Below, in pieces: positions 1 through 64,000 of a stretch of DNA of 64,000 bases. The notes under the pieces were generated by a model. That model was not told the DNA's origin and made no database searches. It saw only the letters and a program-made list of their open reading frames with translations. Within the stretch, counting starts at the first letter, position 1; each line of letters opens with the position of its first letter. The position numbers and the translations under genes are program-made. This stretch comes from Octopus sinensis. Its lineage: Eukaryota. Location: NCBI RefSeq assembly GCF_006345805.1, contig NC_043017.1, positions 17,484,001 to 17,548,000 on the forward strand, written 5' to 3'.

Positions 1-834
1 GGAGCTTTTTGTACTTGTCATTCGTGTGAACAGTGAACCATTTATTGTCTTGTTAGAAATCTATTTTCAATGGCAATGTCTTTTATCTTTTACTTGTTTC
101 AGTCATTAGACCGTGGCCATGATGGGGCACCGCCTTCAAGAATTTTTAGTCAAATGAAACGACTCCAGCACTTACATTTTTGCAAGCCTGGTACTTATTC
201 TATCAGTCTCTTTTGCTAAACTGGTAAGTTATAGAGATGTAATCAAACCAATACTGGTTGTCAAACCATTCACAAATAAATCTGCCCACCTTGTTTTGTA
301 TGTAGATGACATCCCAGAGTTTCATAATCTACGTAATGAATACAAAATAGCTTCCGTCTGTTTCAACAAAAATATTTTCCAGTGATGTTCATACATTCAC
401 AGAAGTTTGTATGCCACAGGAGGCAAAGAATCTTGACACCTGAACAAATATCTTTGTTTCAAAAACAGGAAAAAAATAAATAAATACCTTCCAAACAAAA
501 TCCTTCATTGAAGAAAGGAAATGTTTATTTGTCAACAAAAGTCTTTTCAAGAAACATTTACCAATGTTGGTGCCACATAAAAAGCACCCATGTTGATCCT
601 ACATAAAAAGCACCCAGTTTTTTATGTAAAGTAATTGGCATTAGGAAGGACATCCAACCAGAGAAACCAAGCCAAATCAGACTGGAACTTAGTGCAGCTC
701 CAAATCCTGTCAAACCACCCAACCAATACCAGCATGGAAAACAGACGTTAAATGATATTGATTAGTAATCTTGTCTCCCCAGTATATTTATCAAGATTTG
801 CACACTTCACTAGATATAGAATCAACTGACTTAC

Positions 835-917
835 TTCTTGTTTATGGAATGGAACTCTCCCCGAACTGCCTGTGGATGGCAACATGCCTGGCGCAATTTC
901 ATTAATGGATGCAAAAG
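835..917 (-). CDS. SHPRH: SHPRH coding exon 14 ([27 protein letters not shown])
   Basis: gttgccag acceptor, AA|gtaagt donor; LRQACCHPQ motif. It is in a different frame from the 748..1083 ORF-track entry. Confidence 0.92.
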
Positions 918-3900
918 CTGGCAACATAAAGAAGAGATTAGAAATTAGGATAACACTTAAGTTCAGCTGAACAACTGCTCCAGCCTGAGGGTGGAGGTAG
1001 AGAAAGTGATTGCAGCCTAATTGTAAAAAAGCTATTGTAGACAGACAAGCAGGATCCAACGGGAATGAAAATAAAATTATCAAAAAATTATGAAAATTAT
1101 AATATTATAAACAAAACTAAAAATTTATACACTTTTAACACATATTAAACATGATAAACATAATTAAAGTGAGTTTTTTAAAAAAATTGTTCAATGTCAC
1201 TGATAGTTAATTCTGAGACACCCTGTATATACACACACATACATACACACACTCTTATATAAACTGTACTTGATGACATATAAGATGCACTTTTCTTGAA
1301 AAAAATATCTCAAAAAAGTCACCCCAGGTCCTATATGGCCTGAAGTTGGGTCCCCCATAAGTGTTAATGCATTATTACCTGAATATGCACTGGTGAAATT
1401 AGGGTGTGTCTGATACCCCTGTGCATGTTTTATGCCATCAAATAAGGTATGATTGTGTGTGTATACATATATACATACCTGTCTTCTACAGCAGAATTGA
1501 TACTGGTGCTTGTGTCACGTAAAAAGCATCCAGTACATTCTGTGGAATGGTTAGTGTTAGGAAGGGCATCCAGCCATAGAAACTATGCCAAAACAGACAA
1601 TGGAGCTTGGTAAACCCACTCACCCACCTTATTAGCTCCAAGCAAACCATCCAACCCATGCGAATATAGAAAACAGACACTAAATGATGATACATACTCA
1701 CACACACACACACACACACACACACATGCACACACACACACTAGGTGCAGCATATATATCAACCCGTTATTTTATTATAAACTAAGAAGTTTTAAGTTTT
1801 GACTAATGAAAGTTTACAGGTTGATTATTATGTTTATTTCAAAATATTTTAAATATATTTACAATTCAAAATGTCCACCCTTTGCTTTCACCATAGCCCT
1901 TAATCTTTTCTCAACTGCTTTATCACATCGCAGTTCTTTATACCAGCCATTTTCAATACTACAATTTGTTTGAGCCACCATATTTAATTGAGGTTAAAAA
2001 CAAAAAAAGGAAAGACTGTCAGGAAGTGTTATACAACCTTAGCAACTATTTCTACAAATAATAATGTTTTAATTTATGTTTGAATAATGGGTAAAAGTAT
2101 ATGCAACACCTGGTATCATCATCATTGGTACATACATACATACGTACGTACATATGTATGTATGTATCTATCTATCTATCTATCAATCTATGTACGTATG
2201 TACGCTTATACAACCTTGTTTGCACTCTCCTTTTTCAGAAAGAAACAACATTTGAAGGTCTAAGGTGAATTATACCATAGAGGAATGTTCAATTACTCAT
2301 TTATACTCACACGGCTAAGTATTTTTCTATCAATACTGTTCAACTTCACAGAATAATTCTTCCATTTGGACAATTGCTGGTGAAAAGAGAAAAAAGGTAA
2401 TGAGAGAAAGAGAAAAAAGGAGGAAGAGAGAGAGAGATGGAGAGAGAGAAATGAATATTACTCTTCAAACATGTTGTTAAATCAATAGAAAGCAAGCAAT
2501 AAAAATAAAGTCAATCCAAGTAAATCCTATTTAATTCTAGTGACCTAGTGTTTAAGATATAAAGAAACCCAGTTCAAATCCAACCAACGGACACACCCAA
2601 GAATGAGATACCTGATAACAGTTGGAAATCAGTGACATAACTAATTATAAAGCTTTTCTAATCTTGATTTCCGATATGTGATTTTAATGAAACAGGAGTA
2701 AAACAATATATTCAGACGTAACTTCCAACAACCAGCATGTGAGACTCCAACACCTTCCTCTTGTCTCAGTATTCTTCCTCCTCCCCATCCTCCTCCACCT
2801 TTCTTACTCCTCCCCATCTCCCCTCCTTATCCTCCTTTCCTCCCCCACCTCAACTTTGCTTTTCGTTCTTTCAGTATCCATATATAAAATACCAATCCAG
2901 GGTCAGTAGATTGGAGGAATTATTAGAATGATGGATAAGAGACCTTGCAGAATCTGTTCTGACACTTTATATCGTGGGTTCAAATTCCATTTCCTAATCA
3001 CCTACTTCCTTGTAGAGTGAAATCAGTTCTTTGGGATCCCCACCAAATGAAGAAAGGACTCCATTTTCTGCCGGAGGAAGATATTTGGAGCAACGCCTCA
3101 GTCGCTTCAATAACAGCAAGCACCAAAATGACCAAGTTATACACTAAAGACAAAAGGTCTTCACATTTCTAAAATGTTCAACAGAAGAAGTATTAGAAAA
3201 AGTATTGGCATGGACAACAGAGATGAAAAGAAAATAAATTTGATGGTGATGCTCTAGCATGGTCACACTTCAATAAATGAAACTAGTAAAAGAATATATA
3301 CATAGGTGCAGGCATGCATGTGCAGTAAGAAGATTGCTTCCCAACCATATGGTTCCAATTTCACTCCTACTGCATGGCACCTTGGGCAAATGTCTTCTAC
3401 TATAGCTTTGGGCTAACCAAAGCCTTATTAGTGGATTTGGTAGATGGAAACTGAAAGAAACCCATCTTGTATATATGTATGTGTGTGTGTATTTTTGTGT
3501 CTACAGTTGTCCTCCACCATTGCTTGACGACCAGTGTTAGTGTATTTACATCCCCATAACTTAGCAGTTTGACACAAAGAGACTGATGGAATAAGTACCA
3601 AGAATAACAAAAGAAAATTAGTCCTGGGGTCGATTAGTTCAACTAAAATTCTTCAAGGCAATGCCCAGCAGGACCACAGTCTAATGGCTGGAACAAGATA
3701 AAAGACATGCACACACACACACACACAGATAGATAAAATATAGGTGTGGAAACTGAGATTTTACCTGCATAGCATCCCTTACACACTCTCCATACTGTCG
3801 GCGATAAAAATGTTCTTCCACGGGGGAAAATGACAACCAATGCATTATTTCAGTCTGAGTAGGAATATTTATCTACAGAATAAAGAAAACAAACAAAATC

Positions 3901-6900
3901 TGTGAGACATTCTGAAGTAGATAGGTAACAAAGTTCTCATCACAATTAAAAAGACATCACAACCTCACATATCTGCTCACTCATCCATGAATGATCATGA
4001 TGTGTGGTATATTTGATAGTGGTGGGGAAAGGCGGCAAGCTGGCAGAAACGTTAGCACGCCAGGCGAAATGCTTAGCGGTATTTCGTCTGTCGTTACGTT
4101 CTGAGTTCAAATTCCGCCGAGGTCGACTTTGCCTTTCATCCTTTCAGCACAATAAATAAAGTACCAGTTACATACTGGGGTCGATGCAATCGACTTAATC
4201 CCTTTGTCTGTCCTTGTTTGTCCCCTCTGTGTTTAGCCCCTTGTGGGCAGTAAAGAAATATATTTGATAGTGGTGGGAGTAGTCCGTATTCTGAGAGAGA
4301 GTGTGTGTGTGTGTGTGTGTAACAAGAACACCTCATCCACTGCTCTTCATCATGTTAAAACTTTCCACAATCTCATCAAATCCTAAAATTGGGATTTGAT
4401 GAGAAGCAATGTCATGAAAAAAAATATAATGATAATAATAACAACAATAATAATAATAAATGAATAATAACTAATAATAGTAAAAATACTTCCACAACAC
4501 TTAATATCTAGGTGCCAAGTTTTATAATTCATGGAAAGAGATCATGAGAAACCCTGTGAGACCTTTGACAACAGGTTGCTGTCTGCTCTCACATAATTAA
4601 CCAGAACAAGTAAGACAGAGAGCTCTGAGAAATAAAATAAAATAACATAAACAACAACAAAATAAATGAATAAATAAACCAAAGAGCAATCCCTTACTTC
4701 ATTAATAACACTTTTCTTTGCCGTCCGCCACAAAACACTTGCCACAGTTTCATACAACGGTTGCTTATTCTCATGTAAATATGGAATATAAAGCAGCTTG
4801 CACCACCACTGTTGGACCCAGTAAGGATCAAGACCAAGAAACAGCAAAAGTCCATGTAAATCTAGAAACGAGAGAAATTATACATCACACTAATCATCGC
4901 ATCATTTTGAAATTCAAGAAAAGACAACGGTTTGGAATTTTGATTTTTTTTTTTTTTTTTTTTTTTTTTTGACAAAGATTGCTGTTGTTGTTGAGCAAAC
5001 GGTCTTCGTCCCAGAGCTCGCAAGATGGGAGAAGTCTGAAATGTGGTCCTTTGCTATTTGTAAGACCTGCAGAAGAGAAAGCAGGTCAATGCCAATGCCC
5101 CCGACACCGAGTGCATCGACGGATGGATGAATGCGCATCCAGGCTCAGCGGTTGCGTAGGAAGTCGGGGACAAGAAACAGGAAGAAAGAGTGAGAGAAAG
5201 TCAGGGCGAAAGAGTACAACAGGGGTCGCCACCACCCCTTGCCAGAGCTTCGTGGAGCTTTAGATGTTTTCGCTCAATAAACACACACAACGCCCGGTCT
5301 GGGAATCGAAACCGCGATCCTCCAACCGCGAGTCCGCTGCCCTAACCACTGGGCCATTACGCCTCCACTGCCGTTACTGCTTAATCTTGAGTCATTCAAG
5401 ACTGAGTCAACTTATTTTTTTAATTTTTTGCTGCTTTCACTGATTCTCATCACTCTCTGTTGCCAACAAAATCCATTATTATGAATTTGAATTGAATTTT
5501 TCATTAGCTGATTACATAACCATGGCCACCACCCCTATGGATGCTTTGCAGTTTCTTTCTTGACAAAGCTTAGTGATCCTGATCATTGATCTTCTGGGAT
5601 TCTTCCTACTCAGCATCAATATAAGAAGCACAGTTGGCTCAGATGAGCTCTTCTGCTACCCCTTCACAATCCACCATGCTGCAGTCCCATGACTTCGTTG
5701 TATCCCTGGGAGGGTGGCTGCATGGGTGCTGTGCTTTGCCAAAGGATAGCTCATATCTATGCAAGGCACAGTTGTCATTCCCTCCATGAGGCATTTTTGA
5801 AATACCCACATACCCAAGAGTCAACTTATGATTAATGTTTTTCCTGCTGTGACTATCCTTATCACTATCGTCATCATTATCATTTAACGTCTGTTTTCCT
5901 TGCTGGCATGGGTTGGACTGTTTGACTGAAAACTGGGAAGCTGGGGAGCTGCACCAGATTTCAGTCTGATTTGGCATGGTTTCTGCAGCTGAATGCCCTT
6001 TCTAATGCCATCCACTCCAAAAGTGTAGTGGGTGCATTTTAGGTGCCACTGGCATGGGTGCCATTTATGTAAAGCTGGCATCAGCCACAACTATGATCTC
6101 ACTTGACTTGATAGGTCTTCTCAAGCACTGTATATTACCGAAAGTCTCAGTCACTTGTCACCCCCACCCTGCTTCACAACTGGTGTGGGTGTGTTTACAT
6201 CCCTGTGACTTAGCAGTTCAGCAAAAGAGACCGATACAATAATTACCAGATTTTAAAAAAACTAAGTATTGGGGTCAATTCATTCAATTAAAAGACCTTA
6301 GAGGCAGTACCCCAGCATGGCCACAGTCTAATGACTGAAACAAATAAAAGATAAAAGACATACATTTTTAAAGAAACGTTTCCAACTTACCATCAATATT
6401 TTTCTGTACTGGTGTTCCAGTCACACACCATTTATTGATAGCAGTGAGCCGAGAAGCCATTTCAGCTGTCTTAGAAGAAAACAAACAAAAGATAATGTGT
6501 GAAAATTAAAATGACACAAAAAGACATATTTTAGGCCTTTAGCATTTAAACTGGCCACATCATCATCATCATCGTTTAGCGTCCGTTTTCCATGCTAGCA
6601 TGGGTTGGACGGTTCTACTGGGGTCTGTGAAGCCAGAAGGCTTCATCAGGCCCAATCAAATCTGGCAGTGTTTCTACGTCTGGATGCCCTTCCTAACACC
6701 AACCACTCCGTGAGTGTAGTGGGTGCTTTTTATGTGCCACCCGCACAGGTGCCAGACAGAGCTGGCAAACGGCCACGAACGGATGGTGCTTTTTATGTGC
6801 CACCGGCACGAGGGCCAGGCGAGGCTGGCAACGGACACGAACGGATGGTGCTTTTTACGTGCCACTGGCACGATTTTACGTGTCACCGGCACTAAAATAT

Positions 6901-9900
6901 TCTGCCTGCTTTGTGTTCAAATCGGCCAAATCTGGCCCCTTGCACCTATCCTACAATGTCATCAGAAGTTTGAAGCTACAAGATTATGCTTGATTAATTC
7001 AAAACAATGTGAATAAATAAGTATTACATTTAACAGAATAATCCGAAAACAAAAGGGTTAAAATAATACTAGCATTAACGAAGATGAATAGTTGGGGAAG
7101 TTATTTACAAATGGTTAAATGGCTAAAAAGTTCACTTTGTAATCATGTGGTTTCAGATTCAATCCAACAGCACAGCACTTCTAGTAGAAGTGGTGCCTTC
7201 TACTAGAGTTCCAGGTCAACCAATGCTTTGTGAATGGACTTGACAGAGGGAAATGAACTGTACTGGGTCCCTATTCCAATCACACAAGAATCGATACATC
7301 TCTATATATATAAACAGCAAAATGTCTGTCTGTGTGTGCATGTATCCTTTATACAAATCCACAATTTTTCAGTTAGAGGGCCCGCACTTTCTTTGGTCAT
7401 TCAAACCCGTCCAAGGGTAGCCATGCACATCTTTACATTTCCCCAGTCACCCCGCAAAGCCATTAAAAAAATCAATAGAAGTGACTTTTTTGTGAATTTT
7501 CTATCCAAATCCCAATAAAAATACCCGAAACTTGATACGCCAATGGAATGCCAGCTAGCTGTATGTGATTGGTCACTGATTTGGACAGTACTCACGTGTA
7601 TGTGCGTACGCATGCAGCTGTATATGCATGCACTAGCACTATGACCCAGCAACACCGGGTCATAGTGCTAGTAAATCATAAAACAATAAAAGAGAAATTC
7701 AAGGTAAGTTAAGTGGAAGAAACTTACTTTAGTTGTGGTACATTCAACCATCTGAGCTTCATCTAAACAAACCTGCAATGAAGAAAGATTTGCACTGTAA
7801 ACTTATCCTGTCTCTTTATTTTGTGTTTTACTTTGTGTTTTGTTTTTTGCCATGTGTGTGTGTGTGTGTGTGAGCGTGCACATAAGTATGTTTTTGCGTG
7901 TATGTATGCAAGTATATGTATGTATGCATGTATATTTACAATACTTGCTTGGTAGTTTGGGGTTAAACAGAAAGTGGAAAGTAATCCTCTTCAGATCTCC
8001 ATGTTTAAATCCAGCTGGGAGATTAAGAATACAAATAAAATATAGGTGTAGGTGTGGCTGTGTGGTAAAAAGCTTACTTCCCAACCACATGGTTCCAGCT
8101 TCAGTCCCACTGCATGGCACCTTAGGCAAGTGTCTTTAACTATAGCTTTGGCCAACCAAAGCCTTGAAAGTGGATTTGGTTGATGGAAACTGAAAGTAGC
8201 CTGTTATATATATATGTATATATCTATGTGTGTGTCTTTGTGTTAGTCTCCCACCACTACTTGATAACCAGTGTTGGTGTGTTTACATCCCCATACCTTA
8301 GCAGTTCAGTATTAGCAAACAATAGAATAAGTACTAGACTTGAAAAAAATAAGTCCTGGGGTCAATTTGTTCAACTAAAACCCTTCAAGGCAGTGTCCCA
8401 GCATAGCTGCAGCCAAATGCCTGAAACAAGTAAAAGATAGAAGATAAAAGATACAAGATCACTATTTATCTCTGATGAATACATCATCATCATCATTGTT
8501 TAACGTTCGCTTTCCATGCTAGCATGGGTTGGACGGTTCAACTGGGGTCTGGGAAGCCAGAAGGCTGCACCAGGCCCAGTCTGATCGGGCAGTGTTTCTA
8601 TACTGGATGCCCTTCCTAACGCCAATCACTCCGTGAGTGTAGTGGGTGCTTTTTACGTGCCAGACAAGGCTGGCAAACGGCCATGATCGGATGGTGCTTT
8701 TTATGTGCCACTGGCACGGAGGCCAGACGAGGCTGGCAATGGCCACAATCGGATGGTGCTTTTTACGTGCCACCGGCACGGTGGCCAGTCAGGGCGGCAC
8801 TGGCTACGGCCACATTCAGATAGTTCTCTTACGTGCCACCAGCACTGGTATCACAGCTACAAATTCCATTGATGTTGATCGATTATGAAAAACAGAGCCC
8901 CCCCCACACACACACACACACAAATATATAGACATTCTAACAACTACTTCTCACCCTGTGTCAAAGGACAACTCAAAAACAGCTTAGCTAATCCTGTCTA
9001 CTCAGTAGCAAAAAAAACATACACAACTTACCCGCCACCATCTGACAGCAACCATCGGACTGGGAATAGTCATATACCGCTTAGGTTTACGAAATTTCTT
9101 TCCTGTTGAAGCTGCAAAGAACCATCAAACACAAAAATAAAATGACAAATCTCATAATAGTAGTATTTTAACGAAACATGTTAATGCAGCATTCAGATTA
9201 TTCTGTCAAATTTATTCAAAATGTTTTGAATTAATCATGCCAAAACAGTTACAAAAGTCTGGTGCAGGTTTGTGCCTGTCCAGCTCTTTTCAAACCATCC
9301 CACCCATGCCAGCATGGAAGGCATTAAACAATGATGATGAACGATGATGAGTACTTGAAGAGGTGACATAAATAAAAACAAAAGGAAGCTTACATATCAT
9401 GTGAGGTAGATCTACATAGTTTAGTTCTTTACATAAAGTTTCATATGTGGTGACTACAATATCATAGGAGGCCAGTTTATAAGGGGATATATAACGTTGT
9501 CGCCCAACTCCTTCGTATACCTGCAAAGGAAGACAGAATAAAATATAAACCTAGGATAGGTACATAAAAACAAAGAAGGATACCTCACAAATACTTTTTG
9601 GTGTGGAAAGGAGAGACGGTTACAGGTGTTTCTTTCAACATTCTCACAATTCTGCTAATCTGTTGCCCTTGAAATATAATAATAATATTTTCTACTGAAG
9701 GCACTAGGCCTAGAAATTTTAGGGGGGGAGGACTAGTCAATTACATCGACCCCAGTGTTTCACTGGTACTTAATTTATCAATCCTGAAAGGATGATAGGC
9801 AAAGTTGACCTTGGCAGAATTTGAATTCAAAACATCAGGTTGGATGAAATACTGCTAAGCATTTCACCCAGTACACTAATGATTCTGTCAGCTCATCGTC

Positions 9901-12900
9901 TTGGTTTCAAACATTGGCACAAGGCCAGCAACCTCAGGGGAGAGGGTAAATTGATTACATTGAAACCTAATATTCAACTGGTACTCACCTTATCAACCCT
10001 TAAAGGATGAAAAGCGAAGTCAATCTCAGCAGAATTTGAACTCAGAACATCAAGACAGACAAAATGTTCCTAACCACTTTGCTAGGTGTGCCAGCTTGCT
10101 GCCATAATAATAATAATAATAACAATCCTTTCTGCTATAGGCACAAGGCCTGAAATTTGGGGGTAGAGGGGTAGCTGATCATGTATGGAAAAATGGAGAC
10201 CACCTCCCCTTGTGGGATGATGTTAAAATAATAGACAAAGAACACCATGGGAAAATATGAAAACTAAAAGAAGCAGCATATATGCTAGGACACAACAACC
10301 TCCTAAGTAGACTGAGTGCATATATGAACAGCATATGGGAACCGGTATTAAGGAAGGATAGGAGAATATTAGATTTATAAGCCCTAAAATTCACTCCATA
10401 ACTGCCCACGGGCATATGGCGTAGTGGTTAAGAGTGCAGGCTACTAACCCCAAGCTTCCAAGTTTGATTCCAGGTAGTGACCTAAATAATAATAATATTA
10501 ATAATAACAACATCGAAAAATACCTTAGGAATGAGAACCCAGGTTCGAGATTTCCCCAAGACACCTGATGAAGGCTGGAGGGTATAACAACAAACAAGAT
10601 GAGGACAAATATCCATCAATTGTAAATAATGTAAATAATGTACATAATTCCTTATCTCTTAAATATAGAACTAAACAACAACAATAATAATGATAATAAT
10701 AATAATAATAATAATATAGAAACATACAAAAACTTTGAAAGTGTTCTCTTTGACATGTTTCTTGATTTCTTCCAGCCACTGATACCTGATAGACAGTGGG
10801 GCAACAATAAGAGTAGCACCAGAAGGAACTGGCTCCTGAAAGAAACAGAAAGACAATAAAATTAGTGATAGTGTTCAGAAAAACAGAAGTGGAAGGGTGT
10901 GGGGGTGACATCACTGTAACAACAGACAAACGAGAACATGAATCAGTGATTGGAGATGGTTAGTGGGGGGGTGCTTTATTTATCAATGGAATAACTTTTT
11001 TAAGAGACATAACCCAGGATGTGTATATAAGTATTACAACAGCAGCACTGTCTTATATGTGCAGGTATGAGTTTTACACTAGTACTGTCTTCTGCGTGTG
11101 TGTGTGTGTTTGTCCCCCACTACCGCCTGACAACTGGTGTTGGTGAGTTTACATCCCTGTAACTTAGCAGTTTAATAAGAGACTGATAGAATAAGTACCA
11201 GGCTTAACAAACAAAAAAATTAAATACTGGGGTTGATTCATTCAACTAGAAATTCTTCAAGGCAGTGCCCAAGCTTGGCCTCAACCCAATGAAAAAAATA
11301 TATAAATATGTCATTCAATAAAATATGAAAATCTCACTTACTGAAGCTACTTGACAATGTGGACAGAGAAAAGGTCGGTCATTGATGTATTCTTCATAAT
11401 CAATACATTCTCCGTGTAACCATATTTTGCACATAACACACTGGATCTCATATTCAAAATCGGTTGAATAAGACTTTCCACAAATGCACTGGAATGTTCG
11501 ATTCAGTTCTCTTCCATCAGTATCTGATTCCTTTAACATTAAACAATAGAGATTAATTTCACAGAATCATAATTAGTGAAAATCATCATTTAAAATTTTG
11601 TTCTCCATGCTGGCATAAGTTGGATAGTTCAACAGGAATTGGTGAGGCAGACGACTGTAGCAAATTCCAATGTCTGCTTTGGCAGGGTTTCTACAACTGA
11701 AAGCCTTTTCTAATGTCAATCACTTTACAGAGTGTACTGAGTGGGTTTTTTACATGGCACCAGCACCACTGAGGTCACCAACCGTGAGGTGGCTTTTAAA
11801 AATTCATATCAGAACTATTTAAAAATCTGCTACATAATTTATAAAATATTAAAATATTAATCAATAAGGAAACATTGCTATGAATTCAATGAACTCGCAT
11901 TATATTACTGGTACCTATGTTTTTTAAAACCCTAGGATGAAGACTAAATTGGCTTTGACAGGATTTGAACACAGAATGTAAAGTGTGCATATATACAAAT
12001 CCATGTCTCTGCACATGTATGTATGGAAGTGCATATGCATACATGTATAGATGTATGCTTGCATGTCCACTCAGGACACCCTTAACAGAACAGACCTATA
12101 ATGAGAGATGGCTATATTGCCAATACTACACCAACCAAGGTATCCCACTCTTTTATAAGACAGTAAAATATGATTGAAAGAGTGTGGAATTGGTTGCTAT
12201 TTCTAGTAAATCCAAACAATGAAATAAAGGCTATTTTCAATAGTATGTGAAATATTGTACTTTTAAACAAACAGCGTACAAAGGGCAGTAGTCAAAATAA
12301 GTATTACCTGAACATTATTCTGTTTAACTTCATAGTAATCAGGAAAAGGTGTGAGTAGTTCATTTGGACATGGATGAAGAAGTAAACACGAGAGAACCTC
12401 CACTGTTTTACCTAAACCCATTTCATCAGCCAGAATTCCACCAGAAGGAGCGATACTGGTAACTGGTCTCTTCTCAACCAATCTAAAATAAGACATCATC
12501 ATCATCATCATTTTAATGTTGACTTTTCCATGCCAGCATTGGTCAAACAACTAGATGAGACTTCGTTAAGGCAGAAACATTTATGGTCAGATACCCTTCC
12601 TGATGCCAGCCCTTACCTATTTTCAAACAAGGTGATAACCCTTCACTCTATCAGACAGCAAACAGCTTAAACATGCTTTTGTAGCAGACTGTAAACAAAT
12701 GACATTGCTTCTATGATGATGATTTGGTCTACAATCAGTAAACACATGTGAAGATAAGGAGACCATATACTCAGTTATGCACACACAAACATACATTCCC
12801 ACATATATACACATGTGTGTGTGTGTATGCATGTACAAGTGTGTACACACATACTAGGATTCCACAGTTTCCTTTCACAAATCACCAATCGACCAAACAG

Positions 12901-15900
12901 ATACTTGCCCTACATGTCACTCAGTAGAATTGAACCCTCAATCACATGCTTGTGTAGTAAACTCCATATGGCTATGTCCATGAGTGCATTAGTTCCAAAA
13001 TAAAGGCAACCCTAAAATACTTACAAACCACCATACTTGTTGTAATAAAGGGTTCTTCCATCTAACGTCTGGAAGTCAGTGAAGAGAGGATGCAACTTAT
13101 TGGCTGAAAGAGAAAAAAATAGTTCTTTTTTTCAAAAATAATACTTATGGCAGACAGAGTGTGTGTGTGAGAGAGAGAAAGAGAGAGATAATCATCATCA
13201 TCATTTAGCATCTGTTCTCTGTGCTGGCGTGGGTTGAATAGTTTGACAAAAGCAGGCAAGTTCTTTCATCTGTTTTGGTATAGTTTTTCTATGGCTGGAT
13301 GCCCTTCCTAATTTCCAACCACTTTACAGTGTGTACTGGGTGCTTTTTTTCATGGCACCACCACTGGTGGGGGTCACTAAGTAACTTGCAAGACAAGACA
13401 AAAGAGTCCCTTTGAACATATACATATATGAAGCGATGAAACACAAAGTTAACCATAATGGGGTTTGAACTTGGAGTGTTGCAGAGAACCTGCACAAACA
13501 CCACAAAGCATTTCTTCTATCTGACACTCTAACAACTCTGTTAATCTGATGCATCAATTCATAGTTGGAAAGGATATTATTCAGGAAGAGCTTCATCCAG
13601 AAAACACTAAGATTCAGTAAGAGAGGGTACCTGTTTCTTTACTACCCACAAGGGGTTAAACACAGAGGGGACAAACAAGGACAGACAAACGGATTAAGTC
13701 GATTACATCGACCCCAGTGTGTAACTGGTACTTTAGTTATCGACCCCAAAAGGATGAAACGAATTAAGTCGATTACATCGACCCCAGTGTGTAACTGGTA
13801 CTTTATTTATCGACCCCAAAAAGGATGAAAGGCAAAGTCAACCTCGGCGGAATTTGAACTCAGAACGTAGCGGCAGAAGAAATACGGCTATACATTTTGT
13901 CCGGCATGCTAATGCTTCTGCCAGCTCGTCACCTTTACTAAGAGAAGGTACCATCCAGTTGTCAAAACAACTTTTCCAAGAATGAAATAATCTGGCCTGT
14001 GATATCATGAAATATATTGATATATTGGGTCGAGTTGTAAATAATTTCTGCTTTTTGGAAGTAAATTGTAAGAACGCATTTCGAACTTCAGCTATTTAAA
14101 ATTGAAATGGAAACTACCATTTTTAAAAGAGCCTCATCTGTCATTCATATTCAAGCAGTGAAAGCATGCACATCATATTTTAATATTAAATTTCACTCCC
14201 CTAAAATGGATGAACTCTCTCTCTCTTTCGGAGAGGCACTGAGCAGCTATACGCACACATACACACACGGCAGTAACTTCCACCAACCGAATTCAATCAC
14301 AAAGCTTCGGTCGGCTCAGGGCTATAGTGGAAGATACCTACCCAAAGTGCCATGCAGTGGGACTGAACCCGAAACCATGTAGCTAGGAAGCAAGCTCCCT
14401 AACCACACAGCCATGCCCGAAAGTGCATATTTGATATGTGATGATGCGGGAGTTTAAGAATGGAAAAAACACTATGGAATATCTAAGAAAATATACAGTG
14501 ATCATGGCTAAGGTGTCATTACTGACCAGCAAGTGCAGAATTGGTTTCAAAGCTTTGTTCTGGAGATTTGTCATTGAGAAATCGACTCAAACCAGGACGC
14601 TCAACAGACTTCAATCAAGATGCTTTCAGAGAATTCGTGGAATTCAATCCTCATAAAAGTACTCAGGAGTACTGACTTCAACATATCCTAATCCATCATC
14701 TGCTGCCACTCAGAAAAGATAGGAAAAACCAGCAAACTGGGTGTTTGGGTTCTCCATATGCCTATTGAGAAGAATAGGGAGGATTGCATGTCCATAGTGA
14801 CAAGTTTTCTTTTAGGGCAGAGAAATATCCTGTTTCTCAATAATATCATTACAGCTGATGAAAAATGGGTCTTTTATGACAATGTTCAATGCAAAAGGCA
14901 GTGGATTGTCAAGGATAAATCTTCACAACCTACTTCAAAGGCTAAGCTCTATGGAAGGAAGGTTACGTTGTATGGTCGGATCACCGCAGTATTATTCATT
15001 TTGAGTTTTTAAACTGCAATCGAACGCTAAATTCTGACTTATACTCTCAAAAGTTGCAATGTGTGCATGAAAATCTCTTAAGAAAACGTCCTGCACTCGT
15101 CAATAGGAGAAATGTTGTGCTTCTCCATGATAATGCAAGACCACCATTCAGCAAGAGTTACGCAGGATAAAATATTGGATTTGGACTGGTCTGTTGTACC
15201 CCATCCCCATCAATCATATTTACCAAGATCTTGCACCAACTGATTTCCATCTTTCTCACTCTCTGATGAGGAAAACATTTTCTCATGAAGATCAAGTGAA
15301 GACACATGTGGAAAGCTTCTTTACCAACTGAATTTTACTTGAGAGGAATCAAAAAGCTACCTGATAAATGGCAAGAGGTCATTCGAGCGTGATCGTTACC
15401 AACATCGCCTTACTGGCACCCTTGCCGGTGGCATGTGTAAAAAGATTCGAGTGAGGTCATTGCCAGTACCGCCTGACTGGTCCCCGTGCTGGTGGCATGT
15501 AAAAAGCACCCACTACACTCTCGGAGTGGTTGGCATTAGGAAGAGCATCCAGCTGTAGAAACTCTGCCAGATCTAGACTGGAGCCTGGTGCAGCCATCTG
15601 GTTCGCCAGCCCTCAGTCAAAATCGTCCAACCCATGCTAGCATGGAAAGTGGACGTTAAACGATGATGATGATGATACTGAAGATTGAAAATAATTCTTT
15701 GTAAAGTTTTTTCATGAGAAAAGGTGTTTAACAAAATCGGAAATTATTTATGACTCAACACAATAAAACAATAAAAAAATTTTAAATTACAGAAGGATAT
15801 AAGAAAGATTTCTTTTGAGATTCTCACCATTTTCTTGATAATTTGTAGTTTCTTGTTTCAACATCCAAGTCACAGATTTTTTCTGGTAATTCCGAAGAAA

Positions 15901-17914
15901 TGGTTTTAATGCTGCAGGTTGGAGATCTTCACTGACATCTAGTGGGTTCCTCTGATGGATCTTATGTATCTCATTGAAAAGTTCCTCAATATCTGGTTTA
16001 ATGGTTGCAATGCTGCTGTCAAAAGCTGTAAATTTACAAAATCATAAATTAACCCTTTTAATGCAAAAATCACATATACATCTACTCAAAATTTCATTAC
16101 CCTTAACTTCAGAAAGCAGTTTTATCTACCAGTCTATTTTTTGTTGAAGAATGTCATGTTTGAAACTATGTTGCTATAAACTCTAACTAATGCAACCAAT
16201 GGCGGTGCCCCAGCATGGCCACAATTCGTGAGCTGAAACTAGATAAAATGAAAATGAAAATACAAAAGTAGACATTAAAATAACAAGGATAAGCTTCTTT
16301 TAGTCTCCTCTGACCAAATTCATGCACAAGACTTTGGTCAGCCTGGGGTTATAGTAGAAGATACATGCTGAAGGTGCCATGCCACACAGTGGGATTGAAC
16401 CTGAAACCATGTGGTTGGGAAGCAAACTTTGCAACCCTAGAGCTTCAATGGGGCAAATAATGAAGAGATACTCAAATTTGGGCTGGGATTGCCTATAACT
16501 AACAGTATCAACACACAACTCTGCAATTCAGTTTTAAGTGTGAGTTTTGTTTGGGGAAAAAGCAAAAGAAACCAAGAATATTTCAACTTGTGTAGACAAG
16601 GAGAGAACGCCATATCAGACATGACGAAATGAACAGAGAACAGAGTAAACTGAGAAGTCACTATAATCTCATGCATTGTGTGTGTATGAGTGTGAGTGCA
16701 ACCAAACTTAACTTAGCTTTTTTTATCTTCTAGGTCATCATCAACTTAGAAAAATTTAGGCAGAAATCTAAAACATATCTGTAATTCAAGTGTATATGAT
16801 ATACTGACACCAATCTTTTAATGGCGTAGGGACACATGGCTTAGTGGTTAGGTATTAAACTCATGCGCGTAAGATTGTGGTTTTGATTTCTGGACTGGTC
16901 AACGTGTTGTGCACTTGAGCAGAACACTTCGTTTCATGTTGTTCCAGGCCACTCAGCTGGCAAAAATGAGTAATCCTGAGATGGACCAACATCCCATCTA
17001 GTGAATATATACACCATGGAAATCAGACAATCAGTGCTATGATTATTTTAATGACTATACCTTTTAAAGGAAGTTGACCAGGGCAAAATTTGAACTCAGA
17101 ACATAAAAGTATGTAACAAATACCATAAGGTATCTCTTCCAACAGGCTACCAATCCTGTCATGCCCCACTCTCAAGAGGTGAGGGTGGTATTTAAAGCTC
17201 AGATTTCAAATATTTTTTCTACTCACTTTCTTCATGGATGTCATAGAAGTACTTCATTATTTGTTTAATAAACACAGAATTTCTTTTAATTTGAGAAGTT
17301 TCCGATGGATAGTTCAATTTAGTCAATCCAGTTTCCTTTATCAATGCATACACATCAGCAATTCCTGCATCAAAATCTATAGTAATGCACTGCATTAATA
17401 GAAGGTTGCATTTCAATGCAGTAAATACAACATCTGGTACATCAGAGCTGACTTGAATGAAATTAGCTTTAATAGGAAAACCATTCTTCCTATCCCTTTG
17501 GTCAACAGTCTCTTCGAAATAGAACATACTGCAGCCAATCTCATTGCTAACATACCAATAGACGATTTCAGAAGAGGGCAACCCAATTTCCTGTGCATAT
17601 AAATTTTGTTCAGAGTTTAACAGCTGCACTTTTAAATGGCCAATTGGAATTAGTCTCATTCCTTTCAGATTTGTTTGTAATTCAGAGAAAATATGAAGCT
17701 TTAAGAATAAATGGCAAGAATTTAAACAAAAGTTGAAGAAGTTCTCTGTTTTTTCATTTGGGAATGCATAGTTCTCACAAGAAGTTTTCTTATTTTTTTT
17801 AGCTTTTGATATTACTCTCTGATCTTCAACTGCCTTAAATTCAGATGCTTGTAATAAGTTAATAGTTGATAAGTCTGAACGGCGCTGCGGAACAACCTGC
17901 TTTCTCTTCCCCAT
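835..17914 (-). CDS. SHPRH: SHPRH E3 ubiquitin ligase / SNF2-family helicase, 5' portion (14 coding exons, about 729 codons; continues beyond the left edge of the window)
   Basis: Spliced by hand with GT-AG introns and consistent phases. It yields SNF2 motifs [29 protein letters not shown], a PHD finger, GATLIVAP...[34 protein letters not shown] and [20 protein letters not shown] inserted in the ATPase N-lobe is characteristic of SHPRH. Confidence 0.95.
1741..2113. mobile_element. Tc1-like MITE remnant
   Basis: Imperfect TIRs taggtgcagcatatatatcaaccc / gggtaaaagtatatgcaacacctg. Confidence 0.5.
2311..2376 (-). CDS. SHPRH: SHPRH coding exon 13 ([22 protein letters not shown])
   Basis: ttttcaccag acceptor, CGT|gtgagt donor; in phase with both neighbours. 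Confidence 0.85.
3765..3872 (-). CDS. SHPRH: SHPRH coding exon 12 ([27 protein letters not shown])
   Basis: ttctgtag acceptor, CAG|gtaaaa donor. Confidence 0.92.
4027..4258 (+). mobile_element. tRNA-derived SINE family A, full copy with a 19-bp TSD (other copies about 13643-13925 -, 23660-23835 -, 25496-25949 +, 41113-41342 +, 45860-46080 +)
   Basis: TSD tatatttgatagtggtggg at 4008-4026 and 4259-4277; B-box-like gagttcaaattcc. Confidence 0.88.
4698..4861 (-). CDS. SHPRH: SHPRH coding exon 11 ([19 protein letters not shown]...[13 protein letters not shown])
   Basis: tttctag acceptor, GAA|gtaagg donor. Confidence 0.92.
4944..5368 (-). mobile_element. tRNA-derived SINE family D with a 27-nt poly(A) tail (related copy about 54902-55180 -)
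   Basis: On the minus strand: A-box TGGCCCAGTGG, B-box GGTTTCGATTCC; poly(T) at 4944-4970 on the plus strand. Confidence 0.8.
6391..6469 (-). CDS. SHPRH: SHPRH coding exon 10 ([26 protein letters not shown]; motif III)
   Basis: ttctaag acceptor, G|gtaagt donor. Confidence 0.92.
6561..6892 (-). mobile_element. SINE family B with a (GAT)n tail and internal tandem repeat (copies about 8483-8872 -, 15385-15676 +, 49630-49985 -, many fragments)
   Basis: Recurrent catcatc-gtttaacgtccg-tttccatgctagcatgggttggacg end; internal repeat ggatggtgctttttacgtgccac. Confidence 0.8.
7728..7772 (-). CDS. SHPRH: SHPRH coding exon 9, 45 nt ([15 protein letters not shown]; Walker B)
   Basis: cattgcag acceptor, AAA|gtaagt donor. 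Confidence 0.92.
9032..9111 (-). CDS. SHPRH: SHPRH coding exon 8 ([26 protein letters not shown])
   Basis: tttgcag acceptor, CGG|gtaagt donor. Confidence 0.92.
9394..9520 (-). CDS. SHPRH: SHPRH coding exon 7 (VYEG...[22 protein letters not shown])
   Basis: ttgcag acceptor, T|gtaagc donor. Confidence 0.92.
10171..10650 (+). mobile_element. 3' fragment of a Penelope-like element followed by a tRNA-like/hammerhead-containing repeat
   Basis: 10179-10370 translates as [31 protein letters not shown]...SIWEPVL (GIY-YIG C-terminus-like). 10411-10650 matches 54372-54605. Confidence 0.7.
10728..10835 (-). CDS. SHPRH: SHPRH coding exon 6 ([27 protein letters not shown])
   Basis: helicase motif Ia; ttcag acceptor, |gtatgt donor. 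Confidence 0.92.
11342..11530 (-). CDS. SHPRH: SHPRH coding exon 5 (PHD finger CICG...CVMC...HGEC...CPHC)
   Basis: C4HC3 spacing; ttaaag acceptor (weak), TCA|gtaagt donor. Confidence 0.88.
12308..12482 (-). CDS. SHPRH: SHPRH coding exon 4 (helicase motif [14 protein letters not shown])
   Basis: ttattttag acceptor, CAG|gtaata donor. Confidence 0.92.
13025..13103 (-). CDS. SHPRH: SHPRH coding exon 3 ([25 protein letters not shown])
   Basis: ttctctttcag acceptor, TT|gtaagt donor; bridges phase 1 to phase 2. Confidence 0.88.
14023..15765 (+). mobile_element. Full-length decayed mariner (Tc1/mariner) with two nested SINEs
   Basis: About 33-bp imperfect TIRs (tattgggtcgagttgtaaataatttc / gaaattatttatgactcaacacaata). 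Frameshifted transposase with GVWVLH, ITADEKW, HDNARP and DLAPTDFHL-like motifs. SINEs at about 14238-14415 and 15385-15676 interrupt it. Confidence 0.88.
15828..16025 (-). CDS. SHPRH: SHPRH coding exon 2 ([16 protein letters not shown]...[20 protein letters not shown])
   Basis: acag|CT acceptor, G|gtgaga donor; SNF2 Q-motif; not in the ORF track, read manually. Confidence 0.9.
17227..17914 (-). CDS. SHPRH: SHPRH coding exon 1 ([13 protein letters not shown]...YDIHEE)
   Basis: 231-aa ORF. A ttttttcag acceptor lies 2 nt before the ATG, implying an upstream non-coding exon. Donor A|gtgagt at 17226, phase 1. Confidence 0.85.
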
Positions 17915-20067
17915 CTCTGAAAAAAAAAAATATTAAATAATATTAAATAATATAATGATTGCTAATACAAGCCTCAAATTCGGGAAAGAGGCATAGTCAA
18001 TATCAATTACAGTACTTGATTAGATCCCAGTACTCAACTTGTACTTTATTTTATCATCGACAGGAGGATGAAAAGCAAAGCTGACCTCATTAGGATTTGA
18101 ACTTAGAACATAAAGGATTGTAAATACTACATATTATTTTGTCTAGCACTCTAATGATTCCACCAATCCACCATTCTGAAAGACATTGATTTCAAATTTT
18201 GGCACAAAGCCAGCAAATTCAGGGCAGGGGGGTAAGTCGATTACATTGACCCCCACCAGTGTTCAACTGGTACTTATTTCATCAACCCTGAAAGGATGAA
18301 AGGCAAAGTCAACCTCAATAGAATTTGAACTCAGAACATAAAGACAGACGAAATGCCCAACTTACTAACGATTCTGTCAGCCCACCACCTCACCATTCTG
18401 AAACATATTAATGATGGTTTTTGTTGTAGTGATTGCTTTATATGCTAGACATGACAGCTAAATCTTCCTCAAATCACATCCTATCATCACAGAAAGACCA
18501 AGCTGGTCAAAAGCAAGTCTTTTGATCATAGAGTATCTCAGACAATGCTGAGTGCTAAAGATAACAATGAAGACTTTGATAGACTATAACTACAGTAAAG
18601 TTTTTTCAAAAGTTGTTTCATACAACCAAATCCCCAACCATGTTATAAATGATGGCAGGTGTTGGGTGGAAGACCTTTGATCATAGGCCACCTCAAAGAT
18701 GGCTTGGTGCTAAAAACAAAAGCGACTATTTTGATGGAGTATAAAAACATTAAAGTTTCCTCAAAATCTCCTTTCATATGTAACATCTCCCTCAAAATAA
18801 CACAATACTATCTTAAATTGTCATAGATACACGAAGCAGGCATGACTGTCACGATTGGACCGTCTTTGATTATATGTCTGTTCAATCATATAATTGTTGA
18901 TGAAGAACAACAATCATATGAAATTCACTAAATCTTCTCATGAAGAAATATCAATGAGGAATACAATGTTAAAGTGATAATTATTCACAATGGTAAAACT
19001 TTAAATTTGGGCAAACCAAGGATTCTTTGTAAAGGTAAATATTGGTGTTTACAGAAGAATTTGCTAAGTTCAATAAACATCATCGTTTGACAGGGCAGGT
19101 ACGAAAAATTGTGTAAGGGCCCAAAAGCGTTAGGATTCTACAACTCTCTCCTATTGACAGACAACGTCAGGAACATTACCAATGAGTTAACTTCCCTAGT
19201 AACCAGTTACTAATAAACTATTAACCGGAGTCAAAAGGTTTGAAACTGATTAATAATCCTATGTTTGAATAAAAGATGGGACGGGGCTTTAATGGTTGGA
19301 ACACCTTTGATCTGCAAGTGTAGCTATTTTGTTTCGATTGGGAGTTATTTATTAATCAACTTACCAAAGCTTGCCTAGGATTAAACAACAAAGATTTTGA
19401 TGAAATAATATTGACGGCCAAAAGTTTTTTTTACAGTTTTAGCCGAACGAACTTTTATGCAAATTACGTAAGTTTAATAACAAATCAACTAGTTAGCTTA
19501 ATGGTTATTCCCTAGTAACCAGTTGTAAAGGATTTTGAAAGAGACCGATGAAACTTTGACTAAAAGATTGATAACACTGTTATGTTTCTCCAGTTTTTTT
19601 TTTGTTTTTTTTAGAAGATTGTCCTAAAGTCAGTAACATTCGGTTCCTGAAAGAAAGTTGATAACTTCATTTAAAAAACTAAAGATGGATCCTGGTTTCT
19701 GTTTTTTTTGTTGTCAACAAACCACGAGACGAACGAATCCGGAATTGTCTCCCTTAAACTCTGTCAAATCTTGACATTTTAACAATTTTTGTTGGCTAAA
19801 AATATAGAAATATACCAAAATATAAATATCCCTGGAATGCTATATTTCAATATTATTATTTATTTTAACTTTGCTCCAAATAAAATTTAAAGAAAGTTAA
19901 AATGAACTTTAACATAACTTTATGTCTGACTAAAATATAACACAATTTCCAAATTTTTAACAGAACTTATTTGTTTGGTATACAGAAATATATCAAAATA
20001 TAAAAACATCTACACAGAAATATATCAACACAAAACATCAACAATCTTTAAAGTTGAAGGTTGATAT

Positions 20068-20699
20068 TTACTTTAACACACCTGGCCACCAAAACAAAAA
20101 AAAAACAAGTGTAAAAAATGTTTATTAAACGAATATGAGAACAAAAATTTGCGCCAACGAACTCATTATAAACATTCAATACACCTCTTCTTACCCCCAG
20201 CGCTGGCCCCCGTTTTTTTTTAATACTGTGAAACATTCCATACAGCTCTTCCTGACCGAAAGAACTCGAAGTAATTAACCGAAAATATTAAACAAACACG
20301 GTATCAGATGGCCATAAGATGTGCTAAAAACAATAGCTAAAACGCCCTTCACTTTTTTTTTTCCATAATGAAACCATATTCAACACCGCATTTATGAATT
20401 TATTTCCCTCGCCATGGTACATGTGATCTATTTTAAAACCTTTTTCTTTAACTCAAACGAAAAATAAATGAATTTAAAAATTTCATTTTCAAACTTTTTT
20501 CCATTACTCTCAAAAAATAATAAGTCCTCTCTCCAACCCTCGGAAAAAATTTTACCCACAAATTTCTTTATAATCGGTTCTTTGGCGCAAATTTTTGTTA
20601 TATTCGTTCAATACACATTTTTTTTACACCTATTACACTTTTTTTTTGTTTTGGTGGCCGAGTATTAAAGTAATGCTTACTTTAACACTCGGCCACCAA
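20068..20699. repeat. Inverted repeat (arms 20068-20172 / 20567-20673) ending in a 23-bp-arm palindrome (20651-20699)
   Basis: Manual reverse-complement alignment; both arms carry TTGGCGC. Confidence 0.75.
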
Positions 20700-20894
20700 T
20701 TTAAATATTAATTATTTTACATTCTTTAATGAAGAAGTAAATAAAATTGTTAATGCAGACATTAACGTAACTACATTTCTGTCTTTCTGACTTAAACATA
20801 ATTTTCCAACGGTCAAACTATTTCGTTTGTCAAAAAAGCATACAAAAATACACCAAAGTATAAATATATCTGGAATATTGGAAAGACTTGGGAC

Positions 20895-20904
20895 GGGCGG
20901 AAGT
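20895..20904 (+). promoter_or_regulatory. Overlapping GC-box (GGGCGG) and ETS-type (CGGAAGT) motif
   Basis: GGGCGGAAGT in otherwise very AT-rich DNA, inside a short hairpin AAGACTT...AAGTCTT. Confidence 0.35.
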
Positions 20905-21670
20905 CTTGCCGGTATATTTTTATTTTAATATTATTTATTTACATTTTTTCCTGGTACGTCGCACTTTAAAATAATTATTATACTGACGTTATACGGACTT
21001 TAATATAAATTTTCCAAGACTATCTCGGAATAATTTACTTTCATTTACCACTATATAATTTATTTATTTTAAAGTAGAACGTATCTAAAGTTGTGTTAAA
21101 ACCGATGTATTCGATCAATAGTCTTAGGGGTGACTAAATGTCTCCTAACTATCGTAATTATGAGAATTACGAAAGAGCAATATTAAAGAATAAAAACGGT
21201 TAGACATTAATTCTTCATTAAATTCGATTTCCAACATTAATAACAAACACAGAACCAAAATAACGAAGTCGGCTTAAGAACAGAATATTTCTTATTTAAA
21301 TCTACTCTTACTACAAATAATAACAAATTAGTTTTTACTCGAATGATTTCCATCTATTATTTCAATGCATATGTGTGTATAAATAAATATATATGTTTCT
21401 ATACATGTGAAATGTAAGTTACCTGCAGTATTAGGGAGATTAGTTTTATAAAATCGAACGATTACAACGACTAAATAACTGAAAATAATCCAAAATAAAT
21501 CATTGAAGCTGAAGAGTTTCTATAAAAACCTGCCATCTTTGTTATCAATTCCATTGTTTATACAGAGTTGAAAGTAATCACATCTATGAACTGCCTACAA
21601 CTTTCGTATTTTATTTTGCATTTAATAAATATATTTAAATTAAAATTTTATCAATTAATGAATTATTCGA

Positions 21671-22259
21671 GGATCTTTTCAGTTTGAACGGCAGTTTTTT
21701 TCTAGCGGTGTCATATGAAATTGTCACCCATAATTATGACCCTAGTATCGATCTATTGCATTTCAATCAGTTTTAGGGTTAGGGTTAGAGGTGGGGGGAA
21801 AGGGTATCTTTTTTTCTTCACAAATGTAAATAAACTCAATCTCTTTCTTGGATCTTTTCGGTTTGAACGGCAGTTTTTAACATAATTTCTAGGTAACTAA
21901 AAAATTTTAAACTTCGTATACTGGTAGAATGTGTTTATAAAACATCTTTTTCTCTTGGCTTTATTGAGAAAATTTTATAGTTTGTAAGATATTTGTTGTT
22001 TTTTCTTCAATTTCTGCAATTTCAACCAATCAATGACGTCCATTGAGGTAAAAAAAACATTCTGTGCCTTATGAATATGTCCCTCGTTTAAGAAACAGAT
22101 TGGGGTTATTTACATTTGTGAAGAAAAAAAGATACCCTTCCCCCACCTCTAACCCTAAAACAGATTGAAATGCAATAGATCGATACTAGGGTCATAGTTA
22201 TGGGTGACAATTTCATATGACACCGCTAGAAAAAACTGCCGTTCAAACCGAAAATATCC
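21671..22259. mobile_element. Same MITE family: a full copy (21850-22259) preceded by an inverted half copy (21671-21842)
   Basis: High similarity to 37162-37580; 21671-21842 is the reverse complement of about 22097-22259. Confidence 0.85.
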
Positions 22260-22739
22260 AAAAATACAATATGGACTGGATATAATGGAACACAGAGGTA
22301 AAGTAAGTGATATTACTTGGTGAGGCAAGTAACACCATATTCATCTTTCATTATATCATACGTTTTATTTGTTTTCCTTTGTTTTATGTCCCCAAATGTG
22401 ATGTATTGTTCCTCTTTGTTAGCCCGTTGAGGGTAATAAAGAAATAAGTTTTAATTGTTTGTTGTATTCTCACTTGATAGAGGGAACATAAGATCACTAT
22501 ACACCGGCAGCAGACTGACTTGCAAGATAATGAAAAATATCTTTGTTTATTAGTTTGGTATTCGTCAAATAAATAAATATATAAATCACAATTGTGAATG
22601 AAATTATATTTATTTTAAAATCTATCTAGCGAAATTTTCTATTTTTTTCTTCTCGTGACATTTTGTTATCACATTAACAGAAACTTTCTCACTTTTGAAA
22701 GTTTCGTATGATCCACTTCAGTCTAGTGACGACTTGGTT

Positions 22740-22787
22740 GAATTCTGGCGCCAAACCAAACAAAATAGATTTTCCAGTTTCTCTCTG
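22740..22787 (+). other. ATAD5: Candidate non-coding first exon of ATAD5 (5' boundary unknown)
   Basis: Consensus donor CTG|gtaagt at 22788, next to an E2F-type site. The start exon has an acceptor at 27392 that needs an upstream donor. Confidence 0.45.
22746..22755. promoter_or_regulatory. E2F-type site (TGGCGCCAAA; reverse = TTTGGCGC)
   Basis: Exact TTTSSCGC match 33 bp upstream of the candidate first donor. Confidence 0.45.
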
Positions 22788-25662
22788 GTAAGTCTGGTTA
22801 TTATATAGTCCTCATTCTCTCTCCCTTTTTTGACGACTGTATCTTGGGGATATATTCAGTAGCTGTTAATTTATTAACCAAAAACTGAACAAAATGCTTT
22901 AATTATATCAATTATTATTGTCATATCTGTATCTATGTCTATGTAGCAAGCTTAGCGAGTCTCTCTCTGGCTTGTCTTTTAGTTGGCGACTGTCTCTGAA
23001 ATATATATATATACATATATATTATGTCGATATTAATTAACCAGGAAACTAAATAGAACACTCTTTTAACAGTATTATCAGTTATTGCCATGTATCTGTC
23101 TGTGTTGTTTGGTTTTTACAAGCGGGAGGGGAAAATGTAAGTGTATTTGTAAAACTAAACATATTTATATAATTAGAATTAGTCTTTAATTAATTTCTCT
23201 CGTAATTTCCGCTATTAAAACATACACCAACACACACATCAAACCAGAATAGGGAGACACTAAGAGAATGAAATTTATCTTTGTTACATTTTATGCTCCG
23301 TAGAGTAGAGCACTTAAAAATTGTTTCCCGCACTTGGGTGTTTATCATATATCTATGTCTACATTTACGTTTGGTTTCACTGACGGGAGCAAAATATTTC
23401 AGAATGTAAAGTTCCAAATATATTACATAATTAATATTTTGTTTCTCTAATACTAACCTAAAAAAAGACACGAAATAAATACCTTTGTTGCTTTTTATAT
23501 GTCGTAAAGTAGGACATTTCAAAAGTTTCCCACATTTGACGTATTTATCGCACTGTTCATTATTAACGAACTTCCCCCATTGTTTTTAATTTAATTTATA
23601 ACTTGACCTCCCGAATAATAATATTAATCCTTTCTGCTATTGGCACAAGGCCTGAAATTTGGGGTAAGCGGGGCCAGTCGATTGGATCGACCCAGTAAGC
23701 AACTGGTACTTAATTTATCGAGCCCGAAAGGATGAAAGGCAAAGTCGACCTCGGCGGAATTTGAACTCAGAACGTAACTGCAGACGAAATACGGCTACGC
23801 ATTTCGCCCGGAGTGCTAACGATTTTGCCAGCTGGTTTCAAATTTTGATGCAAGGCCAGCAATTTCGGAGGAGGGGATAAATCGATTACATCGACCTCAG
23901 CGGAATTTAAATTCTGAACATGAAGATAGACGAAATGCCGATAAACATTTTACTCGGTGTGCTAACGATTCTGCCACTGTCATATTGACAGCTGGTGAGA
24001 GAATACAATCATTTGTACTGTTTATGTTAAGCTTCCCTCTTCCCATCACCAGGTCAGAACTATTTGAGATTTATAAGACAATAGGCTGTTATTTCTAGCA
24101 TGTCGAGCGATCACACTGTGGCTCTCTCGTTGACTCGTTGTGTATCCCAGTGTTGTGATGAAGTTGTTTAGCTTCTAGGTCAGCTCTAATCGAGCAGGCT
24201 TGTTTATTTACTATCAGAGGCACTCTATACGTGGCCAACCAGTCATGCAGAACTAATTCAATATATCTTTTATAAATAAAGGATGATAGCGGGAGATTAG
24301 GTTGTGGTTTCTTGCATATTCGGAATTTCCGTCATCTAAAACAGGAAAAAAAATTTTGTAAAAAGTTCAAAATTTTAAATTGGGGGTGGAGGGGTGAAAT
24401 AAAAAAAAAAATTTTTTGCATATTCGTAATCTTCGACATCTAAAACTTAGGGATCCGAAGAAATTTTTCAAAAAAATGCATTTTTTCAGGAGAGGTGCGA
24501 TTCTGCATTAGCCCCACTTGCTATTTCTTGAAACTCCAACGCGCACGTAGTGGCTTCTTTGTCTTTTGGAGTTTATCTTAGTGGGAAATCCACGTACATG
24601 GTGATCATGTTGTTGATCCAATCATAACGACTAGTGTATCAAAGTCTTTTACAGTCCGTCATGAAAAATGTCGATCAGATGTTAGATTGAATGGTAGATA
24701 TTCTTTCCATTTAGAATGGGGAAAAAAAAATCCTAAGTAGGTGGCGTTAGAAAATGGAAATTTAGTAGAATATTAGGGAAAAAATCGAAAAAGAAGTTAA
24801 AATGATTTATTGAAGTTTGTATTTCGTTTGAAAACAGTTTTATTTAGTAATTATTTGTAATCTTTGTTGGTGAAAACAAGAATCTGAAGAAAAACAGAAG
24901 GGGTGTGTTTATTCTTCTAGACATTACCGAATAGTATTAATATTTCCACTTCCATTTTGTGGTCAAAAACCGAAAGAATATCTGTGAGACAGATGGAATA
25001 CTTGCAGTTATACAATAATACTTGGATTTCTTATGTTGTTTTTAGCTTCGTGTCAACTATGGTTGGGAGAACATGTTTAAAATATTTTTGTTCAGTTTTA
25101 TCTGTTTTTTTCTTTTGTGGTGTATCTAGGACTATGTTGAAGAATGTTTAATTGTGGCATTGTTTTACCACCTCACTGCCCTTCCTTTGTTTTTCAAGTA
25201 ACAGATTTTCTTATTCCGCACATATTTGAAGATCTAAAGCAAGAGGAAGACTAGTTCTTGATCAGAGATTAAGAAACTTGTTTGCCAATTACATGCTTGG
25301 GTTTTGTCCCGCTGCTTGGTACCTTGGGCAAGTGTCTTCTCCTATAGCCTCAGGCTGACCAAATCCTTGTTAGTAGATTCGGTAGAGAGGGAAGCTTAAA
25401 AGAAGCCTATCATAAATATGTGTCTGTGTTTGTACCCCACCACTATTTGTCAACTGGTTTGACAAAAGGGACCAATAGAATAGGTACTATTAAGGTGGTG
25501 AGCTGACAGAAACGTTAGCACGCTGGGCGAAATGCTTACCGGTATTTCGTCTGCCGTTACATTCTGAGTTCAAATTCCGCCAAGGTCGACTTTGCCTTTC
25601 ATCCTTTCAGGGTCGATAAATTAAGTACCAGTTACGCACTGGGGTCGATGTAATCGACTTAA

Positions 25663-25882
25663 CCCTTTTGTTACTAACCCGGCCAAAACTGGCTCTGGTT
25701 CTGTGGTGAAATGTCTTGTTTACATAAGTTTTGAATTAAAATCTTCCACCAAATCTTAGTCACAATTTACATTTCTAACACTAGCTTGATGATAACTAAG
25801 TTATTTTACTAAATTCTTTGTTATATTTGAAATAATTGAAAGAAACACAGAGCATCTCAACAGAAATACAGTAACGAAAGGG
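25663..25882. mobile_element. Second piggyBac-type MITE family, nested in a SINE
   Basis: TIR CCCTTTTGTTAC / GTAACGAAAGGG; inserted at the SINE's own TTAA, which is duplicated (25659-25662, 25883-25886). Confidence 0.85.
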
Positions 25883-26187
25883 TTAATCCGTTTGTCTATC
25901 CTTGTTAGTCCCCTCTATGTTTAGCCCCTTGTGGGCAATAAAGAAATAAGAATAGGTACCAGGCTTAAAAAATTAAGAATTGGGGTCGATTCATTTGACT
26001 AAAATTTCTTCCAGGCAGTGTCCCAGCATGGCCACGGTCTAATGACAAACAAGTAAAAGATGAAAGATTTAATCTTTGGGTGCAATACAAATCCTAATAT
26101 GGTCGTTTCTGTTTTAGAATCCTGTCTTTCCAAATATATTAACCATTCAGTTTGTTTCTTATATTCCTGTTGATACCCTAAGATTAA

Positions 26188-26405
26188 CCCTTTAGTATTT
26201 AAACCGGCCATATCCGGCCAAAATAGTTAATCTGTTTCATGTTCAAACTGACCAGATCCAGGCTCTCACACCTACCCTACAATGTTATTCTACATAAGTA
26301 ATTACACCATCAAGATCTTGAAGATATGAGATAATGCATGATTAATTTAAATCAATGGGAATCAATAGGCATCATGTTTGATAGAATAATCTGAACACTA
26401 AAGGG
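26188..26405 (+). mobile_element. piggyBac-type MITE (TTAA|CCCTTTAG...CTAAAGGG|TTAA)
   Basis: TTAA TSD at 26184-26187 and 26406-26409. Confidence 0.85.
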
Positions 26406-27392
26406 TTAAACATACAATATAGTTCAAAGGGGTAGAACCTTATTTTTTTTTTTTTATCCATAATGATTTTAGATATTAGCTTCTACAAACTTTTATAAAG
26501 TTATTACTTCTTCCCAGCTATGTGGGCTTGGGTTCAGTCTCACTGCATGGCACCTTGGGCACATATCTTACCGAAGCCGTGTGCCAGAAACTGAAAGCAG
26601 TCAATCGTATATGTATATATTACCATAATATATAGGTGTGTGTGTGTTTTGTGTGTACCCTTGTCTTGGACATCACTTGATTATTGTAAATGAGCATCAT
26701 CATCTTCCTGCAAATGAGGTTGTTTGTTTTTGGTCTTCTGTGAAAACCATGTCTGGCTATGAGAAAATACTACTCAATTTGGAAACAGGTGAGGGTTGGT
26801 GACAGGAAGGGCATCCAGTTATGGAAAATCTGCCTCAAATTCTTTTTTACCCATACAGGCGTAGAGGAGTGGGCATTGGATTCAATAATACTTATTACTC
26901 TAGACCCGTGGAAGAGGGAGACCCAGGTAGATATGGGACGAAGGGGTAAGGATCGATCTCAGGATGTTGGGTATCATGGAGGAAAGGACAATGGACTGAG
27001 ATGAAAATTGGCAACCCTGTCGCAGACCCTCTAAAATTACTTTGCAGACCTCTTTTTGGGAGCCAAGGTTGTATAGGCTGAGGTATGTGAGTGTGGTTAA
27101 GAAGCTCTCTTTGCAATCATGTGCTTTTGGGTTCAATCCCACTGAAATGCACTTTGGGCATTTTCTACTGAAAGGATTAAAGAGATATAAAGTCATTTAA
27201 AATTTTTGAATTTGATCACCCCTTTCCAAACCTCACGAACCCCATGTTTTCAGCAACATTGATTTAATATGCCACAGTAGTTGATAGTAGAAAGGCCATC
27301 AAATTATTCAAACTGCTTTCTTTTCTTTTTTTTTTTTAATTAGCTCCTTATATAATTGATAATAATTAATTCTGTTTTATCTTTATTCCCAG

Positions 27393-27416
27393 ATGCCTGA
27401 ATTCATGATACCATAA
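27393..27416 (+). other. 7-codon upstream ORF (MPEFMIP*) ending 1 nt before the ATAD5 ATG
   Basis: ATG CCT GAA TTC ATG ATA CCA TAA A ATG. Confidence 0.6.
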
Positions 27417-27417
27417 A

Positions 27418-27471
27418 ATGCTGGGATCTTGTGTAGTTGATACCCCTAATGGCAGTTTAGACTGTCATAAG
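27418..27471 (+). CDS. ATAD5: ATAD5 coding exon 1 (MLGSCVVDTPNGSLDCHK); the exon starts at 27393
   Basis: tttattcccag acceptor at 27392, AAG|gtaagc donor; phase 0 into the next exon. Confidence 0.75.
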
Positions 27472-30400
27472 GTAAGCTGTTTAAGATGTTTACATGTGAA
27501 TATATTGTTATTTTGTATTAATATTGGTTTCAAATTTTGTCACAAGGCCAGCAGTTTTTTGGGGGAGGGGCCAAATCAATTGAACTGACCTCAGTGTTCA
27601 ACTAGTGCTTATTTTATCAACCATGAAAAGATGAAAAGCAAAGTCAACCTTGATGAAATTTAAATTTAGAACAGAGATGAACGAAATATTGTTGTTTACC
27701 TGTTGTTTCTAGCATGTCAGGTTTTCTGGTGGTGCTTTAATATTTTTTATGTCTGCTATTTCAGTACAATTCTACACATGCGAGAAACATCAGACGAGAG
27801 TGAATCATAGGGTATTTTTAGCTTTTTGAAAGCGGGTAGGTGATGGGTGGGCAAGGTGGGGGAAGGGGCATTGAGTGTTTCTTTACCCCTTTAGTGTTCA
27901 GATTATTCTATCAAACATAATACCTATTGATTCCCATTGATTTGAATTAATCATGCATTATCTCATATCTTCAAGATCTTGATAGTGTAATTACTTAATG
28001 TAGAATAACATTGTAGGGTAGGTGTGAGAGGCTGGATCTGGTCAGTTTGAACATAAAACAGATTTACTATTTTGGTCGGATATGGCCGGTTTAGATACTA
28101 AAGGGTTAAAAAATATATATATATTTCCCAAATTTGTAATCTCTTTATTTTTCTACATGGATAGAAAAAAAAAAATTCGGAAAAAAGTTACAAATTAAGA
28201 AATTGCAGTGGGGATGGGGGAGGGTGGAACTAAAATTTTGAAAACGTGATTTCTGGGCAAAATCGTATTAACCCCCTTTTATACAATGGAATAATACACA
28301 GTTTGCAGAAATCACTTTCATGCAAGCCCATGCAAATTGTTCCCTCCCCTCCTTTACTTTTAAACAAACAATAACTTCCATTATGCCAGTAATCCAGTTC
28401 ACTATATATCAGCTGTGCTGATTCTGCCCATAAGAAAGGAACAAATAATACAATATGCTGTAAGTCATAACACCCAGGCAACATCGGGATGCATTGCTAG
28501 TCCTCAAATAAAACTCAGTTTCATAAGAACTTTTTGGCACTGTTCTCAGTGCTGAACCATTATTTGGACTGTTACATAATGTCAGATAGGTATTAAATAT
28601 GTAGGTTAATCTTAAAATACATTTAATATATCTTCTTTGTTTCTTTTTGTTTTCTTTTTCTTTCTTAGGAGGTGAATAGTTCAAAGAAGACTATTGCAGA
28701 TTTCTTTGGTAAATCCTCTCAGAATAGTTCCAGTGCAATTAAGAAACCCACAAATTTACTGAGTTATTTTACTAAAGACCCTCATTCACGTGTGTCTAAT
28801 GGAAAAACAGAGACATCAGTGGGATCATCAGTCTTGGAAAAACTTACACAAGTACCTGTTAAGAACGATACAGTGAAAAAGAAACTTTTGGAAAAGAATT
28901 TAACTGTTAGTCCAACGGATAAAAGTAGTTCTATGGATAAGAATAGTCCTGAGGCCAGTTCTATGGATAAGAATAGTCCTGAGGCCAGTTCTTTGGATAA
29001 AAGTAGTTCTAATGCCAGTTCTTTAGATAAAAAACGGAAACGTGCTAGTAAAGTACTGAGTGGAGATGATTTTGTTGAGATCACTCAACCAAAACGTTTT
29101 AAATCTACAGACAGTATTTCATATGAAGAATCAAAGACAGCCATATCTCTACCTTCAAAAGAGCCTTTTTTAGAGAAAATGCCTGAAAATATTTCTAATA
29201 CAGAATCAAAAACATCTGACCAAAATATTGATCTTTCCAATGATGATGATGATTTTATTTCAAAAACAGATGCTACTAGCACTTCTAAAAAAGTTGTTTT
29301 GTGTGAAAATGACCAGGAATTACCTAAAAGGAAATACACAAAGAAAAATTCCAAAAATTGTATAAATTCTAATATGTTGAACAAACAGTCAAAATTGAAA
29401 TCATCAAAGACCCAACAAGTTAATGTTGGTAAAAGTAATTCATTAAATATGTATTATTGTGAAAAAGATAAAAAGAAACTTTCTGATAAAAGTGAAAGAG
29501 AAAAAACAGATTCTTTTAATTCTAGTGATCCTCCTCAAAATTCGAAAGAAATTTCTGCGAGTAATTCCTGCAACAGCAGCATTGTCAACAGTGAATTAGG
29601 TCCATCTAGTCCGACATATTTAAATACAAAGTCAGATTTAGATGAAAGTTGTCAGTCACTGAAAGTTCAAACTTGTGAAAACGATGACCAAGACGCTATG
29701 GAACTCTCATATGAAGAATTTTTACTTTCTCAGACTGTTGGTGATGAACAATCTGTAAATATGGAATTTGCCAAAATGAGTCCAGAAAAAGCACTTCCTT
29801 CTAAATGTGATCCTATTCCTATGTTTGTTGACTCAGGAAAGACGGATTTATGTAATTCTCAGCAAGTTACTGTTGTGGCTGACATACACCCGGAACCATC
29901 TTTAAGCTTACCAGCTACATCTAATACTGCAGATAATTCCAGTAAATCTGCAGAAGCCATTTTGAAAAGTGTCTCTTCAGAAGTCATTAAATCTAAAAAC
30001 CAAGATGTTAATGACATAGTTGTCTTGGATACAGAAGTGTTAAATAAAGCCGATGAGATTCCTGTTGTTGATGATGATGGTGATGATGTTTCACATAAAG
30101 AGCAAGAGAAACAAACTAAATCAACACTTGATGTAACCACGAAAAAGGTCATTCCTAGCCATAAGTTCAAGCCTGTCTCAAAAGCTAAGAACCAAAAGTC
30201 TGCAGTAATATCCAATTCCATTGGTGTAAAATGTTCGCAGTCAACACTGAATTTTGAACAAGGTAACTTAGATCTTAACTCCAATTCTGTTTCAACTGTT
30301 TCTGTTGGGAATACTAAAGGAACTCTGAAAACACTTTCAAAGCAATCAAAGATTGGTGCCAAGATTATTGTGCGACAGCAAAACAGGGGTATTCACAGAA

Positions 30401-33400
30401 AGACCCAATCAAGAAACATAGTGAAGTGCAAGGATAAAAAGTCTGTAAATAGTGCCAAACAGAATAGAAACCATAAGATGTCAGCTGTGTCAGACCAGTC
30501 GAAGAAAATGAAACCCAAAATCAGCAACAAGAAAATGAATAGGAAGAAACCTGTGAAAATTTCAACAAAGCAGTGAGTATATTACATTTCTGGTTTTTTT
30601 TTTTCACCTGATCAATATATTTTCCATTTAAGGTGTGGTTGGTGGAGCGATTAATGTGCTGACAGCCTTTCAGTTCAGCTGTCAAATACTTTGCGGGCAG
30701 ATTTTGTTTTGCGCAAAGCAAGTGCTTCTATTTAATTCAATTCAATACAATCATTAAGGAATGGGGGTGGATTATACTAAATCCATCATCATGGTTTAAT
30801 GTACACAGTATAAAGATTTGAACTACTAAAGTTTCTAGCATTGGAGACATGGGTCTAGGCAAGTTTATTTAACATGCTTTATGTCTCTAAGCAATCTTTG
30901 GGCTCTGAGCTCATAGTTTATTCAATTCATGTCCTTTTTGGAAGTTGAATAGCAAAACTGCATGAATATCGTGCTTTGACAGTTACATTTCAGATGATTG
31001 TAGCAATGGTGAAAAAAAATCCAGTGTTAATTTGGGCAAGTCTATGTGTAAAAATCCCATACAAATTCTTCATGGTTCAAAATGTTGCTTACTTTTTACT
31101 CAACCTACATATATATATATATAGTTGGAATTTACAAAAAAAGAAACAAAAGACAAAGACAGATGTGTAAACGACAAACAGGTGTATTAGTTTAATGTTC
31201 TGGAAGATGAGAAAGTTTTTTTCCGTTTCGAGCATACACTCTTCAATAGAAAGGGACACGAGAAAATAGACAGAGAGAGGATAAAAAAAGCTTTAGTGGC
31301 TAGAGCTGTTGGACCCAGCAATTTGTTTTCCATGTTGAAGTGAAGCCCACCTCTGACCTTGTATTGAATAAGCATTTCCTTAGAGACTATTCTATCGATT
31401 TTGTTGAAATTTTACACGTGAAAAAATGCAAAAGCTGCAGGAAAAATAACATCATTATGGGAATTTCCATTCAAACACCTGATTGAGCTCACAAAAATCG
31501 ATGCCAACTGAGCATATATATATATATAAATATATTCATTTAGAGATAGTAGGCCCCTTCATCCCATCATATAAAAGAATTTTAATTTAAATACTTACTA
31601 CTTTATAACTTGGCTACATGTGTTCCTTGAGGTACATTTCCCGGTTCCTTAACCACGCCGTGTTTTGCTGGAACCATTCTTAAAATATAACCCTAATCAT
31701 CAGGCCTCTATATCACTTTCTCATATCTTCAAAGTACAACGAGGTGGAGTGAGTGAGAGAACAGAAGATCAGGAAGGATGGTATATATTTGTTACGTTGG
31801 TTAACACCAATAAAATAATAATGATATGTAATGAGGTTTTGACCAAGTTTTCATTTAAATATGAAGATGCATGGTTTAGTGGTTAGGCTGTTGCACTCAC
31901 GATTGCTAGATCATGGATTTGACTCCCAGACAGAGTGGTGCTTTACATTCTTGAGCAAAACACTTTATTTCTTGTTGCTCCAGACCTCTTTTCAAGCAGG
32001 GAGGAATGTTGGCCTGTTAGTCATTTGAAGGCTAAAACAATGCACCCCCACTCCCTACGGAAGGCGGACATTAAACAATAATGATGATGATTTATAATTT
32101 TTTAGGCACATGCATAGCTGTGTAATAAGAAGCTTACTTCCCAACCACATGGTTCCAGGTTCAGTTCCACTGCAAGACACCTTGGGCAGCTGTCTTTTAC
32201 TATAGCCTTGTGAATGGATTTGGCAGATGGAAACTGAAGAAAGTCTGTTGTGTGTGTTGGTTTGTTTACATCCCCATAACTTAGCAGTTTGGCAAAAAGT
32301 CTGATAAAATACATATCAGGTTTAAAAAAAGAAAAAATACTGGGGTTGATTTATTCGACTAAACAGTTCTTCAGGGTGGTGCCACGGCATAACTGCAATC
32401 TAATGACTGAAACAGATAAAACATGTTCATCCAGGTGGTCTGAAGTGGTGGATGGGTATTAAAAGAGTTTAAGCAAAAATATAATGGAAATGTTAATGAA
32501 ATTACCAAAAAATGTATTGTTATATTTTTGTCTTTGCAGTTCTGTGCGAAAGGGTGTGAAGAAATCAAAAGCATCTCCATCTGAAGATAGGACAGTGGAA
32601 GCTGAAGTAAGTAAATCTTTAGTATTCAGATTAATCTGTTAACTGTAATGCTTTATTCACTTTATTCTGAATTAATTATGCATTACCTCATAGCTTTGAG
32701 ATTTCAATGATATGTTGCAATTTCAAGCTGGTTGGAAGACCTCACAGAAGCTCCTTCATTTGTTTCAGTGTCTTATTTTTAAAATCACACTTCGTCATCT
32801 GAGATAAAAAAGGTTATCTTCAGTGTAGTCCCTGGTATACAATGAAATGGGATTGTTATTGGTATTTCTTTGATCACAAATCTGCGGGATTCGTTTTAAG
32901 TCCATGTAAAAAGATAACAAAGTTACAAACATTGTCAAGATGCCGCTGTTGAGTAGGATCAAGTCAAAACAAATTCAATAAATAAGCATTACATTTGATA
33001 GAGTAATCTGAATGCTAAAGGGTTAAATTTAAAATTTGAATTGAACATTTTATTTAAGATTTAAATTAAGCAAATATTATGATTTATAACTTCTTCATTA
33101 TTATTTTGTCAGGTGTCTGAAGTGAAGAGTGGTTCTACAGCATCAGCAGATGGCAACAGAAAAGAGAGCCTGAATCTGTCGAAGAAATCTGTGAAGTCAA
33201 AGCCTGATAGCATTAGTAAAGTAGGGTTAGAAGAAATATCTTCACCATCAACTCGTAAGAGTTTAAGATTACAAGAAAAGAAAGCACTGCCAACATCATG
33301 TGATGATCTTGCGATACAGGATGAAGTTGTAGCCCCTAAAGAGAAGGAGAGTAAAGTGAAACCCAAGACAACTTTGGGTACAAAAGACAAGAGTTTAAAT

Positions 33401-33663
33401 AATGAAAAAACTTGTCAAGAAGGTAATGGTGAAATATATCTTTTAACAAATGTTTCCAAGCTGGGTTGGGTTGGTCAGTTTGGCGGGATTTGGTGAGCTG
33501 CTAGGTTGCATTCATCATCATCGTTTAACATCCGCTTTCCATGCTAGCATCGGTTGGACGATTTGACAAAAGAGACCGATAAAATAAGTACTGGGGTCGA
33601 TTTGCTCGACTAAAGGCGGTGCTCCAGTATGGCCGTAGTCAAAATGACAAACAAGTAAAAGAG

Positions 33664-33735
<72 letters not shown>

Positions 33736-36700
33736 AATATATATATATATATTGTGCCAGCACCTCATAAATAGCACCCGGTGCACTCTGTAAAGTGGTT
33801 AGCATTACGAAGGGCTTCTAGCCGTTCGAAACCATAATAAAACAGATGACTGGAGGCTGGTGCAGCCCTCCAGCTTGCCAGCTCCTATCAAACCGTCCAA
33901 CCCATGCCAGCATGGAAAAACGGACAGTAAATGTTAATGATATATATGTGCGTGTGTGTGTGTCTGGACATACTAATTTTGTTGCGTTCCTTATTGTTGG
34001 AAGGTAACTGAGCCATTCTATATGGGTTGATAAAAGAAGTCCAAAACTGAAATAAGCATTGAAGTAGATGAATGACTTGAAGGTGGTACCCCAGCATGGC
34101 CACAGTCTTGAGTTCAGTTCCATTGCATGGCACCTTGAGTTAGTTTCTTTTGCTGTAGCTCTGGGCCAACCATAGCTTTGTGGGCGGATTTGGGAGATAG
34201 AAAGTGAAAGAATACTATCATGTTGATATGTATGTGTCTATATAGGGTATTCCAAAAGTCACTGATGGGTTTCAATTTTTAATAATTTCCTTAACTTTAC
34301 AAATAAATGCATGAAATTTTGATGCAATATAAAGGACATAATGGAAATTAATATGCACAAGTCAGATTTTGCAACACCACTACATCACATATGAAAAATG
34401 ACATTGCTTAAATAGCAGCCATTTTTGGCTTTACACACCCATGATCTTTCCAAAACTTGTTCCATGACACCCTCAGAAGTTTCAGACCCCACTTCTCTGA
34501 TTTCTCTATTGATGTTCTCCTTCAGTTACACCAGGGTCTCTGGTTTATTGACATAAACCCTCTCTTTCAGGTATCCCTCAAAATAAAAAGATTAAAAAAA
34601 TCCAGGCTAGTCAAATCTAGGGAACGTGAAGGCCATTCGAAGTAGACCTTACACATGGTTCCAGCAAGATGGGGCAACTGATCATACCGCTAGAGAAACA
34701 ATGCAGTGCTTTGGAGAGAGAATAATCTCCCACTATGGCAAGATCTTTACTAGCCTGGATTTTTTCTTGTGGGGATAGCTGAAAGAGGGTTTATGTCAAC
34801 AAACCAGAGACCCTGGTGTAACTGAAGAACATCAATAGAGAAATCAGAGGTGGGGTCTGAAACTCTTGAGGCTGTTATGTTGCAAGCTTTGGAAAGAGCA
34901 CTGGCATATGAAGCTGAAAATATTTGCCATTTAAGTGATGTCGTTTTTTATATGTGATGTAGTGGTGTTACAAAATTTGACTTGTGAATATTAATTTCCA
35001 TTATATATTGTATCAAAATTTCATACATTTATTTGTAAAGTTAAAGAAGTTATTAAAAATTGAAACTCATCAGTGACTTTTGGAACATCCTCTGTGTGTA
35101 TGAGTGTGTGTGTCACCAGCTTGGGTATCATATGAATGTTCTAATCTTATAAAAGTAACAATAGTTTTATAAACTTATCACAAAAAGTATAATCCCCTTA
35201 GGTATTTATATATTTAATGTGTTTTTCTATCGTGTATATACATATATATATGTACATGTAGGTGGAAAACTTGCTCCGATCTTCATGAAAAAAACAACCA
35301 GCAACAAGAAAAACGGTAAAAAATCTAAAGAATTGGAAACAGAAGAGGACAGGATGCGGCGTGCCTTTCTGATGAGTGGCCTGCCAGAGGAAGCTAAACG
35401 GCAACAACAAACCATCAACAACATTGTGAATGTAGATAGTTGTGACCATGCTCCGTTCCCCAGTGAAAATCATGTCCAGCAAATTGAACCAACAGCTGAA
35501 ATTAACCATTGGGATTTACCAGAAGTAAATTTACCATTAATTAAATTAGCACCAGCAGGGAAGCAGTCCATTAAGCCACCACCATGGAATGGATCTTTTA
35601 GTGTCAACACTGAAGCACATACACCGAATCCAAGAGTGGATCATCTGAAGGTTTGTGTTATTTTTAGCCCAGTGCAGCTTTCTCTCTGTTCCTTTCGCTC
35701 TCGCCCTTACCTTTCCTTCTTCATTTCTAAACTACCACTTCTCTCTTTCTCCCCCTTTACTCTTCTCTTTTACCCTGTTCTTCCCCTTAAATTCCTTCCT
35801 CCATCGTTGTTTAATATCCACTTTTCTGTGCCCACATGAGTTGGATGGAATTTGTTAAGGTGGATTTTATAGAATCAAATGCCCTTCCTATAACCTACCC
35901 GCAACTGTTTCCAAGTAAGGTAATATTTCCCCAATGACCAGACTTGGTTTAATGGAAGATTGAAAATGAAGGACGCTCTATGACACTGATTTACTATCAT
36001 GTGATGTCAACTCAAAGAAACACTATTACACACACTCACACACACAGCAGGCTTCTTTCAGTTTTCATCTACCAAATCCAATCACAAGGTAGAAGACACC
36101 TACCAAAGGTGCCATCCACTGGGACTGAACTCGAAACTGTGAGGTTAGGAAGTAAACTTCTCAATCACACAGGCATGTCTGCACCTTTGATGATGATGAT
36201 GATAATCATTATGATCAGCCTTTGACATTTGTCTTCCCTGTTGGCACTGGCATGGGTCGGATGGTTTGAGCAGAGCTAGCAAACTGGGGAGCTGCACCAA
36301 GTTCCAGTCTGATTTAGTATGGTTTCCAAGGCTGGATGCCTTTCCTAATGCCAACCATTTTACAGTGTGTGCTGGGCGCTTTTACTAGTCCTCCAGCATG
36401 AGCACTTACATGTGGCACCGGCACGAGTGCTTTGTACGTGGCACCAGCACAACAATAATGATGAGGATGTATAGGTGCAGGCATATGTGTGTGGTTTACA
36501 AACGTACTCCACAGCCACATGTTTAATTCTACTGGCAGATGTTTTCCTCTCTATCTTTAGATTGATCAATGCTTTTTTTTAGTGGAAATAGGTAGAACAC
36601 AAGACTGTTTCCATGATATATATCTCAGTCTCAGTTCTGGTCAGGAGCTAAAAGACAACCACCGTACCAAGCAAAAAGGTTTTCATTATTTTAGAATGTT

Positions 36701-39166
36701 CTAATTTAAGGTCTGTTTTCCATGCTGGCATGGGTTGGATGGTTTGACCAGAACTGGCAAGCTAGAGAGCTGTATCAGGCTCCAGTCTGATTTGGCTTGG
36801 TTTCTACAGCTGGTTCCTGATGCCAACCACTTTACAGTGGTACAAGACTCTTGTAGGCTAATCTCTTCACCAGAGCATGCAGCCTTTTGTGTAATTATTA
36901 TTTTATCATTTTTTTTTTTTCTTGTTTTGTTTTCAGAAATTCTCTGGTCACAGTCTCCTCTCAGCATCTAAAATTAAGATGATTCTTCAAGAAATTTATG
37001 CTGCTAATCCCTCTTATCCTGCACAACATTTCTATGATATGGCATTAAAAAGAAACAGAGTTGCTGAGAAGAATGAGAAAATCTCAGCAAAGTCAGGTAA
37101 GTTATTCCTTTCATATGCCTGTCCTCTTCAGACCACCTCTCGATTCTCTGATACAAATTTTGGATCTTTTCGGTTTGACCGGCAGTTTTTAAAAATAATT
37201 TCCATGTAACTAAACACTTTTAAACTTCGTATACTGGTAGAATGTGTTTATAAAACATTTTTTTCTCTTGGCTTTATTAAGAAAATTCTATAGTTTGTAA
37301 GATATTTGTTGTTTTTTTTCTTCAATTTCTGCAATTTCAACCAATCAATGACGTCTATTGAGGTGAAAACATTGTGCCGTATGAATATGTCCCTCGTTTA
37401 AGAAACAGATTGGGTTTATTTACACTTGTGAAGAAAAAAAGATACCCTTCCCCCCACCCTTAACCCTAACCAACCCTAAAACAGATTGAAATGCAATAGA
37501 TCGATAATAGGGTCATAATTATGGGTGACAATTTCATATGACACCACTAGAAAAAACTGCCGTTCAAACCGAAAAGATCCCAAATTTTCTATTTTAAAGT
37601 GATTTAAATTAAAAAATTTTGCATCAAAATTTCATGTTCCAAACACCCAATTAATAATGACAAAGTTAATATACTGAATTCTATGTTATTTTCAAAATTA
37701 ATTGACTCAAAAGTAGTGTGTTTTGACAGAAATATGGTAACTGCATAGCCCTCTTCATATACTGGTTCAGGCATTGTGATCTGTTGTAATCATCATCTGC
37801 TTGTTCCACCATTGAGGTCTTTGGGGATTAGTCATGCTTAGTCAGGGTCCTTGTCCTCAACCTTACTGCCAAGGGTGGCCCTACCCAGAGTTTAGAACTC
37901 TCAGCAGCATCACTACAGAAGGCACCATTCAAAACTGTAAGTAGGTTAGTTGCAGTTTGATAACTGGATCCTGCATGTTTCATGTGCCACAGAGGAATGT
38001 CATGAAATCAAGTGTATGGGTTATTTCTTGGAAAGCTGAGGTCTGCCTTAAACAAATCCATGTAATTGGCACTTATGTCTTTCTTCAATGATGGGCCTGT
38101 GGCAGTAACTAAAGAGACGATGACGAATGCACGGTGCCAAGTGGGCCACTTTTGGTAAGCAGAACTGGTGATGTGGGATTTGGTTAGAAAACAGAAAAAT
38201 TATGTGTAAAAAAGAAATATATGAGCAATAAAACTATAAACCAATATCTCTATAAATATGTAAAAAAAAAATATAAAATATGTAAGAAATATAAGTAAAA
38301 AGTATAGAGATTAAAGGTTTGTATGTGGACACAATATAGAAAGCAAGTCCTATCTGTAATCTCGGGTGGGGACCAAAGACGTAACAAATATTTAGCTACA
38401 TATGGACATGACCCGAAAAGTTCAGTTCTTGAATTTAGACATGTGGCGGGGTCTAAGCTGCTTTTCCAGATGAGCCATCTTTCTATATCACAAAGACCAC
38501 ACTTTCCACTGCCGTTGGTGTTGGGCTTACACTTGGCTAAGATCTTCCAATGGGTGTTGTAACTGACACCTTTATCCTTTAAGGACCATATATGACTGGA
38601 TAATTTGGTTGTTTTCCTTTTATCCCAGTACCTGAAGATCAAGGTGTGATTATTGAACCTGGCCTTGAAATTACCCTCTGTAAAGCCCACGTATTTCTTT
38701 GTCAAAACCATATCCTTAGTGGATTTAGAATCCACGGTGGCTTCATAAATGATGGTCTCAGACATGCAAGCTCCATTTAGCGAGCACAAATTTTTATCCC
38801 TGCATGAACAGCTGGTTTTTGTGTGTTGTGTGCGATAATATTTTTATCTGTAGTTATGCTAAGCCAGAAAGTTTTCATCAAATGGATAATGTCCTTCCTG
38901 TGCCGGTCCATTGGTATTTGCGGTTAAAGCTAGAGCATTATCTTTATAAAAGGCAAAATATACGCCAGGAAAAGTTTTGCCCAACATATCAAGTAGGAAT
39001 AGTCCAATAAGATCGCATATGCCTGCTCCATCATATGACCCCATGCTCACATCGAAAGCACCCTCTGTATCAGTAGTCTTGACCCACTCTGCATTCATTC
39101 TCGCTGAAGAATAAAGTCTTTCTAGCATGAAAGATTATGTCCTTATCCTGTGTACTTATATATATA

Positions 39167-39205
<39 letters not shown>

Positions 39206-42200
39206 GATAAGCATCTTTCAGCTTTTGTCTACCAAATCTACTCACAAGGCTTTGATTGGCCTGAGGCTATAGTAGAAGATGCTTGCTGAAGGTGTCATGC
39301 AGTGGGACTGAACCTGGAATTGTTTGGCTAGGAAGCAAGCTTTTTACCACACAGCCATGCCTGTATTGCATTTTTATATTTCTTAAATGACAATTTTTGT
39401 GGTGTCTTATGCTAGAAACTGGCAAAGAAACTGTGAATACTGAAGAAGCTGATGGTGTCACCGAAAATCAAAAGGGTAAGAGGAAAAGCAAGCGCAGCTT
39501 AAGTCGTCGGAAGTCAAACAAGAAAGATGTGGATGCTGATCTGAAAGCTGATTGTCAGAAACCAGAGATAAACGATGCCAATTCTGAAGAGAAAGGTGAG
39601 TAAAATTTGTTTTAAAATCCAGGTTTCATTTCAATTCTGGGCCTAATACTATGAGGAACTCTGCTAAAAGTACTCAAGGACCAGATTGTGGTGTTAAACT
39701 AGGCTATAAAATAAGTTTGCAGCTTCCTATTCTTATAGGAATGAACCCTTTGTTGGGCTTCTGTACAGATCCTGCTTACCAAATTTTACTGTCTTTCATC
39801 AGCCCAGGGCTTTAGCAAAAGACATTTGCTCACCATACCATGCATTGTTATTGAACCTAAAATTACATAGTTATTAAGTGAATACAAGCACAGATCCATG
39901 CTTGAGATGTGAATGATTACGACAGAAGTGTACTTGAACTGGACCTTTGTTACCTTTAATGGAATTCGTCTTGAAGCAAACAAGCAGGCCAAGTCTCTTA
40001 TTTAAGGATATCTCCCTCCCTCCTTCCTCTACACAGTTTCTATCTACCAAATCCACTCTCAAGGCTTTGGTTGGTCCAGGGCTATAGTAGAAGACACTTG
40101 CCTAAGGTGCTGTACAGTGGGACTGAACCCATAACTATGTGGTTGTGCAATGAACATTTTAATCACATAGCTATACTTGTGCATAATTGAGCAGATTTTA
40201 AAGCATACCATGAAAAATTATTAATTTAAAAGGTGCAGGCATGGCTGTGTGGTAAGAAGCTTGCTTTCTAATCACATGGTTCTAGGTTCAGTCCCACTGC
40301 ATGGCACTACAGCCTTGGGCCAACAAAAGCCTTGTGAGTGGATTTGGTAGACGGAAACTGAAAGATGCCTGTCATGTGTGTCCCACCACCACTTGACAAC
40401 TGATGTTGATGTGTTTACATCCCTGTAACTTAGTGGTTCAGCAACAGAGATTGACAGAATAAGTATCAGGCTTAGAAGTAAAATAAGTACGGGGGTTGAT
40501 TCATTCGGTTAAAAATTCTTGAAGGTGGTGCCTCAGCATGGCCACAGTCTAATGACTGAAACGAGTAAATGATAAAAGATAAAAAAAAATATATATATAT
40601 ATAATTTGAAAGTTTTAATATAAACACGTGAAAACTTGAGTTTCCAAATAATGAAACCAAAAGCAGTTTCCTACAGATTTGGTATCAAGAGGGTAAAATA
40701 AGGCCGAAAGAAAAAAAAATGTGAATGGTTATTTATTCATTTCTGATGTTTGTTATTTTATTTTATTTCCAAGTCTGTGATATTCTGTGGACTGAAAAAT
40801 ACCAACCACTTCATTCCTCTGAAATAATCTGCAACAGCAGCAATGTGAAGAAACTGAAATCTTGGCTCTTGGACTGGAAACAACGGACTGATCGAGAGGC
40901 GAGGAAATTAAAGAAGTTGTTGATGAAACAGAAGAAATCTAAGAAGAACAAAGGCAAGAACCATTGTCTTCATTTCATTTTAATAAATCTGTCACTGTAA
41001 CTTATTTTAGTAAAGTTCTTGTGAGGTCAAGGTTACTTGCATTTGAAATATCATCATCATTTAATTCTGTTCTCCATGCTGGAATGGGTTGGATAGTTTG
41101 GCAGGATAGTAAGGCGTCGAGCTGGCAGAAACGTTAGCACGCCGGGCGAAATGCGTAGCCATATTTCGTCTGCCGTTACGTTGTGAGTTCAAATTCTGCC
41201 GAGGTCGACTTTGCCTTTCATCCTTTCGGGGTCGATAAATTAAGTACCAGTTATGCACTGGGGTCGATATAATTGACTTATACCTATGTCTGTCCTTGTT
41301 TGTCTCCTCTGTGTTTAGCCCTTTGTGGGTAGTAAAGAAATAGGAGCTAGCCAGCTGAAGAGCTGTCTATGCTCCATATCTGTTTTGGCATGGTTTTTAT
41401 AGCTAGATGCCCTTCCTAACACCAACCATTTTACAGAGTGTACTGGGTGCTTTTATGTAACTCTGGTACCCACAACCCTGCAAGATTAGAAACGCTTAAC
41501 TGAAGAGAGAGATAGGGGACATACCTGACATATCTTCTCAAGCACAACTAGCTGCCTGTAATTTCAGTCCCATATCATCCCCTCTGTGAGGCCCAATATC
41601 TGTGTTTGATTTAGACATTGTGTATGATGGATTTTGCTTGATAAAGAGCAATAATATTAGATCTAGACCAGTGATATATAATGTAGCGATGTCTGATGCA
41701 AATTAATGGTGTTTGATATACCAATGATGTTTTAACAGAAGCCAGTGATGTTTTATATAAGACATTGGTCTATTATTGTAACATGTCTGAAGAGAAGATA
41801 AAAAAAAAAAGGTTTGTGAGTGTAAAGAGGAAACCTTTGTATCACATCTAAACTGAAGAGGGAAGAAAATTATTTCACTATCGGTTTTATCGTCCAACCC
41901 ATGCTAGCATGGAAAGCGGACGTTAAACAATGATGATGATGATGAACTTCTTATTGTTACTTATGAAATTTAGTAAAATTACTTAAAATAATTTATTTTT
42001 ATCTCTTTTCAGAGGAGGACAGTAACTCTATGTTGTCATGGAATGATGATGACAGTGATTTTGCTTTATCGCCAAGCGAAAGCGAAGATGATTCTCTGTG
42101 TAACACAAAACTTCTGACTGGTCCTCAAGGAATTGGGAAAACAGCTTCAGTTTATGCTTTAGCCATGGAACTTGGTTATCAGGTTGGTTTCACTTAGCAC

Positions 42201-45200
42201 ACAAATTAGTTGTAATACATGCATCTGTGTATGTGAGTGCGTGTGTGTTGACATGGCTGTATGGCAAGAAGCTTGCTTCCCAACCACATGGTTCTGGGTT
42301 CAGTCCTACTGCCTGGCACCTTGGGCAAGTGTCTTCTCTATGGCCTCAAGCAAACCAAAGCCTCGTGAGTGGATTTGGTAGATGAAAACTGAAAGAAGCC
42401 CAGCATGGAGAAATAGACATTAAACCAACGATGATCATAGCAGTGATGGGATATGTATTGTAAATAATTTACTTTCTTTGCAGGTCTTTGAAGTGAATGC
42501 TTCGTCAGTTCGCAGTGGGAAGAAAATCTTAACCCGATTACAAGAGGCCACGCAATCTCATCAAGTCAGTAAAGACAAATCCGACTCGACTATCCTTTCT
42601 CAACCTTCAACAGGTAAAGTTTTTAAAATATTTCACAAATTCACCCCTCTTCTTATTAATTCTCAAAGTTTTCTTTAAAATAAAAGAAAGTCAAGAACAG
42701 ATTAAATGAAAAGAACTTCTGTTTAATGTCACAATACCTTTAGTTCTTTTAACCCAATGGATTAATATCATGGCTATGTGGGTAAGAAGTTTGTTCTGTT
42801 GCCACATGGTTCTGAGTTCAATGTCACTGCACAGCACCTTGGGCAAATATCTACTAACATGGCCTTGAGTTAACCAGTACCTCGTGAAACAATTGTAGGT
42901 GTGGTGTCATGATATACTGCTTGCCCTCAACTTCCGATGGAGTTACAAACTGCCACCAGGACATACTAGTCTCCTCCTCTGCTGCAATTAATTTCAAATC
43001 TCTGGTGTCTATTAATGATTTGCCTGTCCATTCCTTGAGCTTGTTGCTCCTTTCCTCTTCCACAATTCCTTTTAAAAACAAGGCCTCTAGATATTGACAT
43101 TACCATCTCATCTTTCTTTTCTTCACTGTTGTGAGGTCTTCATGGGAGAGGGGATTATATGATGCTGGACGGTCATTTGTGATGTAGTCCAAATATGAGA
43201 TCCTTAATATAACATCTCATTTCCATCTCTCTTTCTCTCTCACTCAATCTTTCTCGTATATTATTCTTTGTTGTCTATCTATTACCTATCTTTTTTTGAA
43301 GCATCTCTTCCTTCTATGTGTCCCTCTTTAATAAGGTCTCCTGATTTCTGTCTCTGTTTCTCTGCTAGGAGACTCTATGTGTTAGATGTCTTCAGGTAGT
43401 TGGACAGCAACCAGTACATGCAAGAGTCTTGTTCTTCTTGGTGTTGTCTAGCTCCAAGTTAACTCTGATTGTGTAGAATTATGTGGGACCAAAGTGGTCT
43501 TGCCTTGACAATTGTATCGTTTATTTTTTTGGACAGTCTATCTAGGATTACATTACCCAGTGTATTCTTTCACATCGGTGTAGTTATTCTTTGGCCCTTA
43601 CATTTGCTTTCTTCCTCCAGGTCTTATAGTCAGAGATACCCTCCCTCCATGACTAGCCAGTCTTTTATTCAGATACACTGTATCTTGGTCTACCTTCTAC
43701 AGTGTGTCCATTCACTTTTTAAAATAATAGTCAAGGTTGTTGTTGAACAAGTCAAACCTGTTCCTATAGAACTAAGGTCAAAGACATCCTCCACCCTTGT
43801 GACTTTCCCATCTTTAATCCAGACATAATGCACCTAGGAATCCATTATTCAGTGTGTTCTTTTTATTATTGGCCTGGTGATATTGTTTGTTTCTTTTTAT
43901 GGCTAGTTTTCCATGCTAGCAGAGCTTAGAGGAATGAATATGTTATTGGGGTATTGTTTAACAGCAGGATACTCTCCCTGTTGCTAACCCTTACCTGATT
44001 TTCAAGTCAGGGCTGTTTTCTTTCACATATTTTCAGGGGCTCAAAGTTAGACAATTTATTGACAGGAGAAGAAGTAACAACACCTTATAAGGTGTTAGCC
44101 ATTCCTACACACACACACTTACACTGTACAGTTACTTATCAAAACTGTTTTCTCTTTCAGATGTCCCAAATGCACCTCTGAAGAATCTTGATGCTCCATC
44201 ATTTTCTACCTTCTTCAAGATGAATGTAGGTAATACAGCATCTGATAAGAGTTCTAAAAGTGAGAAGAAATTAGTTGGCGCCAGTTTGGCTGGGAAGTTA
44301 CCAAATAATAAAAGAAAGAAGAACGAGAAAGCTGTTTGTGAGTTGTTTTAGTTTACTCAGAATGTGTGTGTGTGTTTGTATATGTACATGAGTGTGTCTA
44401 TATGTACATGATGTATATATGTTCGTGTGTATACGTATGTGCATGTACATGTGTATACTTGGTGTATGTATATAAAATTCATGTTCACTTAGTGGTGTTG
44501 GTCAACTCCTGTCCAGAACAGATCTATGATTGAAAGTGTTTCAGCTGTGACTTGGGAATCTTTTGACACATCCTGAATCCTCTTCAGCTATATAGGATGG
44601 AAAGTCACTGGAGAGGTCACAGGATGTGTGACGAAAGATTTCAGACAAAGGACACTAAAATAAGAATAATGAAGCTGAAGTGAAGAACAGTATGTGTGGT
44701 CATTTGGCAAAAAAAAAGGAAGGAAAAGACCATCCCCAAGTATAACAAAATCTGTTTCAGCACGCAATTTCACATCAGGTATCTTGCAAGACAAATATAT
44801 AAATGGAACCATAATTGTAATTTTTTTTTTCTTTTCTTAAATTAGTGCCTGTCAAAAATACAATACCTCGTTGTGTTATCCGAAAATCCTCTGAGACTGG
44901 TTCTTGGAAGAAAATCGACGTTGTTGACACCAACGTAAGCAACTCCCTCAGTTCTTCTGATAAGGTTTCCAATCGACTCAACATTGCCAGTACATCTCTC
45001 ATTCTGTTTGATGAAGTAAGTATGTTTCAATATTATTTGTTATATTCTGCTGAAGTTGACTTTCCCTTTCATCTTTTCAGGGTTGATAAGTACCAGTTGA
45101 GTACTGGGGTTAATGTAATCAACTTGCCCCCTCCCCCGAAGAGTCTACTAACATGATACCAGCATGTATCAGTTCTGTTGTGGCAGACGGGTCTTCTTGA

Positions 45201-46923
45201 GTACAGCTATGTGCCAGATCTCTTCAGTCATGCTATTTGAGATCAGCCTTCATTACTTTGTCCCATGTCTTCCTTGGTCTCCCTCTTCCACAAGTTCCAT
45301 CCACTTTGTGATTGGCACTTCTGCATACAACTGTCTACATCCATACATAACATATGACCAAACTAGTGCAGTCTTCTCTCTTATGCACTGCATCTAATTT
45401 CTCTTATGCCAAACTTTTCCCTCAAAACACTAACACTCTGCCACACGTGTAAATATAGCACAAGCCCTCAGAAATTCCAGGTCGGTGCCTGGTGTACTGG
45501 AGGACCACTGGTAGTGAGGTACTCCTTAGCTTTTGTTAAAGCATGTCTCTAGAACCCACTTCAAAACCAGGCTATGTCTGCTTCAATAACCAACAGTGAC
45601 TTCGTCAGTAGATCCTCTGCCTGCAACAGTCATTGATCAATGGCAAGATGAGCTGCTATGGATCACACCATCTCAAAGTGTGTATGTGACCTGAGACCAC
45701 ATGTGAACTTGTATTCCCACTGAAACTCCTAAACATGAACTCTTACACTTCAACAAGATGACCTTGTTGGTTGGAGCTAGTTTAACCCACCCTGGGTGTG
45801 AATGCCACTGCTTGTACCAGTGAGTACAAATATTTAAATGTGATTCTGGAGTTTGCCTTTTGGCAGAATCGTTAGCACGCCGGGCGAAATGCGTAGCTGT
45901 ATTTCGTCTGCCGTTACGTTCTGAGTTCAAATTCCGCCAAGGTCGACTTTGCCTTTCATCCTTTCAGGGTCGATAAAGTACCAGCAGTTATGCACTGGGG
46001 TCGATGTAATCGACTTAATTCCTTTGTCTGTCTTTGTTTGTCCCCTCTATGTTTAGCCCCTTGTGGGCAATAAAGAAATATATATTTGTTAATTTCAGGT
46101 TGATATTGTATTTGAGGAAGACAAAGGGTTTTGGACAGCCATTCTTCAGTTTATGTCTTCTACCAAAAGACCCATTATTTTGACTTCTACGTCGGCAGAC
46201 TTCAGCGAACAATTTACCGGGTCCTGTGAGCCACTACACTTTCACACGCCATCTAGAGTAAGTATGTTCCAAAGATAGTTTTTGGCAAAGAATTATATAC
46301 TCCAGTGTCTATAAAATAGGTTGACTTGAAAGTATACTCTCTCAGTATTCTTAACTCTTTAGTATGTAAACCAGCCAAAATATTCCAGCTGTTTTATGCT
46401 CAAACTGTCCAGATCTGGCCTCTCACACCAACCCTACAATACCATTCTAAAAATTATCTCATCAAAATCTCATAGCTACAAGATAATGCATGATTAATTC
46501 AAAGCGAATTATATATATATATAATTATATAAATGTATGTGTATTTTTCATTGTGTACAAATAACACGGAAAATAATAAATAAATAGTTACCAGGGTAGC
46601 AAAAATTCATGTAAGTGCCAAGGATGTGACAGCCTACATATAAAGGTAGTAGCTCCAGGGTTTAATGAAATGTTTTTCTATAACATAGGTAAATTAAGAA
46701 ATGGAGTTAAATGCATGTGTTATTCAAATCTTTATACTTTCGACATATGTTTCGAAGAAAACATTGGTATTATTCCTGAGGGAATAAAATGATATAAAAC
46801 AATGTAATCATCTTGTCGGGGGGAAAATGAGATGTTTTGTTTCTCTTTTTATCCTTCGAAACATATGTCGGAAGTATAAAGAGTTGAATAGCACCTGTGT
46901 TTAACTCTCTTTCTCTCTCTCGC

Positions 46924-46956
<33 letters not shown>

Positions 46957-49900
46957 ATGTATGTATATTTATATTTTCTTTAACATTAATTGTGTTGACA
47001 AGCATTTATATGTATTTCTGTATGTAGATATATATAGATTTATGTATTGTGAATATAATTTTTTTTATACAGAAAACCTTAACAAGTCATTTGCAGACGT
47101 TGTGTTTGGCTGAAAATGTTGTGACCAAAGCTTCTGAAATATCCGACCTAGTGACATATTACAACGGAGATGTCAGATCCTGCCTGTTAGCTCTCCAGTT
47201 CTGGGTAAACTCGGGTGCTTCTGGCTTTCCAGTCAATATACCTCTATCACATGTCAGTTGCAGCAACCCTTCTTCACTTACTGACAACAGCAGCGAGCCC
47301 AAGTCTGATGCCGTTCACACTGAAAATTCCAAGGAAGTTGCGGATAAACAGCTGGAATTAAAGGACAATGATGATGTTTCCAAAGAAGAATTTGCTGCCC
47401 ATTTACATTTCTTGGAGAGTTATTTGGCTCTAGATCCAGTTCAGTTGCAGTTGTTGCACCTTGAAAATAAAACATCAAAGGTATTTAGAACCTTCAAATT
47501 GATAATTATAAAAAGACATTAGCCTAGTTATTGTTGTTTAATTACAGGTCAAATGTGATTGAACAGACCTGAGTAGATCAAAAGTATTCCATTTCAACAA
47601 TGACCATCTGGTTACATTTTGCAGTTGTTGCTTGTGTAGTTGAAAAGTTCACTTCCCAACAACATGGTTTTGGGTTCAGTCCCACTGTGTAGCACTTTGA
47701 ACAAGTGTTTTCTGTAGCCCTAGGCCAATAAAAGACTTGTGAATGGATTTGGTAGACAAAAACTTAAGGAAACTCATGTGTGTGTCTTAGTATCTCTTTG
47801 CCTTCACAGAATATGATGGTTGTAAATGAGTTTCACCTTCATACAAGTGGTATCTTTCATTTCCAATCTTCCATGGAAAAAATGTCTAGTCTTGGAAATA
47901 ATAACTTGCTTGGAAACAATTGAGAGTTGTTGACAGTAATGAATCCAGCCATAAAATATTGTCTTCAGCGAATTCTATCCGACCTGTGCATGGAAAAGGG
48001 GACATTAAAATGATGATGACAATTATGTCTGGGACTTCGTTATCCAAGGTAGCCTTTCTTTTAATACATAGGGTTTTATTGAAACAAAATTTTTGGCTGC
48101 TTGTAATCAAATAGTGATTTCCTTGTTAGCTCCTATAAACAGTACCAGTAAACTAGTGGAGTTGATTTAAACAGCTATTCCCAACACCCCATAAAAATAT
48201 TTAACTGTGTACCTATTAGTACATAATTATTATTATTAAGCAAAATAATTTCCTTCCATTTTTTTGTGTGTCACATGGTCATGCTGGGGCACTACTGTCA
48301 TCATCATTGTCATTTGTATTGGCAGAACCATTAGAGCATTTGTCATAATTCTTTGTTGTATCTATTCAATGATAGCTCTTTACACATTCTGAGTTTGAAT
48401 CCCTCCAAGGCCAACTTTGTTTCATCCTCTTTGGGGTGGGGGTCACTAAATTAGGAGAAAAGTACAGGAATTCATTTAATCACTTGTCCTCAAAATCCTC
48501 TCCCACTATATTTCTGGCGTTTTTGTCTGTATCAGAAATTAGTGTTATTGTTCATTGAATTTGTGTAATTGTTAGTGATGGGACCATATATCTTGTATTT
48601 AGTTTGTTCCTTTACCTTCTGTGTTCAAATTGCACCAAAGCCAACATTGCTTTTCATCCTTCTGGGGCTTGGTAAAATATAGTAACAATCAAATATTGAG
48701 ACTGATTTGATTGATTGTGTACTTTCCCTAAGTTTGTGTTGTACTAATGTTTGAAATTTTATTTTTTTGCAGACTCCCATTGATGTAAACCAGCTGGATA
48801 ACTTAACTCAGGCGTGCCAACATTGTTATTCACAGAATTTTTATTTATGCCGTCAACTATTTCTTTCTCTACTTTCCTTATCTCAAACAAAATTACCTCC
48901 ATTCAACCTCAGCTTACATGCCTTAAAAAAGGTTACAAAATCCGATGTGCCAGAGGCCACACAAAGGTTAAAAAGTGATTTATATGACAGCGAAACATCC
49001 TGTGATGATGTCATCTGTCCAACTGTTAAAGAACAGAGTTGTAGAACAGACAGAAATGACATTAAACCACTTGGAAACTCTTCTGAAGAACGTATCATTG
49101 TTAATAATTCCATGGAAGATAATGATTTAGAACTTCATCAGCAAACTTCTCCCCTTGATGAGAACACAACACTTCCATCACAGGAAAGTTCTGATTGGAA
49201 AACTCTTGGAGGTATTACCAAATTCTATGACCGTTGCTCCGACATAGATATATTTTTAACTTCTTGTTCACCAGATCCTTCTGTCAATTCTAATACTCTG
49301 AGATCTGTTAATTGCCACAGTTCACTTTCTCCAGGATTATGGGATGAATTTCCAATCCTAAGCAATGAGCTTCGCCACTCTCAGACATTTACAGAACACA
49401 CAGCTGATATCGCTGCCCATATGGAAGTGAGGTCATACTTGAAATGTCGGCAAGATGTGGCTTCCTCCACCTGCACTGCTGATTTGAAACAGCTGCAGCA
49501 AAATACATCAATGTCTACTTCTCAACACCACTCAGAGTTTGTCGAACCACCACAGCAACAAGACCGGAGGTTAGTTTTGCCAATTTTATTAATTTTTGCC
49601 ATTATTATTGTCAGGTGAGTAACAGCAACTCATCATCATCATCATTTAACGTCCGTTCTCCATGCTAGCATGGGTTGGACGGTTCAACTAGGGTCTGGGA
49701 AGCCAGAAGGCTGCACCAGGCCCAGTCTGATCTGGCAATGTTTCTACGGCTGGATGCCCTTCCTAATGCCAACCACTCCGTAAGTGTAGTGGGTGCTTTT
49801 TACGTGCCACCAGCACAGGTGCCAGACGAGGCTGGCAAACGGCCAAGATCGGATGGTGTTTTTTACGTGCCACCGGCTCGAGGGCCAGGTGAAACTGGCA

Positions 49901-52688
49901 ACGGCCACGATCGGATAGTGCTTTTTACGTGCCACTGGCATGGAGGCCAGTCGGGGTGGTGCTGGCAACGGCCACGTTCGGATAAGACTGTGTCTGACAC
50001 AAGTGAGAAAGAAAAATTGCTGATCCTTCAAGTGTAAAATTCTTCAGGTTTCAAAGCAAAGAAGCACTCAATATCATTTTTAATCTCCTCAAAATTAATA
50101 TTCTGTTTCCCCTTTAAACCAGTGGTTCTCAACGATTTTTCTTTTATTGACCTCTTTGATTCTTATTTTACTTGGATAGACCCCCATTAACCATTCATCA
50201 TTATCAAACGTCTGTTGCCCATGCTGGCAGGGGTTGGACGGTTTGGCCAGGGCTGGCAAACTGGAAGGCTGCACTTGACTCCAGTCTGATTTGGCATGGT
50301 TTCTACAGCTGGATGCCCTTCTTTATGCCAACCACTCCAGGAGTGTAATGGGTTTTAAATGTTTTAAAAAAATCCTGTCATATTTTTATAATTAAATATT
50401 ATAAGGAATTTTATTAAAAAAAAATTGTGAAAATATTTTGTGTATTATCGAAGTATAATCAGTTTATTGCACATGAATTTTAATAACAAAACCTTATATG
50501 GACCCTGGTTGAGAAACATTGCTCTGAAAATGTGATAGTTAGATGGAGCAAGGTCAGGTGGACATGTTGAAACTTGCATATTTAGTGTCATAGTCTTTTT
50601 CTGAATATGTGATTTTTGTATTACTATGTAAGAACAACACCCTGCTGGGTGCTTTTTCGACAGGCAACCCTTTGATTTAGCTGAGAAGCAAAGTCAGATG
50701 ATGAGGACCCACTGATCATGCTTTACCCTTTAGCATTCAAACTGGAAAAAAAAAAAAAAACCTAATGATTTTGTCTCCTGGAGAAGACTGTGACTAGGTC
50801 CAATCTCTTGAGAAAAGTCAATTAGAAAAACAGTTTTTAAACTTTGTTCCATTCACATACAAATCCATTTTCTTTGTCACTGTCTGCGTTATCATTGGAA
50901 TCACTTTCACTTTCGGCAATAGAAATACCTGATTCCTACTCACACATTTGCTGTACCTTTTGCTTGATTTCCCCATATTTTTGGTCAAAAATCCTTCAAA
51001 TTCTGATTCACTACTTGACAATATGAAACTGGTATCCACATTTTATCAGTATTAAAAAATTTTCAAAAAAAATCAATATAAAAAAAATGTGTGAAAAAAA
51101 ATCTCGAAAAATTCACAGCTGTTAGATACTGTAACTCAATAGTTTACATAGTGAAATTGTGTTTCCATGAATGTACTAATTTGTTGATATTCTCATTTAA
51201 ATTTGACTAGGTTAATGCAGCCAGTTTCACGTGCTTTGGTATAGAAAAGGTTAAAGCTTCATCTTCAAAGATAGAATGAATGTTTCTTGTTTTATTATTG
51301 AAGAACCCCTTTTGAATTAACACAGCATGCAGTGTCTGATATAAGTCTAATCTAAATTCATTTCAAAAGGGTAAAATCAAGGAGTAAAAACATGAATTAA
51401 ACCACTGTGGTATAAAATAGTCTGTGAAGGAAAAAAGACATTAGAATGTAAAAATTAATACTTATTTTACCAGAAGTATTAAAAAGGTACCTCTAAAGTG
51501 ATCATGTCAAAAATTCAACAGAGATTTCTTTACAACCTAATACATGGTAGTGTATTCTTAATTCATGAACTTTTATGGTAATTAAGTTTCCAATTTGTAA
51601 TCATTTTTTTTTATTTTTTATTCACAGTGTTTCTTTAGCTCGGCAGAAAGCTGTAGAAAATGTCATCCACAGTCTTCCAATGAACCAATCTCTAAATTCC
51701 AACCTGATCTTTTTGGATTATTTTCCTGTACTTCGAAACATCTGTCGTACAGAGAAGCATCGACAATTGGCTAAAGTGAAACGAAGGTATTCTGTGTCTC
51801 TTTTCGTTCTATATATTGTTTTCATTCATTGGACTGTTGTTAAGCTGGTGTCACTACCTTTTAACCCTTTAGCATTTAAACCTGCCATACCAGGCCCAAA
51901 TACGTTCAGACTAACCAGATCTGACTTTGCACACCTATCCTACAATGTCATTCTAAAAATAATCAATCACATCATCAAAATTTCAAAGCTCCAACGTAAT
52001 TACACAATTAATTCAAAACAATTTGATTATACAGGCATTGCATTTGACAGAATAATCTGAATGCTAAAGGGTTTTAGTCAATGACCTAAATATATATATT
52101 TCATTCTGGTATTTTATTGACCTCTAATTTATTAATTAAATTATAGCTGCTGATGTTATGGGATGCTACTCAGTGCTTTGATTTTACTGTCATTCCTAAA
52201 CATTGGCATATGTACACATCAACATCATCATTTCAGCATCCACCTTTCTATGCTTGTATGAATCAGATGGAATTCATTGAGGCAGATTTTGTACAGCCAG
52301 CTGCCCCTTCCTGTTGCCAACCCTCACTCATTTCTAACACGTCCAATACATCTTGTACTGGACATGTCTCCATCGAAGGACATCTTTTATGATGGTGATC
52401 CTTGTTTACAGTTATTACACAATGTTAAGAAAAACACACACATACACACTCCTTCATGTACATCTATACATATATAACAGGTATAAGGCTTTGGTTGGCC
52501 CAAGACTATAGATGGAGGCATTTGCCCAAGATACCATGCAGTGGAACTGAACCCAAAGCAATGTGGGGGATTAGGAACAAAATTGATGAGAGGAGGAGAT
52601 ATGAAGACGGGGAGCAGGAAGCCAACCGGCTCTGAGGAGCAGAGGCCATTATTGGTTATGAATTTTGGCACAAGACCAGCAACTTCAG

Positions 52689-52719
<31 letters not shown>

Positions 52720-53155
52720 TAAGTCAACCACATCAACTGCTACTAATTTTAATGACCCCAAAAGGATGAAAGGCAAAGTCAACCTCAAAGGAATTTGAGC
52801 TCAGAACATAAAGATGGATGAAATAGCACTGAGCAGTTTTTGCCCAGTTTCCTATTTACGGTACTGCTGGGTTCCTGCCATTTTCTAGTAATTCAGAGCA
52901 AACATGTAGTGGCTTGTTTTATGTTTCTTATTTCAGCAAAACATATTTACAACACTCATTCATTAACGTTAAAAACAAACTTATGTTATATTGATGCCAG
53001 TTATTTTTATAAATATCAAATCACCAATTTTCTTTTTTAACAATTTCTTTCTTCTCTCTCTCTTTTCTATTGGCAGATTCTTTCATTATTTTGACAATAT
53101 CAATTTACAATTGAAGGAATCAACACTGAATATTTTATCATCTGACTTTACGTGA
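27418..53155 (+). CDS. ATAD5: ATAD5 / ELG1, large subunit of the PCNA-unloading RFC-like complex (17 coding exons, 5493 nt, 1830 aa)
   Basis: Spliced model with all phases consistent. It has a long low-complexity N-terminus, LWTEKYQP, Walker A GPQGIGKT, VFEVNASSVRSGKKIL..LQEATQSHQV, Walker B SLILFDEVD, TKRPIILT and a C-terminal RFFHYF...SSDFT*. Confidence 0.95.
27887..28105 (-). mobile_element. Inverted, about 95% identical copy of the 26188-26405 MITE
   Basis: Manual alignment shows about 10 differences in 218 bp. Confidence 0.85.
28669..30572 (+). CDS. ATAD5: ATAD5 coding exon 2 (1904 nt, S/K-rich N-terminal region)
   Basis: 634-aa ORF; long pyrimidine tract + ttag acceptor; CA|gtgagt donor. 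Confidence 0.92.
28927..29031 (+). repeat. 30-bp coding minisatellite in ATAD5 (SSMDKNSPEA x2 + degenerate units)
   Basis: agttctatggataagaatagtcctgaggcc repeated exactly twice, then degenerate. Confidence 0.85.
32540..32606 (+). CDS. ATAD5: ATAD5 coding exon 3 (SVRKGVKKSKASPSEDRTVEAE)
   Basis: tttgcag acceptor, GAA|gtaagt donor; phase 2 to 0. Confidence 0.85.
33113..33422 (+). CDS. ATAD5: ATAD5 coding exon 4
   Basis: tttgtcag acceptor, G|gtaatg donor. Confidence 0.88.
33662..33752. repeat. (AT)n microsatellite (others: (CA)n about 1697-1740 and 56331-56370, (AAT)n about 10676-10716, (AG)n about 52690-52716, (TA/TG)n about 57339-57450)
   Basis: Direct inspection. Confidence 0.95.
34243..35092. 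mobile_element. Tc1/mariner-derived foldback element (about 350-375-bp inverted arms, about 120-bp spacer)
   Basis: Arms 34243-34618 and 34741-35092 are reverse complements. The interior encodes a transposase remnant WFQQDGATDHTARETM...LDFFL. Confidence 0.85.
35262..35650 (+). CDS. ATAD5: ATAD5 coding exon 5 (GKLAPIFMKK...RRAFLMSGLPE)
   Basis: catgtag acceptor (atypical upstream tract), AAG|gtttgt donor; phase 1 to 0. Confidence 0.85.
36937..37096 (+). CDS. ATAD5: ATAD5 coding exon 6
   Basis: ttttcag acceptor, G|gtaagt donor. Confidence 0.88.
37162..37580. mobile_element. 419-bp MITE with GGATC termini and an 8-bp TSD (Merlin- or hAT-like)
   Basis: TIR ggatctttttcggtttgaccggcagttttt / aaaaactgccgttcaaaccgaaaagatcc; TSD caaatttt at 37154-37161 and 37581-37588. 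Confidence 0.88.
38250..39128 (-). mobile_element. Internally deleted Penelope-like element (RT fragment + Cys motif + GIY-YIG endonuclease)
   Basis: RT: FDVSMGSYDGAGICDLIGL...YKDN. Cys motif CSCRDKNLCSLNGAC. Endonuclease: IIYEATV...YVGFTE..FKARFNNH...CGLC..E...LNSRTEL. Confidence 0.85.
39416..39595 (+). CDS. ATAD5: ATAD5 coding exon 7
   Basis: gctag acceptor, G|gtgagt donor. Confidence 0.85.
40774..40953 (+). CDS. ATAD5: ATAD5 coding exon 8 (CDILWTEKYQP; RFC box II)
   Basis: tttccaag acceptor; non-canonical AAG|gcaaga donor required for phase. Confidence 0.88.
42013..42182 (+). CDS. ATAD5: ATAD5 coding exon 9 (Walker A GPQGIGKT)
   Basis: cttttcag acceptor, CAG|gttggt donor. Confidence 0.92.
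42484..42613 (+). CDS. ATAD5: ATAD5 coding exon 10 (VFEVNASSVRSGKKILTRLQEATQSHQV)
   Basis: tttgcag acceptor, G|gtaaag donor. Confidence 0.93.
42880..43830 (-). mobile_element. Degenerate LINE (RTE-like) 3' fragment
   Basis: KEWTGKSL...WWQFV resembles the RTE C-terminal W..I.EWTG motif; heavily decayed. Confidence 0.5.
44161..44337 (+). CDS. ATAD5: ATAD5 coding exon 11 (VPNAPLKNLDAPSFSTFFK...)
   Basis: ctctttcag acceptor, T|gtgagt donor; not in the ORF track. Confidence 0.85.
44846..45015 (+). CDS. ATAD5: ATAD5 coding exon 12 (...STSLILFDE; Walker B)
   Basis: aattag acceptor after a T tract, GAA|gtaagt donor. Confidence 0.9.
46099..46257 (+). CDS. ATAD5: ATAD5 coding exon 13 (VDIVFEEDKGFW...TKRPIILTS)
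   Basis: aatttcag acceptor, AGA|gtaagt donor. Confidence 0.93.
46704..46907. repeat. 54-bp-arm inverted repeat containing GAAACATATGTC
   Basis: 46704-46757 vs 46854-46907, 6 mismatches. Confidence 0.8.
47073..47480 (+). CDS. ATAD5: ATAD5 coding exon 14 (LQTLCLAEN...GDVRSCLLALQFW)
   Basis: tttatacag acceptor, AAG|gtattt donor. Confidence 0.92.
48773..49569 (+). CDS. ATAD5: ATAD5 coding exon 15
   Basis: 283-aa ORF; tttttgcag acceptor, AG|gttagt donor. Confidence 0.9.
50120..50521. mobile_element. hAT (Charlie-type) MITE with a nested SINE fragment
   Basis: TIR cagtggttctcaac / gttgagaaacattg. Confidence 0.6.
51628..51786 (+). CDS. ATAD5: ATAD5 coding exon 16 (LDYFPVLRNICRTEK)
   Basis: ttcacag acceptor, AG|gtattc donor. 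Confidence 0.92.
51864..52073 (+). mobile_element. piggyBac-type MITE copy (further copies about 6535-7060 split by a SINE, about 46356-46505, about 59385-59603)
   Basis: ttaacccttagcatttaaac...aatgctaaagggtt termini. Confidence 0.75.
53077..53155 (+). CDS. ATAD5: ATAD5 last coding exon (FFHYFDNINLQLKESTLNILSSDFT*)
   Basis: ttggcag acceptor; stop TGA at 53153-53155. Confidence 0.92.
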
Positions 53156-53457
53156 TAGGAACCATATATTGTTGTTTTCAAATTCTTGCTCTTCTATCTC
53201 TGGAATGGATCACAGAGCAGAAGCTGCTGGAATCACTCCATATAATTACTGTATCATATTTTAATGATAAATTACTCTTCATGTTTGATCATTGTTCAGT
53301 CTTTCCTTTCTTTATTTCATCTTTTTTTTTATTATTTAAACCCAGTTCCTTTCACTTCTCATATGGATACATAAAAACAGACAGGGTTGTACACATTTAA
53401 TTTTAATTTTATTTGTCAGTAATCAGATCTGGTTCAGAAATGGCTGTCTTTTCTTAA

Positions 53458-53463
53458 AATAAA
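53458..53463 (+). terminator. Candidate polyadenylation signal for ATAD5
   Basis: AATAAA about 300 nt after the stop, followed by U-rich sequence; common by chance in this DNA. Confidence 0.3.
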
Positions 53464-54371
53464 AAATACCATTGTCAATTATTGTTCATTTAAAATGATT
53501 TGGATCTTTTCTATTCGACTTCACTTTTTTAAATTTTAAAATTAAGTGAAAATTTTCAGATTTGGTATATTGATGTAATTTTGCATGCTGAATCTAATGG
53601 TTGTTATTCACTTGTTCCAGGCTTAAAGTTTGATAATTTTTACCCAATCAGAAATAGGATTTGGAAGCTGTCATTTTGTGCATGATGACAACATTACAAC
53701 AAGTATTCATTGATGAAAGTTTTAATAAGTTTTAATGAAGAAAGTCATGTGAAATGTTGGAATAAGCATGTAATAAGAAAATTTATCAAAAGAAATTAAA
53801 CTGAATGTTAAATTACAAAAATATACTGTAGTTAGTTCATGTAAACAATATATATTTTGTAGCAGGAACAAAATTATGAAAAAACAAGCTGTTCATGTAA
53901 TAATTGAACCATTGGAAAAGGCAGCCAGATCTCCCAAAGAACTCCCTAACATCGTAAAATAAGGAAGGACATACTAGATTGTGGTAGAACTAGATAACTT
54001 TAAAATTGTGGGACATGCGGCATTAGAATGCTTCTTCTGATCAACTGCAACCTCCTTGGTTTTCAATTTCTCAACCGTATATGAAAGGTTACACAAATTG
54101 GTAACAGACAGCTAAGCAAACTATGCAACAACTTGGCTTGTTACCAAGGAAACAAGGCACTAGTATATCTGCAGCTTTTGACCGGCTAAAATTACTCAAA
54201 CTTTGCAAACTATCAAAGCTATTAACTTTCTATTTATTAATTTAAGGCAAAAATGAATTTCATTTCCATAATCAGCCCCAAATATACATCAATGCACTAA
54301 ATTTAAAATTAATAGTAACAAAATGGAAGGAATTGAAAAGTGAAAGTCAAACAGAAAAGACATGAAAAACA

Positions 54372-54605
54372 GGCATATGGTGTAGTGGTTAAGACCATGT
54401 GGGCTACTAACCCCAAGATTCCGAGTTCGATTCCAGGAAGTGACCTGAATAATAATAATAATATTGAAAAATACCTTAGGAATGACACCCCAGATTCGAA
54501 GATTCCCCAAGACACCTGATGAAGGCTGGAGGATATATCAGCCGAAATGTTGTGTTAACAACAAACAAGATGACAAATATCCATAAAATGTAAATAATGT
54601 AGATA
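54372..54605 (+). mobile_element. tRNA-headed SINE-like repeat carrying a hammerhead fold
   Basis: A-box TGGTGTAGTGG, B-box GTTCGATTCC (54425-54434), (AAT)n spacer, then CTGATGA...GAAA core. Confidence 0.75.
54511..54556 (+). ncRNA. Putative minimal type-I hammerhead ribozyme (probably degenerate in this copy)
   Basis: Stem I GACAC/GTGTT, core CTGATGA, one extra A, stem II GGCTG/CAGCC, GAAA, then T-GTT (AATGTT, one C>T away from the palindrome AACGTT). Confidence 0.55.
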
Positions 54606-55429
54606 ATTGAGAAAGATTTGACTATTATTTCTGGCTATTTGAATGACGACATAGAAGTTCCCTCATTTACTCATAATTAGCCCATGTGCCCAAAAAGAGT
54701 AGAATGACAGCTTCCTTGGAATTAATAGGAAAATGAACATGTTAACACTCGAAGATTAAACATGACAGCTTGACATACTCTTTTAGCCCTTGACCAGCCT
54801 TGATGAAGCAGAACATAGATGAAAGATATTTCTCTTTATTTCATATATAATTTATATATATACATACATACATATATATATACATACATATATATATATA
54901 TCACCATGACCGACCAGGCTATCAGATGTTGCTACACATCGCTGGTCACATTGCACTTCGCATTGTTTTAGCCTTCAAATGACGCCATCCCGCTGGCTAA
55001 GCGAGCAGGCCAAAAGAAAGAGTGAGAGAAAGTTGTGTCAAAAGAGTACAGCAGGAATTGCCACCACCCCCTGCCGGAGCCTCATGGAGCTTTAGGTGTT
55101 TTCGCTCAATAAACACTCACAACGCCTGGTCTAGGAAACAAAACCGCTATCCTACAACCACGAGTCCTCTGCCCTAACCTATATATATATATATCATCAT
55201 CATCATCATTTAATGTCTGTAATCCATTCTGGTATAGGTTGGACTATTTGACAGGAGCTAGCCAGCTGAACTGCCTGGGCTCTATTTCTGTTTTGGCATG
55301 GTTTCTATAGTTGGATGCCCTTCCTAACACCAAGCACTTCACAGAGAGTACTGAGTAATTTTTCACTGCACCAGCACCCACAAGCCTGCAAGATGGGGGT
55401 CATTCAGCTGAAAAGGGATGCAGTGACAA

Positions 55430-56320
55430 CTATGATTTTACTTAGCTTGATGTGCCTTTTCAAGCACAGCAAACCTCCAGGAGTCACAGTCCCTTGTCAT
55501 CCCTTTGTGAAGCCCAGTATCTGAAGAACCTTTCTCATCTTCCACATCTTACCAGGTCTACACTTTCCAGACATTCCCTTCACAGTTAGAGATTGGCGTT
55601 TGATGATGCATCTGTCTTCATTCATATGCAATACACGATTGCACCAGCAGTCTTCTCTCTTACAAACTACGTCTGATGCCTTGTATACCCAGTTTTTCTC
55701 TCAAACCACTGACATTACCCATCCAGCAGAGCATACTGGTTTCATTTCTTTCAAGCCTTCGTATATCCTCAGTAGTCGCAGCCCATGCCTCACCGCCATG
55801 TGGCATAGCTGTTCGTACAGAGGCATCATACAATCTGCCTTTCAGCCTATTCTTATTCTATCAGCTTTGGTTTCGGACAACCTCCACCACTGCTAACTTG
55901 GTCGCCTAAGTAACAGAAACTGTCTACAATTTTAAGGATCCCTCCTGACATTTGGGTAAGTCTATTTTTTGTACATTCCATGTGTTTAATATACCTACAT
56001 ACCTACCACATGTAAAGATTACTTTTTCTGTTAATCTTCTAGTGATATCACTCATCTTTTATGTGTCTATAGCTGGCACTGGGTACACTGTATGTAATTT
56101 CTATTGACACCTTTTCTACATATCAAGTAAAGCCATCTCCCTGGAGGGATATGTGATTTGTCTGTTTTCCTACTTATTAGGACTTGGGTCTTTGCTAAAT
56201 TAACTCTGATTCCAGACCTTGCTTCCATATCTGAAATTTCTTCTCTAATTCTGGTAGTGATTCAGCAATAAGAACAAGGTCATCAGCATAGAGGAGCTCC
56301 TCTACACCAATGACCTTGTC
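55430..56320 (-). mobile_element. RTE-like LINE reverse-transcriptase / 3' fragment
   Basis: ELLYADDLVL at about 56270-56300 (YADD at 56279-56290); degenerate downstream RT sequence. Confidence 0.75.
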
Positions 56321-56329
56321 CTTACGCAT

Positions 56330-56372
<43 letters not shown>

Positions 56373-56843
56373 GTTCAGCAGCTACATAGAGATTATGTTA
56401 ATGGTTTTTTATAGCCTGTTTGGTTACTGTTTGTGTAACACTATTTTTATGCTTGTTCGGGCAAACGACCATTACATCATATTATCACCTTTTACGACTT
56501 GCTACAGGTTCACTAAGCCCAAAGAAGCAGATTTATATATATATCCAGATATAATAATAATAATATTAGGGAATAAATTATTATTCCAACCTTACAGGTA
56601 AAATTCAGTATAATAGTATTATACCGAATTTCATAATATATAATATAATTCTATTTTGTATGTTATATGTCTCATAGCATGGTTTTGGACAGGTTCTTCA
56701 TTGACTGAGTTGTGAAATGGTGGTTCGTCTCTAAATTAGTTATATATCCAGATATATATATATATATATTAAATACAAAAATGGGACAAAAATACATAGA
56801 TGTGTATGTGTGTATATATATATATATATAATTATATACATTG

Positions 56844-56881
<38 letters not shown>

Positions 56882-57959
56882 CAGTTGTATACTGTCAACT
56901 TAGCGTGACAGTCCCATAAAGGGAATCACACCACTGCTATTTAGCCCTAGGAAGCATCAATGCTTCCTGTCGGCCTTGACACATTTCCTGTGTCCTTATG
57001 TTTACAAGGGGGAGACAAGCACCCCCACCCAGCTAAGCCTGCACCCAGAGACTAGTTTCTGAGTCTTGCTTGTCATCAGTCTGGAGTAGCATGGCTTGCT
57101 TTTCCCTTTATTATAGGCACAAGGCCTGCACACAGAGGGGGACATACAAAAACATGCAGGGACATAAAAACGAATGGAATGAATATAATTATGAAAATGA
57201 AATGAATGATAAAGCAATTGCTAAGATATGCATACTTTCTCTTTAAGAGTCATGTTGGTCCTCTCATGACTCAGGTTTGAGTCCCTTTTTTGTTTCAGCT
57301 GTCTGGATGTTTGGCATTCTTGTCCCATTTTGTATTTTATATATATATATATATATGTATATGTATATATATATATGTATATGCATATATATATGTATAT
57401 ATATATATGTGTGTATGTATATATATATGTATATGTGTGTATATATATAGTGGCGTATGTACACTTTGGTCTCTTATATGTAAGTAAATATTTATCTAAA
57501 TCTTGTACGACTATTCTTTCTATTCTTTCCTTCTTTCCATCAGCCCTTTCATGCTTACTTCATTCAATCCACTCTTCGTTCTTTTGTTCCCCCTCTATCA
57601 CATTTCCTTGCCTTCTCTTCATGCTCACTTTCCCTCTTTTCACTTCCCTGTGTCCCTGTCATTTTTTCCCACCCTTCCGTATTTCTTCTGTCCCTCTGCC
57701 CCTACCTCTCTCTCTTCTCTCCCCATGTGACTGGTGTTCAGCCAAGCCTGACCTTTCTTTCTTGGTTCAGTTACTGTCTGTGCAACATCTATCTTCCTTC
57801 CTGTGCCTGTAAAATCTTGTATCCCTGCCGTAACACTTTACTTCCATATACGCCAGCTTAATTTAATTCGTCCTTAGTCGAAAGACACCTGTTGTCATGT
57901 CCTATTATTTGTAGTTGTGTAACATTCAGTTTTTTTTTTTCTGTCCTTGTTTTTGTATA

Positions 57960-59390
57960 CATTCGCTTTCTTCCAAGGAATCTAATGCTCTTAGCTTAGT
58001 TTTTCCTTGGGATTGGCCAGATAATTCTTATCTCTACCTTGCAGCACTTGACAGTGAACCCATTTGCTAGAGATTACCTGATGAGTAGCACCTTGTCATC
58101 AGCAATTATCAGCCAACCAATCACCAATCGTGATGCCACTTCCACAAAAACTGCTCATCAATCCTGTTCATAAAATTTATGAGAAGAGGTACAAATACAC
58201 ACTCTTGTTGAAGTCCAACGCCCACATTGAAAGGTTTTAACTTTGCACCATTTACCCAAAAAGTAACCTTTGGGCATTCATATAGACACTTCAATTAGAG
58301 CACTCTCTCTCTCTCATCTCCCTTTTTAAAAATTAGGATTATCACCCTGGCTTACCATCTTTCCAGAGGTTCAAGCCACCTGACATACACAAGTCAGAGA
58401 CTACCTCTGTTTAAGGCTTTTAACATCTCTGGCCTAATTTCGTCCTTTCCAGCATTCTTGTCACATTTGTTAATTTTAATCTCCCTTGTTACTTCATCTT
58501 CTGCAAGGTTAGTCTTCACCCCTAGATGCATCTCATGTCCACCAGAAGATTTTATTGTAACTGGACTTAGGAGAGCAGCAAAGTATTCTTTCCACTTCCC
58601 AAGCATACTCTTCTCTGTAAAGAGAATAGCAGCTGAGTCCTTAATGATGGGCATGGAAGAGGGTTTTTCATCACAAAATCAGCAGATGGTTTTCCAGAAT
58701 ACTTTTAGATTGCTAAAGTTAGAGTCCAGCTTCACCTCAGAGTCCTCCCATGACTTAGCTGTAGATATTTTACTGTCTCTGCTGCAACTTTTTGTGCCTC
58801 TGTGTACTGCATGTGCTAAAGGGGAGACTTGGTTCCAAACCAAGCTCTGTGGCCACCTTTGTTCAGGTGGTATCTTTAACTTCCTGATTAAATCATTTTG
58901 ATTTGCCACATGGTACTGAACAAAACAATCTCAACTCCATTTCAACATCCTCAGTTTGTGCAACAGTGTCTGCACATTCGTTTCTGATTCTATCATCTAC
59001 CAGGGCCTTCCACTTTATCTTGTAAGTCATACCAAACTTATCGGTCTTGTTAGTTCCCCATGCTGTAAATAGTCTCATGTTCCAGACAACTAGGTGGAGG
59101 TCATTTAATAGCTCAGCTCCTCTTTTTATGTGGACATTCAGCACAGAATCAACAAGGTCAAAGGCAATAACAAAATCTACCAATAATTTCTGTCCAGAAG
59201 TATCCCTATACCAGGTATACTTATGGATAGCCCTGTGCTCGGAGAATGTGTTCATAATGGAGAGCCCATTTCTAGCACAAAGTTTAGTAAGGACCCCTCC
59301 ATTCACTCTGAGTTCAGGCTTACCATTCCCCTCAATCACTCTTTTCCAAATCTGGTGACCAGTGCCAGTATATGCATTAACTCTTTAGTG
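57960..59390 (-). mobile_element. RTE-like LINE fragment (apurinic endonuclease C-terminus, linker, RT start)
   Basis: NGLSIMNTF..H..HKYTWY...VDFVI...DLHLVV; KWKEYFAALL; AGKDEIRPEMLKAL; multiple frameshifts. Confidence 0.8.
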
Positions 59391-61303
59391 TTCACATTAT
59401 TCTGCCAAAATTAATGCCTCTTTATCCACATTGTTTTGAACTAATCATGCATTATCTTGTAGCTATGAGATTTTGATGAGGTAGCTGTTAACTTTTAAGA
59501 TGATGTTGTAGGGTTGGTGTAAGAGACCAGATCTAGCCAGTTTGAACGTAAAACAGGCAGAATACTTTTGGCCGGATATGGCCGGTTTAAATGCTAAAGG
59601 GTTAAGATTCCCTTGCAGGATAAATGACTTGGTCTTAACTATATTTGAAGCTGCAACTTTTTCAAGGAGGAATTTATATTTGGTGTATATACTTGCAACA
59701 GCCACACCTGTCCTTCCTAAACTTCAACAAGCAATTAAACCTAGTCAAAAGATTTTTTGTGTTTCTTTACATATGAAAATATATCCCAACATATTCTATT
59801 GTTTGTTGCCATTGCTTTGCCAGAAGCTCAAGTCCATGCTTATATCATTTGGCTCTAAACCTCACCCACATTGTTGAACCTCCATCTGTGCAGGAAATGA
59901 GCCATGGCTCAGAAAAGATGGTAATCTGATGGTGCAAGATCTGGACTGTAGCATGGTCAGACAACATTTCCAGTACCCCCCCACCACCACCATTTTGGTT
60001 AGTCACATTGACCAGTGCATTGTCATGTTGTAGGAATATGAGTCACAAGGCTTTGGTCAGCCCAAGGCTTGCTTACCAACTACATGGTTCTGGGTTCAGT
60101 CCCACTGCATGGCACCTTGGGCAAGTGTTTTCTACTATAGCCTCGGGCCAGCCAAAGCCTTGAGTGGATTTTGAAAAAAGCCCATCGTATGTATATGTGT
60201 GTGTGTTTGTCTTCCCAACATCGCTTGACAACCGATGATGGTGTGTTTACGTCCCCGTAACTTAGCAGTTCAGCAAAAGAGGCCGATAGAATAAGTCAGC
60301 CCAAGGCTTGCTTACCAATCACATGGTTCCAGGTTCAGTCCCACTGCGTGGCACCTTGGGCAAGTGTCTACTATAGCTTCGGGCCGGCCAAAGCCTTGTG
60401 AGTGGATTTGGTAGACGGAAACTGAAAAAAGACCATCGTATATATATATGTATATGTGTGTCTGTGTTTGTCCTCCCAACATCGCTTGACAACCAATGCT
60501 GGTGTGTTTACGTCCCCGTAACTTAGCGGTTCAGCAAAAGAGACCAATAGAATAAGTACTAGGCTTACAAAGACACTTGTGCAAGGTTCCATGCAGTGGG
60601 AGTGGATCCAGAACTGTGCAGTTAGGAAGCAAATTTACTATTCAAATTTCAATATTTTCAAGGTTACTGCAATTCTTGTTATACCATGCGGTTTCAGGTG
60701 ATTCTATCTCATATAGGATGTTTAGAGTTAAAATGACATTTCAAGAATTTCCTTTTGAAAATCTTGAAGAAACAAGGTAATTCACAATAAACTGAAATAC
60801 AATGTACTTTTTAAATTTTTTTTATTTACTTTTTAAAGTTCCCATTGTTTTTGTTTTATCTTGAGAGAGAAATACAAACAAAAAAAAAAAAAATTAAGCA
60901 AAAATAGAAAAAAAAAATTCTCTGAAATCTTCACTAGGAAACAGTAAAGAAATCTAGCGAGAGAATGGTTTAATGTAATAACCCAGTTCTACATGATGAA
61001 AAAAATTATTTTCAAAAATTAAAAAATAGTCAACAACAAAAAAGAACAAAAAATTTCTCATTAATGATTTAGCAAATAGTACCACTGAGTTTGGAAATTA
61101 AGAAATTTAAGGAAATTTTGTGGGAATTTTTTTTTTTTTTCTCTTTCAGTTCTTTAAAATTTTTTTTCCTTGTAAGTTCAATAAGTTTGGTTTACTGATT
61201 TGTTTTTTTTTTTTTTTTTCAATATTATAATTCGTATATATTATGATAGTTATTATTTATTAAAACGTTTTTCCATTTCTTTTTTTTTTTTTATATTTTT
61301 GCT

Positions 61304-61494
61304 CTATTTAATCATTCCACATCTCTGCTGCAAGAACTTGGAAGATATACGTTGAAAATTATCTTGCAAATATCTATCACCACCGTGTTTCTGCCACTCA
61401 TTTTCAAATGTGTTCTCGAGAATCTCGGCACCTTTCTTCAGCTGTAAGCCGGTCTCTTCCAGACTCAGCTCACACATCTGCATGTCGTCAACAC
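61304..61494 (-). CDS. Last coding exon of an unidentified protein-coding gene (VDDMQMCELSLEETGLQLKKGAEILENTFENEWQKHGGDRYLQDNFQRISSKFLQQRCGMIK*)
   Basis: Good acceptor (ttttttgtttgcttatcag at 61495), balanced non-repetitive codons, TAG stop, followed by a long A-rich UTR-like tract (60780-61303 on the minus strand). Confidence 0.75.
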
Positions 61495-61949
61495 CTGATA
61501 AGCAAACAAAAAACACATTTCACTAGCTTTAAATTGAAATTAAAAGGCAGAAAAGAGATGAGACACAGAAACTACTTGATAACTTTGAATAAAAACTGAT
61601 AGAGTAGAAGTCCTGATAAAATGTATTTAGTCAGTGCAGTAAAACAGTTGGCATCCAGCAGTTAAAAGTTTGCAAGGAAAGAGAAACGAAAAGTAGTTCA
61701 TACATACACAAATCTTTTATCTTTTGTTTCAGTCATTGGATTGCGACCATGCTGGGTCACTGCCTTGAAGAATTTAGTCAAATAAACGGACCCCAGCGCT
61801 TTTTTTTTAAAGCCTGGTACTTATTTTATTGGTTGTTTTTGCTGAACTGTTAAGTTACAACTTTGCTCTAACCAAAAACTACCTTCGAAAAGTGTCATGT
61901 CATTTTGCTTTTTTAAGCTAGTTTTATATAATTAATATACTCTCTCTCT

Positions 61950-62335
61950 CTTTTACTTGTTTCAGTCATTTGACTGCGGTCATGCTGGAGCACCGCCTTT
62001 AATCGAGCAACTAGACCCCGGGACTTATTCTTTTGTAAGCCCAGTACTTATTCTATCGGTCTCTTTTGCCAAACCACTAAGTAACGGGGACATAAACACA
62101 CCAGTATCGGTTGTCAAGCAATGCTAGGGGACAAACACAAACACACATATATATATATATACATATATACGATGGGCTTCTTTCAGTTTCCATCTACCAA
62201 ATCCACTCACAAGGCTTTGGTCGGCCCGAGGCTATAGTAGAAGACACTTGCCCAAGGTGCCACGCAGTGGGAACGAACCTGGAACCATGTGGTTGGTAAG
62301 CAAGCTTCTTACTACACAGCCACTCCTGCGCCTAT
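61950..62335 (-). mobile_element. SINE family C, near full length (copies about 3305-3705 +, 8043-8455 +, 32105-32420 +, 40235-40580 +, 60056-60570 +, 63812-64000 -)
   Basis: tRNA-like head gtggctgtgtagtaagaagcttgcttaccaaccacatggttcc; conserved core ggcaccttgggcaagtgtcttctactatagcc. Confidence 0.85.
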
Positions 62336-62678
62336 GTTTTATTTAAAAAAAAAAATCTTTCTTCAAATATTTGTGACTGTATCAAGTATTTTTGTAAAAC
62401 CTTATGCATCATATCATCATTTAACATCTTTTTTCCATGCTGACATTAGGGAAAAAATGTTGGATGGCTTGAGAGGCACTGGCAAGGCCCAGGGGTCACA
62501 CCAGGTTCTATACTCCGTTTTGGTCTGGTTTCTATGGCTGGATGCCTTTCCTAATGCCAACCACTTTACAGAATGTTCTGTGTGCTTTTTATGTGGTACC
62601 AGCACAAGTGCTTTTTTTACATGGCACCAGCACTCAGACAAATGCTCTTTACATGGCACCTTGGTCTTAGGATCTGTA

Positions 62679-62715
<37 letters not shown>

Positions 62716-62808
62716 CAAAATTTAGATTCAGATGAATATGGTACTTAAGTTAAAGGCACCAACATTTTTTATGGTATTATCCATATAAATCAAACGGGAT
62801 GATTATAA

Positions 62809-62948
62809 TCAAAATAAGCAACAAGTATATCCGAGGTGGAGTGGTACAATTGTTTCATGCTACTTCATTTAATAAAATGTTTAATAAAATGAAGTAGCAT
62901 GACACAATTGTACTACTCTACCTTGGATATACTTGTTGCTTATTTTGA
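62809..62948. repeat. 140-nt hairpin: 62-bp arms, 4 mismatches, 16-nt loop
   Basis: 62809-62870 vs 62887-62948. Confidence 0.9.
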
Positions 62949-63211
62949 ATATATACATACACATATACATACCCATACATACATACACATATGTACATAC
63001 ATATACATATATATACATACACATATGTACATACATATATATACATACATACACATATATACATACATATACATACATACATATATATATACACATATAT
63101 ACGTACATATACACATATATCCATACACATACACACATCCACACACACATACATGTACATATATATGTACATACATACATATATATACACATACACATAT
63201 ATATATATATA
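62949..63211. repeat. Compound (TA)/(CA)/(TACA) microsatellite
   Basis: Direct inspection; source of several spurious ORFs. Confidence 0.95.
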
Positions 63212-64000
63212 TTGAAAACTACAAGGAATCTTGTGTAGTTCTGCATCAGCAAGACTTGAAAAAATATAGAATTATATATATGTATAAAGCTGCAATGAAG
63301 GCAACCCAACTAGGAGAGCAAAAACCAAGTAAATGATAAAAAAAATTAAAGGTCATGAACTTGATTCCCAGCTGTATGTTGTGTCCTTGAGCAAGACACT
63401 TTATTTCACATTGCTACTGTTCACCCAGCTGGCAATAATGAGTTGTACACGTAATTCACAATGAATCTCCCTGAGAACTATACAAAGGGTATGCATGTCT
63501 ACGGAGTACTCAGTTACTTGCATGATAATTTCACTAGCAGGCTGTTCTGTTGATTGGATCAACTGGAACTCTTGTCTGTGGAACGGTGCCAGTTAACACG
63601 TGAAAATCAGCAGAGCTTGCAATTAGAAAGAATTTTAAACAACTCTAGATTATAATTCTCTTTCCTTGGAACCTCAACTGCTGATGGAATTGTAAGAGTT
63701 CCATGATTATCATGGAACTCTTACTTCATATATATATAAATTAATGGTGGGTGTTTAGATATCAGATTATGGTTTAAATTTGTTAAAGTATTTGGTGTGT
63801 GTGTTGTTTTGTCTGTGTACTCTTTTACTTGTTTCAGTCATTTGACTGCGGCCATGCTGGAGCACCGCTTTTAGTCGAGCAAATCGACCCCAGGACTTAT
63901 TCTTAGCAAGCCCAGTACTAATTCTATCGGTCTCTTTTGCCGAACCGTTAAGTTATAGGGACGTAAACACACCAGCATTAGTTGTCAAGCAATGCTCGGG

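What the first reader, a model, noticed from the sequence alone, without database searches (positions are those of the whole stretch)
17914..27418. Head-to-head pairing of SHPRH and ATAD5: a possible co-regulated PCNA-ubiquitin on/off module
Seen: the two genes diverge, and both start exons carry splice acceptors, so their true transcription starts lie inside the 9.5-kb gap and closer together than the ATGs. Established: SHPRH is a Rad5-type E3 that polyubiquitinates PCNA for damage tolerance; ATAD5/Elg1 unloads PCNA and recruits USP1-UAF1 to deubiquitinate it. The human genes are on different chromosomes. Inference: this lineage has placed a writer and the unloader of the same PCNA mark next to each other, possibly on one bidirectional promoter.
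Basis: partly seen in the sequence, partly recalled or inferred. Interest (0 to 1): 0.75.

Follow-up and report, generated by a model that had tools for sequence, protein, structure and literature searches.

The report
Octopus SHPRH–ATAD5 divergent gene pair
In Octopus, two DNA-damage-tolerance genes that act on the same PCNA ubiquitin mark (SHPRH and ATAD5) sit back-to-back 9.5 kb apart, a real arrangement already present in public annotations and seen in octopods but not in the outgroups checked; whether they share one promoter is still unproven.

Summary
The window is Octopus sinensis CM016879.1:17,484,001-17,548,000. SHPRH starts at 17914 (-) and ATAD5 at 27418 (+). The start codons are 9,504 bp apart with nothing annotated or detectable between them. 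Both start-codon exons follow strong splice acceptors.

The pairing is not an assembly artefact. It recurs in O. vulgaris and O. bimaculoides. In Argonauta hians the genes are about 82 kb apart with a Rad4/XPC-like gene between them. In scallop, mussel, an annelid and several vertebrates they lie on sequences of different length, so on different chromosomes.

The gap holds the window's only sustained CpG-undepleted zone (about 19-25 kb), with two peaks. It also holds SHPRH 5' exons, at 19,798-19,724 and about 24.6 kb, the latter from an O. vulgaris isoform. All three E2F-consensus sites of the window are in the gap.

So the transcription starts do lie inside the gap, probably no more than 3 kb apart. 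A single bidirectional promoter and a selected "on/off module" remain untested. Published work reports that novel cephalopod gene neighbourhoods are generally not co-expressed.

This is an ordinary member of a known class, a divergent DNA-repair gene pair. Interest is low to moderate.

The parts
17224..17916 (-). SHPRH start-codon exon (ATG at 17914), preceded by a strong splice acceptor; it encodes aa 1-230
834..16023 (-). Further SHPRH coding exons (aa 231-730), including SNF2 motif I (12481-12308) and the PHD finger (11536-11342). The gene continues beyond the left end of the window.
19724..19798 (-). SHPRH upstream internal exon ('1b'), with acceptor tttttag|CC and donor GTG|gtttgt. It is coding in the O. 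vulgaris isoform CAI9738378.1 and nearly identical (2-3 substitutions in 75 nt) in three Octopus species.
24577..24599 (-). Homologue of the first coding exon ('1a', MYVDLPR) of the O. vulgaris SHPRH isoform CAI9738378.1. It marks an SHPRH start at or above about 24.6 kb. In O. sinensis the donor at 24576-24575 reads AT instead of GT.
19001..25000 (.). The only sustained CpG-undepleted zone of the window. CpG o/e is 0.92 without the SINEs, against 0.35 in the rest. It is inferred to be the germline-unmethylated promoter / 5'-UTR domain of both genes.
   Evidence: PMC9476566
20001..21750 (.). CpG peak 1 (o/e 1.2-1.8, GC 26-31%), a candidate proximal SHPRH promoter. It contains the inverted repeat 20140-20172 / 20567-20599 and an E2F-consensus site at 20581-20588 that is not conserved in O. 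bimaculoides.
21664..22266 (.). Foldback (inverted-repeat) element. At this position O. bimaculoides carries about 10 kb of CpG-poor repeat sequence instead.
22700..22790 (+). Conserved block (100% O. vulgaris, 96% O. bimaculoides) with TGACG, a palindrome-like E2F site (TTTGGCGC on the - strand, 22748-22755) and a strong + strand donor CTG|GTAAGT, with the last exon base at 22787. It is a speculative candidate for a non-coding first exon of ATAD5 or a shared regulatory element.
23251..25000 (.). CpG peak 2 (o/e about 0.9-1.25). It contains a conserved E2F-consensus site (23324-23331), a CCAAT box and a TGACG near the exon-1a homologue. Part of the signal comes from two young SINE copies (23628-23976).
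27393..27471 (+). ATAD5 start-codon exon (ATG at 27418, 18 codons). It follows a strong acceptor and contains a short upstream ORF (ATGCCTGAATTCATGATACCATAA). The donor is AAG|GTAAGC.
27418..53152 (+). Complete ATAD5 coding region, 16 or more exons. It includes the large exon 2 (28669-30570), Walker A (42012-42185), Walker B (near 45000), the RFC1-like lid (47070-47480) and the ELG1_C end (51626-53152).

Best explanation
This is a genuine, lineage-restricted divergent (head-to-head) gene pair.

Origin. SHPRH and ATAD5 lie on different chromosomes in other molluscs, an annelid and vertebrates. They came to lie on the same chromosome in an ancestor of octopods. This was most likely part of the large-scale coleoid genome reorganisation. 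They are immediate neighbours in the genus Octopus.

Structure. Both genes have spliced 5' leaders, so their transcription starts lie inside the 9.5-kb gap. The gene bodies are CpG-depleted, which fits germline methylation. A roughly 6-kb stretch of the gap (about 19-25 kb) has kept its CpGs, which fits an unmethylated promoter domain.

My best reading of the promoters:
- SHPRH has a distal start at about 24.6 kb. Transcripts from there run through an internal exon at 19.8 kb. There is probably also a proximal start region in the first CpG peak.
- ATAD5 starts in the second half of the same zone (22.7-25 kb).
- The two start regions are therefore at most about 3 kb apart and may overlap.
- They are flanked by conserved E2F-type sites, which would fit S-phase or proliferation-linked expression of both genes.

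Shown: identity, orientation, absence of an intervening gene, conservation in Octopus, the CpG landscape, and the upstream SHPRH exons.

Inferred: the methylation state, the position of the ATAD5 start, E2F control, and any co-regulation.

The adjacency itself is most simply a neutral product of rearrangement, not a selected PCNA-ubiquitin module.
For: - Identity and coordinates.
- Adjacency in three Octopus species: O. sinensis; O. vulgaris, collinear at 92-98%; O. bimaculoides, same chromosome with no gene in either 10-kb flank. The protein accessions XP_014771804 and XP_014771805 are consecutive.
There is no ATAD5 within 10 kb upstream of Pecten SHPRH.
- The same contrast is described genome-wide for cephalopods in PMC9023564.
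- Upstream SHPRH exons. Two O. sinensis mRNAs encode the same SHPRH protein.
- Acceptor statistics.
- CpG landscape. It is also seen in O. vulgaris and O. bimaculoides. It matches the octopus 'body methylated, TSS unmethylated' gene class (PMC9476566).
- E2F sites: all 3 in the window fall in the gap, and 2 are conserved in three species.
Against: - No transcript, CAGE, ATAC or methylation data could be reached. The ATAD5 start is therefore not located.
- The distal SHPRH start rests on one computational isoform from a sister species. Its splice donor is mutated to AT in O. sinensis.
- The CpG-preserved zone has two peaks. In O. bimaculoides they are separated by about 10 kb of CpG-poor repeats, which fits two independent promoters equally well.
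- Part of peak 2 is due to young SINE copies.
- The E2F count for the whole window is not above chance: 3 found against 1.8 expected.
- Sequence identity among Octopus species is uniformly 92-97% across the gap, so conservation does not single out functional elements.
- The O. bimaculoides distance of 21.4 kb is unreliable because of N-runs.
Confidence: 0.55

Rival explanations
1. Two independent promoters, neutral neighbours. SHPRH is driven from the proximal CpG peak (20.0-21.75 kb) and ATAD5 from the distal one (22.3-25 kb). The starts are several kb apart. The O. vulgaris transcript starting at about 24.6 kb is a minor or upstream-antisense product. Any expression correlation reflects only that both are proliferation genes.
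For: - The CpG o/e profile has two peaks in all three Octopus species.
- In O. bimaculoides a roughly 10-kb CpG-poor insertion separates the two peaks.
- The donor of the distal SHPRH exon is lost in O. sinensis.
- Cephalopod-specific neighbours are generally not co-expressed (PMC9023564).
- In Argonauta the genes function with another gene between them.
Against: - SHPRH exon 1b carries a bona fide acceptor, so some transcripts must start further upstream than 19.8 kb.
- An annotated O. vulgaris isoform starts at the 24.6-kb homologue.
- The O. bimaculoides insertion would simply lie in SHPRH intron 1 under the shared-zone model.
Confidence: 0.3
2. One reading: a selected, co-regulated PCNA-ubiquitin 'writer / unloader-eraser' module driven by one bidirectional promoter. 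The pairing would be retained because stoichiometric co-expression of SHPRH and ATAD5 is advantageous.
For: - The genes are functionally related. HLTF or SHPRH polyubiquitinate PCNA, and ATAD5 promotes deubiquitination of mono- and poly-Ub-PCNA (PMC11348035).
- The arrangement is kept in three Octopus species.
- The CpG-preserved zone contains conserved E2F-type sites.
- Bidirectional promoters are often associated with DNA-repair genes (PMC1853124).
Against: - The three Octopus species are close relatives (about 89-98% DNA identity), so retention says little about selection.
- Argonauta has an intervening gene and about 82 kb between the two genes.
- There are no expression data.
- The starts are not shown to be within 1 kb of each other.
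- With thousands of new adjacencies created by coleoid rearrangement, some functionally related pairs are expected. My rough estimate, which is inference only: with about 20 pathway genes among about 25,000 genes, there is a 1-2% chance per genome that some pair from this one pathway is adjacent. The chance is much higher across all pathways a reader might notice.
Confidence: 0.12
3. An assembly or annotation artefact: a mis-join or mis-called genes creates a false adjacency.
For: The O. bimaculoides assembly has N-runs in the region, and its annotated ATAD5 first exon sits on an island between gaps.
Against: The O. vulgaris locus has no gaps and the O. sinensis window contains no N. These two independent assemblies are collinear through the whole gap. 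Both proteins are full-length with the expected domains.
Confidence: 0.01

Closest known systems
Divergent (head-to-head) gene pairs with bidirectional promoters, as catalogued in human and often involving DNA-repair genes (PMC1853124, PMC3552671)
   Same: The two genes are in divergent orientation with no gene between them. Both act in DNA-damage tolerance. The intervening region is CpG-preserved, and the candidate motifs are TATA-less in style (E2F, CCAAT).
   Different: The usual definition requires transcription starts less than 1 kb apart. Here only an upper bound of about 2.8 kb can be given, or 7.6 kb if the O. vulgaris isoform is disregarded. The zone is AT-rich (GC 26-44%), so it is not a vertebrate-type CpG island. 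Co-expression is untested.
Cephalopod-specific ('novel') microsyntenies produced by coleoid genome reorganisation (Schmidbaur et al. 2022, PMC9023564; Albertin et al. 2022, PMC9068888)
   Same: Genes that are on different chromosomes in scallop and other outgroups are tightly linked in cephalopods, with a short distance between them.
   Different: Those blocks are defined as three or more genes conserved across squid and octopus. Here only a pair is shown, only in octopods, and Argonauta has an extra gene inside it. Neither gene name appears in that paper's supplementary files held as text.
Human SHPRH (6q24) and ATAD5 (17q11.2) loci
   Same: The proteins are orthologous. SHPRH has SNF2, PHD, the SHPRH helical domains, RING and Helicase_C. 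ATAD5 has the AAA+ module, the RFC1-like lid and ELG1_C.
   Different: The human genes are unlinked (chromosome bands from my own knowledge; consistent with different contigs in other vertebrates). The octopus SHPRH shows no detectable linker-histone (H15) domain, which the vertebrate proteins have.

Membership tests
SHPRH (SNF2 / PHD / RING helicase E3 ligase) | SNF2-related ATPase domain split by inserted domains, plus the C-terminal helicase domain | tested here: met
   SNF2 motif I is in the window ORF 12263-12550. In the O. bimaculoides orthologue P0001 (95% identical in exon 1), SNF2-rel_dom has E=8e-71 and Helicase_C E=5e-9.
SHPRH (SNF2 / PHD / RING helicase E3 ligase) | SHPRH-specific helical domains (PF21325, PF21324) | tested here: met
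   P0001 scores E=6e-38 and E=4e-22. The same families are recorded for the O. sinensis and O. vulgaris products. These domains lie outside the window, further along the gene.
SHPRH (SNF2 / PHD / RING helicase E3 ligase) | PHD finger and RING finger | tested here: met
   The PHD finger is in window ORF 11315-11539, with E=2.4e-5 and 24.7 bits against a cut-off of 24. RING families hit P0001 residues 1155-1199.
SHPRH (SNF2 / PHD / RING helicase E3 ligase) | Linker-histone H1/H5 (H15) domain, PF00538 | tested here: not met
   There is no PF00538 hit in P0001, nor in the precomputed domains of any molluscan SHPRH, whereas vertebrate SHPRH proteins carry it. Orthology is still clear from the SHPRH-specific domains.
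ATAD5 / Elg1 (PCNA unloader, RFC-like large subunit) | AAA+ module with Walker A and B, and an RFC1-like lid | tested here: met
   GPQGIGKT and LILFDEV are present. AAA_lid_RFC1 is weak, E=0.009 on the single exon. PF00004 is recorded for the full products.
ATAD5 / Elg1 (PCNA unloader, RFC-like large subunit) | ELG1 C-terminal domain (PF28135) and best reciprocal similarity to ATAD5, not to RFC1 or CTF18 | tested here: met
   PF28135 is on record for the O. sinensis and O. vulgaris products. Nearly all of the 120 listed hits of the AAA+ region that carry a name are named ATAD5 or ATAD5-like (the rest are unnamed, 'hypothetical' or 'uncharacterized'); none is named RFC1 or CTF18.
ATAD5 / Elg1 (PCNA unloader, RFC-like large subunit) | N-terminal region that binds UAF1-USP1 and promotes PCNA deubiquitination | not tested
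   The N-terminal exon 2 is low-complexity and poorly conserved. No motif-level comparison with the human UAF1-binding region was made.
Bidirectional promoter gene pair | Adjacent genes on opposite strands, transcribed away from each other, with no gene between | tested here: met
Bidirectional promoter gene pair | Transcription start sites less than 1 kb apart | tested here: inconclusive
   Only bounds are available. The SHPRH start is above 19,798, and above about 24,599 by homology to an O. vulgaris isoform. The ATAD5 start is below 27,393. No transcript 5' ends were accessible.
Bidirectional promoter gene pair | Correlated expression, or one fragment driving both genes | not testable with these tools
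   No expression, ATAC or reporter data are available.
Cephalopod-specific microsynteny (sensu Schmidbaur et al. 2022) | Linkage absent in non-cephalopod outgroups | tested here: met
   The two genes are on contigs of different length in Pecten, Mytilus, Owenia, Lingula, Mizuhopecten, Potamilus and several vertebrates.
Cephalopod-specific microsynteny (sensu Schmidbaur et al. 2022) | Three or more genes, conserved between octopus and squid or cuttlefish | tested here: inconclusive
   Only a pair is shown. It is conserved in three Octopus species and interrupted by a Rad4/XPC-like gene in Argonauta. No decapodiform or Nautilus genome locus was retrievable. The one decapodiform-like hit was a transcript.

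The most novel reading that the evidence does not exclude
The pair is a selected regulatory unit. In this reading, a short E2F-controlled bidirectional or overlapping promoter (about 22.7-24.7 kb) co-expresses a PCNA polyubiquitin ligase and the PCNA unloader / deubiquitination platform in proliferating octopus cells. The wider octopod locus, which in Argonauta also holds an XPC-like gene between them, would be an emerging DNA-damage-response gene cluster.
Probability: 0.1. Interest if true: 0.5.

Novelty: new member of a known kind. Interest (0 to 1): 0.25.

Why it matters
If the two genes really share a promoter, the locus would be a natural experiment in coupling the writer and the remover of one PCNA modification. 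It would also be a concrete, testable case of a functionally coherent neighbourhood created by the cephalopod genome reshuffle. That would be unusual, because such new neighbourhoods are reported not to be co-expressed as a rule. If they do not share a promoter, the locus is one more incidental adjacency. In either case both genes and their adjacency are already in the public annotations of three Octopus genomes. Nothing here challenges current understanding of PCNA ubiquitin control.

Tried and rejected
1. Transcript 5' ends. I looked for Logan or RNA-derived contigs carrying the start exons. The exact 231-aa exon-1 product is not on record. The only Logan SHPRH contig (SRR6517992, 54% identity, unknown cephalopod) is an mRNA with a 123-nt leader and gives no synteny information.

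2. Failed look-ups. The chiton (P0128) and Pecten (P0157) ATAD5 look-ups failed, probably because these are not the longest isoforms. The Haliotis SHPRH model spans 344 kb and returned no DNA.

3. Conservation as a guide to exons. Identity among the three Octopus species is uniformly 92-97% across the alignable gap, so it does not discriminate. Argonauta non-coding DNA does not align at all, and its CpG profile is too flat to use.

4. Apparent loss of ATAD5 exon 1 in O. bimaculoides. I rejected this. The orthologous position falls in an N-run, L005 8221-9143.

5. Donor-strength scan. Annotated ATAD5 donors score anywhere from about 0 to 8.7. Only 3-4 of the 9 strongest + strand donors in the window are real, so the strong donor at 22,787 is only a lead. 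The donor at 26,788 lies in a dispersed repeat and in CpG-depleted sequence.

6. Bacterial-type promoter/terminator scan. This is irrelevant for a eukaryote and was ignored.

7. Gap ORFs, tRNA and Rfam: nothing found. The HlyC hit at E=0.047 is far below its cut-off and is chance.

8. Literature. 48 papers mention both genes. None of those I looked at concerns gene order.
Full report
WHAT THE WINDOW IS. The window is an exact copy of Octopus sinensis chromosome record CM016879.1, positions 17,484,001-17,548,000, with 0 mismatches over the 45,738 bases compared. It has GC 0.37, contains no N, and shows strong CpG depletion (o/e 0.39 overall).

THE OBSERVATION.
- On the - strand an ORF of 231 aa starts at 17914. 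A search of 1.84 billion representative proteins with it found one strong hit, O. bimaculoides SHPRH (P0001), 95% identical over residues 1-230.
- P0001 has the SHPRH-specific helical domains plus SNF2, RING and Helicase_C.
- The O. sinensis RefSeq protein XP_029649198.1 (P0137) maps to window exons from 17914 down to 834, covering aa 1-730. The rest of the gene lies beyond the window.
- On the + strand the O. sinensis ATAD5 protein XP_029649247.1 (P0144, 1830 aa) maps completely to 27418-53152. It has Walker A and B motifs, an RFC1-like lid and ELG1_C.
- The two ATGs are 9,504 bp apart and the genes point away from each other.
- Both start-codon exons are preceded by long pyrimidine tracts and YAG. 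Only about 1.5% of ATGs in this window have such a signal within 30 nt upstream.

IS ANYTHING ELSE IN THE GAP?
- No ORF of 60 aa or more in the gap has a credible Pfam match. There is no tRNA and no Rfam family.
- The public annotations of O. sinensis and O. vulgaris place no gene between the two.
- The gap contains SINE copies (18028-18354, 23628-23976, 25501-25643), a 600-bp foldback element (21664-22266), another inverted repeat (20140-20599) and dispersed repeats at 26-27.3 kb.

WHERE DO THE GENES START?
SHPRH:
- The O. vulgaris annotation contains an alternative isoform, CAI9738378.1 (P0136). Its first coding exon (MYVDLPR) lies at the homologue of window 24,599-24,577.
- Its second exon maps to window 19,798-19,724.
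- That second exon has a clean acceptor (tttttag|CC) and donor (GTG|gtttgt), and is nearly identical (2-3 substitutions in 75 nt) in three Octopus species. It is therefore an internal exon, and some SHPRH transcripts must begin further upstream than 19.8 kb.
- O. sinensis has two mRNAs for the same SHPRH protein, as expected for alternative leaders.
- Caveat: in O. sinensis the donor of the 24.6-kb exon reads AT, where O. vulgaris and O. bimaculoides have GT.

ATAD5: I could not locate a 5' exon. There is only the acceptor at 27,393.

Indirect evidence from CpG content:
- Both gene bodies have CpG o/e of 0.2-0.4.
- The only sustained CpG-preserved stretch in 64 kb is 19-25 kb, with o/e 0.92 after removing the SINEs against 0.35 elsewhere.
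- It has peaks at 20.0-21.75 kb (o/e up to 1.8) and 23.25-25.0 kb (about 1.0).
- The same pattern is present in O. vulgaris and O. bimaculoides.
- In O. bimaculoides about 9,000 genes have methylated bodies but unmethylated start sites and promoters (PMC9476566). I therefore read the zone as the unmethylated promoter domain. This is inference, not measurement.
- The sequence from about 26 kb to the ATAD5 ATG exon is CpG-depleted and repeat-rich. That suggests it is already intronic, with the ATAD5 start upstream of about 25-26 kb.

Motifs:
- All three matches to the E2F consensus TTTSSCGC in the window lie in the gap, at 20,581, 22,748 and 23,324. The total count is not above chance.
- The zone holds 17.5% of the window's CpGs, so clustering of a CpG-containing motif there is partly expected.
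- The sites at 22,748 and 23,324 are conserved in all three species.
- The 22,700-22,790 block combines TGACG, an E2F palindrome-like site and a strong + strand donor at 22,787. It is a candidate non-coding first exon of ATAD5.
- Only about a third of equally strong donors in this window are real, so I rate this as a lead. If it were true, the two transcription units would overlap head-to-head by about 1.8 kb.

Net result. The upper bound on their separation is about 2.8 kb if the O. vulgaris isoform applies, and 7.6 kb otherwise. 'One bidirectional promoter' is open.

The two-peak CpG profile fits two separate promoters as well as it fits a shared zone. In O. bimaculoides about 10 kb of CpG-poor repeat sequence lies between the peaks, at the position of the O. 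sinensis foldback. Under the shared-zone model that insertion would lie in SHPRH intron 1.

HOW WIDESPREAD IS THE PAIRING?
- O. vulgaris is collinear with the window through the whole region at 92-98% identity, without assembly gaps.
- O. bimaculoides has both genes on CM046621.1. The SHPRH ATG is at 17,964,614 (-) and the annotated ATAD5 CDS start is at 17,986,037 (+). No gene is called in either 10-kb flank, and the gap is otherwise collinear.
- The 21.4-kb figure for O. bimaculoides is unreliable. N-runs interrupt the region, and the orthologue of the ATAD5 ATG exon falls in one of them.
- In Argonauta hians both genes are on BAAFZT010000054.1 in the same divergent orientation. Their annotated starts are 81.7 kb apart. 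A Rad4/XPC-like gene (1041 aa) ends 9.6 kb upstream of SHPRH on the same strand, so it lies between them.
- Outside cephalopods the two genes sit on sequences of different length, and hence on different chromosomes or scaffolds. This holds in Pecten maximus, Mytilus californianus, Owenia fusiformis, Mizuhopecten, Potamilus, Lingula, and the vertebrates Spea, Esox, Leptodactylus and Umbra.
- The 10 kb upstream of Pecten SHPRH holds other small genes, not ATAD5.
- No squid, cuttlefish or Nautilus genome locus could be reached.
- The simplest history: linkage arose in the octopod, or earlier coleoid, lineage. Immediate adjacency is then either ancestral and interrupted in Argonauta, or derived in Octopus.
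- This is what the literature describes genome-wide: hundreds of novel tight neighbourhoods whose members are on different chromosomes in scallop (PMC9023564).

FUNCTION AND MECHANISM.
HLTF or SHPRH with UBC13/MMS2 polyubiquitinate PCNA. ATAD5 unloads PCNA and serves as a platform for deubiquitination of mono- and poly-Ub-PCNA (PMC11348035).
- Nothing in the sequence shows that the adjacency is used. [quoted passage not shown]
- Divergent pairs are common and often involve DNA-repair genes (PMC1853124).
- Three closely related Octopus species are weak evidence for constraint.
- I therefore commit to the following. This is a real, octopod-restricted divergent pair with closely spaced, possibly overlapping, start regions in one CpG-preserved zone. 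Both genes are plausibly E2F/proliferation-driven. The adjacency itself is most likely a neutral outcome of rearrangement.

NOVELTY AND SCORE. Both genes and their order are already in GenBank/RefSeq annotations of three species. I found no paper that remarks on the pairing. It is a new example of a well-known architecture and not a new kind of system. Interest is 0.25. The most novel reading not excluded is a selected E2F-driven writer/eraser unit. I give it about 10% probability and an interest of 0.5 if true.

Noticed in passing
L004:1-385 and L003/L004 record coordinates (Argonauta hians BAAFZT010000054.1, 14.26-14.41 Mb): In Argonauta a Rad4/XPC-like gene (a nucleotide-excision-repair damage sensor family) lies between SHPRH and ATAD5. 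That puts three DNA-damage-response genes in a row within about 150 kb. The position of XPC in Octopus is unknown.
   Followed up: partly
window 24575-24576 (- strand): The splice donor of the distal SHPRH 5' exon is GT in O. vulgaris and O. bimaculoides but AT in this O. sinensis assembly. Either O. sinensis uses another donor, or this leader exon is not used there.
   Followed up: partly
window 21664-22266; L001:1-6532 and L005:1-1931: A 600-bp foldback element in O. sinensis and O. vulgaris sits exactly where O. bimaculoides carries about 10 kb of CpG-poor repeat sequence. This looks like a hotspot of insertion or turnover in the middle of the CpG-preserved zone.
   Followed up: partly
window 23628-23976 and 25501-25643: These SINE copies still have most of their CpGs. 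One copy at about 23.6-23.85 kb and the 25.5-kb copy are absent from O. bimaculoides. Older copies of the same family at 18028-18354 and 27530-27680 have lost their CpGs. Young insertions therefore inflate local CpG o/e.
   Followed up: yes
L005:8221-9143, 10001-10147, 12059-16271 (O. bimaculoides): The annotated first coding exon of O. bimaculoides ATAD5 XP_014771804.2 (MPTSTRATPV...) has no counterpart in O. sinensis or O. vulgaris. It sits on a sequence island between two N-runs, so that start may be an assembly or annotation artefact.
   Followed up: partly
window 27393-27416: The ATAD5 start-codon exon begins with a short upstream ORF (ATG CCT GAA TTC ATG ATA CCA TAA) that ends 2 nt before the main ATG. 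It is conserved in O. vulgaris and could affect translation.
   Followed up: no
window about 28950-29050 (ATAD5 exon 2): The three annotated O. sinensis ATAD5 isoforms (1830, 1814 and 1804 aa) differ only inside a short serine-rich tandem motif (DKSSS / DKNSPEASS). This may be repeat-length or alignment ambiguity and not real alternative splicing.
   Followed up: no
window 14758-15012 (+), 38250-39128 (-), 58394-59339 (-): These ORFs look like transposon remnants inside or beside the genes. One is a mariner-like transposase fragment in a SHPRH intron. Others in an ATAD5 intron and downstream of ATAD5 resemble retroelement endonuclease or reverse-transcriptase sequences.
   Followed up: no
window about 61300-64000 (- strand): The gene downstream of ATAD5 is a class VI myosin, convergent with ATAD5, in both the O. 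sinensis and O. vulgaris annotations.
   Followed up: no
P0001/P0137 versus vertebrate SHPRH: Octopus and other molluscan SHPRH proteins show no detectable linker-histone H15 domain (PF00538), the 'H' of the vertebrate protein's name.
   Followed up: partly
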